A DNA stretch of 64,000 bases. Source: a bacterium. GTDB taxonomy: Bacteria > UBA10199 > 2-02-FULL-44-16 > JAAZCA01. The notes under the pieces were generated by a model. It was not told the DNA's origin. It saw only the letters and a list, made by a program, of their open reading frames with translations, and ran no database searches. The stretch lies in contig CAXXGI010000002.1 of NCBI GenBank assembly GCA_963674695.2, positions 832,001-896,000 on the forward strand, in the 5' to 3' direction. Below are positions 1 through 64,000 of the stretch, in pieces; position 1 is the stretch's first letter, and each line of letters begins with the position of its first letter. The translations under genes and the position numbers were made by a program.

Positions 1-257
1 AGCTCGCACAGGGTGCTGGCCATGGCGGCCACAACGGTGTGCGTTCCATCGTCGATCTGTTGGGAACGCAGTCGTTCTTTCGCGTGCGGGTGGGCGTGGG
101 TCGTCCTCCCGAGCAGTGGGATCCGGCCGATTTTGTGCTCTCGCCCTTTTCATCGGAAGAGCGTGAGACGGCGGCCGAGACGGTCGCCAGAGCGGCTGAT
201 GCGGTCGAACTTCTGATCGTCGAGGGGCTCCTGGCCGCCCAGCAACGCTTTCACTGA
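1..257 (+). CDS. pth: Peptidyl-tRNA hydrolase, 3' part (truncated by window edge)
   Basis: Frame 3 reads GAGHGGHNGVRSIVDLLG..FFRVRVGVGRP..ADFVLSPF (Pth GGHNG and RxRxGxGRP motifs); lies upstream of rpsF. Confidence 0.93.
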   Translation, partial: LAQGAGHGGHNGVRSIVDLLGTQSFFRVRVGVGRPPEQWDPADFVLSPFSSEERETAAETVARAADAVELLIVEGLLAAQQRFH

Positions 258-282
258 CGATGGTGTTCTTTGAGTTTTTTGT

Positions 283-324
283 TTTGAACTGTGAACATTG
301 AACGTTCAACTTTGAACGTTCAAC
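283..324. repeat. Six-unit heptamer tandem repeat containing two TTGAACGTTCAA palindromes
   Basis: tttgaac/tgtgaac/attgaac/gttcaac/tttgaac/gttcaac. Confidence 0.8.
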
Positions 325-330
325 TGTTTT

Positions 331-382
331 CACTCCTTAGTCCCGGGATTGGCCCGGGGCTTGCCCCAAAACCGAAAGGAGA
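331..382 (+). promoter_or_regulatory. S6:S18 ribosomal protein autoregulatory leader RNA
   Basis: CTCCTT (333-338) can pair with SD AAGGAG (376-381); inner stem CCCGGG/CCCGGG; unpaired CCG (372-374) just before the SD; directly 5' of rpsF. Confidence 0.75.
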
Positions 383-386
383 CTGT

Positions 387-848
387 ATGCACGAGTATGA
401 GATTGTCTTTATCACCCAACCCGAACTGTCCGATTCTCAGCTGACGGAGATCACCAAGCGTGTCGATGGAATGATCGATCAGCACGAGGGCAGGACCTTC
501 TTCACCCGCAGCATGGGAAAGAAGCAGCTGGCCTACCCGATCCAGAAGCAGACCAAGGGCGTCTATACGCTGGTCGACTTCGCGGCGCAGGGCGGTTGCA
601 TCGCGAAGATCGAGCGCAGTCTGCGGCTGGATGAAAACGTTCTGCGCTTTCTCACCGTGGTTCGGAACAAGGACATCGATGTCGAAGCGCGTGCCACGGA
701 GGTGATCGCACGCGGTGAAGATCGTCCGCCGGAGTCCGCGGTGGAAGTAGCTCCGCCCGCAGTGGAAGCGGAAACGAAAACGACGGTAACGAGTCCTCCG
801 GCCGAAGCGACTGCCGGTGATACAGAAACAGAGGAGGTGAAAAAATGA
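387..848 (+). CDS. rpsF: 30S ribosomal protein S6 with acidic C-terminal tail
   Basis: [33 protein letters not shown]; SD AAGGAG before ATG 387. Confidence 0.96.
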
Positions 849-1114
849 GACCACGCAATAAAAAGAAGATGAAGCGTAAGAGCCGCGTATCCAATCGTCC
901 GCGCGTTTGCCGGTATTGCGCCGACAAAAAACTCACCATCGATTATAAAGATGTAAAGGCGCTCGGTTTTTTTACGACTGAGCGGGGAAAAATCGTTCCG
1001 CGTCGCATCTCGGGTGCATGTGCGAAGCATCAGCGCGAGATCAAGATCGCCATCAAGCGGGCGCGCATTCTGGCACTCGCCCCGTTTACGTCAGCGCAGG
1101 CGCCGACGGCCTGA
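845..1114 (+). CDS. rpsR: 30S ribosomal protein S18 (Zn-binding C+ type)
   Basis: [39 protein letters not shown]. Confidence 0.97.
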
Positions 1115-1120
1115 GGAGAT

Positions 1121-2155
1121 ATGCTGGTGGTGAATTTTCGTTCCATCGCGGTTGGCGCTTTTGCCATGATCGCTCTGTTTTCCAGCGGTCTGCTGGTGGT
1201 CTTTACGCCGGTGCCGCTCATCTACGTTTCGGCCTTTCGCGGTCGGCGCGCAGGTGTTCACACCGCTGCTCTGGCGTTTGCCGGCGTCTGTGCACTGCTG
1301 TTCTTTGCGCTGCCGACGTTTGTGCAATCGCTTGAGTCCGGCGGGTTGTTCCTGCCTCTGCCTGCGATCGACCTGGCTGCTTTTCTGCCGATGTCGATGA
1401 CGGCGGTGCTCATCATCAGTAGCTTCTGTTTTTACGCGGCGATTGGGATTGCGCTGGGTGAAGCCGCTCGCCGGCGTTGGGGTCTGCAATATGGTGTGGC
1501 CGTCGTTCTCGGTTCGGGGCTGGCCGTGATGATCCTGGCCGGAGTGGTGCTCTCCGCCATGGGGTTCGAGGCGGGGCTCTCGGGGATGCAGCGCTATTTT
1601 CTCTCCATCGTTGCGGAGCTGGTTCGCCTTCAGCAAGATGGGGGGGCGGCCGGCCTGCCGATTGCTTTGCTTGCCGATCATGGCGACGCGGTTGCTGCAT
1701 TTGTGTTGCGCATCATTCCCGGAATGCTCTTTCTCTATGGGGTGATGGTGGTCATGCTCAACTTTCTGGTGGGGCGTCGGTTGACGCGGAACGTGCATGC
1801 TTTTTCGCACATTCACAATGCGGCGCGTTTCCGCCTGCCGTTCCCGGTGGTCTGGGTTCTGATCGGAGCAGGCATTACGTTTTTTGCCGGGCATTATGTG
1901 CTGCACTCCGTTTCATTTGAGATGCTGGCGATCAACGTGCTCATCGGTGTCAGTGCACTCTACTTTTTGCAGGGGATGTCCGTTGTCGTCTATATGTTGC
2001 AGGGCGTTCGTGCCCCGTTTATGCGAGCGGCTGTCTATATCGCTATCATTATGTTCTTTCAGACCGTGAGCGTAGGGCTCGTGGCCTTGGGGATTGTGGA
2101 TTCATGGGTTGATTTTCGGTTGCGTCGTTGGCGGGCGCGACATCATTCAACATGA
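1121..2155 (+). CDS. DUF2232 (YybS-like) integral membrane protein
   Basis: Multi-TM protein, YFLQG and LGIVDSWVDFR motifs, typical position between rpsR and rplI. Confidence 0.85.
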   Translation: MLVVNFRSIAVGAFAMIALFSSGLLVVFTPVPLIYVSAFRGRRAGVHTAALAFAGVCALLFFALPTFVQSLESGGLFLPLPAIDLAAFLPMSMTAVLIISSFCFYAAIGIALGEAARRRWGLQYGVAVVLGSGLAVMILAGVVLSAMGFEAGLSGMQRYFLSIVAELVRLQQDGGAAGLPIALLADHGDAVAAFVLRIIPGMLFLYGVMVVMLNFLVGRRLTRNVHAFSHIHNAARFRLPFPVVWVLIGAGITFFAGHYVLHSVSFEMLAINVLIGVSALYFLQGMSVVVYMLQGVRAPFMRAAVYIAIIMFFQTVSVGLVALGIVDSWVDFRLRRWRARHHST

Positions 2156-2176
2156 TCGTTATTATCGATGATTTCA

Positions 2177-2208
2177 TCGATCGTTCGATCGCATGATCGT
2201 TCGATCGC
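2177..2208. repeat. Four-unit GATC-containing octamer tandem repeat
   Basis: tcgatcgt/tcgatcgc/atgatcgt/tcgatcgc just before the rplI RBS. Confidence 0.7.
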
Positions 2209-2222
2209 ACGAGGAGGGTCAC

Positions 2223-2666
2223 ATGCAGGTCATCTTACAGGAAAATGTGGTAAAACTGGGTCAGGCGGGCGATGTGGTCAACGTTCGCGAAGGGTACGGG
2301 CGGAACTTTCTCCTGCCACAGGGCAAGGCGGTTGTGGCCGATCCCAAAAACCTCAAACAGCTCGAGCACCAGAAACGCGTCGTGGCGGCCAAACAGCTCA
2401 AGCGCAAGCAGGAGTCAGAGGAGCTGTCGACCAAGCTCTCGAATGTCTCTCTCACCATCAGCCGTGAGGCGGGCGAAGAAGATAAGCTCTTTGGGTCGGT
2501 GACGGCGAAGGATATCATCGATGGTCTTCGCAACGAGGGCTACATCATCGATCGCCACGCGCTCGAGCTGGCCGCGCCGATCAAGGATCTTGGCGTTTTC
2601 GAGGTGCCGGTGAAGCTGCATGCGGAAGTGACGGCGACGGTGAAGGTCTGGGTGGTCAAGAAGTAG
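2223..2666 (+). CDS. rplI: 50S ribosomal protein L9
   Basis: MQVILQENVVKLG..GYGRNFLLP..KLFGSVT; SD GAGGAGG. Confidence 0.97.
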   Translation: MQVILQENVVKLGQAGDVVNVREGYGRNFLLPQGKAVVADPKNLKQLEHQKRVVAAKQLKRKQESEELSTKLSNVSLTISREAGEEDKLFGSVTAKDIIDGLRNEGYIIDRHALELAAPIKDLGVFEVPVKLHAEVTATVKVWVVKK

Positions 2667-2759
2667 CCAGTTCCGAAGGACGATGGACGATCGATCCCTT
2701 CGGGATCTCGGATGATGGACGAAAGAGCGTTGAGCTTTATTGCCTATCGAGGAATTTTT

Positions 2760-4163
2760 ATGGGCCTTCCGGAAGAACAGCGTTTGAAATTGCCACCGCA
2801 GAATCAGGAGGCAGAGCAATCGGTCCTGGGCGGTATGCTGCTCGATAACGAGGCGATCAACCGGGTAATCGAATTGATTCGGCCCGATGATTTTTATCGG
2901 GAGGCCCATCGCCGCATCTATCAGACCGTTCTCACCCTCTATCAGCGCAACGAGCCGGTCGATCTCGTGACACTCACCTCTGCTCTCAAGGAGGACGGGG
3001 CGCTCGATGCCATCGGGGGGGCGGCCTACTTGGCGGCACTCGTCGACCGGGTTCCCAGTGCTGCGCACATCGCTTCCTATGCGAAGATCGTTCGTCAGAA
3101 GTCGGTCCTTCGCTGTCTCATCGAGGGGGCGACCGAAATTGTCGAGCGCGGATATCGGGAAGAGGGCAATGTCGATGAATTCGTCGATGCGGCCGAGGGG
3201 ATCATCCTCGAGGTGGCCCAGCGTCGGGTTCGCCAGGGGTTTTCCGAAGTTCGTGAGATCGTGAAGGACAGTTTCAAGGCGATCGAACAGCTCTATGAGC
3301 GTAAGGAGCTGGTCACCGGGGTGCCCACCGGGTATCGCGAACTCGATAAGATTACCTGTGGGTTTCAACGCTCCGATCTCATCATCATTGCGGGTCGTCC
3401 CAGTATGGGGAAGACGGCTTTCGCGCTCAATATCGCCGAACATGCGGCGGTCGAAGCGGGTGTGACCTGCGCCATCTACTCCCTCGAAATGTCGAAAGAG
3501 CAGCTCGTACAGCGTATGCTCTGTTCGCGCGCCGAGGTCGATGCCTCAAAGCTGCGAGGTGGATTTCTTTCCGAGAGCGATTGGCCAAAATTGACGCGCG
3601 CGGCGGGTCTGCTCTCTGAGGCGCCGATCTTCATCGATGATACGCCGGCCCTCAACGTGCTGGAGGTGCGCGCGAAGGCGCGACGGCTGCAACGCGAACA
3701 TGGTCTGGGGCTCATCGTCGTGGACTATCTCCAACTGATGAGTGGCGTGGGGCGCATCGAGAGTCGCGAGCGTGAGATTTCTGAAATTTCTCGAGCGCTC
3801 AAGGGGCTTGCCAAAGAGCTCAACGTGCCGGTCATAGCACTCTCGCAGCTCAATCGTGGCGTCGAAAGCCGTCAGGACAAGCGCCCACAGCTCTCCGATC
3901 TTCGCGAATCGGGCGCCATCGAGCAGGATGCGGACGTCATCGGATTTATCTATCGCGATGAGATGTATAACCGAGAGAGCCCGGATGCGGGAAAGGCCGA
4001 GGTGATCATCGGTAAACAGCGAAACGGGCCGACGGGACATGTGATGTTGGCCTTCCGGAACAATATCACGCGTTTTGATGACCTCGCCCATGGTATGGAT
4101 GACTATGTCGAGCCGGCGACCGTCGTCGAAGCGCCGCCGCCGGGCGAACCACCTCCGTTCTAA
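2760..4163 (+). CDS. dnaB: Replicative DNA helicase DnaB (no intein)
   Basis: PPQNQEAEQSVLG, GRPSMGKT, VDYLQLM, LSQLNR, DLRESGAIEQDAD, KQRNGPTG. Confidence 0.98.
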   Translation: MGLPEEQRLKLPPQNQEAEQSVLGGMLLDNEAINRVIELIRPDDFYREAHRRIYQTVLTLYQRNEPVDLVTLTSALKEDGALDAIGGAAYLAALVDRVPSAAHIASYAKIVRQKSVLRCLIEGATEIVERGYREEGNVDEFVDAAEGIILEVAQRRVRQGFSEVREIVKDSFKAIEQLYERKELVTGVPTGYRELDKITCGFQRSDLIIIAGRPSMGKTAFALNIAEHAAVEAGVTCAIYSLEMSKEQLVQRMLCSRAEVDASKLRGGFLSESDWPKLTRAAGLLSEAPIFIDDTPALNVLEVRAKARRLQREHGLGLIVVDYLQLMSGVGRIESREREISEISRALKGLAKELNVPVIALSQLNRGVESRQDKRPQLSDLRESGAIEQDADVIGFIYRDEMYNRESPDAGKAEVIIGKQRNGPTGHVMLAFRNNITRFDDLAHGMDDYVEPATVVEAPPPGEPPPF

Positions 4164-4997
4164 ATGAGTATCCCCATCGTCAGCGTTGTCATTCCCACCT
4201 CCAATCGTGCGGCGTTTCTTCGCGAGGCGATTGCATCGGTATTGGTGCAGACCTTTTCTGATTTTGAACTGATCGTCGTCGACGACGGATCGACCGATGA
4301 TACGCCGACCCTGTTCGACACGGTTCATGATGGGCGGGTTCGTTTTCTTCGTCAGGACAATAGCGGTGTGGCCTCCGCACGCAATCGGGGGGCAGCGCTT
4401 GCGCGAGGAACCTATCTCGCGTTTCTGGATTCCGACGATCTCTGGGAGCCGCGCAAGCTCGAGGTGCAGCTGGCCTTTCATCGCGAAATGTCGCGATCGG
4501 TCCTGTCGCAGACGGAGGAGATGTGGGTGCGGCGGGGTCGGCGCGTGAATCCCCGACAGAAACACACGAAACGCTCCGGATGGATCTTCGAGCACTGCCT
4601 GCCGCTCTGTATCGTTTCGCCTTCGGCGGTGATGATGGAGCGGGAAATCTTTGATGAGCTCGGTGGATTCGACGAACGATTTCCCGCCTGTGAGGACTAC
4701 GATCTCTGGCTGCGCGCGGCGCTGCGCTATGAGATCCATACGCTCCCCGAGCCCCTCATCGTCAAGCGCGGTGGGCATGGGGATCAGCTCTCGGCGGCGT
4801 GGGGACTGGACCGCTATCGCATCCAGGCCCTGCAGAAGTGTTTACGCGATCCGCTGCTGACGGATGACCTGCGTCCCCTCGTCGAGGAACAGATCATTCA
4901 TCGCGCTCGCATCGTGGCCGAGGGGGCGCGAAAACGCGGGAACGAGGAATTGTATCGGGAGTATGCTGTTTGTGCAGAAATGGTGAGTCGATCGTAG
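4164..4997 (+). CDS. Glycosyltransferase family 2
   Basis: VSVVIPT..IVVDDGSTD..ARNRG..FLDSDD..EDYDLWLR. Confidence 0.93.
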   Translation: MSIPIVSVVIPTSNRAAFLREAIASVLVQTFSDFELIVVDDGSTDDTPTLFDTVHDGRVRFLRQDNSGVASARNRGAALARGTYLAFLDSDDLWEPRKLEVQLAFHREMSRSVLSQTEEMWVRRGRRVNPRQKHTKRSGWIFEHCLPLCIVSPSAVMMEREIFDELGGFDERFPACEDYDLWLRAALRYEIHTLPEPLIVKRGGHGDQLSAAWGLDRYRIQALQKCLRDPLLTDDLRPLVEEQIIHRARIVAEGARKRGNEELYREYAVCAEMVSRS

Positions 4998-5050
4998 ACC
5001 CGAAGGAACGCCGTTGATTTACTCTTATACCTTTGGTCCATGGTCTATAG

Positions 5051-5701
5051 TCAGTAGTGCACCCCCAGAATGGCGAGTGCGGTGAGCGAGGGGTAGAACC
5101 CTCCCTTGTAGACGAGCGTGTTGGGGATTCCGCTTACCGTCTGGCGTTTATCGTCGAAGAGGAGTAGGTCGCCTTGCACGTCGAAGCCGAAGAAGAAATA
5201 TTTGTGCCAGAGAAAGGCGATGCCGCCGCCGACGGCGGGTCCCCATCCGATGGTGTCGATGACATTGTCGGTGGCACCGATGGCGCTGGGCAGGCCAGCC
5301 ACGCGTACGCTCATTCCCATCTTGGTGAAGGGGAGGATGCGCAGCGTCTTGAAATCGGTCAGGGCATCGAGGATGAAGGTCCACTTGGCCGAGACGTTGG
5401 CGTTCGCGATGTGGGCGCGCTTGCGACCGGATTCCTTGAAGGTCGTATAGAGGCCCTGGAGTTCGGCGGAGAAATTGTCGGTCAGGTTCCAGCCGAAGAG
5501 GAAGCCGAGTGCCGGTTCGAATCGGTCGCCCATGTAGGTTCCCGTGATCTGGTCTCGGTCGTAGTCGTTCTGGATGGCGCCGACCTCCAGGGTGAGATAG
5601 GGACCCTTGAGAAAGCCCTTTCGGGGGCGGGCGTCAACGGAGGCGCAGGTCGCTGTGATGAGGACGATGGTCAGCAACATGGTCATGGCCAGGCAGCGCA
5701 T
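5051..5701 (-). CDS. Outer-membrane beta-barrel protein (paralog of 8045-8881)
   Basis: Signal peptide, alternating amphipathic strands, C-terminal aromatic (LGVHY); shares KGxxKGPYLT, FGW(N/D), IxP(F/Y)xK(M/L)G with 8045-8881. Confidence 0.72.
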   Translation of the reverse strand: MRCLAMTMLLTIVLITATCASVDARPRKGFLKGPYLTLEVGAIQNDYDRDQITGTYMGDRFEPALGFLFGWNLTDNFSAELQGLYTTFKESGRKRAHIANANVSAKWTFILDALTDFKTLRILPFTKMGMSVRVAGLPSAIGATDNVIDTIGWGPAVGGGIAFLWHKYFFFGFDVQGDLLLFDDKRQTVSGIPNTLVYKGGFYPSLTALAILGVHY

Positions 5702-5818
5702 GGTGCTGTATTGCCCGTTCGAGGGAAAAAAGGCAAGTGAACCCTCGCTTGTCAATGAATGCTCCATCTGCTAAGTCGCTTGGGCATCGATATGGTTCGG
5801 AAAAAGGAGTTTCGGCAG

Positions 5819-6448
5819 ATGAAACTGGTCTTGGCGACCCGAAATGAAGGAAAGCTCGTCGAGCTGCGCCACCTCCTGGAGGGGATCGATGTCGAAGTGA
5901 GTTCCCTGGCCGAGTTTCCGGAGATAGGCGAGATCGTCGAAGATGGGCAGAGCTTCCGAGAGAACGCGCTCATCAAGGCGCGGGCCGTGGTCGCCGCGAC
6001 GGGTACATGGACGCTTGCCGATGACTCGGGACTTGTAGTGGATGCGCTGGGAGGACAGCCCGGAATTCATTCGGCACGCTATGCGGGTCGACAGGGCGAC
6101 CATGCTGCAAATAACGAGAAGCTCCTGCAGGAGATGCGCGATGTTCCGGATGAAAGACGCCAGGCGGCGTTTGTCTGCACCATGGCGCTCATCTCGCCGG
6201 AGCATCGGGAATGGGTCGTCGAGGGGCGTTGCGAGGGGATGATTGCTCGCGAGCGATCCGGCACCGAAGGGTTTGGTTTTGATCCGCTCTTCTTCGTCGG
6301 GAGCTGTGGGGCCACGATGGCCGAACTGCCGCTCGCACAAAAGAATGGCATCAGTCATCGCGGTCAGGCCCTTCGGAAGATGAAGGCGATTTTGATTGAA
6401 ATTATGGGGCATGCGAAGGAAAGAGAGAACGGTTCACTCGGGGTGTAG
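5819..6448 (+). CDS. rdgB: Non-canonical purine NTP pyrophosphatase (RdgB/HAM1)
   Basis: LATRNEGK, ENALIKA, ADDSGL, PGIHSARY, GFGFDPLF, KNGISHRGQA. Confidence 0.96.
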   Translation: MKLVLATRNEGKLVELRHLLEGIDVEVSSLAEFPEIGEIVEDGQSFRENALIKARAVVAATGTWTLADDSGLVVDALGGQPGIHSARYAGRQGDHAANNEKLLQEMRDVPDERRQAAFVCTMALISPEHREWVVEGRCEGMIARERSGTEGFGFDPLFFVGSCGATMAELPLAQKNGISHRGQALRKMKAILIEIMGHAKERENGSLGV

Positions 6449-6513
6449 CTCAGTCTGGTTAGAGTGCCTGCTTTGGGAGCAGGATGTCGGAGGTTCGAAT
6501 CCTCTCACCCCGA
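6439..6513 (+). tRNA. tRNA-Pro(TGG), CCA not encoded
   Basis: Acceptor CGGGGTG/CACCCCG, anticodon arm CCTGC-TTTGGGA-GCAGG, T-loop GTTCGAATC. Confidence 0.96.
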
Positions 6514-6540
6514 CACAGGTGTGGACGCGATAGAGTGCAG

Positions 6541-6613
6541 GCGCCCATAGCTCAGTGGATAGAGCATCTGCCTTCTAAGCAGAATGCCCCAGGTTCGAAT
6601 CCTGGTGGGCGCG
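6541..6613 (+). tRNA. tRNA-Arg(TCT), CCA not encoded
   Basis: Acceptor GCGCCCA/TGGGCGC, anticodon arm TCTGC-CTTCTAA-GCAGA, GTTCGAATC. Confidence 0.96.
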
Positions 6614-6614
6614 C

Positions 6615-6653
6615 AAAGACAAGGGGAGGGCTTTTGCCCTCCCCTTGTCTTTT
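6615..6653 (+). terminator. Hairpin/intrinsic terminator after tRNA-Arg
   Basis: AAAGACAAGGGGAGGGC-TTTT-GCCCTCCCCTTGTCTTT perfect inverted repeat. Confidence 0.8.
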
Positions 6654-6662
6654 GGTGTTCGG

Positions 6663-6986
6663 TGGATTCGAACGTCCGCCAAAGGCGGACTTTTCGACGA
6701 CCTTCCGAAGGGCAGCTCGCCGAACAGGCGAGCGAGGTTGCTGACAAACCCGTGTTTTTGTCATCCCCGCGAAAGCGGGGATCTCGATGTACCGTAAAAA
6801 GCGAGATTCCCGCTTTCGCGGGAATGACAAACTTCGGTTTTACGATAATGATAACATGAAATGACTTTGTCAGCAGTCTGAGCTCGCCGAACAGGCGAGC
6901 TTTATAATGCTGAAGTGTCGGCGAGTGGGTAGCGCCCTCCACTCAGGCGTTGGCGGGCAAGCGAGCCGACGCCCTGGTGAGCACCG
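6663..6986 (+). repeat. tRNA-linked repeat, copy 1 (interrupted by MITE)
   Basis: Aligns with 9258-9389: TGGA(T/C)TCGAACGTCCGCCA(A/G)AGGCGGAC..TTCGACGACCTTCCGAAG..GCTCGCCGA..AGGCGAGC.TTATAATG.TGAAGTGTCGGCGAGTG..GCGAGCCGACGCCC followed by a degenerate tRNA-Arg 3' end. Confidence 0.85.
6734..6880. mobile_element. Non-autonomous MITE with IS1182-like ends carrying a REP doublet
   Basis: TIRs GAGGTTGCTGACAAA / TTTGTCAGCAGTCTG; flanked by a perfect 20-bp duplication AGCTCGCCGAACAGGCGAGC (6714-6733, 6881-6900); internal GTCATCCCCGCGAAAGCGGGGATCTC..GAGATTCCCGCTTTCGCGGGAATGAC. Confidence 0.85.
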
Positions 6987-7044
6987 AAAAAAAACGACCC
7001 GCCATGTGGCGGGTCGTTGGAGTCGATAGCATTGCAGGTCTGAA

Positions 7045-7299
7045 TTAGAAGCTCGGGAAGCCAGCCTTGTGTTCAAGCAGCGCCTTCGGTAGACGAAAGT
7101 CGCTCGTCTTTGTCATTTTCTTGAGTTCATCGCTCTTCTGCTTGGCTTCTTCATTCTTGGCGACCTGTTCTTCCTTCGCGGCCTTGGTCGTGTCGGCTTT
7201 CTTGGTCTCAGCCTTCGCTACTTTCGGATAATCCTTGATGACGTGACAGAATTCTTTTCCGGTCAAGTAATCCGTTGTGCACACCATATTGTCTGCCAT
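7045..7299 (-). CDS. Small Lys-rich hypothetical protein (84 aa)
   Basis: SD GGAGG before ATG 7299; hairpin CGACCCGCC/GGCGGGTCG downstream. Confidence 0.65.
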   Translation of the reverse strand: MADNMVCTTDYLTGKEFCHVIKDYPKVAKAETKKADTTKAAKEEQVAKNEEAKQKSDELKKMTKTSDFRLPKALLEHKAGFPSF

Positions 7300-7347
7300 T
7301 TTGAGCCTCCTGTAAAAAAATCTGTGCGTCATCGGTTAACGTGCAAT

Positions 7348-7593
7348 TTATCTTCCGGGAAAACCGGTGCTCGTATACATTGCTTTGTTGTACATGAAAC
7401 GATTGTTGCCTTCGAGATTCCTCAGCTGCGAAGCCTGCTCGCGGGCACTTTCAACTTCATAGTCCACATAGGCCATCACGATCGCTCCGACCCCTTCGCC
7501 GATGTCGCTGGCGATTTCACAGGCGCTGTTCCACAAGGAGCTCAGTGCGGTCATCGTGTACTGGTCGTTGCTGTTCATGATGGGATTTTCCAT
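7348..7593 (-). CDS. Small hypothetical protein (81 aa)
   Basis: SD AAGGAG before ATG 7593; GCAAC-N16-CGATA motif upstream. Confidence 0.65.
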   Translation of the reverse strand: MENPIMNSNDQYTMTALSSLWNSACEIASDIGEGVGAIVMAYVDYEVESAREQASQLRNLEGNNRFMYNKAMYTSTGFPGR

Positions 7594-7654
7594 TGTGTTC
7601 TCCTTTGTGGAACATCTGATTTGTGCCTGTTTTTGTTTCCTCGTGCACCCTCTG

Positions 7655-7680
7655 TATCGCAAGTTTGATCAAAAAGTTGC
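7655..7680 (-). promoter_or_regulatory. GCAAC-N16-CGATA putative alternative-sigma promoter
   Basis: Reverse strand GCAAC TTTTTGATCAAACTTG CGATA; recurs at 9608, 21684, 26604 and 41085. Confidence 0.55.
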
Positions 7681-8044
7681 CTTGTTTATTTAAGAAATAA
7701 GTATTTTTCTGGATGATTCTAAAAACGGCCCTCATTTCAAGTGGTTGCCAGGGCAAGTTCTGTGTGCGTGATTGTCAAAAACCGCTGTAATCCCGTTGCT
7801 TTCCGTCATTCACTTAATCAATTAACCTATTCATATCTTCTGGGGAGAATATGTCAAACAATAATGTCGATTAGCGTAACAATATTAGCTGCATTCGGTG
7901 ATGGTCGTAAATGCATGATATTATACGACCTTTAAAAAATACCGTTTTCGATGGGGTAGTTTGGCGGTCGAAGAAATGAGGACACGCCATAAAAAAACCC
8001 GGCGGGGTGGCCGCCGGGTTTCATCCATCATTATAAACAATCGA

Positions 8045-8881
8045 TCAGAAGTGCCAGCCGAGCATACCCAGGAGCAGGAACTGCATCTTCATGCCGCCAG
8101 CGGTCACTTTCGTGTTGCGGGTCGTTCCGGCGGAGTCCGTCAGGTTGCGATAGAACGACTTCTGAAAGATGAAGTGTTCGGTCAAGTCGAGACCAACATA
8201 GAGTCCCTTCCAGATGAAGAATTCAACGCCGGCACCAACGCCGATGCCGCCGCCAACGGCGCCCACCTTGTTGTTGCCGTTGGGGGCGTTCACGAACAGT
8301 CCGTGGCCCACGCCGCCGAGTTTGGCATACGGGATGATCTTGAGGTTGTTCCACTGCCAGTTTGCACGCGTGAAGTAGGGGAGCGTGGCGCGACAGTAAA
8401 GGCCGAAGTCCAGGACGTGCTGACGCGCGTTTTCGACCGGGAACGTGCCGGCCGGGTAGGTGACGCCGTTATAGGTGGTTGCGGCAGCGGCATTTGCCGG
8501 GTCGCCCACCTGTGAGCTCGCCGTGGCATAGGTGATCTGCAACATCGGTCCGATCCAGTCGGCGATATCCCAACCGAAGGTGATGCCCATGGCCGGGTCG
8601 ATAGGTCCGTCAAACTTACGGCCCGTCACGCTGTGCCGATCGTTGGTGACCTGCATCATGCCGCCCGTGATGGTCAGATAGGGGCCCTTGTGCCAGCCCT
8701 TTTCCGGAAACTTCGGGTGATGCTTTTCGGACTTTTCGATGTCCTTCTGAACCTTCTCGACAGCCTGTTCCGATTTTGGCGTGGTGGACGTGCGGCGATA
8801 CTGCGACGAGATGGCCATCGCATTGCCGACAAAGGCCATCGAGACGACGACGATGACGGCGGTGAGCAGGATCTTTTTCAT
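8045..8881 (-). CDS. Outer-membrane beta-barrel protein (paralog of 5051-5701)
   Basis: Signal peptide MKKILLTAVIVVVSMAFVGNAMA, beta strands, C-terminal LGWHF; SD AGGAG; terminator-like hairpin at ~7990-8022. Confidence 0.75.
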   Translation of the reverse strand: MKKILLTAVIVVVSMAFVGNAMAISSQYRRTSTTPKSEQAVEKVQKDIEKSEKHHPKFPEKGWHKGPYLTITGGMMQVTNDRHSVTGRKFDGPIDPAMGITFGWDIADWIGPMLQITYATASSQVGDPANAAAATTYNGVTYPAGTFPVENARQHVLDFGLYCRATLPYFTRANWQWNNLKIIPYAKLGGVGHGLFVNAPNGNNKVGAVGGGIGVGAGVEFFIWKGLYVGLDLTEHFIFQKSFYRNLTDSAGTTRNTKVTAGGMKMQFLLLGMLGWHF

Positions 8882-9132
8882 GGGGTTATCTCCTATGGGT
8901 TTCGGTGTGTAGGCTCCATCTATCAGGTTGGGCGGGGGTGTCAACCCCCTGAAATCTGGCCTCAATTCGGAATAAGAAAATATGGACAAACGCCCCTATA
9001 TCCGCTAATAGCCGCGACTCGATTCGATGGTGGCTGTAGCTTCCGATCTCGCATGATCTTTCCGCGGGACAGCGGAAAGTCATCAGCGAGATCGAGACCC
9101 GCCAACGGTTTTTGGCGGGCTGAGCGTAACAT

Positions 9133-9210
9133 GGTGGCTGTAGCTCAGTTGGTTAGAGCGCTAGGTTGTGGTCCTGGAAGTCGAGGGTTCGAGTCCCTTC
9201 AGCCACCCCA
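9133..9210 (+). tRNA. tRNA-His(GTG) with G-1 and encoded CCA
   Basis: G-GTGGCTG/CAGCCAC-C-CCA; anticodon arm CTAGG-TTGTGGT-CCTGG; GTTCGAGTC. Confidence 0.96.
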
Positions 9211-9248
9211 AATAGAAAACGCCCCCTTTTGGGGGCGTTTTCTATTTG
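9209..9248 (+). terminator. Hairpin/terminator after tRNA-His
   Basis: CAAATAGAAAACGCCCCC-TTTT-GGGGGCGTTTTCTATTTG. Confidence 0.8.
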
Positions 9249-9257
9249 AGCTGGCCT

Positions 9258-9389
9258 TGGACTCGAACGTCCGCCAGAGGCGGACAGTTCGACGACCTTC
9301 CGAAGAGCCGCTCGCCGATTAGGCGAGCATTATAATGATGAAGTGTCGGCGAGTGCGTGCGCGAGCCGACGCCCCTTCAGCCACCCCAA
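9258..9389 (+). repeat. tRNA-linked repeat, copy 2, ending in a 17-bp duplicate of the tRNA-His 3' end
   Basis: CCCTTCAGCCACCCCAA at 9195-9211 and 9373-9389; body homologous to 6663-6986. Confidence 0.88.
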
Positions 9390-9560
9390 GTGATAACTGG
9401 TAGAACCGCAGCATCATCCTAGTCGAAGACGGATGATGCTATAAAAATGGAAGTGAACCGCCAGGGGCGGGGAATATATGACCATATAGGTCAGAACGAA
9501 GTGACAACCCCTGTTCTGATTCAATCGGGACGGGGGTCTGCCGCATCTGGAGCCCGAAAG
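9383..9560 (+). repeat. Cassette-junction repeat R1 (att-like core, spacer, hairpin module)
   Basis: ACCCCAAGTGATAACTGGTAGAAC ... GTCAGAACGAAGTGACAACCCCTGTTCTGATTCAATCGGGACGGGGGT..TGGAGCCCGAAAG. Confidence 0.85.
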
Positions 9561-9607
9561 ATCTTGTTCGACTGGCACTTTCCGCTCCTTTATCAGGGTT
9601 TTTCTTA

Positions 9608-9633
9608 GCAATTATTTGGTGATTATGCTGATA
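9608..9633 (+). promoter_or_regulatory. Degenerate GCAA(T)-N16-(T)GATA putative promoter
   Basis: GCAAT TATTTGGTGATTATGC TGATA, ~60 bp before the endonuclease I start. Confidence 0.35.
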
Positions 9634-9691
9634 CATGATAGAGACGAGCGGTCTCGGGGGCAGTGTCGGGTTGGAGGAAAGGGGAGTCAGT

Positions 9692-10693
9692 ATGCTTGCA
9701 GCTGGCCGAACAGTGTTCTCTCGGAGAGGGAGGCGCTTGCCGATGTGGTCGGCGTTTCCCGTAAGGAAATCCCAAGACGATCCTCCCGTGGGAAGCGCTC
9801 AGACGTACTATACCCAACAACTTCAAAACATTCATGATACCTACTGTTCAGCGGGAGTGTGTCGCTTGCCCCCGACGCCTGAAGGTTTGATGGCGTCTCG
9901 CGAGACGCGCCATGAGCTCCATCGGATTCTTGCGGGCATCCACGTCTTTTCAGGGAAGAAGGGTCAACGAGATACCGTCGTCAAAACATGTCCCATCATA
10001 GACGGTGCCAAGGCCATGTGTTATTCACACAGCCCTCTCAGTTACCGCGCGGCACGGAAAGTCCTCTTTGGAATGATCCATCTCAAGAAGGAGCCCGAAC
10101 CTGCGGAGCCCGGCAAGAGGTATTCCGTCAGAGATGTTTATTGTGAAAGGGATTATTATGAAAACATTGGGGTTGGTCCCGGAAAGTATCCCTCAAGCAA
10201 CGTGATCAATACCGAACATACCTGGCCACAGAGCCGTTTTCGTGTGTCCGGGGCGGACAAGTCATATCAGAAATCCGATCTTCACCATCTCTATCCAGCG
10301 AACAAGGAACGCAATTCCACGAGGGGCAATTACCCCTTTGGTGAGGTGGGAAGGATTGCTGAGAGGAAAAATCCAAGCTGCACCCTTTCAACGCTTGGGT
10401 ATCTCAGCGGTGGGGTCGAGCTTGGTTTTATGAATGGACAACGAATGAACGCTCTTTATTTTGAACCTCCCGACGCGCATAAGGGGAACGTGGCGAGGGC
10501 ACTCTTTTATTTTTCCGTCCGATATGAGTTGCCCATAGGAAACACCCAGGAACGCTTTCTTCGGAAATGGCATAAGGAGGATCCGGTCGATGGGGCGGAA
10601 AGAAGGAGAAATCAGATCATCTATGAAGCTCAGCACAACCGCAATCCCTTCATTGACACTCCCGAATTGGCCGACCTCATAGTTGATTTTTAG
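9692..10693 (+). CDS. Endonuclease I family (EndA/Bsn-type His-Me) nuclease
   Basis: INTEHTWPQS, SDLHHLYP, NSTRGNYPFG, FEPPDAHKGNVARALFYFSVRY, QHNRNPFID; start uncertain. Confidence 0.9.
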   Translation: MLAAGRTVFSRRGRRLPMWSAFPVRKSQDDPPVGSAQTYYTQQLQNIHDTYCSAGVCRLPPTPEGLMASRETRHELHRILAGIHVFSGKKGQRDTVVKTCPIIDGAKAMCYSHSPLSYRAARKVLFGMIHLKKEPEPAEPGKRYSVRDVYCERDYYENIGVGPGKYPSSNVINTEHTWPQSRFRVSGADKSYQKSDLHHLYPANKERNSTRGNYPFGEVGRIAERKNPSCTLSTLGYLSGGVELGFMNGQRMNALYFEPPDAHKGNVARALFYFSVRYELPIGNTQERFLRKWHKEDPVDGAERRRNQIIYEAQHNRNPFIDTPELADLIVDF

Positions 10694-10732
10694 AGCCTGT
10701 AAAACAGATCGTGTAACGGCTTAACCTTTTTA

Positions 10733-10752
10733 AGTCCGGGGACACGACACTT
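10733..10752. repeat. Short CCGGGGACACGAC repeat (degenerate copies at 14951-15018)
   Basis: agtccggggacacgacactt vs gttccgaggacacgacgctt (14968) and ccagggacatgagacttaatt (14998). Confidence 0.55.
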
Positions 10753-10772
10753 CACTCGTTAGGGTTCCATGA

Positions 10773-11684
10773 GTGCCCTCTCTCGTCGTCGACGCCCGTG
10801 CGCGTCTCGCGTGGGGATCGACCGCCATCGAAGGATGCACGCTTTCACTGGAAGCCGTTGAGGGGTTGCTGGAGGGCAAGGAGGCGGTCGGCTATCCGGA
10901 TCGCCATGTTCGGATGGCTCAGAACTATCTCAAGGCGCTGGTGTGGTTGCAGAAAAAGGGAAAGACGTCCCGCATTGCGGAAAAGGATGTTTTCCGACTG
11001 CATACAATCGTCGCGGCCGACGTTGTGGACGAAGGACCCGTTGGCGCCTACCGGCGAGAATCCGTGAGTGCTGGACTGTATGTTGCACCACCCTGGAAAA
11101 AGGATCCGGAACTCATGGAAGCCATGCTTGGGTGGCTCAATGGCCCGGCGAAGGCATTGCCGGCGGTTATCTCCTCTTCACTGCTTCATTTACGCTTTGT
11201 CGAGATCCATCCCTTTCGCGACGGCAATGGTCGTGTCGCTCGAGCCTTGGCGACGTGGGAGCTCTATCGAAAGGGATTCGACACGCTGCACATCTTTGCC
11301 CTCGATGAGATCCTGATGGAAAATCGGGCGTTCTACATCAAAAGCCTGCAGCGGGTACAGGTCGAAGGGGAAGATCTGGGTGGGTGGCTGGAGTTTATGG
11401 CGGAGTCGATTCTGGAAACGCTCGTGCGTATCGAGCGCCGAATGCTGGCGATCGGTCCGGTGAGTCAGGAACCGCTGGCGTTATCGGTTCGGCAGGAGAA
11501 GCTTTTGAATCTGCTGCGCGAAAAAGGAAGCCTGCCTGTGAGCGAGATAGCCAAAGCGCTTAAGGTGACATCACCCGGTGCGCATCACATCATGAGGCCG
11601 CTTTTGGAGCGCGGTTTGATCGATCGCATCGGTTCGCATCGATCGACACGGTATGCCCTCCCCACGAAAAGATCGAAAGCCTAA
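10773..11684 (+). pseudogene. Fic family protein with C-terminal wHTH, probably 5'-truncated
   Basis: STAIEG motif only 15 aa from the ORF start; canonical HPFRDGNGRVAR; in-frame TGA directly before the GTG (VP*VPSL) and no SD. Confidence 0.7.
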
Positions 11685-11689
11685 AATCA

Positions 11690-11850
11690 GTTCGACGATT
11701 ATCACGCAAAGCACCCCAAGTGATAACTGGTCGAACCAAAGACGCCCCCAGAGCGAGTTGCGAGCTGGGGGCGTTTTTGTCCTGAGCGACGAGCGAAGCG
11801 AGGAGTCGAAGGACCCCCATTTATCAATCAGGACATGGGTTTCCAGTTTA
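11690..11850 (+). repeat. Cassette-junction repeat R2
   Basis: GTTCGACGATTATCAC-GCAAAGCACCCCAA-GTGATAACTGGTCGAAC, then hairpin, a CCTGAGCG..GTCGAAGG REP-like insert and AATCAGGAC..GGGTTTCCAGTTT. Confidence 0.88.
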
Positions 11851-11935
11851 TAGGAACTACTCATCATTTGCTCCGTCGACAATTGACCGAAATTATTCCG
11901 TGACGTATGAGTTTCATTGGTGGGAGGTCTCACGA

Positions 11936-13156
11936 ATGACGATAGCCGAAGACAATCGAGCAGGTGGCACGCCGGAAAAGCCCTACAATCGAGGCCCGTT
12001 CAAGGGTCTGACGCCCAACGTCATCAAGTTGGGCATCGTGTCTTTCTTCGCCGACGTTTCGAGTGAGATGATTTATCCTCTAACGCCGATCTTTCTGACG
12101 ACCGTGCTCGGCGCGCCGATGGCCGTCGTCGGTCTCATCGAGGGTGTGGCGGAGGCGATCGCGAGCATCATGAAGACCGTCTCTGGCCGAATGTCAGATA
12201 GAACCGGCAGGCGAAGGCCATTTGTTTTCGTGGGCTATCTGCTCTCGGCGGTAGCGAAGCCTTTGATTGCGTTAGCGGGCGGATGGGCGCTGGTATTCGT
12301 CGCGCGCTTTGCGGACAGGTTCGGAAAGGGTTTGAGGACGAGTTCTCGCGATGCGCTCATTGCCGATTCAGTTGATGCGAAGACGAGGGGCCTCGCGTTC
12401 GGCTGGCACAGGGCGTTTGATACGATGGGCGCGGTTATTGGGCCGCTGCTCGCCATTCTCTGTGTCAAGTATGTAGAGAATTTGAGGTTTGTCTTTCTCT
12501 GGGCCCTTGTCCCCGGAATCATCGGTGCGCTCATCGTTCTCTTCGTGAAGGAGAGGCGAACCGCACTCGGTAGTGGTAATTCGACTTTTAAATTGAGTTC
12601 TCTGCCCACGCCATTTCGCAGGTATCTCGTCGCGTGGAGCGCATTTTCGATAGCAAATTCGAGCGATATATTTCTGATTCTCAAGGCCAAACAGGTTGGG
12701 TATTCAACTGCACTCGTCATCGCCGTATATGCGTTTTACAATTTGACGTATGCGCTCGCGAGCCCGTATCTTGGACATCTCTCGGACAAGATGGAACGAA
12801 AAAATCTTCTGGCGTTGGGGCTCATCGCCTTCGCCGCGGTCTATGTTGGGTTTGCCCTCGTTGTGCATCCGTGGCAAATGTGGGTTCTGTTCGGCATATA
12901 CGGCCTCTACATGGCAGCCACGGACGGTGTCAGCAAGGCCCTCGCGATCGACTTGGTTGAGGCGGAAGTCAGGGCGACGGCGGTAGGTGTAATGAGCACG
13001 TTCTCTGGTATCGCAGCTCTCATTGCAAGCACGGTGGCTGGGGTGCTCTGGAACGCCGTTGGTTCTTGGGCGGCCTTTGTCTATGGAGCGGTCGGCGCTA
13101 TCGTTGGCGCCATGATGCTTTTCAAGATTCCAAAAATTGTGAAGGCCTCTTGCTGA
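11936..13156 (+). CDS. MFS transporter
   Basis: VSFFADVSSEMIYP, GRMSDRTGRRRP (motif A), DRFGKGLRT, 12 TM pattern; SD GGGAGG. Confidence 0.93.
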   Translation: MTIAEDNRAGGTPEKPYNRGPFKGLTPNVIKLGIVSFFADVSSEMIYPLTPIFLTTVLGAPMAVVGLIEGVAEAIASIMKTVSGRMSDRTGRRRPFVFVGYLLSAVAKPLIALAGGWALVFVARFADRFGKGLRTSSRDALIADSVDAKTRGLAFGWHRAFDTMGAVIGPLLAILCVKYVENLRFVFLWALVPGIIGALIVLFVKERRTALGSGNSTFKLSSLPTPFRRYLVAWSAFSIANSSDIFLILKAKQVGYSTALVIAVYAFYNLTYALASPYLGHLSDKMERKNLLALGLIAFAAVYVGFALVVHPWQMWVLFGIYGLYMAATDGVSKALAIDLVEAEVRATAVGVMSTFSGIAALIASTVAGVLWNAVGSWAAFVYGAVGAIVGAMMLFKIPKIVKASC

Positions 13157-13281
13157 TCGATGACCAAGTAAGCATCCGGGCCTTGTTGATATGACGGAAT
13201 TTCTGATGTGTATTTGTCCGCCATGAGGTCGACGGAGGCGGTCCGGAGGCGTTGAAGACCCTCGGAAGGCGTCCTGAAAAA

Positions 13282-13520
13282 GTTCCTGAAATCGTTGCAG
13301 AAGGGACCCCAAGTGACAACCGGTAGAACTGCCGAGAATCCCTTAGCGAGAAGCTTGAGCGACGAGCTTAGGGATTCCGGCATCCTGAGCGAGCCCTTCG
13401 ACTCCCTTTGGTCGCTCAGGGTAAACTCCGCGAGTCGAAGGACCCCATTCATGAATCAGGACAGGGGTTTCCAGTTTCTGGAGCCCGAAAGCCCGCGTCC
13501 GACGGGTGTTTTCCACGATA
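13282..13520 (+). repeat. Cassette-junction repeat R3
   Basis: GTTCC..GGGACCCCAAGTGACAACCGGTAGAAC, REP-like insert, AATCAGGACAGGGGTTTCCAGTTTCTGGAGCCCGAAAGCCCGCGTCCGACGGGTGTTTTCC. Confidence 0.88.
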
Positions 13521-13666
13521 GCACCCAGGAAATTACGGTATTTCAATCGCTTGATCATGGTTCCAACATGCGATATCCAACGTTCGACCGCGGGAAACCA
13601 CGCGATGTGTCTCTGTTCTCCACAGAATCGAGAAGGGAGAGCATGCGAGCGTGAAATGAGGGTTCT

Positions 13667-14965
13667 ATGACGCGAATATGGTTCAGATCGTTTGTGGTCA
13701 TTGGGATGGTCGCAGTATGTGCGGGGGCATCGGGATGCCGCGGATGCACCAGTGGGGAATCACAGCGTGAATGGGCACAAAGCGCACTCAAAGCAGCTGA
13801 CGTGTCCATGGATGCGACGACCGTCGAGGCGAACAATGCCTTCGGGTTCGATCTTCTGCAGCGCGTCAGGGAAGACTCGACGGGGAATGTTATCTTCTCG
13901 CCCGTCAGCCTCTCCATTGCGCTGACGATGACGGCGGCGGGGGCGCAGGGGGGGACGCGGGATCAGATGCTCGAAGTCCTCCATCTGGGTCCCGATCTGG
14001 CGAAGGTCCAGGCAGAGTACCGAGCGCTACTCGCGCGGTGGGTGCTTTCCGAAAAGCCATATTTGCTGGAGGTGGCCAATCGCCTCTGGGTGGACCAGGG
14101 GTTTTCCCTCCTTCCTTCCTATCTCTCGCTGGTGGAAAACAATTTCGGTGCCGAACCGAAAACGCTGAACATCACCGGGAATCCCGAGGAGGCTCGCCGG
14201 GCGATCAACGCATGGACTAGTGAACAAACGCACGGTAGGATCGAGGATCTCATCCCGGCGGGGAATCTGAATGCCGATTCGCAGCTCGTTTTGACGAATG
14301 CCATCTATTTCTTCGGGGAATGGGCACGGAAGTTCGACCCGGACAGGACGAGAAACGAGGATTTCTATTTGGATGCTGCAAATCAAGTGAATGTTCCGTT
14401 TATGCACGAAACCAATCGCTATCGGTATGCCGAGACGGATGCATTTCAGCTGCTGGAGATGTCTTACAAGGGTGGGGATCTCTCGATGGTGATCCTTCTT
14501 CCGCGTGCGCGGGATGGGATCGCGGCTCTGGAGCGTGACCTTACGTCGATGTCGATCGAGCAACTTCTGGCGCAGGCGTCGATGAAAAAGGTCATCGTGA
14601 CACTCCCAAAATTTCGGATCGAAAAAGCATTCGGGCTAGAAGAGGTGCTTCGAAAGATGGGGATGGGTCTGGCGTTCAGCGGTGCCGCTGATTTCAGCGG
14701 GATGACGGGGGGCAGGGATCTGATGATCGGTTTCGTGAGACACAAGGCTTTCATCGATGTGAATGAGGATCGCACGGAGGCGGCCGCAGCGACCGCGGTA
14801 TCGATGATGCCGGCGGCTGCTCCTCCTCGACCGGAGCCGCCCATCGTCTTTCGTGCGGACCATTCATTTCTCTTTCTGATTCGCGACAGAACATCCGGGG
14901 CTATCCTCTTCCTCGGCCGCCTTGCAAATCCTCGGGGGGTGAAGGAAAAATTTCCAGGACACTAA
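13667..14965 (+). CDS. Serpin (serine protease inhibitor), putative lipoprotein
   Basis: NVIFSPVS, LTNAIYFFGEW, hinge EDRTEAAAATAV, FRADHSFLFLIRD..ILFLGR; lipobox-like GASGC. Confidence 0.95.
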   Translation: MTRIWFRSFVVIGMVAVCAGASGCRGCTSGESQREWAQSALKAADVSMDATTVEANNAFGFDLLQRVREDSTGNVIFSPVSLSIALTMTAAGAQGGTRDQMLEVLHLGPDLAKVQAEYRALLARWVLSEKPYLLEVANRLWVDQGFSLLPSYLSLVENNFGAEPKTLNITGNPEEARRAINAWTSEQTHGRIEDLIPAGNLNADSQLVLTNAIYFFGEWARKFDPDRTRNEDFYLDAANQVNVPFMHETNRYRYAETDAFQLLEMSYKGGDLSMVILLPRARDGIAALERDLTSMSIEQLLAQASMKKVIVTLPKFRIEKAFGLEEVLRKMGMGLAFSGAADFSGMTGGRDLMIGFVRHKAFIDVNEDRTEAAAATAVSMMPAAAPPRPEPPIVFRADHSFLFLIRDRTSGAILFLGRLANPRGVKEKFPGH

Positions 14966-15048
14966 TAGTTCCGAGGACACGACGCTTGTTCTGATCTCCA
15001 GGGACATGAGACTTAATTTAGTGCTCATCTCGGTCGTCATCGAGATCG

Positions 15049-15148
15049 CCTGCCCTGAGCGAAGTCGAAGGGATCAACAGCCCAGTACACGGATCCAGGG
15101 ATATCAGCTTCCCTGAAGGCTGAGCTCTTCGGCAAGCTCAGGACGGGC
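15049..15148. repeat. REP-like inverted doublet (CCTGAGC..GTCGAAGG type)
   Basis: cctgccctgagcgaagtcgaaggg ... cttcggcaagctcaggacgggc; related motifs inside R2 and R3. Confidence 0.6.
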
Positions 15149-15307
15149 ACTGTCGAATGGGGCGTACATTCTCGTCCGCGTCGTGAACCCCTGCATTTTC
15201 CTCAACCGATCACACACGAACGTCTGACGCTCCTGATCGAGAGTGCCGTTGAGCGCGGGTGGTACTTATCGATTGAACTATTCCAGCCAATAAGATAGAA
15301 TGGTTCC

Positions 15308-16501
15308 ATGAAAATAAAAAGGATGTATTTCAATAAGTTATATAAAGAATTGCGGGAACCGGAGATCTCCATTTTGCTCGGTGCGCGACAGGTGGGGAAA
15401 ACGACGTTGCTCGAACAACTCCATGCGAAGGTGACCAAAGCAGGGCTGAAATCGAAATATTTCAACCTCGAATCCTCGGAAGGGCTCATGGAACTTTCGG
15501 GCGATAATGCGGCGGTCATCAAAACGCTGATGGGAGCAGGGGATGTCGTTTTTATCGATGAATTCCACTATTTGAAAAATGCATCGAAGATTTTTAAAGA
15601 GATCTACGATTCGAAGAAAAAGGTGAAGATCTATGCCTCGGGTTCATCGTCGCTGGAAATCCATAAGCATTTGAAGGAGAGTCTTGCTGGACGTTTTCGA
15701 ACGACGATGATTTTTCCGCTGACACGTGAGGAGATGAGACAGTCCAAGATGGAGGTGCTGGATGTGTTTTTGAAGTGGGGTGGAATGCCTGGATTGTTGC
15801 ATCGGGCGAGCGACGACGACAAGATGGATCTGCTCAGCAATATCGTGAGCACGTACATCACGAAAGACGTCAAGGCGATGATTCGGGAGGAAAACGTACG
15901 AGCCTTTAACCAAATGCTCTATCTGCTTGCGCAGAATCAGGGCTCCCTCGTTGTGATGGCCAATATCGCGAACGCGACGGGAATAAGTCAAACGACCATC
16001 GCCGACTATCTCGAGATTATGTCACAGACGTATGTTTGCCATCCGGTGCATAGCTATTCGACGAATCTTGCTAATGAGCTAAAGAAATCAAAAAAATGTT
16101 ATTTGTTTGATGTGGGAATTCGCAACAGCCTTCTCAAGGATTTTGGAGAACCAGCCGAGCGAGGTGATCGGGGCGTTCTCCACGAAACGTTCGTGTATCT
16201 CAGCATGCTCCCTCAGCTCAAACCGAATATGGAAATACGGTTCTGGAGGACGAAGAAGGGGGATGAGGTTGACTTTGTTTTGATCAAGAACCGGGTTCCT
16301 GTGCCGGTCGAGGTGAAGTCGAGCGTAAAGGAAGCTTCCATTCCTTCCGGCATGCGGTCTTTTTTTCGAGCATATCCGAAGGCGCCGTTTGGCATCGTGT
16401 TTAGCGGTATTCCGGAGAAAACGGCTGACCATGAAGGAAAGCCTGTTTATTTTATGGGATGGGATCGGGCTGAGAATATCGAGTATTTGAATGATGTGTA
16501 A
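15308..16501 (+). CDS. AAA_14 ATPase with DUF4143 / PD-(D/E)XK-like C-terminus
   Basis: GARQVGKTT, FIDEFH, SGSSS, ESLAGR, KCYLFDVGIRN, EVDFV..VEVKS. Confidence 0.92.
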   Translation: MKIKRMYFNKLYKELREPEISILLGARQVGKTTLLEQLHAKVTKAGLKSKYFNLESSEGLMELSGDNAAVIKTLMGAGDVVFIDEFHYLKNASKIFKEIYDSKKKVKIYASGSSSLEIHKHLKESLAGRFRTTMIFPLTREEMRQSKMEVLDVFLKWGGMPGLLHRASDDDKMDLLSNIVSTYITKDVKAMIREENVRAFNQMLYLLAQNQGSLVVMANIANATGISQTTIADYLEIMSQTYVCHPVHSYSTNLANELKKSKKCYLFDVGIRNSLLKDFGEPAERGDRGVLHETFVYLSMLPQLKPNMEIRFWRTKKGDEVDFVLIKNRVPVPVEVKSSVKEASIPSGMRSFFRAYPKAPFGIVFSGIPEKTADHEGKPVYFMGWDRAENIEYLNDV

Positions 16502-16505
16502 CAGA

Positions 16506-16685
16506 TTCGACGATTATCACGCAAAGCACCCCAAGTGACAACCGCAGAGCGGAGCACATGCGGAGCGCATATAATTGAAGTGACCCGCCGTAGGCGGGGA
16601 ACAAGGATCCTTGGAGGTCAGAATGAAATGACAACTGGTAGAACCCCTGTTCTGATTCAATCAGGACGGGGGTTTCCAGTTTTTG
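16506..16685 (+). repeat. Cassette-junction repeat R4
   Basis: TTCGACGATTATCACGCAAAGCACCCCAAGTGACAAC (36/37 identical to R2) ... GTCAGAATGAAATGACAACTGGTAGAACCCCTGTTCTGATTCAATCAGGACGGGGGTTTCCAGTTT. Confidence 0.9.
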
Positions 16686-16914
16686 GGGGGAAGGTCAAAT
16701 GCGGTACGATGTGAAATGGAGAACAAGGAAAGAGCTGATCGAATCAGCGGGATGTTCTACCGGCTCAGGTGAGCCGGTAATTAGGAATCAACATCAGGAT
16801 CAACATCAACATCACCATCATTCACAATCAAAAATCAGAAGGCAATTGTGCGATGATATCGTGACTGCTGCACCTTACCCTCAAACGAATGAAGTGTTGT
16901 GAATCGCCCCGGGA

Positions 16915-17826
16915 TTATCGTCTTTGTTCATGCGAATCGACGCTGGATTGAACCAATCCCTCAACGATTCGATCAAGGGTCTCATTGAAAACAATCGGTT
17001 TCTCGAGCATCAGAAAATGTCCTGCATCGTCGATAAATGTAACGTTATAATTTTTGATATACTTTTTATTCGTTTTGACGTTTGTGGGATATATCTTTGA
17101 GTTGATAGAAAAAATGGGGACGCTGATGTGAGCAAAGTAGTCTGTAACCCTCCCTTTTTGGTACTCCCCCAGAAACTCCTCCATTGCACTTACGCCAACA
17201 TGCGGCGGAGATGATGACATATCCTCTGTTATCCAATCAATGAGTTTTGGAGAAGTGCTCGGCACAAACATATCTTTCAGGAAGGACTTGGTAGCCTTCT
17301 TGAAATCTTCTCTGAATGGCTCCAGCATCATCGTAAATACCTCTGACGTTACCGGATATGCAACATCCTGAATGGAATCGACTATTACAATACCAATCAC
17401 CCTTTCTGGGAGAAGGCTGGCCGTTTTTGCAGCTAATTCACCACCCATCGAATGTCCTATGAGGATAACTTTGCTCGAGCCAACTGAATCGACAACAGCT
17501 TTTACATCATCAGCGAAGGAGTCTATCGAATATCTTTTTCTTTCCAGACCTGAACGACCATGGCCGGCAAGATCGATTGTCACCACCTGATATTTTTTTG
17601 AAAAATAGGGAATCTGCTCTTTCCAATAATTGCCGTCGCAGCTCCATCCATGGATGAAAATTAAAGCGGGTTCTTTGCCTGAATACAATTCGTACGATAT
17701 GCGTACACCATCGGAGGAATCAACGCTCTTCACAACACCAACGTGCTTCTTGGATGAGCATCCAAAAGAGAACGATACCATCAATAAGATGCATATCAGA
17801 GCGATGGAGCGAAATGATTTTATCAT
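16915..17826 (-). CDS. Alpha/beta hydrolase, putative lipoprotein
   Basis: FIHGWS, DLAGHGRS, GHSMG nucleophile, AGHFLMLE; lipobox-like SFGC; AT-rich. Confidence 0.92.
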   Translation of the reverse strand: MIKSFRSIALICILLMVSFSFGCSSKKHVGVVKSVDSSDGVRISYELYSGKEPALIFIHGWSCDGNYWKEQIPYFSKKYQVVTIDLAGHGRSGLERKRYSIDSFADDVKAVVDSVGSSKVILIGHSMGGELAAKTASLLPERVIGIVIVDSIQDVAYPVTSEVFTMMLEPFREDFKKATKSFLKDMFVPSTSPKLIDWITEDMSSSPPHVGVSAMEEFLGEYQKGRVTDYFAHISVPIFSINSKIYPTNVKTNKKYIKNYNVTFIDDAGHFLMLEKPIVFNETLDRIVEGLVQSSVDSHEQRR

Positions 17827-18025
17827 AGAATGCCTCGTGACTTCCTTCTCATTGAGCTGCGCTGTATATGAGATGTGTTTCAAACTCAATGGTATTATGT
17901 GGCCATCTCTTGACAGGCAGTTCTGGAATCGTTCAACCAGCCAGCCATTGTGTTTTTTACGACGAAGCTCCATGGGAGCGTGGGAAGTTAGAACCATAAT
18001 GCCCCGCCGAATGGCGGGGGCGATG

Positions 18026-18120
18026 GATAACTGGTAGAACCCCTGTTTTAATTCAATCGGGACGGGAGTTTTCCGTTCATGAGGCCCGAAAACTCGCCTC
18101 CGACGGGTGTTTTCCGTGAT
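18026..18120 (+). repeat. Cassette-junction repeat R5
   Basis: GATAACTGGTAGAACCCCTGTTTTAATTCAATCGGGACGGGAGTTTTCCGTT..GCCCGAAA..TCCGACGGGTGTTTTCC. Confidence 0.85.
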
Positions 18121-18859
18121 GGTTATTTCGAGAAGCCAACCCGATGCATGGCTGGAGGAGATCGAGGGGTGTCGGGGAAGGGGTTTGACCGGTGTGGCAG
18201 GACCAGATCAGACCTATAGCGAATACGCTGCGGCCGCTACTGCCGAGATCTGTCCGAACGAGGATGTATGCGCAACGAAATACTATGAAAATGTGCTACG
18301 TCAGTATTCACAGATCTCTGACGCCAATTGCTGGCCGGAATTCCGGTTCAGCTATAGCGAGGGGCCTGCAGTAACGGCTTTTGCGTGGGCAGGTATGGGA
18401 GGTGTCACGCGTCCACTAGAGCGTCGCGCTTTTATGGAGTCTTTTCAAAACGGCAACGAGACATACATGCGTAGTTTTGATACCATCGTTACGGATGCCA
18501 TTGGTGATGATGGATCGGTGGAATGTAATATGCGGGTCGAGTTCCTTTTGGCGTTGGATGCGGTTTCGATCATTACTCCGGATGGAAGCGGACCACCTGA
18601 AGATTCGATCGGAGTTCCGGGAGCGAACATGGCCAAGGCCATTACACCGGGGACGGATCCGACTCTTCTCATTCCCGACGTTGGCGTTGCCTCCACGGTG
18701 CGCTCTGTTTTCAATACAACGATTACTTCAGTGCTGGGAACCGATGAGGCCACGTCTTTATGCCAAGCGCAGCTCGGCGAATCGAATGAACGCACACGGA
18801 ATGGCTTCGTATCGAAAGGGGCGATAGTTGCTGATACCAACCCGATTCCTTCGCCGTGA
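18107..18859 (+). CDS. Hypothetical Cys-containing protein, possibly a 3' fragment
   Basis: 250-codon ORF with protein-like composition; start lies within repeat R5, no SD. Confidence 0.45.
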   Translation: MFSVMVISRSQPDAWLEEIEGCRGRGLTGVAGPDQTYSEYAAAATAEICPNEDVCATKYYENVLRQYSQISDANCWPEFRFSYSEGPAVTAFAWAGMGGVTRPLERRAFMESFQNGNETYMRSFDTIVTDAIGDDGSVECNMRVEFLLALDAVSIITPDGSGPPEDSIGVPGANMAKAITPGTDPTLLIPDVGVASTVRSVFNTTITSVLGTDEATSLCQAQLGESNERTRNGFVSKGAIVADTNPIPSP

Positions 18860-19175
18860 AGTTTTGAGATGAATAAGTTTGTTCGAGTATAGATCCGATA
18901 CGGGGAATAAGTAAGAAAACCTCGTTGTTTAGGTCTAACTTATACTGAACCATATCAGTAAAACTGCCAGCGCATTCGCGTCTCAAATCGAGTCACAATC
19001 GAACAGAACAAACGCCACACCACTGCAACCGGGCTCATATGCGACAAATTGCGCCCCTCGCCTTCTCGCGTTTTCAATTCTGTTCCGTCTGATGGTTTTC
19101 TAGTCCTATCAAGCGCTCACCGGACGCCCGACCTTTCGCTCACAGGGCGAACTCGCTCGATTTCCAGAAACAGCA

Positions 19176-20498
19176 TTATCGTCGCAGTCGCAAAATCTGG
19201 TTCAGAGCAACGGCGAGCAGGGTGGCCAGCGTCAGCGAGGACTCGAAGAGGGGGGCAAGCCACATGGGGACATGGGCGTAGAGTTCGGGGAGGATGTCGA
19301 CACTCAAGCCCAGGGCGAATGGAACGCCGATGACGAAGATTTTTCGGGTGTCGATCCCGCTGCCGATGATGATCTGCAGCCCCGACAGGACCATGAAGCT
19401 GATGACGAAGATCAGGATCGCGCCCATGACCGGATCGGGCATGATCGAGATCAGCGACGAGAGCTGTGGGAAGAAGGCGAGCAGGATGAAGAGCGCACCG
19501 GCGATAAAGCCGATCCAACGGCTCGTTGCCCGCGTTGCCAGCGACATCCCGACGTTGCTTGCCGAGCTGTCGGTTGCCATCCCCCCGAGGAGCCCGGCGG
19601 AGATGACGCTCAAGCCATCGGCGAACAATCCGTTGCCGATGTTGCCGATGTTCGCTTCCTCCCAGCTGGCGTCGTTGGCCTTCTGGGCGATGACGAGATT
19701 TCCGAAGGTCTTGAGGCTTCCGCAAAGGGAGACGATGAGGAACGGGACGAGCAGCGACAGGTCGAAGGAAAATTTAAAATCGCTCAAGCCGCGGATGGGG
19801 CTGTCGACAAGCGGGGCGTGCATGAGGTTGTAGAGATCGACTGACGAGATGATGCCGAAGAGCAGCGAGAGGAGATACCCGGCCGCCATGCCGATCAGCA
19901 CGGAGTAGAGCTTGAGCCGGCCCCGGCTCATGACGTTGACCCCGATCATGATCGCCAGCGTGATCGTCGCCGTCAACACGACTGCGGGCTGGATGCGGTC
20001 GCCGGCGTAGTCGATGCCCACGAATTTCGACGCGCCCAGCGGAACGAGCATGACCGCGACCATGACGACGACGAGCCCCGTGATCTCGACCGGGAAGAGA
20101 ACGCGCAGCTTCGAGATGACGCGCGAGAAGAAGAGCTCGAACAGCCCCGCGACGATCGTCATGCCGCGCATCAGCGGCAGACCGCCGATCCACGCGGCGT
20201 GTACGGACACCGACAGGAAGGACGGTCCGCAGAGGTTGGGGACCAGGTAGCCGGATCCCACACACCCCCGGCCCAGCGACTGCAGGATCGTTCCGATGCC
20301 GGCCGCGATCATCGAGAGCGAGACGACGCTGCGGATCTCGGCGAATGATCCGCCGATCTCCTGCAGGATGACGACCGGGAGGATGAGCGTGCTCGACATG
20401 ACAAAGACGTGCTGAAGGGCGAGGACCAGCAGCACCGCGAGCGGGGGCCTCTCATCCACAGCATAGATCAGATCGTCTGGTCTTAGAACTTTTTCCAT
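19176..20498 (-). CDS. NCS2/NAT family (xanthine/uracil) permease
   Basis: YAVDERPP..LALQHVF, GIGTILQ, FPVEITGLVV, signature-like SASNVGMSLATRATSR, PDPVMGA. Confidence 0.9.
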   Translation of the reverse strand: MEKVLRPDDLIYAVDERPPLAVLLVLALQHVFVMSSTLILPVVILQEIGGSFAEIRSVVSLSMIAAGIGTILQSLGRGCVGSGYLVPNLCGPSFLSVSVHAAWIGGLPLMRGMTIVAGLFELFFSRVISKLRVLFPVEITGLVVVMVAVMLVPLGASKFVGIDYAGDRIQPAVVLTATITLAIMIGVNVMSRGRLKLYSVLIGMAAGYLLSLLFGIISSVDLYNLMHAPLVDSPIRGLSDFKFSFDLSLLVPFLIVSLCGSLKTFGNLVIAQKANDASWEEANIGNIGNGLFADGLSVISAGLLGGMATDSSASNVGMSLATRATSRWIGFIAGALFILLAFFPQLSSLISIMPDPVMGAILIFVISFMVLSGLQIIIGSGIDTRKIFVIGVPFALGLSVDILPELYAHVPMWLAPLFESSLTLATLLAVALNQILRLRR

Positions 20499-21397
20499 AT
20501 GGGATCGATGGCAAAGTAGTCGGAGCCGACGATATAGGCCGTGCCCTTCACGTCGACCCTTCGCAGATATGCGATCTTCTTGGATGGCCTGGTCTCTCCC
20601 GGCTTCGGCCACATGTAGCTGATCCAGGCCGTGTCCGTCGTCTTGAGCGCGTCGATCATCTCCTCGATGGTTTTTCTTCCCATGGCGTCCCTGAAGCCGA
20701 GCAGGTTTCTCCCGCTGCCCTCGCCTGCAAACGCCTTGAGGTCAGGCGAAGCGGGATCGACGATAACATGCCCGGTCATGTCGAGGACGAAGAGGTAGAT
20801 ATCCTTATAGACGAAGCGGCTCGACCGGTCGGCAAACACCGCAAACGCGGCCGTCCCTTTCTCTCGGATCAGGTCCACCGCTGCATCGACCGTTTCGACC
20901 AGGAACTGCCGCTCGGTGCGCATGTTGTAGATGCCGCTGCCGATGAGGACGTCCGTGCCGTCGAGGCCGGTTGTGCGCAGGACATACGAGCTCTTCCAGG
21001 TCGGGAGGAGGCCGCCCGGCTCGAGCCAGAGATAATGGACCCAGCCGCCCGGGTCGGAAGGATCGCGCGTGGTCACATCGATCATCTGCCGGATGATTGG
21101 CTTTCCCTCGAGATCCCGAAGGCTCAGGATGTTCTTTCCGACGAGGTCGGGGTTGAAGGGATCGAACAGGGGGGTGCCATGTATGTCGATGACGAAGAGA
21201 TAGTGGCTGTCCTCTTTCTCAAATTCCGCGAATGCGCGTGCTCCTTTCCGGGAGAAGAGCTCCGCGGCATCGTGAACGGAATCGATGAGTTCCTGCGTCT
21301 CCCGGAACTGGTACTTGTCCAGCTCCTCGTCTGCGGCAAGGGAGGCCGTCGGGAATGCGAGGACCAGCAGCATGGAAAGAACTCTGAATCGCATCAT
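20483..21397 (-). CDS. Exported tandem Cache (sCache_2-like) domain protein
   Basis: Signal peptide; two repeats YLFV.D..G..NxLxxRDxxG..IxxMI..WVxYxWxxPG..K.xY..IGS; no TM or output domain. Confidence 0.85.
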   Translation of the reverse strand: MMRFRVLSMLLVLAFPTASLAADEELDKYQFRETQELIDSVHDAAELFSRKGARAFAEFEKEDSHYLFVIDIHGTPLFDPFNPDLVGKNILSLRDLEGKPIIRQMIDVTTRDPSDPGGWVHYLWLEPGGLLPTWKSSYVLRTTGLDGTDVLIGSGIYNMRTERQFLVETVDAAVDLIREKGTAAFAVFADRSSRFVYKDIYLFVLDMTGHVIVDPASPDLKAFAGEGSGRNLLGFRDAMGRKTIEEMIDALKTTDTAWISYMWPKPGETRPSKKIAYLRRVDVKGTAYIVGSDYFAIDPIWKKF

Positions 21398-21467
21398 ATC
21401 TCCGAATCTCCGACCGATCATATTGAATGCGGCGGATTTTTGCAAAGTGCAAAAATATGCACGTCCA

Positions 21468-21520
21468 GAGGTTTTCCGTTTTTGGAGCCAAAAGGCCCGC
21501 GTCCGGCGGGAGTATTCTGC
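21468..21520 (+). repeat. Partial cassette-junction repeat R6 (distal module only)
   Basis: GAGGTTTTCCGTTTTTGGAGCCAAAAGGCCCGCGTCCGGCGGGAGTATTC aligns with the distal module of R3/R5. Confidence 0.7.
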
Positions 21521-21683
21521 GAGTGGTATGTCAAAATTCCCGCCCGACGTGTATGTTGGGGAGATCGGGGATGGCTGGAAGAGGGGTTCGATAGGTCAGA
21601 AAGGATGGTAGGGATGGGAGATGGGGGCTTCCCTATCGAGAGGTACGCTTTCCCAGTTTTTCGTAAAGATGGAGAAAAATGTA

Positions 21684-21709
21684 GCAACAAAAGGAGGTTG
21701 TGGTCGATA
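21684..21709 (+). promoter_or_regulatory. GCAAC-N16-CGATA putative promoter
   Basis: GCAAC AAAAGGAGGTTGTGGT CGATA, ~28 bp before the start codon. Confidence 0.55.
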
Positions 21710-21736
21710 GCAAGAGAGACCTGAGAGGAGAAGACT

Positions 21737-23014
21737 GTGGTCCAAGGGATGACAACACGGGGTTTGGTTCGGGAATTCGTCAAGGCTCATGATCGGGATC
21801 CCTCGAACAACGTACCTGAGCCGATTCCAGAGTCCCGGGTGAACGAGGATTTTGCCGATCTGTATTTGGCCAATGTCATCGGCTCTCTTGGCGCTTCTTC
21901 CGCCTCAGACTTTCATGAGGCCAACGCGGAATTCTTTAAATATCTTCCTCCGCCATGTCGTGCACGGGTGCTTACCTCCATTCATCGTAGCTGTGCGATG
22001 GTGAATGATTCAGCCTTCTGCAGGAATGAACGTTGGAACATGAGCTGTCTTACAGAGCAAGCTCCTGCTGATGTCGATGCTAGAGCGTTGAGCCGAGAGG
22101 ATATAAAAACCCTACACCATTTCTCTGTGTTGCAAGATCCAAAGGCGTTCCCAGCGATTTCAGCACAGGAAACATCGGCTGTTTATAAAAAGATTCAATG
22201 GCTCATCACGCGCTCTCACGCGGCAGGTCTGGAAGCGTTTGCCTTGCGATTGGAAGATCTTCTCAAACAAGGGCGCATTCGGTTGTTTGAAAACATGGAG
22301 GAACAGATCAACGCCAGTGGGTTTGTCGACCCACGAACTGAAACTGTTTATCTGAGCTGCTACATGTTTGAAGCTTCGTGGGCTGATGAAGCGGAGGTGT
22401 CTTCCGAAGACATTAGTGAAACAGAGCTGTTAGCCTATGCTCGAAAACAGCTCTCTATCGAATGGAATTTCCACTGCCCGGAATTAGAGATGGGCCAGCT
22501 AGAAAAAATTGCAAAAAAGTTTCCTCGCTTTCGACCGAAGGCGATTCAAAGAAAACTTCTCAATCAACGAAGAAAACAGCTCGCTGAACGCTATGCCTTC
22601 TACTATGGAAGCTTGGCTCGACATACTTTCCCCCCAGAGATGCCGAGCTGGTTGATCGGTGTGGCTCATGAGGTGCGCCACGTAGAACAATATGCTCAAA
22701 ATCGAACCAACTGGAATCCATCGTGGTTGAAGAAGACCTCAGGCGCCGATCAAGCATATTATTTCTCCTTGCTGACATGGGTTCTCAATCGTGCCTTTGA
22801 GGTGCCTCAGCAGATGATTCCAGGAGGCATGCTGTATCAGTCTTTACGGGAAATAGGTTTTGATCCGAGTCAGTCTGAATTTCAAATGGAGCAGAATTCA
22901 GACAGCATATCGTATCTCGTCAGAGCTTCCGAACGGGATGCAGCCCTTTATGGAGTCCACGTTGCCAAGAAGCTCCTTCCTTTTTGGCGGGCGAGCCAAA
23001 GAGAGGCGAGGTAA
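21737..23014 (+). CDS. Orphan protein with HEXXH (VAHEVRH) zincin-like motif
   Basis: 425-aa ORF, SD GAGGAG, HEVRH plus downstream SERDA; no signal peptide. Confidence 0.7.
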   Translation: MVQGMTTRGLVREFVKAHDRDPSNNVPEPIPESRVNEDFADLYLANVIGSLGASSASDFHEANAEFFKYLPPPCRARVLTSIHRSCAMVNDSAFCRNERWNMSCLTEQAPADVDARALSREDIKTLHHFSVLQDPKAFPAISAQETSAVYKKIQWLITRSHAAGLEAFALRLEDLLKQGRIRLFENMEEQINASGFVDPRTETVYLSCYMFEASWADEAEVSSEDISETELLAYARKQLSIEWNFHCPELEMGQLEKIAKKFPRFRPKAIQRKLLNQRRKQLAERYAFYYGSLARHTFPPEMPSWLIGVAHEVRHVEQYAQNRTNWNPSWLKKTSGADQAYYFSLLTWVLNRAFEVPQQMIPGGMLYQSLREIGFDPSQSEFQMEQNSDSISYLVRASERDAALYGVHVAKKLLPFWRASQREAR

Positions 23015-23133
23015 CGTCCTGTTCAATTGACCTTCCAAAAAGCCGCTCGTCGAATGATCAAGTGCCGACGCGTGCGTGCGCGCGCCGGCACCCCTTCGGC
23101 CACCTTAACGGATATCCGCAGAGCGGAGCAATT

Positions 23134-24225
23134 CTACTTCGCCCTGTCGGTAACATCGATGAACGGCGTATCCCCTTTGAGGTTGATGGTCTTGATGGTG
23201 GGGGCGTTGAGATCCATCTTCATCAGATCGACCATCTTGATCGACATGTCGTCATAGGTGCGCATGTAGAAGCGCTTGTGCTTCAGATCCGCCACGCTCG
23301 TCCACTGCGTATATTCGATGCCCTTTTTCGCACTCTTGGACGTCCGCACGGAGCCCATCGGGATATCGAAGTTGTTGAGAATGTGGAACGCCTGAAGGAC
23401 GACATCTGTATCTGTCTGTACGGGTACAGCCATGCCGCTGAAGAAGGCAGCGCGAACGAAGCGAGATGGAGAGGTCCAATCACCGGGGCTTCCCAGAAAG
23501 CCCGTCCCCATGCTTAACGCTTTGAGCTCGACCCCACGGAGGTTGACCGGAGGCGCGTTCACGGGAGTCAGGTTGATGTAGTTTCTGAGGTTCGTCATGT
23601 GCCAGTCGAAGGCTGGAACGTTTGTCATCACGCCTATCGTATTGTCGAAGACTTTGAGTTCCCCCCCGATGGGATCGATCGCGATGTTGTTTCCCTGCGC
23701 ATCGACGACGTCAAAGTGGTAGGTCTGCTTGCTTCCCGCGGTAAGATAGTTCGGCATGACGACCCTGATCTCCGCTAGGGCATTGCGCACCTCCTCCACC
23801 GTTGCGAAGTTCGTAAGCATCCATGTCGCCATGTCGAGTGGCGAAATCGTGCGCGAAGCCTGGGCCTTATCGTATGTCTGGAACTGTGCAAATCCCGGAA
23901 AGAAGAAGAGGCCGACGGCGAGCCCCTTCTCGTTCACGCCATCGACGATGACCGGTTTGCCCACGGCATTTGCGCCGACAACACCATACTTCGACGTCCA
24001 CGTCATGCCGGGTTTGCCGTTGGGCAGTGAACCTGTGAACTCCATCCCCCGAGGTAGAACGATAATGTTTGATTCCAGATCTGCAACAAACTCAAGCGAA
24101 CGCGCGTGCACCACCGTGCCATCCTTTGCACTGAGTCGAATGCCGGTGCATGCATCGACTGAGGATGCGGATGAGACGATCAGCGTTGCCATGGCCACAA
24201 AAGCCAATGCGATGGATTTCTGCAT
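23134..24225 (-). CDS. Choloylglycine hydrolase / penicillin V acylase family (Ntn hydrolase), exported
   Basis: Signal peptide then catalytic CTGIRL, ARSLEF, DGVNEKGL, MTNVP, PGDWTSPSRFVRA. Confidence 0.93.
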   Translation of the reverse strand: MQKSIALAFVAMATLIVSSASSVDACTGIRLSAKDGTVVHARSLEFVADLESNIIVLPRGMEFTGSLPNGKPGMTWTSKYGVVGANAVGKPVIVDGVNEKGLAVGLFFFPGFAQFQTYDKAQASRTISPLDMATWMLTNFATVEEVRNALAEIRVVMPNYLTAGSKQTYHFDVVDAQGNNIAIDPIGGELKVFDNTIGVMTNVPAFDWHMTNLRNYINLTPVNAPPVNLRGVELKALSMGTGFLGSPGDWTSPSRFVRAAFFSGMAVPVQTDTDVVLQAFHILNNFDIPMGSVRTSKSAKKGIEYTQWTSVADLKHKRFYMRTYDDMSIKMVDLMKMDLNAPTIKTINLKGDTPFIDVTDRAK

Positions 24226-24467
24226 GTGATCCCCCTTTTTTGTGATGGCATGAGTGTGCCCACTCATTTGGGGAACACAATAGAAAATCGTTGCATAGGT
24301 TTCCTTTTCATTCCCGAACAGATGCCCCTGGAGGTCGGGACGAAGTGGCACCTGGTCAAACCAGAAGCGCCCCCTGCTTGATGAGTCGGCAAACCACCTC
24401 GACATGTCGTCGATTGATGCTATAGGAGTTCTGACGAGTTTTTGGGCAACGTTGGAGGGAGTGAAGC

Positions 24468-26015
24468 GTGAATATTGTCGTCGATAATATCGATCTGGAG
24501 CCGGGGTGCGATGAAGCGGCCTTGGAATTGCGTGCCTCCAAAACGTATAGGGCGAATCTCAAGCTGTATAGGATTCTTCGTAAATCGATCGACGCCCGAA
24601 AAAAAGGCCGGGTGGTGGTCAAATATCGAGCGGTCTTTACGGTGGACGACAAGGAGGTTCATCGTTTGATCAAAGCGGGCTGTACCACCTATCACGAGTC
24701 CCCGGCGGTTGCACTCGCAACGGGTGGTGATCCTGGAAGTGTTCTCATTGTGGGGAGTGGCCCTGCCGGTCTTTTTGCGGCACTCCGCCTGATGGAGCGC
24801 GGCATTCGCGCGACGATTCTTGAACGCGGAAAGCGTGTCGACGAGCGACATCAGGATGTGGCGCTCTTGAAGCAAGAAGGGGTGCTCAATACCGAGAGCA
24901 ACGTGGTCTTCGGCGAGGGGGGTGCGGGAACGTATTCCGATGGAAAGCTCACGACGCGCATCAATAAGGACGGCATGGAATGGCTCTTTGAAAAGCTGGT
25001 TGAGTACGGTGCTCCCGACACGATTCTTTTTGATGCCAAACCCCACATCGGAACGGATATTCTTTCGAACGTGGTCGTGAATATTCGAAAAAAACTCATA
25101 GCGTTTGGAACGGAGTTTCACTTCGGAGAGAGGGTGGTCGACATCGTCTCTCGTGAGGGAAAGGCTGTGGCTGTACATACCGTTTCCGGAAAAGAGATCC
25201 CAGCTGACCATATCATTGTGGCGTGCGGACATTCGGCGCGTGACCTTTTTGAATCGTTCGAGAAACAGGGCATCGTTCTCGAAAAGAAGGGCTTTGCCGT
25301 CGGCGTTCGCATCGAGCATCCGGCAGCGTTTATCAACAAGGCGCAATATGGCGTGCAGTATGCCAAACTTCCCGCGGCGGACTACCGGCTGGCATGTACC
25401 AACAAGGCGAGTCGGCGTGGAACATACTCGTTCTGCATGTGCCCAGGGGGAGAGGTGGTCAATGCTTCTTCTGAACAGGCGATGCTCTGTGTCAATGGCA
25501 TGAGCTCTTCCAAGCGCGATCTTCCCTTTTCGAACTCCGCGATCGTGGTTGCGGTACGGCCGGAGGATGTGGGACCGGGTGCCCTCGGGGGCATTTGCTT
25601 CCAGCGTGACCTGGAGAAGAGGGCCTTCGATGCGGGAGGGGGAGGATTTGTTTCACCGGCGACGAGTGCCGCGACCTTCTGTACGGGAAAATCAAAACCG
25701 ATGGAGCGAATTTCGTACGTCACGGGCTTTCGGGAAGCGGACTTTTCGAGGATCCTTCCGACGTTTGTGGTCGAGGAACTCAAGCGGTCGTTGTTCGTCT
25801 TTGACCGGACGATCAAGGGTTTTGTTTCTGAGGGAGTGGTCATCGGCGTTGAGACGCGCACATCATCACCGGTACGAATCGTGCGTGGCGATGATTTTCA
25901 ATCGGTTTCGCTCAAACGACTCTATCCGGCAGGTGAAGGATCGGGCTACGCGGGCGGGATCGTGAGCTCGGCCGTGGATGGATTGCGAATTGCGGATCAC
26001 ATTGCGGGCTTTTAG
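24468..26015 (+). CDS. FAD-dependent oxidoreductase (COG2509-like)
   Basis: VGSGPAGLFAA, FGEGGAGTYSDGKL, PHIGTD, FCMCPGG, ETRTSSP, GEGSGYAGGIVSSAVDG. Confidence 0.92.
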   Translation: MNIVVDNIDLEPGCDEAALELRASKTYRANLKLYRILRKSIDARKKGRVVVKYRAVFTVDDKEVHRLIKAGCTTYHESPAVALATGGDPGSVLIVGSGPAGLFAALRLMERGIRATILERGKRVDERHQDVALLKQEGVLNTESNVVFGEGGAGTYSDGKLTTRINKDGMEWLFEKLVEYGAPDTILFDAKPHIGTDILSNVVVNIRKKLIAFGTEFHFGERVVDIVSREGKAVAVHTVSGKEIPADHIIVACGHSARDLFESFEKQGIVLEKKGFAVGVRIEHPAAFINKAQYGVQYAKLPAADYRLACTNKASRRGTYSFCMCPGGEVVNASSEQAMLCVNGMSSSKRDLPFSNSAIVVAVRPEDVGPGALGGICFQRDLEKRAFDAGGGGFVSPATSAATFCTGKSKPMERISYVTGFREADFSRILPTFVVEELKRSLFVFDRTIKGFVSEGVVIGVETRTSSPVRIVRGDDFQSVSLKRLYPAGEGSGYAGGIVSSAVDGLRIADHIAGF

Positions 26016-26104
26016 GGGGCTGATTCAGTATGGAAAGGAAGATGGGTTCGATTGGTCGGAGAGGATGCAAGGGCGGTGGGGGGATAATTTGAGGCGAGAT
26101 GATG

Positions 26105-26575
26105 TTACTTCGTATTGAACATGATCTTTGCGCTTTCTGTCATGAGTGTTCCGTGCGGGATGATGAGTTCAGTGGCACCTTGTTCCGTTTTGACTATTGC
26201 AACGATATGCATGGCCGCTTTAGTGGATACCTTCAGGTTGATCTCAAGAAAGACGGGCTTGAGAAAGAAACACTCGATAACGCCCCGAACTGGATTGCCA
26301 TCGACTGTTGCATCGATGGTGTCGCCAACGTTTAAGATGTGATCTTGAAATCGTATCGTCTTGAGATCGGATGCCTCGGGAGCGGGTTTGATGTCGATTC
26401 GTTGGCCAGAACTCATCGTAAGCCAGCTCGTTTTCTTGGGAACGCTCTCTTCGGTTTCGCATTTGTCATGGTGAACCGATAAACGTTCATCCCTTCCATC
26501 GCCATCCAGATCATACACATCATATTCCCGTGTAGTTGGTTTTCGGTGGGTGCATTTTCGTATGGGTGTCGTCAT
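26105..26575 (-). CDS. Hypothetical protein with DLDGDG (DxDxDG) motif
   Basis: 156 aa, SD AAGGA, promoter-like motif upstream. Confidence 0.6.
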   Translation of the reverse strand: MTTPIRKCTHRKPTTREYDVYDLDGDGRDERLSVHHDKCETEESVPKKTSWLTMSSGQRIDIKPAPEASDLKTIRFQDHILNVGDTIDATVDGNPVRGVIECFFLKPVFLEINLKVSTKAAMHIVAIVKTEQGATELIIPHGTLMTESAKIMFNTK

Positions 26576-26603
26576 GAAGATTCCTTTATTACCTTACCTG
26601 TAT

Positions 26604-26630
26604 TATCGTCCAGCGGGGTTGAAAAGTTGT
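26604..26630 (-). promoter_or_regulatory. ACAAC-N17-CGATAA putative promoter
   Basis: Reverse strand ACAAC TTTTCAACCCCGCTGGA CGATAA. Confidence 0.5.
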
Positions 26631-26765
26631 CTAAAAATGTGTTTTTCATTCTCCATGCAGTGCATGTCGACCAAAAATGGTTCTCAGATTGAGAATGTTC
26701 TTGCAGAATGAAAGGGGGTGCATATGGATATTTCTATAAAAACATGGGGTTAAGGTGTATCGCTA

Positions 26766-26782
26766 TTGGCATGAAGATTGCT
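26766..26782 (+). promoter_or_regulatory. Sigma-54 (-24/-12) promoter
   Basis: TTGGCATGAAGATTGCT: GG and GC exactly 12 nt apart, ~50 bp upstream of the start. Confidence 0.7.
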
Positions 26783-26831
26783 ATGTAATTGAATGCTCTT
26801 TAAGGGGTGGGGCATCGACGAGGAGATGCCC

Positions 26832-29800
26832 ATGATTGTTCGTCTTCTGAAGTGTCGTTACGGAAAACTCCTTTCAATTGTCATCATCACCGCGTTTGTT
26901 GCTCAACCCGCCTTTGCTGGAATTACGACGAAGGGCACCGCAGTTAAACGTGCACGATCCACAATCATCAAAGCCAATTCCAAACCATCCTTTCGGGAGC
27001 CAGACGGCATCATCCGCTCGGATTGCGACCTGAAGGGGTTGTATCTGTCGCTCCTGTCGGATCTTGAACAAAAGCTGCGGCAGGAAGGTGCTGACTCCGG
27101 CTATGGGCTACCGTATGTGACATGTGCATCGGAACTGAAGGCGGTGCATGAGTCGGTCGATGATGACACGTCAGCGTTTATGGCCGATTTGAGCAATCAG
27201 TGTACTCTGCTCGATACGTGTACAGGAGCGAATTCGTATCTGCTGCAGTCAGAGCCACGTGTAAGCGAGCGGCGATCCTGTATGTCATTGTACGATGACT
27301 ACATGCATAACCAGGAGATGGTGGCACGTTTGAATGCGTTCACTCATGATATTCAGGTTGCCCTCAAGGAGAAGCTCTCCTCCGTTTCCCTTGGATATGG
27401 GAGCTGCAATGTTGTCCGCGACAGCTTCATTGCTCGCGAAGTGACGGTGCGTTCCATTCAGCAGCGTTTGCAGGATCGACAAGCCATCTGCACTGAGGAA
27501 AACCTTCTTTCCCGGGAATGGCATTATCGCAACTCGTGTCGGTACTCATGTGATAATCGAATCTGGCGAGATCACGTGGATACGAGGGTAAGAGAGATGT
27601 GTGCTCCGGAAAGGCAGTGCCGAAAAGAGTGGAACAAGATCGTGTGTACATATGATTGGTACTATATTCCCGGTGAAGAATCGTCGAACACGGTCGTATT
27701 GGATAATGGCCAGGCGGGTTTGATTCGAGAGGCAGAAGAACCTGCGTCGGATGAGAAGAAAATGGAAGTACCTCCTGAAGTGAGAGCGAAGCAGTGCAAG
27801 GAATTGCTCGAACGCGCCAAGGCGAGATTGATGATGCAGATATCAAGCGAACCGAATCCAGCGGATGTCATCGGTGCATGGACGTATTCGGGCCTCACTG
27901 ACGGGACGAAGAAGGTCGTGAGGGGTGCATTGCGTGCACTGAATCAGGCTATTCATGTGTTGGATGAGCAGGATCCACGGTACGATTTCAATCTGATTCG
28001 TGAGTCCCGGATGTATGCGCGCTATCGCTCCGTGTTGGGCAGCGATGTCCAGCTTGTTCCCGCGGATATGGCATCCGCAATCGTGAGGGCTGTCGTGAGA
28101 AAATCGTATCTCAATCGGTACGCGCAGATCCCCGTGGAGCGTTCGGAAGCCAAAGTTGAACAATATCGAGCTCACATCAACGATGAAGTGTTCTCGGTTA
28201 TCGTCTCTGATCTCGTTTTGGGATTCATTCCAAATGATGCGCTGACGCTGCTGACCGGTGTGCAGGATGAATGCCCTAGAAGTATGGTGGTGGATGGTGT
28301 CTGCTCTTCGGTGTCGTTCGATGGGAATGAAACGACGGGGCTGAAGGGCTTTGTTGAATCGGTGCGGCTGGGACGCGCGAAGGAGTGGTGGAAGGCGGCT
28401 TACATCAGGTGGATCAACAAGAAGGGCGTTTCGGTTGGTCGGGGGCCGTTCGATGCCGGGGGGCAGCTGCGGCGAAAATATGATCTGATCGCCGAAAGGG
28501 TGTATCGATCATTCCATGTGGGTGCGGGTGATGGTGCGACTGCAAGAGGTGATGCACAGGAAGGATTCTATCACGTCGAGCGGTTTTCAGATGTCATTAT
28601 TCTCTCTCCCATCAATCATATGTCGGCAGAAGCCATATCATATTTCAACGATCATATGGAGGATTGGAAGCGGTTCCCCGAACTCTGGGAAAAGCTCAGG
28701 ATGATCCTGTGTGGTGAGGTCGACAGGCAAAGGCCGACGCTCGATTCCGAGACAGAATTCGTGAGCGATGGTTCGCATAGGGCCGATTCTCGGTTTCGGG
28801 TGGTTGCTTCGCATATTCTCGATCTCATTATCGCAAATGCATATGCGGAAGAGTCAGAGACGTTTTTGTCTCAACAACAAATCGATATGATAAAGCAGAA
28901 TGCGGGTACGGCGGCGATCAATCTTCGTCTTTTGCGCGAGAGTGGCGCGTTCGGGTCTGCGGATGCAAAGACATTTGTAGACTCTGCTATTGGAGTGTTT
29001 GAGGGAATGGCTGATGGGATCTACGATTATGATTTGGAAAACACCGACATCAAGGATCTTGATGCTGCTCTCGGCATTAACCGGAGTGGTGAGATAACGA
29101 TAGACCCGGAAGCACTGAATGATGAAGACGTGATGACCGGTGTTGCGGCCCATGAACTGGGCCATTCCTATCTGGATGGCGAAGACCATCAGTTCGATTT
29201 CAATATTCAGGCCGTAAAGGAAGGGCTCTGCAATTTATTGGACTTCATCTATCAGCTTGTTTCGACGGGATCGATGTCAAATCGCACGAATGCCGATGCG
29301 CTGGTAAGCGCGCTGCGAAATCCAAACAGTTCCATCTATGATCTGTTGGCGTGGTCAATGACAGACTATTATAGAACATCGGCCGTTGACTTCGAGAGTG
29401 CGCGAGAAGCGGCTCTTCAAGGATTCCCTCAAGTCAAACCGGATACGGTATATGATGACCCTGCAACTGATGATCAGAAAAAGTATAATGAACAGCTCGA
29501 GCATCAAGTGGAGCCTCCTGACTATACCGATCCAGATGATGTCGAGCCGTCTGATGGAGGAAAAAAGCCGGTAAAGCTGTCTGACGGAAGGGTGGCGTTT
29601 GCGGATGATGACGCAACGGAATGGACGCCAAGATGTGTCATCAGTTTTGACGAACAGCTTCTCGAGGGGGAGATCGATCGCGATGATTCTCAAGAGCGAA
29701 TGGACCGGGAGATGAATCCGGAAGAAATGCCGGAAGGTCTGGACGATCCCCACCGGCGTCCGGATGCAGGCGCCAAGGACCCGTTTGGCGGTGCAGATCC

Positions 29801-30470
29801 GCATGATCGACGGGCGCCGGATGAAGACAAGGGTGACAACCGAGATGATGGGCGTGGGGGAAAGAGAGAGCATCATTCGAGCTATGTTCCAAACACCGGA
29901 AATAGCGGTGGCGGTGGTGGTGATGGTGCTCCGGGAAGTACGTCGCCGAGCGGTTCCGTTCATCATGACAATAATGGCGATACCGATAAAGATGATGATG
30001 CAAACGGCGACAATTCGAATGGCAGCTCTGGGGGCGATTCGTTGGATACTGCTTCAGCAACAGTTGAGACCATCTATCCTGATGGAACGACACATATCGA
30101 TGTTATCCCCCCGAGTGATGATGGCGATGACGATGATGATCCGGATGGTTCCGGCCATGGTGTTCCGGGGAGCAATCCGGATCCCTGGGGACCGAACTCC
30201 AACATGGACAGGGGTGATTTTCTCGGAACCGTCTATGTTCCCACCAACGATGGCGATGGAGATGATGGTGGGGGTTATGATCCGGGGGTATTTATCGAAT
30301 CTCTGGGAGGGTATTTTTATCCGGCGGATCCGGATGAGGATTTTGGAGACTTTGGCGGCGGTGTGTTCATTCAGATCGGTCGTGAACTCGTTCCGGCAGA
30401 CCCCACCGACGACGATGGAGGTGGGGTCGATGGCGGCGTGTTTCACGGTTCAGCGCGTACCGCTCAGTAG
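26832..30470 (+). CDS. Large secreted orphan protein: Cys-rich N-terminus, HEXXH..E metallopeptidase-like motif, Asp/Gly-rich repetitive tail
   Basis: Signal peptide ..AFVAQPAFA; VAAHELGHSY..KEGLC; tail repeats (V/F)xPxD..D.GGG..GVF. Confidence 0.75.
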   Translation: MIVRLLKCRYGKLLSIVIITAFVAQPAFAGITTKGTAVKRARSTIIKANSKPSFREPDGIIRSDCDLKGLYLSLLSDLEQKLRQEGADSGYGLPYVTCASELKAVHESVDDDTSAFMADLSNQCTLLDTCTGANSYLLQSEPRVSERRSCMSLYDDYMHNQEMVARLNAFTHDIQVALKEKLSSVSLGYGSCNVVRDSFIAREVTVRSIQQRLQDRQAICTEENLLSREWHYRNSCRYSCDNRIWRDHVDTRVREMCAPERQCRKEWNKIVCTYDWYYIPGEESSNTVVLDNGQAGLIREAEEPASDEKKMEVPPEVRAKQCKELLERAKARLMMQISSEPNPADVIGAWTYSGLTDGTKKVVRGALRALNQAIHVLDEQDPRYDFNLIRESRMYARYRSVLGSDVQLVPADMASAIVRAVVRKSYLNRYAQIPVERSEAKVEQYRAHINDEVFSVIVSDLVLGFIPNDALTLLTGVQDECPRSMVVDGVCSSVSFDGNETTGLKGFVESVRLGRAKEWWKAAYIRWINKKGVSVGRGPFDAGGQLRRKYDLIAERVYRSFHVGAGDGATARGDAQEGFYHVERFSDVIILSPINHMSAEAISYFNDHMEDWKRFPELWEKLRMILCGEVDRQRPTLDSETEFVSDGSHRADSRFRVVASHILDLIIANAYAEESETFLSQQQIDMIKQNAGTAAINLRLLRESGAFGSADAKTFVDSAIGVFEGMADGIYDYDLENTDIKDLDAALGINRSGEITIDPEALNDEDVMTGVAAHELGHSYLDGEDHQFDFNIQAVKEGLCNLLDFIYQLVSTGSMSNRTNADALVSALRNPNSSIYDLLAWSMTDYYRTSAVDFESAREAALQGFPQVKPDTVYDDPATDDQKKYNEQLEHQVEPPDYTDPDDVEPSDGGKKPVKLSDGRVAFADDDATEWTPRCVISFDEQLLEGEIDRDDSQERMDREMNPEEMPEGLDDPHRRPDAGAKDPFGGADPHDRRAPDEDKGDNRDDGRGGKREHHSSYVPNTGNSGGGGGDGAPGSTSPSGSVHHDNNGDTDKDDDANGDNSNGSSGGDSLDTASATVETIYPDGTTHIDVIPPSDDGDDDDDPDGSGHGVPGSNPDPWGPNSNMDRGDFLGTVYVPTNDGDGDDGGGYDPGVFIESLGGYFYPADPDEDFGDFGGGVFIQIGRELVPADPTDDDGGGVDGGVFHGSARTAQ

Positions 30471-30664
30471 GGGGGCAAAGGCGGTTTGGCGTCGAAATTG
30501 AGGGAGATAATCATAATCAAAATGCTTGCCAGGGGAGGGGGGTCCTCACCCCCTGGCCGCAGAGGCCCTGTGATCGCTGAATAAACGGGGTGTCGCTATT
30601 CTCTTCGTGAGGAGCGTTTCAACCCGTTTTTCCGTGTGCTATAATAACGCCATTGGAGGGGGGG

Positions 30665-33286
30665 ATGCGCACACGAAATCTATCCATCATATGTTTCTTC
30701 CTTCTGTTCCTCGCCTCCTGTGGGACCGGGCCGATGGAGCCCTCCGAAGGGGAGACGACGGTCACGATTGGTGCCGGTCAATCGCTCGGCGGTGGAAGCG
30801 CTGGGCTCTCTGCTGAAGTCGATGTCAATTCCAGTTTTACCGCAACGTTCTCTGCGCCGGTCGATATCTCGACGGTTCATGCCGGGACGTTTTTTGTCAT
30901 GCAGGCGGCCAGTGCCGGTGCTTCGGTAAAGGCGATGAGCGTATCGTGTGACCCCGCGCTCGCGATTGAAGGGGTGGTCACCTGTGCAGACGATGCGCTT
31001 TCCTGTACGCTCGATCCGAGTGATGCGCTGAGCGCTTCGGCCGATCACCATTGTTGCCTGACCTCCGACATCCGTTTCCAAAACCCTTCGGTCTTCGGAT
31101 ATTTTGACGGCGTGTCGATGAGCTTTCGAACGGCTGCTGCACAGGAGGAAGAGGAGGACGCGGATGAGACGGCGCCTACGGTCGCAGATGGCAGTGTTGC
31201 GGCGAGCAATCCGAGCACCACGACGATGGATCTGGCCTGGGTTGCCGCGAGCGACGACATAACAGCGTCAGCGGATTTGCTCTACCTCGTGTCGTATTCG
31301 GAGACCGCTTCGCTCGATACGCTTGCCGATATCGAGGCCAACGGGACGGCGTTCGGAGTGTTCGCAGCGGGGGTGACCTCGACGACCGTCACAGGGCTCA
31401 TTCAGAACACGGCCTATACCTTCAACGTCGTCGTCAAAGATGAGGCGGGAAACAAAGCGATCTACACGCCGGCGACCGGAACGACCCAGCGGGATACGAC
31501 TGGCGGGCCGAGCATTACGAACGGTACCATCGCTGCTTCGGGTGCGACGATGACGAGCATCGATCTGGCCTGGAGCGCCGCGACGGATGATTTTGATGCG
31601 GCCGGCGATCTGCTCTATCGCGTCTATCATTCGACGAGCAACGATCTCGACTCCGTTGCGAACATCGAGGCTAATGGAACGGCGTTTGGCGCAACGGCTG
31701 CGGGGCTGACCGGAACGACGGTTACGGGGCTCTCCTCCGGCACGACCTATTTCTTCAATGTGATCGTCGAGGACTCCGACGGCAACAAGGCCAGCTACAC
31801 GACGGTTTCCGAAGAGACGTTGGGTGATACAACGGCCCCGACGCTCGGATCCGGGATCTCCTTTTCGCTCGCGTCGCCGGTCGGCACGCAGGTGAGCTGG
31901 GGTGCAGCGACCGACGGCGTGTCGGATGCATCCGCCCTCCAGTATAAAGTGGTTCGCGCTGCGACCAGTGCCGAGATCGATTCGGTGGCTGAGGCCGATG
32001 CCATTACGGGCGAAGACCTCATTATGAATTGGGCGGCGAATGTGACCGGCGATTATGCCCTCGCGGAGCAGGGATCGCAGGAGTTCTTTGCGGTGCTGGT
32101 CAAAGATGAAGCGGACAATAAGGCGCTCTACGAACCCGAGCAGCCCTCCGCCCTCCCGACGAGCAAAAAGAAAGGGCTCATTCCGCTCTCCGACGGGAGC
32201 ATCATCGTCCTGTATCTGGACAACGACGACAATCGCTATCTCAAATCGATCGTCTTCGATTCACACGGCGATTATGTAAATGGTCCCACGGTTGTCGATA
32301 GCGATGGCGTCGGCGAGGGACAGTGGGGGACCGGTGGTAAGATATCGGGTCTTGAGCTCAGCAATGGCAATATTGTGGTCGCCTACAGCGACGACCACAA
32401 GACGTGGTGGGGCGGTTTTATCGGTGTTGGATACTACATCCATCTCAACGACGATGGAGAAGCGACAACGGCGCATCACCAGTATGAGTCCTATGATCCC
32501 GACGGGGCGTCGGAATTCATATCGATCGCCGAAATCGGCTCCGGCGATATCCTCATCGTCAATTCCGTCGTGGTCGATGGTGGTAACAACCAGACTGGCT
32601 GGACCTCCCAGGCGCCTCGTGCCTATGCCTATAATCCCGTCACCAATGCCGTTCTGTATGATGGGGATACGGAAGCGGTGCTTGATGCGAGTGTGACCCA
32701 TGGCACCGCGGTCTGTCCGGTGGGTAACGACGGGGATGCTCTTGTGCTCTACGCGACGAATGCCAACCGGGGATACTATCGCATCTATGACGAGTCCACG
32801 GCTTCCATGGGTGGGGCGACGACCTACACCACGGGCGGTGTGTCGATGGCGGCCAAGTGCCTGACGCTGAACAACGCGAACAGCGATGCCCTGGTGCTCT
32901 TTTCCGACTCGGATGACAGCAAGAAGGGAAAACTCTTTACGGTCGACAGCAGCGGCAACAAGTCGGCGAATACCACGTTTCAGGACACCTATCCGATACA
33001 GATCATCTGGTCGGATTCGATCTCCGCGTTCATCCTGCAGGAAGGGCCGCTTGCCGGAAATATCTTTGTCGCATTCTCGGCGTCCGCCGATGGAGAGGTG
33101 ACCTGGAACGGCTACTACATGGTGATCGATACCGATGGCACCACCGTGACTGCCCCGACGCTTTTCAAGACCGGCGTCGTCGATGGATGCGGTGCTGCAG
33201 ATATCGTTGCCGGAGAGATGTCGGAGGGGCGCGTCGCTATCATTCATAAGGTGGGTCTTGCCGTTGTCACACCCGTTGCGGATTGA
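30665..33286 (+). CDS. Surface lipoprotein: Ig-like (Big_5) domain, three FN3-like repeats, beta-rich C-terminus
   Basis: Lipobox LASC; [11 protein letters not shown]; repeats D.TAPT..LAW.AA.DD..L.Y.V..FNV.V.D..GNKA.Y. Confidence 0.8.
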
Positions 33287-33324
33287 ACACCGTACAGGAT
33301 GATCTGACGGGAAAGGGAGGCCAG

Positions 33325-34464
33325 ATGAAATGTTCTATTGTGAAGCGGAAATGGATGGTGGTCACGCTGTGTATTCTCTTCTGCGGTGTTGGGTGCGGTT
33401 CTCCCGGCAGTACGGCCCCCGCAGCATCCGAGGACGACTTTGATGTCGCAACCGCCGCCGAGCAGCAGACACGGGACGCAGCGCTGAGACTGCTCTTTAC
33501 CGAGGACATGTACAACACGATCACTGCAGAATCCCGCGACAATCCGAACTGCAAGGAAGCCAATCGGGTCGCATTGGGGCTTTCCGAACTTCCGAACGGT
33601 CAGTGGTACTATACCTACGACAATCTGATCGCGGGGATGGCGGAGATGGAGGAATTTGCCAGCGAAGGGGCGGATGAAAACACCAACAAACTTGAGATCG
33701 CGGCATTTCTGGCCAATATTGCGCAGGAGACCGGGGGAAAGATGCCCGACGATCCGTATGGAAGCCCCGGCTGTTTTATCCAGGAACGCGATGCATACGG
33801 GAGTACAGGCTACAACAGTGCAGCGTGTGGTGTTTCGTATACCTGTTCGGCGGCTGGATACGGGGGTCGCGGGCCGCATCAGCTCTCCTGGGATAGTAAT
33901 TATCTGCACTTCGGTGAAGCGATGGGGGTCGGGCTCCAGTATGTGACCGATCCCGATATTCTTACAAAAGATCCTGAGATCGGCATCGCCGGATCGATAT
34001 GGTTCTGGGGACATGCAGAGCTCAACGACGATTGGCCTGCTGGTATTCCGTACAAGCCGTCGGCGCACAACGTGATCATCGGGCAGTGGACGCCGACGGA
34101 TGATGATGAATCCTGCGGGAGGACAACGGCCAACCTCGGCGTCATCACGAATATCATCAACGGCGGTCTCGAGTGTGGCACGCGGGCGACGGCCGAAGGG
34201 CGAACGAACGCCGCAAACCGCGTGCGCTTTTTCGAAGCGATCACCGCCGTGATGGGGGTGACGATTCCGGAGAGCTGGGCCGACGATTGCGAGGGGCAGC
34301 AGGATTTTGAGGAATGCCCATCGTACAGGAGCCCCACCTCGCGCTGTGGCGCCGGTTGGAAGGACGCGCAGTCAAAGTGCGGAACCTACTGCATCGGCGA
34401 TTCCCATTGTCCCACCGGCGAGACCTGTTTCGGGAGCCTCGAGATCAGCCCCTGCCCGGAGTGA
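33325..34464 (+). CDS. GH19 chitinase lipoprotein with C-terminal Cys-rich module
   Basis: [57 protein letters not shown]; lipobox-like GVGC. Confidence 0.92.
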
Positions 34465-34482
34465 AGAGACACTCTCTCTGCG

Positions 34483-37203
34483 TTATGACCACCTCTGATG
34501 GCGGCGTCTGTACACGCCGATCCCGCCGCATACGACGACGAGCATCAATAGCATAAGAAGAGCCGTTTCCGATGACGCATGCGCCTGCAGCGAGCAGCCG
34601 GAGGGGTTCGCGCCGGTGCCTTTGAGCGAGATCGCCTGCGGGCTGTCGTGGGCATCATTGTAGACCATGATGTTCGCCAGTTTTTGGCCGGACGATACGG
34701 GTTTGAAGACCGCATTGATGAGGCAGGAGGCGCCGACGTCGAGCGAGCGGCTGTTGCAATTCGTGTCGATGCTGAAACTGCTCGCTTCGCTGCCGGCGAG
34801 CGAGACCGCCCCGATGGTGGCGGCGTCGCTTCCGGCGTTGGTCAGGATGATGCTCTGCACATCGCTCTCCGCTTCCGTCGATATCGTTCCGAAATCGATG
34901 AGCGATGCGGAAAAGCTGATATCGATGTCGCCCGCATGCGATGCGGTGCCGCTGAGATACGCCTTCTGATAGCGGCTGGGGGTGTTGTCGATGACGGTGA
35001 TATACCCCGAGAATGCGCCCGACGCCTGTGGGCTGAACGTTCCGTTGATCGTGCAGGTCTCACCCGACGAGAGGGTTCCGGGGCAATCGTTGGTCTGAGC
35101 GAATTCGCTGTTGGCGTCGATCCCGGTTATCGTCACGTCGACCACGCCGGTGTTCTTGAGCGTGAATGCCTTTGCGTCGCTCGTGTCGCCTACGAGGATC
35201 TGGCCAAAGTCCCAGGTCTTCGGCGCGAGGTCCAGGTCGGGATATTGGGGATCGAGACCGCTGCCGCTCAGGTCGATGTTGTGCGGGCTTCCCGCCACGC
35301 TGTCGCTGATCGTGATCTGCGCGGTGACCACATCCGCTGCCGTGGGCGTGAAGGTGATATTGATGGTGCAGAAGTCTGCGGGCGCAAGCGTCGCGGGGCA
35401 GTCGTTGGTCTGCGCGAAGACCGCATTCGATGATGCAATGCTCTCGATCGTGATCGCGTCGTTTCCAGAGTTGAGCAGGCGCACATCGTGCACCAACGAT
35501 GAATGACCGATCGTCTGCGGGCCAAAGTCGATCGATGCGGGCACGATGGTGATAACGGAGGAGGTTCCAAAGCCGATCAGGTGTGCCGTGTGCGGGCTGC
35601 CCTCCGCATTATCCACGACCGAAAGCGTGCCGAAGAAATTGCCGGCCGTCATGGGGACGAATGCCGTCTCCACATCGCAGGTCTGTTCTTCAATCAACGT
35701 ATCGGGACATTCGTTCGTCTGCTCGAAGTCGCTGTTGACGGTGATCGCGCTGAGCGTCAAATTGCCCTCGCCGGTGTTCTTGATCGTGAAAGTCTGCGTC
35801 TCGCTCACCTGTCCCGCCGGTGTCTTGCCGAAGTCGTAGAGCGGCGGCGAGATGTCGACGTCGGGACCCGTGATGCCGTTGCCGAAGAGAAAGACCCTGG
35901 CCGGGCTGCTCGGGTCATCGGTGGTCACGCTGATCGTGGCGGATGACGCGCCCGTCGCCGTTGGGGTGAAGATGACCTGGATGATGCATTCCTCTTTGGG
36001 GTCGAGGGTCGTGCCGCACGTGTTGCTCTGGGCATAGAGCGTTGAAGACGAGCTGATGTCGGTGATCGTCAGCACCGAGGTCCCGCTGTTGAGGAGGACG
36101 ATCTCCTGCGCGAGGCTCGATCGATCGATGGTCTGATTGCCGAAGTCGATCAAACTCGGGATAACGCTGGCGTTGGGGGAGACCCCTTTGCCCTTGAGGG
36201 TGATCGTCTGCGGACTGTCGGTGGCGGTGTCGACCAGGGTGATCGTTCCCTCGAAGGAACTGGCGGTCGTCGGTTCAAAGGTTGCGGAGATCGTGCAGGT
36301 CTCCTCCGGCGCGAGGGTGGCGGGGCAATCGTTGGTCTGCGTAAACGGGGCGCCGCTGGCGGTGATCGAGGTGATTGCCAAGTTGACCGTTCCGGTGCTC
36401 GTGATCGTGATCGTTTCGGTGGTCTGGCTGTCGAGCGTCTGCTCGCCGTAATTGATCACCGTCTTCTCGATATTGATATCGGCGCTGCCGGCAGCGATGC
36501 CGGTTCCGGAGAGGCTGATCTGCTGCGGGCTGGTCGAGGCGTCGTCGACGATCTCCAGCGTGGAGATATAGTCTTCTGCCTCGGTCGGTTCGAAGTAGAC
36601 CAGAATGCCGCAATAATTTCCCGCCGCAAGCGAGGTGCCGCAGTCGTTTTCCGTGCTGAAACCGCTACCGAGCGGGACGCTCATGCTGGAGATGGTGAGC
36701 GCATCCGTTCCGATGTTCTCCATCTTCACGTACTGGCGGTGGCTGGTATCGACGGTCTGATCGCCGAAGGCGATGTCATCCGTGGAGAGCCGAACGATCG
36801 GAAAGATGGACAGGCCATAGACGCGTGCCGTTCGTTTGTGTTCCTTCGAAAATCCCCAATAGGTATAGACGGCGTTGGCAACGGTGGAATAGCCCCCGCC
36901 GTCCTGGGGATGGAAGGTGACGGGCATGTCGCACGATTGTCCCGCACTGAGCGTTTTTCCGAGACAGGCGCTGGTGTCGAGCGTGAAGTTGTCGGTGCTT
37001 CCGATGCTGACGTTCTTGACCTTGATGGCCAGCAGCAGGTTGGTGTTCTGCAGCGAGAGTGTTCCGCAGTCGCTCTCCTGTCCTTGCCGCGTCTCCGGGC
37101 AGATGAGGAGTGACGGAGAGAGCCGGATGCCCGCATGGGCGGTCAGGCTCAGGCCCAAGGAAGTGATGATAAGGATAACACTTATCGCGAGACGATTGAT
37201 CAT
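34483..37203 (-). CDS. Surface protein with ~8 ASH/HYDIN (choice-of-anchor D) Ig repeats and C-terminal GC-TM-RRR sorting signal
   Basis: Repeats FG.Q..L.N.G..I..F.QTN.C..L....C.I...F.P...G....I.D....PQ.I.L.G.G; ends PSGCSL..hydrophobic..YRRR. Confidence 0.85.
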   Translation of the reverse strand: MINRLAISVILIITSLGLSLTAHAGIRLSPSLLICPETRQGQESDCGTLSLQNTNLLLAIKVKNVSIGSTDNFTLDTSACLGKTLSAGQSCDMPVTFHPQDGGGYSTVANAVYTYWGFSKEHKRTARVYGLSIFPIVRLSTDDIAFGDQTVDTSHRQYVKMENIGTDALTISSMSVPLGSGFSTENDCGTSLAAGNYCGILVYFEPTEAEDYISTLEIVDDASTSPQQISLSGTGIAAGSADINIEKTVINYGEQTLDSQTTETITITSTGTVNLAITSITASGAPFTQTNDCPATLAPEETCTISATFEPTTASSFEGTITLVDTATDSPQTITLKGKGVSPNASVIPSLIDFGNQTIDRSSLAQEIVLLNSGTSVLTITDISSSSTLYAQSNTCGTTLDPKEECIIQVIFTPTATGASSATISVTTDDPSSPARVFLFGNGITGPDVDISPPLYDFGKTPAGQVSETQTFTIKNTGEGNLTLSAITVNSDFEQTNECPDTLIEEQTCDVETAFVPMTAGNFFGTLSVVDNAEGSPHTAHLIGFGTSSVITIVPASIDFGPQTIGHSSLVHDVRLLNSGNDAITIESIASSNAVFAQTNDCPATLAPADFCTINITFTPTAADVVTAQITISDSVAGSPHNIDLSGSGLDPQYPDLDLAPKTWDFGQILVGDTSDAKAFTLKNTGVVDVTITGIDANSEFAQTNDCPGTLSSGETCTINGTFSPQASGAFSGYITVIDNTPSRYQKAYLSGTASHAGDIDISFSASLIDFGTISTEAESDVQSIILTNAGSDAATIGAVSLAGSEASSFSIDTNCNSRSLDVGASCLINAVFKPVSSGQKLANIMVYNDAHDSPQAISLKGTGANPSGCSLQAHASSETALLMLLMLVVVCGGIGVYRRRHQRWS

Positions 37204-37290
37204 GAATTCCCCCCGTGAAATGAATGCCAGACCATCATGTGTATAGGAAGTTTCAGGTGGAAAATCAAACGCAATACTGCTTCCGCGGTC

Positions 37291-38682
37291 TCACTGACCG
37301 TTCACGCATGCCATGAATTCCACTTTCGTCATCTCAGAGATGCCGCATCGGTAGGCGGGCCAGTTGGTGTCGTCGATCGGGTTGGAAGCGTCATGCCCGG
37401 AATAGTAGTGTTCGATATACGTCGCGCGTTGGGCGCTGTCGGTTGCCAGTTCATCGGCGAGTTCGGCGAGGGCATCGTCGAGCAGCCACGTGATGCCATA
37501 GGCGTTCGAGAAGGTGTAGGAGGCGGAAAAGGTGCTGTCTCCCTCGAGCGGATTCATCCAGCTCGTAGAATCGGAGAGCTGCCAGTCGTCGGTGCGCGCG
37601 GTCACCACCTTGAACGCTGGGTTGTTGCCGAAGAGCGGACTGATCGAGGGGGTCCCCACGACCGAGCCATGCGGCGCGGTGTCGCTGGAGATCGCCAGCC
37701 GAAATTCATCCATGTGCGTGTGCGCCCCGAAGATTGCACCGATGACATCGCGATAGTCCGTGAGTGTCTCGGTCATCTGTGTCTGCAGTTCCTCCGTCCA
37801 CATCGTCGTTGCATCCGTGACCTGCCCGTTCTCATCCATGAAGGTATGCACGGTTGAATAGATGTCGATCCCGGGCGGGATGTGCAGCAGCAGCCAGACG
37901 CGCCACCCGTTCGCGCGCGCCTGCGCGAGCTTCGTTCCCAGCCACGCCACCTGCGCGGATGCCGCCGCACGGCTCTCCTCCGGCGCTCGCGCTGCGAAGA
38001 AGACCGTGTTCATGCCGATGAGCATGAGGTTCGCCTGCAGCGATGTGGTCGCATAGTAGCCGCCGGCGGTATAGGTCTCGGCAAACTCCGCGGCGTCGAC
38101 CTTATTCAGGAGCAGCGTCGAGGAAAAGAGGTTGGCGGTGTCGGCGAGAAAGGCGCTGTTGGGCAGCAGTGCATAGTCGCCCTCATAGGCATCGTTGTTG
38201 CCCAGGATGAATGCGATGGGACGCTCACCGCAGGCGGAACGCACGCTTTGTGAGAAGAAGGTAACGGTCTTTAAGATGAAGGCGCGAAGCGCGCTTTCGT
38301 CCTCAGAGCCATAGAGCGCATAGAAAGCGTTGTTGAAGCCGTGCCCCAGGATGTCGCCGGTGAAGAGGAGGAAGGGGGTCCCATCGGCTTGGGTGCAGGC
38401 CGCCGTGATCGCCTGTTTGAGAAGCGGGTAGTTGGCTTCCTGTCCCCATGTGGAGAGGGTCGTGGTGCTCGAACCTTCGAAGATGGCCTCCCACGCGTCG
38501 GCCGGTGCGGCGACGAGCGCATCGAAGAGCGTGGTATCGTAAAAGGGGTTGAAGTGGACGTCGGAGAAGACCACGATCTGGTTTGTCCGCGAACTTCCCC
38601 CGCAGGCGGAAATGAGCAGGACGATCGTCGCCAGCGCGGTCAGTACTTTTCGTCGTTGGACTCGAAGCATAGATGGCCTCAT
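37291..38682 (-). CDS. Calcineurin-like metallophosphoesterase, acid-sphingomyelinase (SMPDL3)-like lipoprotein
   Basis: SDVHFNP, TGDILGH, LGNNDAY, HIPPG, AHTHMDEF, PSISPLFGNNPAF; lipobox ISAC. Confidence 0.88.
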   Translation of the reverse strand: MRPSMLRVQRRKVLTALATIVLLISACGGSSRTNQIVVFSDVHFNPFYDTTLFDALVAAPADAWEAIFEGSSTTTLSTWGQEANYPLLKQAITAACTQADGTPFLLFTGDILGHGFNNAFYALYGSEDESALRAFILKTVTFFSQSVRSACGERPIAFILGNNDAYEGDYALLPNSAFLADTANLFSSTLLLNKVDAAEFAETYTAGGYYATTSLQANLMLIGMNTVFFAARAPEESRAAASAQVAWLGTKLAQARANGWRVWLLLHIPPGIDIYSTVHTFMDENGQVTDATTMWTEELQTQMTETLTDYRDVIGAIFGAHTHMDEFRLAISSDTAPHGSVVGTPSISPLFGNNPAFKVVTARTDDWQLSDSTSWMNPLEGDSTFSASYTFSNAYGITWLLDDALAELADELATDSAQRATYIEHYYSGHDASNPIDDTNWPAYRCGISEMTKVEFMACVNGQ

Positions 38683-38688
38683 AGGGGT

Positions 38689-38815
38689 CAGACTGCTGAC
38701 AAAGTCATCATGCGCTGTCATTCCCGCAGGGGTAAGCGGGAATCTCGATTGTCGCAGCACATCGAGATCCCCGCGTTCGCGGGGATGACAAAAACACAGG
38801 TTTGTCATCAACCTC
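38689..38815. mobile_element. Second MITE copy (inverted relative to 6734-6880)
   Basis: CAGACTGCTGACAAAGTC ... REP doublet ... ACAAAAACACAGGTTTGTCATCAACCTC. Confidence 0.82.
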
Positions 38816-38935
38816 GGATGATGGAGTTTCTTTCTACCCCGGGTCTTCGCATTTGTCGAGGGGGGCGCTGGCATCTCCATGCCCCGGAAGACATTCCCCC
38901 TTGCCGGAAACTCATTTTTCTTTTACAGAGCCACG

Positions 38936-39301
38936 ATGCAGTACGAACTGGCATATGACCTCCAGGATCGGACCTACGCGATCATCGACACGCTGGGGTT
39001 CGAACACGTCGATAAGGACCGGGTCTCCTGCATCCGGAGCCGGGGGAGCCGATCGCGGCGCACCATCGCCCGGATCCATACGTTATCCAAGGCGATGCAG
39101 CTCGGCATGAACTGCCATGCCCACTATGTGATCGAGTTCCTGGAGCGGTTCGAAAAATTGTCGGAGGATGAGCAGACGCAGGTGATCATCCACGAACTCC
39201 TCCATATTCCCAAGACATTCGGCGGCGGTTTTCGGCATCACGATTATGTGGCGAAAAAACGCGTCGACGAACTCTTCAAACGATATCAGCGTGCGGTCTA
39301 A
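38936..39301 (+). CDS. Small putative metallopeptidase (HELLH)
   Basis: RSRGSRSRRTIARIH..YVIE..ERF..LS..VIIHELLHIPKTFGGGFRHH. Confidence 0.78.
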   Translation: MQYELAYDLQDRTYAIIDTLGFEHVDKDRVSCIRSRGSRSRRTIARIHTLSKAMQLGMNCHAHYVIEFLERFEKLSEDEQTQVIIHELLHIPKTFGGGFRHHDYVAKKRVDELFKRYQRAV

Positions 39302-39328
39302 TATTCCGGACAGAGAGATGTGATCCCT

Positions 39329-41026
<1,698 letters not shown>

Positions 41027-41084
41027 TACGATCGTCTGGGCGAGGCTCTCCAAAGGGCTCCTCGGGCCGATTCTGAGAAATCGC

Positions 41085-41110
41085 GCAACTTATCCGCGAA
41101 GGGGTCGATA
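41085..41110 (+). promoter_or_regulatory. GCAAC-N16-CGATA putative promoter
   Basis: GCAAC TTATCCGCGAAGGGGT CGATA, ~320 bp before rhlE. Confidence 0.45.
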
Positions 41111-41432
41111 CAGGGATATCGGGCGGCATGAGGCGCTGCCTGGTGGGTGCTCTGAGGAAATAGCTGGAAATGCTTGCTTTCCGGGCCGATCTCGCCTAGA
41201 AGCGCCCGCAAGCACGGTGGTTTGGAATGGTTAGCTGAGAATGCCTTCTGTTGTTTCTCTTCTCCTGTTACGAATCACGCCAAAAAACCAGTCTGTTCAA
41301 GAGACAGCGCAAAAGCTGTCCCCGCAGGCTTCTTGTAGCCCGAGTGCGTCCACGAGTGTTTCGTCTGTGACGTGCGGGCCGCAGCACCATGAGCCCCTGG
41401 ATGAAACCGGGGCTCGAAGAAAAGGATGTTTT

Positions 41433-42728
41433 ATGCAGAATCAGCAGAATCAGACGTTTGATGAACTCAACCTCGCCGCACCGATCGCGCGTGCCGTGAA
41501 GGATGAAGGGTACACCGTGCCCACGCCGATCCAGGCCGGGGCGATTCCCATGCTGCTCGAAGGACGCGACCTCATCGGTTGTGCACAGACCGGAACCGGA
41601 AAGACGGCGGCCTTCGCGCTGCCGATCCTTCATCGCCTCAACGCCTCCCGGAAAAAAGCACCGCCGCGCGGGGCGCGGGTGCTCGTCCTCACCCCGACGC
41701 GCGAGCTGGCCGCACAGGTGGGGGAGAGTTTTCGGACCTATGGTCGCCATCTCCACATGAAGCATGTGCTGATCTTCGGCGGCGTCGGTCAGCATCCGCA
41801 GGTCAAGGCCATGTCGCGTGGCGTCGATATCCTCGTCGCGACCCCCGGTCGCCTGTTGGATCTCATGCAGCAGGGACATGTGAAGCTCTCCGGCATCGAG
41901 ATCTTCGTCCTCGACGAGGCCGATCGGATGCTCGATATGGGATTTCTGCCCGACATCAAACGGGTGATCGCGAAGATTCCGGAGAAGCGGCAGACGCTGC
42001 TCTTCTCCGCGACGATGGCGCCGGAGATCATGCGGCTGGCTGAGGGCATGCTCTCCGATCCGGTGAAGGTGGCCGTATCGCCGCCCGCATCCACGGTCGA
42101 GAATGTCGACGAACGCGTCCTGTTTGTGGACGAGAGCAACAAACGCGCGCTCCTGTCGGAACTGCTGCGGACGCCGGAGATGAACCGCGCGCTCGTCTTT
42201 ACGCGCACGAAGCACGGTGCGAATCGCCTGGTCAAACAGCTGGGTGAAACCTCCGTCAGGGCCAACGCGATCCATGGCAATAAGTCGCAGACCGCCCGTA
42301 TGTCTGCCTTGCACGATTTTCGCACGGGTCGTTGCCGTGTGCTCGTCGCCACCGATATTGCGGCGCGCGGCATCGATGTCGATGGCATCACCCATGTGAT
42401 CAACTTCGATCTCCCCAACGAGCCTGAGAGCTATGTGCACCGCATCGGTCGTACAGCGCGCGCGGGCGCTGCCGGCACCGCGATCTCGTTCTGCGGGGCG
42501 GGCGAGCGGTTCTATCTGCGCGATATCGAACGGCTGCTCAAGCGCTCGGTCCCCGTCTGTACGGATCATCCGTATCACTCCGAGGAGGTCGTGCGGGCAG
42601 GCCCGGCGGGAAAGTCTGTTTCGGCGCGCAATCGCAATAATCCCAATCGTTCGAAGGGGGGACAGCGGGCGTTCGGGAAACACAATGCTCGGCGGCGATC
42701 GAAGAACAGTGTCCGCGGGGGACAATAA
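41433..42728 (+). CDS. rhlE: DEAD-box RNA helicase (RhlE-like)
   Basis: [47 protein letters not shown]; basic tail. Confidence 0.9.
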
Positions 42729-42785
42729 GTCTCCTTGATTTTATGCACATAATAGAACATTCTCAGAAAAAGGAGGGTTCAGCGT

Positions 42786-43202
42786 ATGAGCAAGACAACC
42801 GAACTGGAATTGGGTAAAGAGATTCTTTCCTATTGCGGCAAGTGTAAAATGCCCACGGGTCATATCATCAACAGCCTGACCAAGAAGGGGACCGCCGATA
42901 AGTGCGAGTGCCAGACCTGCAAGGCGCTTCACAAATATCGGGATCCGGAGAAAAATCCCCCGAAGAAGCGCGCGGCGAAGGCGCCCGCCAAAAAGACGGT
43001 CTCGATTGAAGAGCTGTGGACCGAGGCGATCGAGAAGGCGGTTGGATCCACAAAGCCCTATGCGATGGATGCGGAGTTTGAAGAGGGTGACCTCATCGAA
43101 CACGCCACCTTTGGGCGCGGGGTCGTTCAGGAGCTCGTTCCCGAAAAGAAGATCAAGGTTCTCTTCAAGGAAGCGGAAAAACTCCTGGCCTGTAATCGCT
43201 GA
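42786..43202 (+). CDS. Zn-ribbon protein with C-terminal SH3/Tudor-like region
   Basis: CGKC..H..CECQTC..H; FEEGDLIEHATFGRGVV; SD AGGAGG. Confidence 0.8.
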   Translation: MSKTTELELGKEILSYCGKCKMPTGHIINSLTKKGTADKCECQTCKALHKYRDPEKNPPKKRAAKAPAKKTVSIEELWTEAIEKAVGSTKPYAMDAEFEEGDLIEHATFGRGVVQELVPEKKIKVLFKEAEKLLACNR

Positions 43203-43225
43203 GCGTTTCGCATCGATGATGAATA

Positions 43226-43258
43226 ACGAGCCCCCTCCCGTCGGGAGGGGGTTTTGTT
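43226..43258 (+). terminator. Intrinsic terminator
   Basis: GCCCCCTCCC-GTC-GGGAGGGGGT followed by T-rich run. Confidence 0.7.
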
Positions 43259-43321
43259 GTGTGGGGGTGTTCATTGCTCCACAGCGTTGACATCTCGATT
43301 TGCGGCCGCTACATGATAGCC

Positions 43322-44491
43322 ATGAAGATAAAACGGCTCATGGAAATGGCTTTGCTCGCAGTCTTCCTGCTGTTCCTCGCGGTGGGCGGCGTGCAGGCTC
43401 AGGGGAAAAAGGCACCGATCACCCAGATCGAGATCATCTTCGATGATTCCGGCAGCATGTGGGGGCAGATCGGGGGCAAGGCCAAGGTCGATATCGCGAA
43501 AGAGGCCTTCGGCGTTCTCATCGATGACATCTTCAAGAAACAAGCCGATCTCGAGATCGGGCTCCGGGTCTACGGGCATTTGAACAAGAGGTGTGACAAC
43601 TCCGTCCTCGAGGTTCCCATCGGGAAGGGCCAGCAGGAAAAGCTCAAGGTGGTCGTGGCGGGGCTCAAGCCGCTCGGGAAGACGCCCATCACCTATTCCC
43701 TAGAAAAATCTGCTGCTGATTTCGATCAGAAAAAAACAGGCGATAGGATTATCGTTCTGCTCACCGATGGCATCGAGAGCTGCGATGGCGACCCTTGTGC
43801 TGCGGCGCGGAAACTCCAGGCAGCGGGCGTGGTGACCAAGATACACGTCGTGGGCTTTGGGATGAAGAAGTCCGAGCTCGATACGCTCGCCTGTATCGCT
43901 GCCCCCTCAAAGGGGTTGCTCATCGGGGCGAGCAGCGCCGGGGAACTGAGGAAAGCGTTTGAAAAGATCGTCGATGAGACGGTGCGATACAACCTGGAGA
44001 TTCAGGCGGTGGACGATAGCGACAAGGCGATACTGGCTGACTACTCCGTCTATCCGGCGGGAAAGACGGTTGATCCTGTGGCACAGGGTGATACGTCGAT
44101 GGATCAAAAAGCGCTCCTGCTGGTGCCGGCGGGTACCTACGACATCAAGGTGATCAACGGTCAGACGAAAAAGGAGCTGTGGCTCAAGGGCGTGGCGGTC
44201 GATAAGAAGAAGCGGACGGTCAGACGCGTGGCCTTCGGCGAGCGCAAGCTCAAGCTGATCTGCAAGAAGACGGACGGCACGATCAACAGCCTCTGTGAAG
44301 TGTACGTGTATGATAAAGCGGGCACGGAGCTGATGTATCGGGATACGTCGATGAAATACGCCGAGATGACATTGGAGCCGGGCGTCTATGATGTGAAGGT
44401 CATCAATTATGATTCAAAGAAGGAAGGTTGGCTCAAGGATATCGACTTAACCAGCGAGCGCAAACTCACGAAGGAGATCGTCGTCGAGTGA
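43322..44491 (+). CDS. Exported VWA-domain protein with C-terminal beta repeats
   Basis: MIDAS DDSGSM, GKTPI, LLTDGIESC.GDPC, HVVGFG; PGxYDxKV repeats. Confidence 0.88.
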   Translation: MKIKRLMEMALLAVFLLFLAVGGVQAQGKKAPITQIEIIFDDSGSMWGQIGGKAKVDIAKEAFGVLIDDIFKKQADLEIGLRVYGHLNKRCDNSVLEVPIGKGQQEKLKVVVAGLKPLGKTPITYSLEKSAADFDQKKTGDRIIVLLTDGIESCDGDPCAAARKLQAAGVVTKIHVVGFGMKKSELDTLACIAAPSKGLLIGASSAGELRKAFEKIVDETVRYNLEIQAVDDSDKAILADYSVYPAGKTVDPVAQGDTSMDQKALLLVPAGTYDIKVINGQTKKELWLKGVAVDKKKRTVRRVAFGERKLKLICKKTDGTINSLCEVYVYDKAGTELMYRDTSMKYAEMTLEPGVYDVKVINYDSKKEGWLKDIDLTSERKLTKEIVVE

Positions 44492-44522
44492 TGCGCGCGC
44501 TTTTCAACGGAAAGGATTTTCT

Positions 44523-44999
44523 ATGAAGAACATCATGCTTTTCCTGAGTCTCATCGTGCTGGTCGGAGCCGTCGGATGTAGCTCCAATAAGAGCGCATCA
44601 CCGGACGTTGCAACGGATGAGGGCAAGACCATCGGTCAGCAGCTCGATGAGGCCGGGGCTTCCCTGAAGGACTGTCGCAAAAACTGTGATGAGGCCGCAA
44701 CGCCTCAGATGAAGCAGCAGTGCCTGCAGGCATGTGCATATGCCAAGCAGATTCATGGCATGGCGAAAGAGGCGACCAAGGGGGTTGCGGACAAGACCCA
44801 GGGGCAGATCGCCGAGGATTTTCAGAAGCGCGTCTATGGCAACATGAACGAGCAGCAGTTGAAGAAAATCAAAGCCCTGCAGGCGCAGGGGAAGATCCCG
44901 CAGAATCTCACCGCGGGTGCGGAAGGCGCACAGGCGGGTGCCGAGCCGAATCCGGACGATTTACCCGAACAGCCGGAGGCCGCGGGCGTTCCACACTGA
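44523..44999 (+). CDS. Hypothetical lipoprotein (CxxxC..CxxxC)
   Basis: Lipobox AVGC; hairpin plus T-run at ~45018-45058. Confidence 0.75.
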   Translation: MKNIMLFLSLIVLVGAVGCSSNKSASPDVATDEGKTIGQQLDEAGASLKDCRKNCDEAATPQMKQQCLQACAYAKQIHGMAKEATKGVADKTQGQIAEDFQKRVYGNMNEQQLKKIKALQAQGKIPQNLTAGAEGAQAGAEPNPDDLPEQPEAAGVPH

Positions 45000-45175
45000 T
45001 CTTTTGGGATGTGATGCAAGGGGTGATTCGGGCCGTCGGCTCGTGTCACCCCTTTTTTATGGAGAGGCGCTTCATCCGATGGTCTTTTCCGCCCATAAAG
45101 GCGTTGTCTTCAAAGGGGCGGTGACCTATTGTTCCGCGATCGTCGCCTTGAGTTTCCCGATGAAACCGTCGGACG

Positions 45176-46486
45176 ATGTGGAGGCCGTTGACCATGATGG
45201 GGTGGGGCGGGAACAGGAGGACAGTCGTTGGAATCACCTGCGCGCTGGCGCTGCTGGGTGTCAGCACATCGGCCGCGGGAAGCGAGACGCAGGTCCTCGA
45301 CTGGAAGAAGTGCGTTCGTGAGGCGATCCAGAACAACCCGGCCCTTGCCGCCTCGGCGCAGAAGATCCAGCAGTCCAAGGCGCAGCAGTGGGTCGCGGCC
45401 AGTCCGGCCCTGCCGCAGATTTCGACGCAGTTGAATCTGAACAAATCGGACAACTATTCGGGCGGGGCGAACCGCAACACCAACACCTATTCCATCCAGG
45501 GAGAACAGCTCATCTTCGACGGGTTCAAGACGTTCAGCGATGTGAGGGCGGCGAAACAGGATGTGATCAGTTCCGAGTATGGATACGTCGCCGATTCTTC
45601 GACCATTCGCTATAATTTGCGACTGGCGTATACGGAACTGTTGCGCGCGCAGGCGCTCGTGCCGATCAGCGAAGGGATCATCGTGCGGCGCAAGCAGAAC
45701 CTGGAGATGATCAAGCTGCGGTATGAATCGGGGCGCGAACATCAGGGATCGCTGTTGCTGGCCGAGGCGGATCTGGCGCAAGCGGAATTCGATCTGAAGA
45801 AGGCGCGGCGCGATATCTCGGTTGCGCAGTACGCCCTGCGCAAGGAGATGGGGTGGCAGAAGGATGTTCCGATTCGCGTGTCCGGCAATTTTACGATCGA
45901 AACTGCGCGCGACGACAAACCTTCGTTTGCCGAGATCGCGCAGGAGCATCCGTTGGTGCGCAAGACAGTCGCGGACAAGGAATCGGCGAAATACGGCGTT
46001 GCCTCTGCCAAGGGGGCGTTCTTTCCCGAGCTGAGTTTCACGGGAGAGACCGGAAAGGTGCGCACAGGCGGATTTACGGCGGGCGATAAGGGCTGGACGG
46101 TCGGGCTGAACCTCGCGCTGCCGGTCTTTGAAGGCGGACGGCGCATCGCCGACACGGAGCATGCCGTGGCCAAGCTCATGCAGGCCACCTCCGACGAGCG
46201 CAGCCAGTATGACGATGTCGTCTCGACGCTGGAGTCGGCCTGGCAGACGATGCAGGACGCGATCGACGATGTGGAGGTGCAGCGGAAATACCTCAAGGCG
46301 GCCGAGGTCCGGGCGATCATCTCTCGGTCGGAATACGCCAACGGCCTGCTCATCTTCGACAACTGGATCATCATCGAGGATAACTTCGTGAGGGCGCAGA
46401 AGACATTCGTCAACGCGGAGGCGGTGATGCTGTTGGCGGAAGCGGAATGGATCCGGGCCAGAGGGGGGAACCTTGAATATCAATAG
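45176..46486 (+). CDS. TolC family outer membrane efflux protein
   Basis: AIQNNP, QLIFDG, LNLALPVFEGG, two OEP repeats; start uncertain. Confidence 0.9.
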   Translation: MWRPLTMMGWGGNRRTVVGITCALALLGVSTSAAGSETQVLDWKKCVREAIQNNPALAASAQKIQQSKAQQWVAASPALPQISTQLNLNKSDNYSGGANRNTNTYSIQGEQLIFDGFKTFSDVRAAKQDVISSEYGYVADSSTIRYNLRLAYTELLRAQALVPISEGIIVRRKQNLEMIKLRYESGREHQGSLLLAEADLAQAEFDLKKARRDISVAQYALRKEMGWQKDVPIRVSGNFTIETARDDKPSFAEIAQEHPLVRKTVADKESAKYGVASAKGAFFPELSFTGETGKVRTGGFTAGDKGWTVGLNLALPVFEGGRRIADTEHAVAKLMQATSDERSQYDDVVSTLESAWQTMQDAIDDVEVQRKYLKAAEVRAIISRSEYANGLLIFDNWIIIEDNFVRAQKTFVNAEAVMLLAEAEWIRARGGNLEYQ

Positions 46487-47453
46487 GCGTCAGAAAATAG
46501 GGGCGGCAGCGCTCGCGTTCATGCTGCTGGTCTTCGGAGGCATGTATCTGTGGAGCCGGACGAACGGGTCGGGGCGGGAGCTCGAGGCGATCACACCCGT
46601 TCGGGGGGATGTCGCGCTCGTCATCTCGACCGTCGGAACGGTGATGCCGCAGAACCGTTTGGAGATCAAACCGCCGATCAACGGGCGCGTGGAAAGAATA
46701 CTGGTTACGGAAGGGCAGGTGGTGAAGAAGGGACAGGTCCTCGCGTATATGAGCTCGATGGAACGAGCGACCCTCATCGACGCGGCTAGACTCAAAGGGG
46801 CACAGGAGTTCGCCTACTGGCAGCAGGCCTATCGCGAGACCCCGATCGTGGCGCCCATCGATGGAGTGGTCATCGTGCGCGATATCGAACCGGGGCAGAC
46901 GGTCACGACGGCCAGCGTCATGATCGTGCTCTCCGATCGGCTGATCGTTGAAGCGGATGTGGACGAGACCGATGTTGGCGTCGTGCGGCTTGGCCAACAG
47001 GCGATCATCGGTCTGGATGCCTATCCCGAGATCAGCATCGACGCGACGGTCGATCACATTTCGTACGAGTCGGAGGTGATCAATAACGTCACCGTCTATA
47101 AGGTGGACATTCTGCCGAAATCCGTACCCGAAGTCTTTCGCTCCGGCATGAGCGCCAACGTGGAGATCCTCGCCCGCGAGGAAAAGAACGCCCTGCTCAT
47201 CCCCGCCGATGCCGTGCGCTATGAGAACGGAGAGGCGATCGTTTCCGTGCAGGATCCGGCAGGCGGCACGATGAAGCGGGTCGTCGTGGAAACGGGTCTA
47301 CAGCAGGACGGCTTCATCGAAATCGTATCCGGATTGACGGATGATCAGACCGTGCTCGCGCCCGGCGGCAGATACGTGGTGCCGAAAAAGGAAAACGGGA
47401 CGAGCCCGTTCTTTCCCTCGTTTCGCCGGGGTCGGCAGAAGCGGACGCCATGA
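46473..47453 (+). CDS. Efflux periplasmic adaptor (MacA-like MFP)
   Basis: N-terminal TM, GRVERILVTEGQVVKKGQ, APIDGVV, VDETD, RSGMSANV. Confidence 0.9.
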   Translation: MNINRRQKIGAAALAFMLLVFGGMYLWSRTNGSGRELEAITPVRGDVALVISTVGTVMPQNRLEIKPPINGRVERILVTEGQVVKKGQVLAYMSSMERATLIDAARLKGAQEFAYWQQAYRETPIVAPIDGVVIVRDIEPGQTVTTASVMIVLSDRLIVEADVDETDVGVVRLGQQAIIGLDAYPEISIDATVDHISYESEVINNVTVYKVDILPKSVPEVFRSGMSANVEILAREEKNALLIPADAVRYENGEAIVSVQDPAGGTMKRVVVETGLQQDGFIEIVSGLTDDQTVLAPGGRYVVPKKENGTSPFFPSFRRGRQKRTP

Positions 47454-49408
47454 TCGAACTCAAGCATATCTCGAAGACCTATCGGATGGGGGAGGTCGAA
47501 GTTCGGGCCCTGCGGGACATCTCGCTCTCCATCCAACCGGGCGAGTTCATCGCCATCATGGGGCCGTCCGGCTCGGGCAAGTCCACCCTTCTCCATCTGC
47601 TGGGTTTTCTGGATCGTCCTGACGAAGGAGCATACCTCCTCTCCGGGCGGGACGTGAGCCGCCTCACGGATAACGAGCTGGCCAACCTTCGCAACCAGAT
47701 GATCGGGTTCGTCTTCCAGCAGTTCCATCTCTTGCGGCGGATCAACGCGTTGGAAAATGTGGAGCTGCCCTGTCTGTATGCAAACGATGCCCTGCACGTC
47801 GAACGAAACGCGTCGCAGCGGCTCGTCGAGGTGGGGCTGCACGATCGCATGTTGCATCGACCGGGTGAACTCTCGGGTGGACAGCAACAGCGCGTGTCGA
47901 TCGCGCGCGCGCTGATCAACGAGCCGATGATGCTCTTCGCCGATGAGCCGACCGGCAACCTCGATTCCGCCAGCGGGCAGGATATCATGGATATCCTCCG
48001 GACGCTCAACCGGCAGGGCAAGACCATCATTATGGTGACGCACGAATCGGAGGTGGCTGCCTCGGCCGGCCGGATCATCCGGATGCGCGATGGGGAGATC
48101 GTCGCCGATGAGACGACGGGAAATGTCGCTGTCCCCGAAGAGAGCCAGAAGCGTATCAAGGACATCATTCTCACTAAGCGCTCCACGGTCAATCGCAGCG
48201 AACTCGTGGGCTATTTCAAGCAGGCGTTTCGCACCATCGTGTCCAACCGGGTGCGGTCGTTTCTGTCCATGCTGGGTATCCTCGTTGGCGTGGGAGCGGT
48301 CATCGCGATGATGGCCCTCGGTTCGGGAGCGAAACAGTCGATCGAAGAGAATCTCAAATCGCTCGGTTCGAATCTCCTGTCGGTTCGGGGTGGTTCCTCC
48401 CGGCATCACGGGATCTCGGGGGGAACCGGAACCGTGACGCGCTTTACCGCGCAGGATGTCGATGCGATCGAGGCGCTCAAGCCGTCGGTGAAGACCGTGT
48501 CGGGCGTGGTGACCGGCACGGCGCAGGTGGTCTATCAGGACGAGAACTGGAGCACCTCGATTGAGGGCGTTGGATACGACTATGCACAGATGCGCGCGTC
48601 GGTGCCCACGATCGGGCGCTGGTTTACCCCCGAGGAGATCAGCAAGCGGCAGAAGGTGGCCATCATCGGGACCACGGTTCTGGAGAAATTGTTCGGCGAT
48701 GCCGATCCCCTGGGAAAGACCATCAAGATCAATCGTATCAACTTTTTCGTTATCGGGGTGGCGCCCCCGAAGGGGGCGATGGGTCATCGCGATCGGGATG
48801 ACGTCGTCTATGTTCCGGTGACCACGGCGATGTATCGGCTCTTCGGCAAGGATTACCTCGACGGGATGTACGTCCAGGTCGCCGATTCCGAGTCGACCGG
48901 GGATGTGCAACGAAAGATCGAGGACCTCATCATCAAGCGGCATCGTTTGGTTCAGGATGATGATACCTTCAATATACGCGATATGAGCGAAATTCAGGAG
49001 ATGCTCAGCAGCACGATGCAGACCATGAGCACGTTGCTCGGCGCGATCGCGGCCATCTCGCTCCTGGTCGGCGGCATCGGCATCATGAACATCATGCTCG
49101 TCTCCGTGACCGAACGGACCCGCGAGATCGGGCTGCGAAAGGCCATCGGCGCGCGCAAGGTCGATATCCTCGCCCAGTTTCTGACCGAGGCCATCGTGAT
49201 GACCTTGAGCGGAGGTGTCCTGGGGGTGGTCGTGGGCGGCGCTGCGGCGTGGGCGCTCTCCGTTTTCGCGGGGTGGGCGGTGCAGGTGACGCTTGTCTCC
49301 GTCATCCTGGCGATGGGGTTCTCCGGAATCGTCGGCCTCTTCTTCGGCCTGTGGCCGGCCAAGCGCGCGGCCGAACTCGACCCGGTCGAAGCGCTGCGTT
49401 ACGAATAG
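47450..49408 (+). CDS. macB: MacB-like ABC transporter (ATPase-permease fusion)
   Basis: GPSGSGKS, LSGGQQQRV, ADEPTGNLD, RSFLSMLGI, GGIGIMNIMLVSVTERTREIG, DPVEALRYE. Confidence 0.93.
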   Translation: MIELKHISKTYRMGEVEVRALRDISLSIQPGEFIAIMGPSGSGKSTLLHLLGFLDRPDEGAYLLSGRDVSRLTDNELANLRNQMIGFVFQQFHLLRRINALENVELPCLYANDALHVERNASQRLVEVGLHDRMLHRPGELSGGQQQRVSIARALINEPMMLFADEPTGNLDSASGQDIMDILRTLNRQGKTIIMVTHESEVAASAGRIIRMRDGEIVADETTGNVAVPEESQKRIKDIILTKRSTVNRSELVGYFKQAFRTIVSNRVRSFLSMLGILVGVGAVIAMMALGSGAKQSIEENLKSLGSNLLSVRGGSSRHHGISGGTGTVTRFTAQDVDAIEALKPSVKTVSGVVTGTAQVVYQDENWSTSIEGVGYDYAQMRASVPTIGRWFTPEEISKRQKVAIIGTTVLEKLFGDADPLGKTIKINRINFFVIGVAPPKGAMGHRDRDDVVYVPVTTAMYRLFGKDYLDGMYVQVADSESTGDVQRKIEDLIIKRHRLVQDDDTFNIRDMSEIQEMLSSTMQTMSTLLGAIAAISLLVGGIGIMNIMLVSVTERTREIGLRKAIGARKVDILAQFLTEAIVMTLSGGVLGVVVGGAAAWALSVFAGWAVQVTLVSVILAMGFSGIVGLFFGLWPAKRAAELDPVEALRYE

Positions 49409-49418
49409 AAGAATGGCA

Positions 49419-49832
49419 TTACATGGGGGAGGTGGTGAGTGTCCTCTCCCACCCGAAATACGCCTTTGTCTCGGGACGGAACCAGAGCACGATGACGGGG
49501 ATCGAGAGCGGGAGGCAGCAGCAGTTTGGGATGCTGATGCAGAGGGCGACGATGCCGTAGATCCAGGCCCAGGGTTTTCTCGGGAGGAAGAGGGCGACGA
49601 TAAAGAAGAGCGTCAGGATGATCGTCCCCACCAGGAGTCCTCCCCAAAGGTGTTCGAGCAGCAGGAGAAAGGAGTGGGCCGTCTTTCCCTCTGGCGCGAT
49701 CTGATCCTTCGGGAACCAGATGAGGAAAGCGATGTAGAGCGAAAAGAGAAAATAGCTGATGGCCATGCAGACGCAGCAGACCTTATACCAGATGATGACG
49801 GATGGTCGCGGAGCGGGTGGGGGATTGTTCAT
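49419..49832 (-). CDS. Small membrane protein
   Basis: 3-4 TM segments, PRKPWAWIYG..CCCLP..W.RPETKAYF; SD AAGGAG. Confidence 0.7.
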   Translation of the reverse strand: MNNPPPAPRPSVIIWYKVCCVCMAISYFLFSLYIAFLIWFPKDQIAPEGKTAHSFLLLLEHLWGGLLVGTIILTLFFIVALFLPRKPWAWIYGIVALCISIPNCCCLPLSIPVIVLWFRPETKAYFGWERTLTTSPM

Positions 49833-49904
49833 GGAGCTCCTTTTCACCGTTTGACTTGCGGGGAATGCTCACTTACATTTCATTTATCTCATAAAGGGGG
49901 GACG

Positions 49905-50282
49905 ATGAAAAGCTATCGAGTTATAGGGGTCATTTTCGGCATCATGCTCGCCATCTCGGTTTTTTCCTGCAGCTCCACACCGAGCGATTGCACGGGCGAG
50001 ATTGCCGCCGGCGGAAAGACGTATACGGCCAGCGGAAAGGGGCAGGAGAAGGCCACCCGAAATGCCTGCAACAAATATTGCCTGGATACCGATGCGGAGT
50101 GCGAGGCGATGTATGGCATCTGGGTCAATTCCCCGAAGGGGAAGGCGGCGGGAAGCCCAGCGAAGATGCGGGCGCTCTCCGAGGATAAACAGCTCCTCGA
50201 TTGCGTGACGATCAAATGCGCCAACGCGTGCTTGGAGCAGATCAAGGCGGGAACGATTCAATTTCAGGCGAGCTGTCAGTAG
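49905..50282 (+). CDS. Small Cys-rich lipoprotein
   Basis: MKSYRV..VFSC lipobox; RNACNKYC, DCVTIKCANAC; SD GGGGG. Confidence 0.72.
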   Translation: MKSYRVIGVIFGIMLAISVFSCSSTPSDCTGEIAAGGKTYTASGKGQEKATRNACNKYCLDTDAECEAMYGIWVNSPKGKAAGSPAKMRALSEDKQLLDCVTIKCANACLEQIKAGTIQFQASCQ

Positions 50283-50307
50283 CGTCTGCTGGGGAAATGG
50301 TTTTTGC

Positions 50308-50378
50308 TGTCATTCCCGCGAAAGCGGGAATCTCGATTTTTCAAGTACCCCGAGATTCCCGCTTTCGCGGGAATGACA
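50308..50378. repeat. REP doublet (GTCATTCCCGCGAAAGCGGGAATC type) without MITE ends
   Basis: TGTCATTCCCGCGAAAGCGGGAATCTCG ... CGAGATTCCCGCTTTCGCGGGAATGACA. Confidence 0.88.
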
Positions 50379-50436
50379 AAGACATAAGGAGAGGATCTCC
50401 ACGAGAACAGAGCGTATGACCAACCATAAGGGGGAA

Positions 50437-51654
50437 ATGATGAGACGATTGACCGTGTTGGCGATGATGATCGGTTTGCTGTTGCTCAGCGGCTGTGGAT
50501 CGAGTTGGTCCTCAGGTGGCGGGAATGCGGATGCGTTGGTCTATGCCACCTACGGGCAGACGATGAGCGCGGTTATCCCTGCCGGACTCAAAACGGGTGG
50601 GGTCAATGCCGATGTGGCGGCCATGTTGATGAAGACACTTTCCGGGACCTGCGCGGACACCTACGCCGACTGCCCCGCGATAACGGCAGAGGGGGGTGGA
50701 GATAGCGACGCGGGTGAGATTCTGATGCGCCTGTGGAGTCTCGATTATAATGATGAGTGCAACGCTGATCTGTTGGCGGCGGGAACCTGCTTCGATTGTG
50801 AGGATTGCGAAACCGGTTCCGTGGGGACGACGAATTTCATTCAGCCCACGATGATCGCGGCGCCGACCGAATGTGGTTCCGTATCCACCACGGCGGGTCG
50901 TTACGTCAACCTGGGTGTCGATCCCTGTTTCTTTGATGCTATGATTGGGCAGATCACCAATATCGCGCAGTGCGAGACGGTCACCGGTGGGGCAGTCGAC
51001 ATCTCATCGGCCATTCCCTGGTATGCCTCCTGGAATATCCCGCAGACAGTGCATTTCTCCAGTTATTATTCGCGGTCGAGCGGTGGAATGTGGTGGACGC
51101 TCAACGATGGCGCGAGTGCGAATCAGCAGTACTTCGTTTCGCTCGATTCCAACTGGCTCTATGCGGGGATCAAGAACCCGGATGAGAATGAGTTCCTGTT
51201 TTTTGGAAGCAGTTCCCCGGCATATAGCGGGAGCAGCGGGGTGAATATCTCCGGCTATGCGGGCCCACTCGATGCGATCACGACGACTTTCGAGGCGATC
51301 CAGGTGCGCGACGAATCGCCTGAGACCTACATCGAACGTCTTCGTTCGAACGGCAGCTATGTCTGGTATCAGAAATGGCGCGGCAGCTTCCCCGCAACGC
51401 CCGACGCTGTTGATGGGGTCAAGAATAGCCCAGATGAAAATCGGTGTCTCCAGATCGGGTCGAGTGTGGTGACGTCGAAGTATGTTCCCTCTGCCGATTG
51501 TGTGAGCTCCTTCGGTGTGGCTGATGTGACGGCGCTCAATTCGGATGACAACTATACGCTCAAGATCATCGATGGCCAGACGGCGAACTCTATCGATTTT
51601 TCAACGCCGCTCACACCGACGACCGAGAGCGCCTGTTTGGAAGAGGAGACGTAA
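50437..51654 (+). CDS. Cys-rich hypothetical lipoprotein
   Basis: Lipobox LSGC; 12 further Cys; aromatic beta-rich C-terminal half. Confidence 0.78.
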   Translation: MMRRLTVLAMMIGLLLLSGCGSSWSSGGGNADALVYATYGQTMSAVIPAGLKTGGVNADVAAMLMKTLSGTCADTYADCPAITAEGGGDSDAGEILMRLWSLDYNDECNADLLAAGTCFDCEDCETGSVGTTNFIQPTMIAAPTECGSVSTTAGRYVNLGVDPCFFDAMIGQITNIAQCETVTGGAVDISSAIPWYASWNIPQTVHFSSYYSRSSGGMWWTLNDGASANQQYFVSLDSNWLYAGIKNPDENEFLFFGSSSPAYSGSSGVNISGYAGPLDAITTTFEAIQVRDESPETYIERLRSNGSYVWYQKWRGSFPATPDAVDGVKNSPDENRCLQIGSSVVTSKYVPSADCVSSFGVADVTALNSDDNYTLKIIDGQTANSIDFSTPLTPTTESACLEEET

Positions 51655-51673
51655 TCACGCGAAGTGATGATGT

Positions 51674-51708
51674 AAAAAAAGCCCGAGGGAGATCCCTCGG
51701 GCTTTTTT
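51674..51708. terminator. Bidirectional intrinsic terminator
   Basis: AAAAAAAGCCCGAGGGA-GA-TCCCTCGGGCTTTTTT between convergent genes. Confidence 0.85.
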
Positions 51709-51726
51709 GATTCTGCGGAAAGAAGC

Positions 51727-52134
51727 TTACATGACCATTTCTTTGAGCTTCTTGAGCGGGCGCACCTTCACGACCGTGCGGGCTGGTTTGGCCTTGAACA
51801 TGGCCTCTTCGCCCGTGAACGGGTTGATGCCTTTGCGGGCCTTCGTGGCCGGCTTGCGAACGGTGGCAACCTTCAGAAGGCCCGGAAGGACGAATTCACC
51901 ACAGGCGTTCTTTTTGATGTGACACTCGATGATGCATCCGAGGCCATCGAAGACCGAGGTGATCTGCTTCTTGCTGAGCTCGGTATAGTCGGCCAGCGTT
52001 GCGACGATCTGGGACTTGCTGTATTTCGCCTTGATCGCACTCTTGGCGCAGTTCTTCGTGGTGCAGCACTTCTTGGTGGTCTTGGTCTTCTTGGTGGTGG
52101 TTTTCTTCTTGGTTGGTTTTTTCTTTGCGGCCAC
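51727..52134 (-). CDS. HU-family DNA-binding protein with Lys/Thr-rich N-terminal extension
   Basis: KSQIV..FVLPGLLK..KPATKARKGINPFTGEE..KAKPARTVVKVRPLKKLK. Confidence 0.9.
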   Translation of the reverse strand: MAAKKKPTKKKTTTKKTKTTKKCCTTKNCAKSAIKAKYSKSQIVATLADYTELSKKQITSVFDGLGCIIECHIKKNACGEFVLPGLLKVATVRKPATKARKGINPFTGEEAMFKAKPARTVVKVRPLKKLKEMVM

Positions 52135-52272
52135 GGTGATCTCCTTTGTTGAAGTTAGCTCATACGTGAAACCGTCTCATGCCAGAAATAAGCCTTCAGG
52201 GCAAGCTCTTATAGCGCATTATCCTGCGATTTGCGCCTTGACTTCATGCGGTCCGCGAAGAAGAAATGCGGT

Positions 52273-55200
52273 ATGCACAAAACGCTCAAGCAGCGCCGTC
52301 TCGATGAAATGCGCCTGGATCCAGGACGTGGGGGGTGTGGGATCCTCGCGCTGGCGGAGCTCGTGGAAGGGCCTTCGCATGGGCTCCTTCGGGATGCGAT
52401 CGCAGGTCTTTCGCGCCTTGAACACCGGGGCGGAACCCTCGATGGGATGGGCGATGGTGCTGGGCTTCTTCTCAAGGTGGAACGGAGCTTTTTTGAGCGG
52501 TTTTTGCCCTCGGAGCGCGTTCGTCTCGATCCCAAAGAACCCCTCATCGTCGGGACGGTCTTCTTCCTCCATGGCGAGCGCAATGTCCCCCAGTTGCAGC
52601 GGGAGATCGATCTGATCCTCCGCCGCGAGGGACTCCGGCCCCTCGGGTGGCGTGCGGTGCCCACAGATCTTTCGGTCCTGGGAACAAAGGCGCGCGAGGA
52701 TGCGCCGTTGATCCATCAGCTCTTTGTGGCCAAGGGGCATCGTCGTGAGGTACAGCTCTTCGAGGCCCTGCATCGCGTGAAGGTGGTCATCGAGGCGGAA
52801 TTGCCTGGACTGCTCAACGTCGTTTCGCTGGCGCCGAAGACGACGGTCTATAAGGCCTTGGCCTCGGCCGATCAGCTCGCAGATTTCTATCTCGATTTTA
52901 AGGATCCGGCTTTTGTCACATCCGCGGTCATTGCCCATCGGCGTTTTTCGACCAATACCTTTACCAACTGGAATTTGATCCAGCCCTTCCGGAATATCGC
53001 CCATAACGGTGAGATCAACACGATCACGGCGAACTGCCGCGCCATCTCCGATGCGGACAGCGCGCTCAGCATTGGCAGTACGCTCATGAACCATGGCAGC
53101 GATTCCGCCCAGGTCGATCGCGTGGTGGAGATGATGTCCGCAAATGGGATGACGGGCATGCATGAGGCGCTCAGGCGTATGATCCCCCCCGCCTGGACCG
53201 AGGATGTCGTCGATGGGAAGGAACGGCGTTTTTTCGAGGCCAATCGGCGCGCGCTCGGAACGATAGGTGCGTGGGAAGGCCCCATCGCCATCGTCGGAAC
53301 GGATGGTCTGCGGGTGGTCGCCATCCTCGATCGCATGGGGTTGCGCCCCTTGCGCTATCTGAAGACGGCACGCGGTCGTGTGATCGTTGCGAGCGAAATG
53401 GGCGTCATCTCTCTGGGGGATGATGAGATCGTTCAGGACGGGCAGCTCGAGCCCGGCCAAATGCTCATCGCGGATCTCGGCGAGGGGGTGCTGGTTTCAC
53501 CCGAGGCGACGACGCAGAGAATCATCGATCGTTCGCAGATGGATTTTCAAAATCTTTCGACCGTAGGGTTGATGCCGCTCAAGAGGGAGGAGTGGACGCA
53601 ACCGCTGTCGATCGGAACGCTCAACGCATTTGGCTGGACCGAAGAGCGGGTGAAACACCTGCAGAAGATGCGGACGGGAGCGAAGGAACCGGTCTATGGT
53701 ATGGGCAACGACAGCCCTCTGGCGATCTTCAGCGAGAACCATTCCCGACTCTACAGTTTTTTGCATCAGATCGTGGCCGTCGTTACCAACCCCCCGATCG
53801 ATCCGCTGCGGGAGGGCGGTGCGATCGATACCACCGTCTACCTGGGGCGTTCGCCCCGCCTCACGAGAAAGAGCGACTACCAATCATGGCCACAATATGA
53901 GTTGAAACACCCGATCCTCACGAACGAGGAGCTCTCGGCGATCTGTTCGGTCCAGAGCGATGAGCTCAGAACCGTTCGGCTCGACGCCACCTTTTCGGAT
54001 ACGGGAAAATCGCGCGAGATCGTTCGGCGTATTCATGATCTCACCGACGAGGCGCTCACCGCCATACGCTCTCGCGATGCCTCGATTCTGGTCATCTCGG
54101 ATATCGAGGCGATGCATGGAGAACGACTGCCCCTTCCGATGTTGCTCGTGGTGAGCGCGGTGCATCAGGCGTTGGCGGAAAAAGGGTTGCGGCGCGATGT
54201 GAGTATCGTCGCCGAGGCGGGCGATCTGCATGAAGGACACGACTGTAGCATCCTGCTGGCCTACGGGGCGACGGCGATCAATCCCTATGCCATGCTCGGC
54301 CTGGCGCGCGCGGATTCCGGAATGGATCCGGATGTCGCTGTGAACAACGTTGTCGATGCCATCGTGTATACGCTCAAACGGGTGATGTCGAAGATGGGGA
54401 TCACGACGATTGCGGGCTATCGCGGTTCGGCACTCTTCGAGGCCGTCGGGATCTCATCGGACGTGGTGGAATACTTCATGCCGGATACGGTCTCGCGCCT
54501 CGGCGGGATGACGATGGATGATATCTATGCGAATGTGCGGGCCCGATTCTCCGGTGGCAATGATGTGCTCGCATGCAATCGAAACGTCACGGTCTTTCGG
54601 CGCGAGGTGACCGATGCCCTTCAGATGGTCGCGCGAAATGGGAATGCGAACGGGGATTATGATCGCTTCGTTTCGTTGCTCAAAGAGACCCCACCCATCT
54701 ATCTGAGGGATATGCTCGAGTTCCGCAGCCGTGGAAATCCCGTCCCCCTGGATCGGGTGGCCGGGGCCGGCGAGATCATTCGCACGACCATTCGTGCGGC
54801 GGCGATGTCCCATGGGGCGCTCAATGCGACCTCGCACCGGGCGATTGCAGCCGCATTCAATCGCTTCGATTCGCGCTCCTCTTCCGGTGAGGGGGGCGAG
54901 GATGAGCGGCGCGATCGCGGCGGGCCGTGGGAGGAGGATCGGAGTCGGATCCGTCAGATTGCATCGGGCCGCTTTGGCGTCGATGCGCGCTATCTTGCAG
55001 GGGCCGATGAGATCGAGATCAAGATCGGGCAGGGGGCTAAGCCCGGCGAGGGCGGTCACCTTCCGGGACATAAGGTGAATGAGGAGATCGCTCGCATACG
55101 GAAGACGCGTCCCGGAATTGATCTCATCAGTCCGCCGCCGCACCACGATATCTATAGTATCGAAGACCTCAAACAGTTGATCACCAATCTTCGGGAGCTG

Positions 55201-56682
55201 CATCCGAAGGCCATCATCTCGGTCAAGGTGCCAAGCGTGACGGGTCTCGGGACGATCGGCGTTGGCATCGTCAAGGCCGGCGCGGATGTCATTGTGGTGA
55301 GCGGGTTCGAGGGGGGTACGGGAGCGGCCAGTTCGAGCAGTATCACGCATGCCGGCCTTCCGTTGGATCGGGGCTTGAGCGAATTGCATCAGCACCTGGT
55401 GGTGAGTGGTGTGCGCTCACGCGTTCGCGTTCGGGCCGACGGAGGCATCAAGAGCGGATTGGATGTGGCCAAGGTGCTCGCCCTGGGTGCGGATGAGGTT
55501 TCGATCGGGACGCCGCTGCTCATCGCGGAGCGGTGCATCTTTTGCCGCGGATGCAGCAAGGGCCAGTGCCCGGTCGGTATCGCGACGCACGACGAGGCCC
55601 GGCAAAATGAGTTGTTCATGCGCCGCAATATGAATGGGTGTGATGGCCATCGCGATCCGGGACGGGCCCGATACGAGGAGGCCCGGGACGGCGTGATCAA
55701 CTATCTCGAGTCTTTGGCCGAGGAGGTCCGGCGCATCGTGGCGGGTCTCGGCTTCGAGGATCCCTCGCAACTGGTCGGCCGGGTGGATCTCCTGCAACAG
55801 GTCACATCGGGCAATCCGCGATGGGATCGCATCGATCTGTCCGAGCTCCTCATCGATTTTCGCTCCGACACGGGAAGCACCGGAGGAACGATTCAACGTC
55901 CGTCGGGGAAGGCATCGGCGTTGAACGAGACTCTTGTTCGAGCCGCACGCGATGCGAGCGAAAAGGAAGACCATCGTGTGGAAATTGCGCTCGCCGTCAC
56001 CAATAGCGACCATGCCATCGGTGCGACGTTGGCCGGCGAGATCGCCACGAACGCGGGACGCTATGAGGGGAAGCGTTTCGAGATTCGTGCGGAAGGGAAT
56101 GCCGGCCAGGGGTTTGGTTTTGGTGCCGTCGCAGGGATGTCTTTGCGGCTTTCAGGATATGCCAACGATGGTGTCGGCGAATCGATGGGGGGTGGGGCGC
56201 GCATTATCGTCACACCGCCGCACATGCGAATGGATGCAGCGCCCTCTCATCTCGTCGGAAACGCGGCGGCCTACGGGGCGACGGGGGGTCGACTCTCCAT
56301 CGCGGGAAAGGCGGGCCAGCGTTTTGGCGTGCGCAATTCTGGGGCGATCCTTATCTGCGAAGGCGTTGGAAAGTATGCCTTTGAATATATGACGGGCGGC
56401 GTCGGTATCGTTTTGGGCAGCTGTGGTCCCTGCATCGGCTCGGGGATGACCGGCGGTGAACTCTTTCTCTACCGGCCCGAAGGCGATGCGCGCTTTCCGA
56501 TCCACACGGATATGATTGTCGAAGATCTTTCTCCGAGCGACGCTGATTCCCTCCGGGAGATGCTGGGCGATTTCTTTGAGGAGACCAAGAGTCCGCAGGC
56601 ATCTGCGATTCTCACGAACTGGTCGGAAGCCGTGAGTTCCTTTGTCCGCCTTTGCCCGCGCGTCGTTGAGGGGAAGGGCTGA
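52273..56682 (+). CDS. gltB: Glutamate synthase large subunit (start uncertain)
   Basis: CG at N-terminus of mature GATase, HRG, RFSTNT, AHNGEINT, VTNPPIDPLRE, QIASGRFGV, KIGQGAKPGEGGHLP, SPPPHHDIYSIEDL, CxxCxxC..CPVG, GXGXG domain. Confidence 0.95.
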   Translation: MHKTLKQRRLDEMRLDPGRGGCGILALAELVEGPSHGLLRDAIAGLSRLEHRGGTLDGMGDGAGLLLKVERSFFERFLPSERVRLDPKEPLIVGTVFFLHGERNVPQLQREIDLILRREGLRPLGWRAVPTDLSVLGTKAREDAPLIHQLFVAKGHRREVQLFEALHRVKVVIEAELPGLLNVVSLAPKTTVYKALASADQLADFYLDFKDPAFVTSAVIAHRRFSTNTFTNWNLIQPFRNIAHNGEINTITANCRAISDADSALSIGSTLMNHGSDSAQVDRVVEMMSANGMTGMHEALRRMIPPAWTEDVVDGKERRFFEANRRALGTIGAWEGPIAIVGTDGLRVVAILDRMGLRPLRYLKTARGRVIVASEMGVISLGDDEIVQDGQLEPGQMLIADLGEGVLVSPEATTQRIIDRSQMDFQNLSTVGLMPLKREEWTQPLSIGTLNAFGWTEERVKHLQKMRTGAKEPVYGMGNDSPLAIFSENHSRLYSFLHQIVAVVTNPPIDPLREGGAIDTTVYLGRSPRLTRKSDYQSWPQYELKHPILTNEELSAICSVQSDELRTVRLDATFSDTGKSREIVRRIHDLTDEALTAIRSRDASILVISDIEAMHGERLPLPMLLVVSAVHQALAEKGLRRDVSIVAEAGDLHEGHDCSILLAYGATAINPYAMLGLARADSGMDPDVAVNNVVDAIVYTLKRVMSKMGITTIAGYRGSALFEAVGISSDVVEYFMPDTVSRLGGMTMDDIYANVRARFSGGNDVLACNRNVTVFRREVTDALQMVARNGNANGDYDRFVSLLKETPPIYLRDMLEFRSRGNPVPLDRVAGAGEIIRTTIRAAAMSHGALNATSHRAIAAAFNRFDSRSSSGEGGEDERRDRGGPWEEDRSRIRQIASGRFGVDARYLAGADEIEIKIGQGAKPGEGGHLPGHKVNEEIARIRKTRPGIDLISPPPHHDIYSIEDLKQLITNLRELHPKAIISVKVPSVTGLGTIGVGIVKAGADVIVVSGFEGGTGAASSSSITHAGLPLDRGLSELHQHLVVSGVRSRVRVRADGGIKSGLDVAKVLALGADEVSIGTPLLIAERCIFCRGCSKGQCPVGIATHDEARQNELFMRRNMNGCDGHRDPGRARYEEARDGVINYLESLAEEVRRIVAGLGFEDPSQLVGRVDLLQQVTSGNPRWDRIDLSELLIDFRSDTGSTGGTIQRPSGKASALNETLVRAARDASEKEDHRVEIALAVTNSDHAIGATLAGEIATNAGRYEGKRFEIRAEGNAGQGFGFGAVAGMSLRLSGYANDGVGESMGGGARIIVTPPHMRMDAAPSHLVGNAAAYGATGGRLSIAGKAGQRFGVRNSGAILICEGVGKYAFEYMTGGVGIVLGSCGPCIGSGMTGGELFLYRPEGDARFPIHTDMIVEDLSPSDADSLREMLGDFFEETKSPQASAILTNWSEAVSSFVRLCPRVVEGKG

Positions 56683-56705
56683 AGTCTTTTGAAGGGGGAT
56701 GGAAT

Positions 56706-57332
56706 ATGAATGACGCAACCTTCTACATCAAGGCTTTCATCACGCTCCTGGTCCTGGTCAACCCCCTGGAGGGGATGCCGGTCTTCCTCTCGGGCACGCA
56801 GCACGCCGATTCGGAACTGCGCCGCATTATCGTTCGACGGACCCCCATCGCCATCGTTACCATCCTGGTGCTCTCCCTCTTCTTGGGGGATGCCTTGCTC
56901 AAGCTCTTTGGCATCAGTCCCGGGGCCTTCCAGGCTGGGGGCGGCGCTATCCTCTTTCTCATTGCCGTGAAGATGATCCTGGGTTCGGGCGGAGAGGCCT
57001 TCGAGAAGATGGGCGGCGGTCAGATCACAGCTGCCTTTGCCGTCGTGCCGATGGCTATTCCGATCATGGCCGGTCCCGGCGCCATCAACGGTGCTGTCCT
57101 CTATGGGACGCGCGCGCATTCATTTGTGGAGATGGGGATCCTGGCTGGAGTTATCGTCGTGGTTGGGGCGGTGAGCTATCTCATGCTGCGGGCGGCAACG
57201 CCGATTGCGCGCTATCTCAAGACCACGGGGATCAGCATCGCCACGCGCATCATGGGGCTTATCATCGCGGCCATCGCTGTCGAGATGATCGCTCACGGTA
57301 TCTCATCGATGTTTCACCTGCACGCCTTCTGA
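56706..57332 (+). CDS. MarC family membrane protein
   Basis: LVNPLEG.PVF, FGIS..AFQAGGG, VPMAIPIMAGPGAI, TRIMGLII. Confidence 0.92.
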   Translation: MNDATFYIKAFITLLVLVNPLEGMPVFLSGTQHADSELRRIIVRRTPIAIVTILVLSLFLGDALLKLFGISPGAFQAGGGAILFLIAVKMILGSGGEAFEKMGGGQITAAFAVVPMAIPIMAGPGAINGAVLYGTRAHSFVEMGILAGVIVVVGAVSYLMLRAATPIARYLKTTGISIATRIMGLIIAAIAVEMIAHGISSMFHLHAF

Positions 57333-59075
57333 TCAGTCGTTCCGCTCGATTCCAACGACGCGCAGCGTTTCATCCTCCGCCTTCTGGATCGAGAGGTCGA
57401 TCGCTGGCATCGGCCAGCGATGTCCCTCCTGAAAGGTCTCCAGACGCAGGACCACGATGCGCTCCGTGGAGAGCGCGTCGATCACAGCGTTTTCGATGAG
57501 CACGCTCGTGCCGACGAAATCCTTCCACGGAGTGAGTTCGGCGGTCGCCATCCGCGTTTGAAGGCGGAAGCGATAGCGCCGATGCTCAAGCGTGGTGAAG
57601 CCATAGTGCACGGCCAGGTCGTCGAAGGTGAGCAGCATGCCCTTATCGGTTTGTTGAAGGGTAAAGGCGTCGAGTGGATTGAGCTGTGCAAACCAGTAGA
57701 GGCCGATCTGGTTGCGGCGCTCGATGAGTTGAGCCGTGATATAGCGTTCGAGCGGTTTGTCGGGAAAAGCCGCGAGCTGCACGATCTTCGTGATCGTCTC
57801 GTCGCTCAAGCGCATGATGATGCGGGCCGCCCAGAAGGCATCCCGGCCGGTCATGTCGACAAATGCCTCGTTGGGCAGTTGTACGTTCCATTTTTCGGGG
57901 TTGAATCGGCAGGTGGGGAGAAAGGCATATCCCTCAAAGCGATCGTCGCAGTCAGCTGCTTGTGCGGGGGGTTTGTAGAAGCCAAAGGTCAGCATCGCGG
58001 CGGTAGCCCCTCCGACACCGTAGTTCAGATCTGCGTCGCGTGTTTTTTCTTCCTGCTCCTTGGCACTCTTCGATTTCCCAAAATCCTCGGTCAGCTCCCA
58101 GGGATTGCCGAACGCCGTGGAGAGGTCGAAGAGGTTGTGCCGCACATAACCTTTTGGGGAGTTCGTGGTGACGAATGTGTCGAGCGTTCCGCTGTCGCGT
58201 ATCTCGGTATTGTTGATGAGTGCAGAGAAGATGCGGTAGCCGCGCAGGACTCGCCGGTATTGGTGCGGGATCCGATCGTTCGTATCCTGATAGCGCGTTC
58301 CGGAGAAGGAGAAGGGGCCGAGCGGTTCGCCCACAGGAGCGAGGGTGGCCAGCGCTCTCACGCTCGTTCGCCCCCCCATTTGAATCCGGTCGAGGATGTA
58401 CTGGAAATCCTGCTGCGTCAAGGGACGCTCGACCGCGTATTTTCCCCGGGTGACGGCATGCCCTCCCAGGGCCAGTCGATCGGCTTTGAGCTCGATCACA
58501 TAGCTGGGGGCGACGTTATAGCCGATCTCCTTGAGCAGCAGACTCGCGATCAGCTCGCCGCCGGTGGCGATGCCGGGGAAGCCCGGAGGATCGAACGTGA
58601 GGATGTAACGGCGGCCGACGGCATCCTCGACGTAGAGCCGAGGTACTTTTCCCAGCGTCATGGCGCTCAGGATCGTGAGCGGACCCGTCGCCTCGGGGGC
58701 CATCTTCGGATCGAAGGGTTGTGCCATCGCTTTGGCGGAAAGAGCAAATCGTCCGATTCTATTGGTGAACCAGGTGGAATCAGGGACTTCGTCGAAGTTG
58801 TCGATGTCGAAGGCCTCCTCTTTTCCGCCGGGGATGATCTTCTCCTGGAGGCTCGCAATGTTGTCCACGGCACCCATGGCCTGGTTCCAGCCCTCATAGA
58901 CATAACTATAGGCCGAATCCGTGGGTTCATAGCGGCGGCGTGTTTCAGGCTTGGCGATCGGTGTTCGGTCGTTGTCGCGAAGCCACATGACGGGGGGATA
59001 GCGCAGCCCCGTCTTCGGCGCGCAGGCGGCCAGAGCTGATGCGAGAAGAATGATTGTCAGGATGCGTTTCATCAT
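57333..59075 (-). CDS. Uncharacterised lipoprotein, possible atypical-kinase-like fold
   Basis: Lipobox LAAC; DEVPDSTWFTNRIG, YILTFDPPG, GYNV, NDRIPH..RRVLRG, RDAFWAARI. Confidence 0.75.
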   Translation of the reverse strand: MMKRILTIILLASALAACAPKTGLRYPPVMWLRDNDRTPIAKPETRRRYEPTDSAYSYVYEGWNQAMGAVDNIASLQEKIIPGGKEEAFDIDNFDEVPDSTWFTNRIGRFALSAKAMAQPFDPKMAPEATGPLTILSAMTLGKVPRLYVEDAVGRRYILTFDPPGFPGIATGGELIASLLLKEIGYNVAPSYVIELKADRLALGGHAVTRGKYAVERPLTQQDFQYILDRIQMGGRTSVRALATLAPVGEPLGPFSFSGTRYQDTNDRIPHQYRRVLRGYRIFSALINNTEIRDSGTLDTFVTTNSPKGYVRHNLFDLSTAFGNPWELTEDFGKSKSAKEQEEKTRDADLNYGVGGATAAMLTFGFYKPPAQAADCDDRFEGYAFLPTCRFNPEKWNVQLPNEAFVDMTGRDAFWAARIIMRLSDETITKIVQLAAFPDKPLERYITAQLIERRNQIGLYWFAQLNPLDAFTLQQTDKGMLLTFDDLAVHYGFTTLEHRRYRFRLQTRMATAELTPWKDFVGTSVLIENAVIDALSTERIVVLRLETFQEGHRWPMPAIDLSIQKAEDETLRVVGIERND

Positions 59076-59083
59076 GAGTGCTT

Positions 59084-60400
59084 TTACCCCTGCTTCGTGA
59101 TGCCAAAGAGAATGTTGACCCCTTCGCCACCGTAGGCGGCACGAAATCGGAAGAGGATGACTTTCTTCAGGTCGATGTCAAATCCGCCGCCGGCGGAATA
59201 CTTCAGCCGATTGAAACTGAAATGCTGTATGTCGGGAAAGACACGACCTCCGTCGAAGAAGACGATTCCGCGCATCATCGTCCATATCGGATACCAGTAT
59301 TCGATATTGACCAGCACGCTCGCGCGGTCGCGAAAACGTCCGCGTTTGAAGCCGCGCAGTGGAGAACTGGCATCGAGGGTTGAAAGCCGGAAGAAGGGGA
59401 CCTGGTTGCTCCCCAGCTTCTGTTCGAACCGCCAGCCGTTGTGCAGCGCAAGTACGATTCCCGGGCGCCAGAGCTGGATATACTGATGGAAGTCGAAGGT
59501 GTATTCATTGTAGCTGAATTTCCCCCCCTGCACGGTCTGATACCGGTAGAAGTTGAAGCTGCGGGTGCCACCGTGTTCGGGAAAGATGTCGTCGTCGCGG
59601 GTGTCATGACGTATGCCGAAGCCGAATTTGACGTAGGTCATGCGCTGGTCAAACCCGGGGATCTGCGCGGCCGGAAACGTGGTGTTGACGCTCGGTTTCC
59701 CCCCCTTGGTGCTCGCGCCCGTGTCCGCATGGATGATGCCCAGATGGGCGAGCATATCCAGATTCTTGATAATCGTGAAGTCAAAGCGCGTGCCGGCCTC
59801 GACATTGGCGTACTGAAATTTCGATTGATTGCTGCGAACGCTGTTGTTTCCCAGTCCGTAGTAGTCCTGATCGAGCTGGCGCTTCCAGTCGGCCTCGACG
59901 GTATAGGCCACCGGATTGCCCGAGATCGAAAAGGCATGTTTCTTCTCCAACGTTGCGTTCAAACGCTGGTTGAGCTGCGTGGTGATCGCATAGAAGGTGT
60001 TGAAGTCGAACCCCTTGTAAAAAAGGTTGGTGTCGCGCAGCCCCACGCCGCCGCCAAAGCCGGACCCGGCGCCGCCGCCAATAATCGGATAGATCCAGAG
60101 CGTCCGATCGTGGTTCGACATGGCATCGGCCATGCGCTCGATGGCGTGCTTCTCCTCCATCGCCTGAAAGATACCGCCGAGCGGCGAGGTGGCCACTTTG
60201 ATCGCCAGGCCCGGAAGCTCGAGGGGAAAGCGGAGCGCGCGTTTCACATAGGAACTGGAGGGCACCGTGAAGGTCGCTTCCGGTTCTGTCGGTTCATCCG
60301 CGTTTTCCATCGTGGCCCCTGCTCCTGCGGGAACGGCCAGGAGTAAGAGGGCGATGAGGCTTGCCCACAACTGCTGTTGGATCCGATGGGAAATGGTCAT
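59084..60400 (-). CDS. Omp85/BamA-TamA family barrel protein lacking POTRA domains
   Basis: Signal peptide, HDTRDD..P..G, LRGF..GRFRD, FFDGGRV, YSAGGG. Confidence 0.85.
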   Translation of the reverse strand: MTISHRIQQQLWASLIALLLLAVPAGAGATMENADEPTEPEATFTVPSSSYVKRALRFPLELPGLAIKVATSPLGGIFQAMEEKHAIERMADAMSNHDRTLWIYPIIGGGAGSGFGGGVGLRDTNLFYKGFDFNTFYAITTQLNQRLNATLEKKHAFSISGNPVAYTVEADWKRQLDQDYYGLGNNSVRSNQSKFQYANVEAGTRFDFTIIKNLDMLAHLGIIHADTGASTKGGKPSVNTTFPAAQIPGFDQRMTYVKFGFGIRHDTRDDDIFPEHGGTRSFNFYRYQTVQGGKFSYNEYTFDFHQYIQLWRPGIVLALHNGWRFEQKLGSNQVPFFRLSTLDASSPLRGFKRGRFRDRASVLVNIEYWYPIWTMMRGIVFFDGGRVFPDIQHFSFNRLKYSAGGGFDIDLKKVILFRFRAAYGGEGVNILFGITKQG

Positions 60401-60412
60401 GTGCCGCTATTC

Positions 60413-61456
60413 CTATACATTCAAGGCAATGCTCAGGCCGATGATGAAGGCCAAGGGAAAGACGATCCGGGAGACGCGATCGATGCGTTTGGCCAGCTCC
60501 ACATGCCCGAGCTGATGGATCCTCGAGGTGAAGACCACCTGGGCGAGCGTTAAAAAAACGAGAATCGTTCCGACCAGGATGAACTGGTCGATGCGTGTCA
60601 TGTACGGGACGCGGGGAACCTGCGAATCGATGGCGAATCGATAGGCGATCAGCGTCAGCATCGAGGTCGTGGCCACCGCGATCTGCGTTCCGGCGTTCGA
60701 CGGATCGATCCAGAAGACGCTCCAGCTCATGATGACGATGAGCAGGAGCGGCAGGATCACCTTCCACACATAGTGCCAGCTGTCTCGTTTAGCCGTGAAG
60801 TCGAAGGCATATCCGGCGATCGGTGCTGTTGGCGCGGTTACATACGGGAGTGCTTTAGTGTCGATACCTTCGATCAGCCAGTCCGGAAGCGAGATATCAG
60901 CAGCAATGCCCGCAGCCTTCGGAAGTCCCTCAGCGATAAAGCCTTCATCTCGAATGAATCGAATATTGTCCGGACTGTTGGTGGGAGAGACGAAGTGCAG
61001 ACGGAAGACTTGCGTGTCGAAGGGGAATTTATTCAGGTTGAGCGGCTGGGAGAACGGACCGACGAAGCGCTGTCGGTAGATCACCGTTCCGTCCGGTTGG
61101 ACCGTCAATATTTCCGGAAGCGTGCGGCGGACGATGCCGGACTCGTTGGCGATCTGGATCCGCGGATTCCAGATCTGTTCGATGTTGTAGATCTCGACGC
61201 CCGTGCGGTCGCCGGCCAGGCGAGGATCCTTCCACCGCAGGGCGACGAAGACGTTTGCGGCAAAGTTCTGGGACGAACTGTCGATACTGTCGATATCGAG
61301 AATCCAGACCAACGCGGAGACCTCTGTCGGTCCATCGGCGGCATTGGGGCGCGAGAGGCGCGCCATCGGCTGTGGCGCCGCTATGGCGATGATGGAGAAG
61401 AAGAGCGTGACGAGAAGGATGGGGATCATCACCAGCGAACGAAGTGTTGTTGTCAT
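60413..61456 (-). CDS. Prokaryotic pentameric ligand-gated ion channel (GLIC/ELIC-like)
   Basis: Signal peptide, W.DPRL, IWNPRI, YRQRF, Pro-loop KFPFDTQ, M1 ILPLLLIVIMSWSVFWI, M2 LTLIAY, PRVPYMT, four TM helices. Confidence 0.92.
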   Translation of the reverse strand: MTTTLRSLVMIPILLVTLFFSIIAIAAPQPMARLSRPNAADGPTEVSALVWILDIDSIDSSSQNFAANVFVALRWKDPRLAGDRTGVEIYNIEQIWNPRIQIANESGIVRRTLPEILTVQPDGTVIYRQRFVGPFSQPLNLNKFPFDTQVFRLHFVSPTNSPDNIRFIRDEGFIAEGLPKAAGIAADISLPDWLIEGIDTKALPYVTAPTAPIAGYAFDFTAKRDSWHYVWKVILPLLLIVIMSWSVFWIDPSNAGTQIAVATTSMLTLIAYRFAIDSQVPRVPYMTRIDQFILVGTILVFLTLAQVVFTSRIHQLGHVELAKRIDRVSRIVFPLAFIIGLSIALNV

Positions 61457-61476
61457 GAACAATCTGCCTTTCCGGT

Positions 61477-62928
61477 TTAGAACTGCACGCCCGCTTCCAT
61501 GTAGAACGCCGATCCTTCAGCGCCATAGGCCATGTCGAAGTTGATCACGGTCGAGAGGTTCCACGCGAGCATGAGCCCCATGCCTCCGCCCAGATGCCAG
61601 TCCTTAAAGGAGGTCTGGCTTACCTTGTCGAAGGTGCGTCCCGCGTCGAAGAAGGGCTTGACGCCGAGGCGGATATTCTGGCGGAAGACCGTGAAGTCGA
61701 CGAAGCTCCAGCGCAGCTCCATGTTGGCCAGCATCTGCACCGGCCCGATGTAGCGGTCGAGGCGATAGCCGCGGATCGAGCGGAATCCGCCCAGTCCCGT
61801 CTGGTCGCGGTCGGTGAAGGCGAGCGTGTTCATCGAATAGAAGGGGATGTCGCCGAACTGCCAGCCGTAGTAGAAGCGTCCCGCGAGCACGACGGTCTGG
61901 TTGTACTTGTTGAAGAGCGGTCCATAGGCGCGCAGATCGGTGGTCAGCCGCCCGTAGTTGAACGACGAGCCCAAGAACTTCGGCGAGAGCTCCGAGACGA
62001 TCTCGGCAAAGAGGCCCTGGGTTGGGTTGGGCTCGAAGTCGCGTGTGTCGAAGGAAAGGCCCAGCTTGATGTAATTGTCCCACCCGCCGTTGCAGCCCTG
62101 GGCGCGGCCGGAGAGGCAGTCGGCCTGCAGGTGCGTCTGTTGTTGCACCGCCCCGTCGATGGTCTTGCCCGTGTAATCGTCGATCCAAATACGAGCGACC
62201 TGGACGCCAAAGAGGGGCCGGAGCCATCCCCCCAGGAGATCATACTCAGCCGAGCCCCTAAAGCTGACATGCGTATAGCCGTAGTTATCGTAGCGCGCGT
62301 TGGTCTGTCCTCCCACCTGCTGCTTGAGTGCATTCTTATACTGGGCGTAACTGCCGTAGACCTGGCCGGTCCCGGGGAAGGTGAGCTGCTGTCCCTGATT
62401 GCCGATGCCGAAGTAGTTCTTGAACGGGTTCTGAAAGATATCGATGGCATTGCGTATGCGCCAGGGGGTGTCCAGGAAGTTGGGCGCATCGAAGAAGTTC
62501 TGGATCTGAAAGACGCCGCCGCTGCTGATGAGAAACGCCGGGCTGATCAACCAGCGGTAAGGGGTGTAACGGAAGAAGGGGCTGTCCTTCTTTCCGTTGT
62601 CGAAGAAGTTTGCGGCGGCGCCGATGTTGAATTGCGTGTCCGGATCCCAGGCGATGATCGGGAAGGGCGTGAAGTAGAACCCCTCTTTTTTGTCTCGGAG
62701 CAGGATCTCGGGCTGGGGTTTCTTGCGCCGGATGAAAGAGGGCGGCGGGATTTCGGGCGGCAGCTCGCCGGCGTCGCCCTCTTTGGCGGCCTTGGTAATC
62801 TCTTTCACCTTCTCGTCGAAGGCGGCTCCTTCGTCCGGCGTTCCGGTCTCTGCTGCAGGGAGGGCCGGGGAGATGAAGAAAAGGGCGAGCAGACAGGCGC
62901 AGAAGGTGGTGCGACGGAACTGGGCCAT
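61477..62928 (-). CDS. Omp85 family outer membrane protein lacking POTRA domains
   Basis: Signal peptide, FDTRDFEPNP..G, IRGY...RY, PFFDAGR, C-terminal GVQF. Confidence 0.87.
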   Translation of the reverse strand: MAQFRRTTFCACLLALFFISPALPAAETGTPDEGAAFDEKVKEITKAAKEGDAGELPPEIPPPSFIRRKKPQPEILLRDKKEGFYFTPFPIIAWDPDTQFNIGAAANFFDNGKKDSPFFRYTPYRWLISPAFLISSGGVFQIQNFFDAPNFLDTPWRIRNAIDIFQNPFKNYFGIGNQGQQLTFPGTGQVYGSYAQYKNALKQQVGGQTNARYDNYGYTHVSFRGSAEYDLLGGWLRPLFGVQVARIWIDDYTGKTIDGAVQQQTHLQADCLSGRAQGCNGGWDNYIKLGLSFDTRDFEPNPTQGLFAEIVSELSPKFLGSSFNYGRLTTDLRAYGPLFNKYNQTVVLAGRFYYGWQFGDIPFYSMNTLAFTDRDQTGLGGFRSIRGYRLDRYIGPVQMLANMELRWSFVDFTVFRQNIRLGVKPFFDAGRTFDKVSQTSFKDWHLGGGMGLMLAWNLSTVINFDMAYGAEGSAFYMEAGVQF

Positions 62929-63097
62929 GAAATTTCCCCCCGGAGTGAACCCTCTGGGTCTCTACTGAATTCCCCGGACAAGCGCAACCTTCTTGGCCCG
63001 TCATAAGGGCGGGATGCCGATTGCGTGCGGATTCATTTGTGCCGCCCCTGGTGATGGCGTAAAATGCGACAGCTTTTGACCAAAAAAAGGGGGAAAA

Positions 63098-64000
63098 ATG
63101 GACCAGACGCGCGTCAAGAAGATCGGTTTGCTTGCCTGCTCCGGCATCGTGGCCGGAAATATGATGGGGTCGGGGGTCTCGCTCCTGCCTTCGTCTCTAG
63201 CGAGCATCGGCTCGATCACGATCATCAGCTGGTTTCTGGCAATCATCGGTGCGCTCTCGCTTGCCTACATCTTCGCCAAGCTCGGAACCGATAACCCCCA
63301 GGAGGGGGGACCCATTGCCTATTCCGAGGAGGTCGCTCCGATCCTCGGCTATCAGGCGGGCGTACTCTATTTTCATGCCAATTGGATAGGGAACCTCGCC
63401 ATCGCGATCACAGGAGTGGCCTACCTCTCGGTCTTCTTCCCCATCCTCACCCATCCGCTCGCGGCGGGTTTTGCCACCATCGGGGTGGTCTGGATCTTTG
63501 CGATCATCAACCTCTTGGGGGCGCACTGGGTGGGTCGGCTCACGGCCATCGGGGTCGTGCTGTTGCTCATCCCCATCGTTCTAACGGGTGCTGCCGGTTT
63601 CTTCTTCTTCAAGCCGGATATCTTCGTCGCCAACTGGAACGTCTCGCCCAAGGGCGATTTTCACGCCATCGTCGGGGGGGTGCTGCTCTGTCTCTGGAGC
63701 TTCATCGGTGTGGAGAGCGCGACGACCGATGCGAGCCTCGTCGAGAATCCCAAGCGGAACATCCCGCGCGCGACGCTCATCGGTTCCGGGGTCGCGGCGC
63801 TGGTCTATGTCGTCTCCTGCACGGCGATCTCGGGGATGTTTCCGGCCAAGGAGGTCGCCGCCTCCGGCGCCCCGTTTTCGCTCGCCGTGGCCCACATCGT
63901 GGGCCCTTGGAGCGCGCATATCGTTTCGGCGCTGGTGGCATTCGGCTGTCTCACGTCGCTCGCGTCCTGGATGATGCTCGTGGCGCAGGCCGGCGCGCGC
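63098..64000 (+). CDS. APC amino acid/polyamine antiporter (CadB/AdiC/PotE-like), truncated by window edge
   Basis: MDQTRVKKIGLLACSGIVAGNMMGSGVSLLPSSLA..GGP..WIGNLAI..WSFIGVESA..NPKRNIP; open to the window end, absent from the ORF track. Confidence 0.9.
   Translation, partial: MDQTRVKKIGLLACSGIVAGNMMGSGVSLLPSSLASIGSITIISWFLAIIGALSLAYIFAKLGTDNPQEGGPIAYSEEVAPILGYQAGVLYFHANWIGNLAIAITGVAYLSVFFPILTHPLAAGFATIGVVWIFAIINLLGAHWVGRLTAIGVVLLLIPIVLTGAAGFFFFKPDIFVANWNVSPKGDFHAIVGGVLLCLWSFIGVESATTDASLVENPKRNIPRATLIGSGVAALVYVVSCTAISGMFPAKEVAASGAPFSLAVAHIVGPWSAHIVSALVAFGCLTSLASWMMLVAQAGAR

Follow-up and report, generated by a model that had tools for sequence, protein, structure and literature searches.

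A tRNA-His gene anchors an array of co-oriented repeats that alternate with small, unrelated gene modules (0.16-4.5 kb, 0-3 genes, mostly 1-2, on either strand). The array lies in the window, that is, the whole 64-kb stretch of bacterial DNA analyzed here (C2:832001-896000), and its pattern resembles the tandem accretion of integrase-less islands already described at a tRNA or tmRNA gene, the nearest counterparts being the ssrA islands of Dehalococcoides, CIMEs, and tycheposon islands. The explanation toward which we lean, with modest confidence, is that integrase-less modules were serially added at the 3' end of tRNA-His by site-specific recombination, with the recombinase provided in trans.

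According to this model, the modules would be inserted one by one by conservative site-specific recombination, with the crossover within or beside AGC(C)ACCCCA(A), and the array may still be active. The newest module would land beside tRNA-His and shift the older ones outward; because of this displacement, the junction of each module would stay at its distal end. The retained junction would consist of a tRNA-like left arm, ACCCCA, and whatever sequence followed the tRNA at the time of insertion, which would be either AnnGAYAACTGGTAGAAC plus a hairpin or the terminator at the start of an older module.

The repeated site and its surroundings

The attachment point is the tRNA-His 3' end (...CCCTTCAGCCACCCCA), and over 81 nt the tRNA shows 100% identity to its counterpart in the relative G006. 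The repeats downstream of it, all in the same orientation, are listed with the modules in Table 1. In R1, the 17-nt repeat is a copy of the last 17 nt of tRNA-His (9195-9211) and, as proposed in the first-pass annotation, it continues straight into the core. Further copies had been placed at 11690, 13282, 16506, 18026, and 21468; repeats do occur there (two starts are refined to 11689 and 21466), although R4 is interrupted, R5 is a right half, and R6 comprises the distal part only. Some boundaries are thus not intact sites, namely R5 and R6, which lack both the left arm and ACCCCA. The array was also thought to end at 21520, which is incorrect, since a seventh, decayed copy (R7) follows and abuts the 3' end of a gene of the choloylglycine hydrolase family (23134-24405, minus strand).

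Table 1. Positions, within the window, of the anchor tRNA, the repeat copies (R1-R7), and the modules
Feature	Coordinates	Strand	Description
tRNA-His (GTG)	9134-9210	+	anchor; ARAGORN call; Rfam tRNA, 66 bits
Module c0	9211-9372	+	gene-less 162-nt insert: terminator hairpin and PA1 arm repeat
R1	9373-9406	+	tRNA-His 3' end repeated without mismatch over 17 nt (9373-9389), joined to core ACCCCAAGTGATAACTGGTAGAAC (9383-9406)
Module 1	9390-11718	+	endonuclease I (9635-10693), Fic + wHTH (10773-11684); Pfam Endonuclease_1, Fic + HTH; GC 53.5%; ends in R2 left arm + ACCCCA
PA2 arm repeat	9407-9508	+	about 100 nt, three hairpins, direct GAAGTGA motifs; between TGGTAGAAC and CCCCTG
Hairpin H1 (CCCCTGTTCTGATTCAATCGGGACGGGGG) and distal module	9509-9587	+	repeat families D1-D3
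R2	11689-11736	+	full 48-bp dyad-symmetric site AGTTCGACGATTATCAC-gcaaagcACCCCAa-GTGATAACTGGTCGAAC
Module 2	11719-13311	+	MFS transporter (11900-13156); Pfam MFS_1; GC 54.6%
R3	13282-13329	+	divergent left arm, then ACCCCA and core
Module 3	13312-16535	+	serpin (13667-14965), AAA_14/DUF4143 ATPase (15308-16501); Pfam Serpin, AAA_14 + DUF4143
R4	16506-16644	+	left arm, ACCCCA, AGTGACAAC (16506-16542); PA2 copy (16543-16635); TGGTAGAAC (16636-16644); family D5
Module 4	16536-18025		alpha/beta hydrolase (16915-17997, minus; Pfam Abhydrolase_1), 160-nt dispersed repeat (about 16702-16862)
R5	18026-18119	+	right half only: GATAACTGGTAGAAC, hairpin H1, distal module; no left arm, no ACCCCA
Module 5	18107-21445		family-less ORF (18107-18859), NCS2 permease (19176-20612, minus; Pfam Xan_ur_permease), Cache-domain protein (20483-21445, minus; Pfam Cache)
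R6	21466-21522	+	distal module only; family D2; 79% identity to R3 copy
Module 6	21737-23014	+	425-aa ORF
R7	23020-23125	+	outermost, decayed: PA1 arm, degenerate tRNA-His 3' end (CCCCTTCGGCCACC), TTAACGGATATC, first 14 nt of PA2

The full internal site is about 48 bp long and consists of a left arm that resembles the T-arm and acceptor of tRNA-His (RTTCKMAAATYATC...AAGC), ACCCCA, and the sequence AnnGAYAACTGGTAGAAC. Its dyad symmetry is apparent in the 11 full internal sites, in which 74% of the cells are complementary, a share that drops to 19-51% on sliding the partner; the covariation score of 0.129, compared with 0.075 in shuffles, was reached by 4 of 500 shuffles. R2 has a DNA fold z of -6.5 and shares 36 of 37 nt with the first segment of R4, which is separated from TGGTAGAAC by a 93-nt insert following AGTGACAAC. 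From ACCCCA onward (13306-13391), R3 shares 89.5% identity with the tRNA-His flank of G004, and the match begins exactly at ACCCCA. R2 and R4 start just after the stop codons of the Fic (11684) and AAA (16501) ORFs, as had been noted, but at a distance of 2-5 nt rather than 4-6.

The site is confined to this locus. The 24-nt core has three matches with up to 3 mismatches in the window (9383, 11713, and 13306; 0 expected from 100 shuffles), and in the whole 3.03-Mb genome the search gave three forward matches but none in reverse or for the control, all three being in this locus. Likewise, the seven best hits of a site profile all fall in C2:841-850 kb, and the remaining hits have E > 6. Thus, the genome-wide search suggested along with the first-pass annotation turned up copies in this locus solely and not REP-like scatter.

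The sequences that surround the sites have a different distribution. The first-pass annotation had counted several downstream modules as parts of the repeat, and this holds for hairpin H1 with the distal module, which recurs after R3, R4 (hairpin only), and R5 and at R6; others turned out to be PA1, PA2, and the 160-nt repeat, which also occur outside the locus. PA1 and PA2 (about 100 nt each) are found next to many tRNAs and also mark the far ends of two islands of the same genome that carry an integrase. The PA1 of module c0 (about 9277-9372) shares 83% identity with the distal end, on the attR side, of a 15.7-kb tRNA-Met island with integrase Y4, where PA1 is followed directly by a 12-nt tRNA-Met 3' repeat, and PA1 adjoins the tRNA-His repeats at both array ends (R1 and R7). 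Module c0 also contains a terminator hairpin that is bidirectional (arms at 9202-9226 and 9231-9255), and it is regarded as an insertion because tRNA-His runs straight into the core in G006 and G004. PA2 at 9407-9508 is also an insertion, since R5 shows the uninterrupted sequence; it has a DNA fold z of -4.6, and further copies are located at tRNA-Gln, at tRNA-Ser, and at the far end of the tRNA-Ala island.

Cargo modules and junctions in relatives

The base composition of the modules is foreign, with GC contents of 43-58% compared with 58% for the genome, in agreement with the differences pointed out from the sequence at the start. Pfam supported each assigned gene identity (endonuclease I, Fic, MFS, serpin, AAA/DUF4143, hydrolase, Cache, and NCS2) and left two ORFs without a family. 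One of them, at 18107-18859, is 40% identical to the C-terminal part of a 494-aa protein that follows a site in G012; the other, the 425-aa ORF of module 6, matches no family in Pfam, PHROG, or PADLOC and is without a paralogue in the genome. Several modules carry genes resembling anti-phage defense genes: the Fic of module 1 matches the PADLOC model SoFic (9e-44), and the ATPase of module 3 (gene GC 47%) matches the PADLOC defense candidate PDC-S01 (9e-84). The hydrolase gene of module 4 (GC 43%) has 83% DNA identity to its counterpart in G006:C23, versus 67-70% for the housekeeping flanks, and this counterpart is likewise bounded by site-like arms.

The direct junction of tRNA-His and core, taken as the ancestral state, is found in G006, G004, and eight loci of a pattern scan (L022, L023, L024, L026, L030, L033, L036, and L040, of which L023 represents the contig of G006 and L024 that of G004); the tRNA of L020 is cut off by the contig end. 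Internal copies, i.e., those not at the tRNA, were detected in 8 of the 13 family genomes (G000, G004, G005, G006, G007, G009, G011, and G012) and on metagenome contigs. Among nine genomes from the other three families of the order, one had a match, which covers the left arm and ACCCCA only and is possibly its own tRNA-His. The single orientation of the repeats, already remarked upon in the window, extends to the relatives: all sites scored at E<=0.1 per locus follow the tRNA (six in the window, four in L023, five in L035, four in L032, and three each in L014 and L020), while the genes between them occur on both strands.

The gene content between the repeats varies among relatives, and the homology breaks at ACCCCA, which is the outcome expected from the first-pass reading. 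For example, L020 and L023 are 91% identical over 1.9 kb to one base beyond ACCCCA and unrelated after that. L030 and L038 share 99.2% identity over 128 nt beginning 4 nt before ACCCCA, and to the left of this stretch L030 has tRNA-His and L038 a cassette arm, a difference that points to a recent gain or loss. In G012, a single lipoprotein-like gene is located between the ACCCCA of the tRNA and a full site. Thirteen distinct further junctions retain the left arm and ACCC(C)A and have an unrelated right side, usually a terminator hairpin; they derive from 17 places, after merging two pairs that represent the same junction on two loci and setting aside one place without an ACCCCA arm and one that is the split site of L065. 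Between genera that share 67-70% identity in housekeeping DNA, the left arms retain about 80% conservation. Some content changes off-site, as the homology of L023 and L035 stops at a gene end and that of L032 and L039 breaks within a helicase gene. In the assembled contigs of four public runs, which end at R1, R2, and R4, no circular or empty-site form and no joint at the core was seen.

Recombinases and alternative explanations

The absence of recombinases and transposases from the 64 kb, reported at the outset, was corroborated, as Phage_integrase, Resolvase, rve, DDE_Tnp_1, and IS110 all gave no hit. Phage_integrase and Resolvase were also without hits on the array contigs of the 13 family genomes, and phmmer searches with the genome's own recombinases found none in the window or in L014-L040. 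The expectation that a recombinase would adjoin some copy of the repeat failed on the array contigs of the eight family genomes with internal sites. Altogether, roughly 25 site-bounded modules in about 12 distinct loci contain no fragment of a tyrosine or serine recombinase.

The most concrete candidate for a helper would be a tRNA-His-specific member of a tRNA-targeting tyrosine integrase family that has three paralogues in the genome (Y3, Y4, and Y5; 44-61% mutual identity) and relatives adjoining tRNA-Met, tRNA-Ala, tRNA-Gly, and tRNA-Arg. PA1 ties only R1 and R7 to this family, a connection that the type A and B arms lack. No integrase was found beside tRNA-His in 22 genomes of the order, and at E<=1e-20 the family was not found in G004, G005, G007, G009, and G012, all of which bear modules. 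G004 and G007 show only Xer-like tyrosine recombinases and no serine recombinase, in MAGs that are 94-96% complete and whose mobile elements may be unbinned.

One alternative is that the modules are islands stripped of their integration genes, in a fixed array where nothing moves today. The gene-less c0, a terminator and a PA1 arm, looks like two island ends with nothing between. R7 is of this kind too, though decayed, both R5 and R6 are cut short, and similar gene-less PA1/PA2 scars occur at other tRNAs of the genome. The lack of a joint at the core in the public-run contigs, which break at the repeats, also fits, and decay plus accretion is the model described for CIMEs (PMC5704250). However, stripping would have had to remove every recombinase fragment from all of these modules, when 16 of the 31 Dehalococcoides ssrA islands are described as keeping their integration module (PMC3146451). 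Conservation of the left arms above the level of housekeeping DNA and the apparently recent change between L030 and L038 likewise argue against a fossil array, which we regard as unlikely.

RecA-dependent exchange between 50-200-nt copies of the native region downstream of tRNA-His, by which DNA taken up from relatives is swapped in, would dispense with a dedicated recombinase, and none was found. The right arm, hairpin, and distal module are indeed common to many boundaries, over up to about 200 nt, and the position of PA2 with respect to the core is not the same in R1 as in R4, which would fit an exchange between similar 10-mers. Nevertheless, the breaks are sharp at ACCCCA and not spread, with the 13 distinct junctions unrelated exactly after it, the dyad symmetry of the site is recombinase-like, and the repeats of the window are only 60-97% identical to each other, all of which makes homologous recombination improbable.

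It is more doubtful still, to the point of being very improbable, that the repeat acts at the RNA level, as a tRNA-like 3' end and terminator that punctuates or stabilizes transcripts, its position at gene boundaries then reflecting expression. A hairpin, in many cases with a T run, follows almost every ACCCCA, and sites begin a few nt past stop codons; yet the site orientation follows the tRNA and not the adjacent gene, with several flanking genes on the opposite strand. Rfam has no family matching the repeat and shows no partial tRNA at the internal sites at E<=1, the terminator-like count of the region (21 versus 14.5 +/- 3.6 in shuffles) is not clearly higher, and the variable gene content breaking at ACCCCA is left unexplained. 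Least probable of all is an ordinary REP- or MITE-type repeat that is dense here by chance: the inner pieces are dispersed (17 BLAST hits in the genome for PA1, 9 for PA2, and >10 copies of the 160-nt repeat on all three contigs), but 19 of the 26 PA1 and PA2 hits are no more than 521 nt downstream of a tRNA gene, when only about 2% of the genome is within 1.5 kb downstream of one, five others belong to the tRNA-His array or to the far ends of two islands anchored at tRNAs, and for the site itself (arm, ACCCCA, and core) this reading is largely refuted by the core and profile searches, which found no copy elsewhere.

Comparison with known systems

Integrons have a fixed attachment point, recombinase-free cassettes of 1-2 genes, a single site orientation, and the newest cassette beside the anchor, and each cassette carries most of its recombination site at the distal end. 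The tRNA-His array, read as serial accretion, would be alike in all of these respects. It differs in having no IntI gene, attI/Pc platform, or attC-type site, and its genes are encoded on either strand and have terminators, and probably promoters, of their own. Thus, from the earlier proposal of an integron analogue, the att-type junctions tied to tRNA-His stand, and the features that define an integron, namely an adjacent IntI, attC hairpins, and co-oriented promoterless cassettes, were not found.

The att sites of large serine integrases are about 44-48 bp long with imperfect dyad symmetry, and there is a 5-bp offset between the attB and attP half-sites. The site described here is similar in size and symmetry, and its spacing may recall that offset: in the tRNA-borne site, 12 nt separate the outer motif (GTTCKA / TAGAAC) from ACCCCA on either side, compared with 17 nt in the cassette-borne left half. 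Unlike such att sites, many junctions here have no recognizable right half-site, and the search for large serine recombinases found none in G004, G006, and G007.

The ssrA islands of Dehalococcoides, as described by McMurdie et al. (2011), comprise 16 with a serine-recombinase integration module and 15 without, the latter proposed to be mobilizable in cis (PMC3146451). Like the array at tRNA-His, they are tandem islands downstream of one small RNA gene, bounded by direct repeats of its 3' end; immediately upstream of the repeat is a conserved motif that cannot be aligned with the gene itself, and the content differs from strain to strain (PMC3146451). Their target is tmRNA instead of tRNA-His (PMC3146451); the modules here have the small size and gene number given above and a 48-bp dyad-symmetric site, and none of the approximately 25 carries any recombinase.

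In the account of CIMEs, elements devoid of integration and transfer genes keep attL and attR and accumulate as a tandem stack at the 3' end of the target gene, newcomers integrating beside the target, which is similar to what we propose (PMC5704250). A CIME is defined there through a known ICE or IME whose integrase recognizes the same att sites (PMC5704250); at variance with this, no tRNA-His-specific parent was found here, and the modules look uniformly minimal, not variously decayed. The tycheposon islands of Prochlorococcus are also described as tRNA-anchored and variable, with partial tRNA repeats, newcomers that push older elements into the island, and adaptive or defensive cargo (bioRxiv 10.1101/2020.12.28.424599). 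Tycheposons bring a tyrosine or large serine recombinase of their own, in many cases along with replication genes (bioRxiv 10.1101/2020.12.28.424599), unlike the elements seen at tRNA-His here, none of which bears a recombinase.

One observation that speaks against the accretion model proposed here concerns the left arms of the sites, which are kept in a form unable to serve as a tRNA 3' end, something that a simple model of displaced tRNA ends does not predict.

Repeat copies and site structure at the tRNA-His gene

The source genome (3.03 Mb, 58% GC, three contigs) contains three matches to the repeat core ACCCCAAGTGATAACTGGTAGAAC, every one of them in the tRNA-His locus; the window search, which allowed at most three mismatches, likewise gave three, where chance would give none. 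A profile of the whole site, built from 20 distinct copies, detected nothing convincing outside this locus in the same genome. Together with repeat finding and the reading of intergenic regions, these matches bear out the repeat array that a first-pass annotation had described at this tRNA, and the placement of the site at a single locus disposes of the objection that it might be a REP scattered genome-wide. The gene identities proposed in that annotation agree with Pfam. Its outer limit of 21520 proved too short, because a seventh junction, R7, was read further out; the array thus spans 9211 to about 23125, where it borders a choloylglycine-hydrolase-family gene. The "downstream modules" that had been counted as part of the repeat do recur, but the hairpin-rich stretches PA1 and PA2, each about 100 nt long, are separate repeats.

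Over 6000-24000, Rfam (E ≤ 1) gave only three tRNAs above the gathering score and left the repeats unmatched. Consensus scans for promoters (14 against 9.1 ± 3.0 in shuffles) and terminators (21 against 14.5 ± 3.6) gave counts that were not clearly higher than in shuffled sequence. Past the array end, the gene for an FAD-dependent protein has 82% DNA identity to G006, a genome of another genus of the family, which is unusually high compared with 67-70% for the other flanks.

Features of the tRNA-His array, its surroundings and related loci of the source genome (bare numbers are positions in the window, which is C2:832001-896000; C1-C3 are contigs)
Feature	Position	Description	Basis
PA1 and/or PA2 copies	6683-6935	gene-less, after a tRNA	
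147-nt repeat	6735-6881	just after tRNA-Arg(tct)	
tRNA-His	9134-9210	anchor of the array	
PA1	9277-9372	hairpin-rich repeat	
R1	9373-9389	17-nt duplicate of the tRNA-His 3' end, continuing into the core	
PA2	9407-9508	hairpin-rich repeat	
Repeat copy	16506	site interrupted by a 93-nt insert	repeat finding and intergenic reading
PA2	16543-16635	hairpin-rich repeat	
160-nt repeat	16702-16862	unrelated to the att-like site	
Alpha/beta hydrolase gene	16915-17997	43% GC	
Repeat copy	18026	right half only	repeat finding and intergenic reading
ORF	18107-18859		
Repeat copy	21466	distal module only	repeat finding and intergenic reading
ORF	21737-23014		
R7	23020-23125	PA1 arm, decayed tRNA-His 3' end, core-like ACGGATATC and PA2 start; abuts the next gene	
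PA1 copy	23053-23087		
Choloylglycine-hydrolase-family gene	23134-24405	outer border of the array	
FAD-dependent protein gene	24468-26015	past the array end	
Island at tRNA-Met	C1:336679-352540	15.7 kb; integrase Y4, resolvase-type S1, 12-nt 3' repeat	
Island at tRNA-Ala	C1:731100-748467	about 17 kb; integrase Y5, resolvase-type S3	

The left arm is conserved among the internal copies; once 4 inserted nt are allowed for, MAFFT aligns it to the T-loop and the acceptor strand of the tRNA. It occurs as type A, AGATTCGCAAATTATCCGCTAAAGC followed by ACCCCA, which includes the window copies R2 and R4, as type B, GCAGTTCGAAAATCATCCAGCCATCC followed by ACCCCA, and as a third form in the metagenome loci L028 and L034. 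The profile search also revealed many more junctions with the left arm and ACCCCA only, in which the right side is unrelated and is usually a bidirectional terminator hairpin. When the site is full, left arm and core are mutually inverted (GTTCKA...TTATCNN // NNGATAA...TAGAAC). The fold of R2 has a z of -6.5, and across 11 full sites 74% of cells are complementary, compared with 19-51% when the partners are slid; covariation in these sites is modest (0.129 versus 0.075 shuffled, a value reached by 4 of 500 shuffles). By reading, the outer motif of the tRNA-borne site is separated from ACCCCA by 12 nt to the left and to the right, and in the left half of the cassette-borne site by 17 nt.

Junctions and module cargo in relatives

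Among the genomes compared, the source genome is the sole one of its genus. In G006 and G004, which represent two other genera of the family, tRNA-His is directly joined to the core, so that window positions 9211-9372 represent an insertion; G006 has four copies in the same orientation within 6.5 kb. An exact-pattern scan returned six loci in the genome collection, four of them relevant, and 15 in the metagenome collection; two Stappia matches, whose retrieved stretches lack a tRNA-His, were taken as chance. The core adjoins an intact tRNA-His in eight pattern-scan loci. In the remaining relevant loci the copies do not adjoin an intact tRNA; one of these is L020, whose tRNA is truncated by the contig end. 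Internal sites were found in eight of the 13 genomes of the family; in the other three families of the order one genome of nine gave a match, comprising left arm and ACCCCA only. Within every locus the sites are oriented as the tRNA, and the intervening genes lie on both strands.

Homology between arrays begins or ends at ACCCCA. A 1.9-kb stretch common to L020 and L023 (91% identity) reaches to one base beyond this motif, where the two diverge, and the window copy R3 matches the G004 tRNA flank from ACCCCA on. L030 agrees with L038 at 99.2% identity along 128 nt that begin 4 nt upstream of ACCCCA; to the left of this shared stretch L030 has the tRNA, and L038 has a type B arm. G012, another genome of the family, has one gene between the ACCCCA of the tRNA and a full site, and a TrmO-like gene and a methyltransferase occur in differing combinations in L020, L023 and L035. 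Gene content between sites varies among relatives, and modules recur in different company. Breakpoints fall at ACCCCA, as had been expected, in the comparisons above, but not all content changes between arrays fall at sites. Related metagenomes provided three contigs that are 100% identical in parts (L032, L035 and L039), and their partner switch (at about 3391, 11620 and 3242, respectively) falls inside an HmaA-like helicase gene and not at a site; either a deletion or chimeric assembly would account for it.

The longest array found, on a 40.9-kb contig (L035 1766-14695 with L029), has at least six co-oriented sites and modules of 2.0-4.5 kb, with no tRNA-His in the fetched part. Of four public runs, three contain the window locus (word shares 1.00, 0.92 and 0.79), and a marsh metagenome has a share of 0.07. 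Contigs assembled from these runs stop at R1, R2 and R4, and the joints listed are short-sided or come from the low-identity run.

Module genes have 43-58% GC, compared with 58% for the genome. The window Fic protein resembles the PADLOC model SoFic (9e-44), the AAA_14/DUF4143 protein resembles the defence candidate PDC-S01 (9e-84), and a 1180-aa helicase of L039, which neighbours an AlbA_2-domain protein, matches HmaA over its full length. By these matches part of the cargo looks like anti-phage defence, and the locus is on this evidence a compact hotspot of defence and accessory genes whose recognisable borders make cassettes easy to spot in metagenomes. On a metagenome contig of 42% GC (L028 9234-13673, the same sequence as L034), a full third-type site lies 3.2 kb downstream of tRNA-Gln, with no tRNA-His within the fetched 14.5 kb. 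Between tRNA-Gln and this site are a 102-aa ORF, an HTH_3 ORF and an HNH endonuclease gene (Pfam); the first two are possibly a toxin-antitoxin pair, with a Pfam match for the HTH alone.

The window hydrolase gene has a counterpart in G006 with 83% DNA identity, likewise flanked by site-like arms, compared with 67-70% for housekeeping flanks. This identity and the GC content of the gene (43%, compared with 58% for its own genome and 45% for G006) suggest recent transfer between genera. In relatives (L005-L013), genes homologous to Fic, MFS and AAA had no flanking sites within 1.5 kb; the two site matches in these loci lie elsewhere, at a tRNA-His 3' end (L009) and as a weak arm by the G006 hydrolase (L005). 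Considered as candidates for a concealed recombinase, the two tabulated ORFs, the 494-aa and 392-aa ORFs of G012 and two ORFs of G006 gave no PHROG, Pfam or PADLOC family. ORF 21737 is paralogous neither to ORF 18107 nor to the flank gene of G012.

Recombinases and the proposed mode of insertion

Family searches of the 64-kb window gave no match to Phage_integrase, Resolvase, rve, DDE_Tnp_1 or IS110, in agreement with the first-pass annotation. The recombinase that it had suggested looking for beside a repeat copy was not found: the array contigs of 13 family genomes have no tyrosine or serine recombinase match (PF00589 included). With eight of the nine recombinases of the source genome as queries (all but the Xer-like Y1), phmmer detected no relative in the window or L014-L040, and Pfam found no recombinase among flanking ORFs, in one scan among the 25 listed of 81 matched families. 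The source genome encodes three paralogous phage-type integrases with 44-61% mutual identity. Y4 adjoins tRNA-Met and Y5 tRNA-Ala, whereas the third, Y3 (with the resolvase-type S2), has no adjoining tRNA. Relatives of these enzymes adjoin tRNA-Met, tRNA-Ala, tRNA-Gly and tRNA-Arg, and no integrase was found at tRNA-His in the 22 genomes of the order.

Two scans of viral contigs found no element with a cognate integrase. The type A arm had no match there, and the single type B match, apparently within coding sequence and without the ACCCCA geometry, was judged to be chance; it lies about 6 kb from the integrase of that record if the latter is circular.

The simplest account is that modules were inserted one after another at the 3' end of tRNA-His by conservative site-specific recombination. 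Each new module would enter beside the tRNA, the newest thus lying nearest to it, by means of a recombinase supplied from elsewhere. Such capture in trans had been proposed at the outset, and the junction breaks and the lack of an enzyme in cis support it in part. Serial accretion of integrase-less islands at a small-RNA gene is already in print: Dehalococcoides has tandem ssrA islands, 15 of them without an integration module (PMC3146451), CIMEs and their accretion have been described (PMC5704250), and tycheposon-built islands have partial tRNA repeats (bioRxiv 10.1101/2020.12.28.424599). The array agrees with CIME-like accretion in that direct repeats of the target-gene 3' end bound the modules in a single orientation and that the modules have no integration or transfer genes (in one scan, among the 25 listed of 81 families). 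It differs in that no autonomous relative with an integrase for the same att site was found in 22 genomes of the order or in the viral scans. As far as these three accounts go, the locus is also set apart by uniformly small modules, by some 25 of them without any recombinase gene or fragment, by a long dyad-symmetric junction conserved across genera and by the lack of a cognate autonomous element among the sequences searched.

A more novel reading, which we regard as unlikely, takes the array as a dedicated platform for gene-cassette exchange, stocked with minimal cassettes that never had a recombinase, rather than a graveyard of decayed islands. The tRNA-His 3' end and AnnGAYAACTGGTAGAAC would then form a 44-bp symmetric attB, and minimal cassettes, many with anti-phage genes and each with a 48-bp dyad-symmetric site, would circulate among the genera of the family and be inserted by the tRNA via a recombinase encoded elsewhere. 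In large serine integrases the outer motifs of attP and attB are offset by 5 nt, and the outer motif of the cassette site, 5 nt further out, might reflect a similar arrangement. Because two array-bearing genomes show Xer-type enzymes only, the recombinase would possibly be of an unrecognised kind.

Such a platform would functionally be an integron without IntI and attC. The functional analogy to integrons drawn in the first-pass annotation stands, but their defining features are missing. An integron requires an adjacent IntI-type tyrosine recombinase, and PF00589 had no match in the window or the array contigs of the 13 family genomes. attC sites are imperfect inverted repeats (R''-L''...L'-R') that fold into hairpins and have a GTTRRRY core; set against this general definition, the present site combines a pseudo-tRNA arm, ACCCCA and a dyad-symmetric core without GTTRRRY. 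Integron cassettes are mostly promoterless and co-oriented with a platform promoter, whereas here genes lie on both strands and terminator-like hairpins follow the junctions.

Tycheposons carry a tyrosine or large serine recombinase and often a replication module, none of which was found in this array. Little weight is given to an Xer-dependent element with dif-like 28-bp XerC/XerD junctions. In the module-bearing G004 and G007 the tyrosine recombinases found are all Xer-like and no serine recombinase was found, an absence that is weak evidence because both are incomplete MAGs. The familiar proteobacterial-type dif consensus had no match in the source genome at up to eight mismatches, two weak candidates came out of a permissive palindrome scan, and the site has no convincing likeness to dif by eye. 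REP or MITE scatter does not fit a site restricted to one locus.

If modules are mobilised in trans, the array would represent a second route, besides integrons, for storing genes one by one at a set place in the chromosome. The place in this case is a tRNA gene, and the family is known almost solely through metagenome-assembled genomes. A hunt for the recombinase has two concrete substrates, the 48-bp site and the 44-bp site conserved at tRNA-His. The significance is moderate and would become high if the modules turned out to form a cassette system of their own, served by an unrecognised recombinase; as a fossil only, the array would be an ordinary, though tidy, case of island accretion.

Repeats flanking tRNA genes

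PA1 gave 17 BLAST hits in the source genome, 13 of them downstream of a tRNA gene at a distance of at most 460 nt. Another copy is at the far end of the tRNA-Met/Y4 island, immediately followed by the 12-nt tRNA-Met 3' repeat; one falls within R7 and one elsewhere. PA2 gave nine hits, at tRNA-Gln, at tRNA-Ser, at the distal ends of the islands at tRNA-Ala (Y5) and tRNA-Met (Y4) and in this array. Save for one PA1 hit, both repeats thus keep to tRNA flanks and island ends, unlike REP or MITE sequences. The innermost, perfect junction R1 and the outermost, decayed R7 are of the Y4-island type, and PA1 at these two junctions only links the array to such islands.

Gene-less copies of PA1 and/or PA2 follow many tRNAs (Gln, Ser-gga, Gly-ccc, Met, Ser-gct, Glu and Arg-tct; C1:17545-18017, C2:658755-659300, C1:195057-195456, C3:434926-435748, C2:364508-364593, C3:722671-762 and the tabulated window copy). 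Tandem arrays occur as well: tRNA-Ser is followed by three copies of a 193-nt unit, and tRNA-Gly by units of 77 nt. PA2 is nested in the T-loop-like GGTTCGAA/YCC of a partial tRNA copy at tRNA-Gln, tRNA-Ser and the far end of the tRNA-Ala island, a far end that carries the acceptor 3' end of another tRNA-Ala. These gene-less copies resemble scars consisting of att alone, or miniature integrative elements, and they suggest that one integrase family has left such scars beside many of the genome's tRNA genes.

The 160-nt repeat, with more than ten copies at 72-88% identity on all three contigs, is probably a MITE and does show the scatter expected of one. Copies of the 147-nt repeat, 87-93% identical, are found at C3:940940, C1:315210, C3:435765, C3:587729 and C3:167174, and two of them adjoin tRNA-Met and tRNA-Gly.
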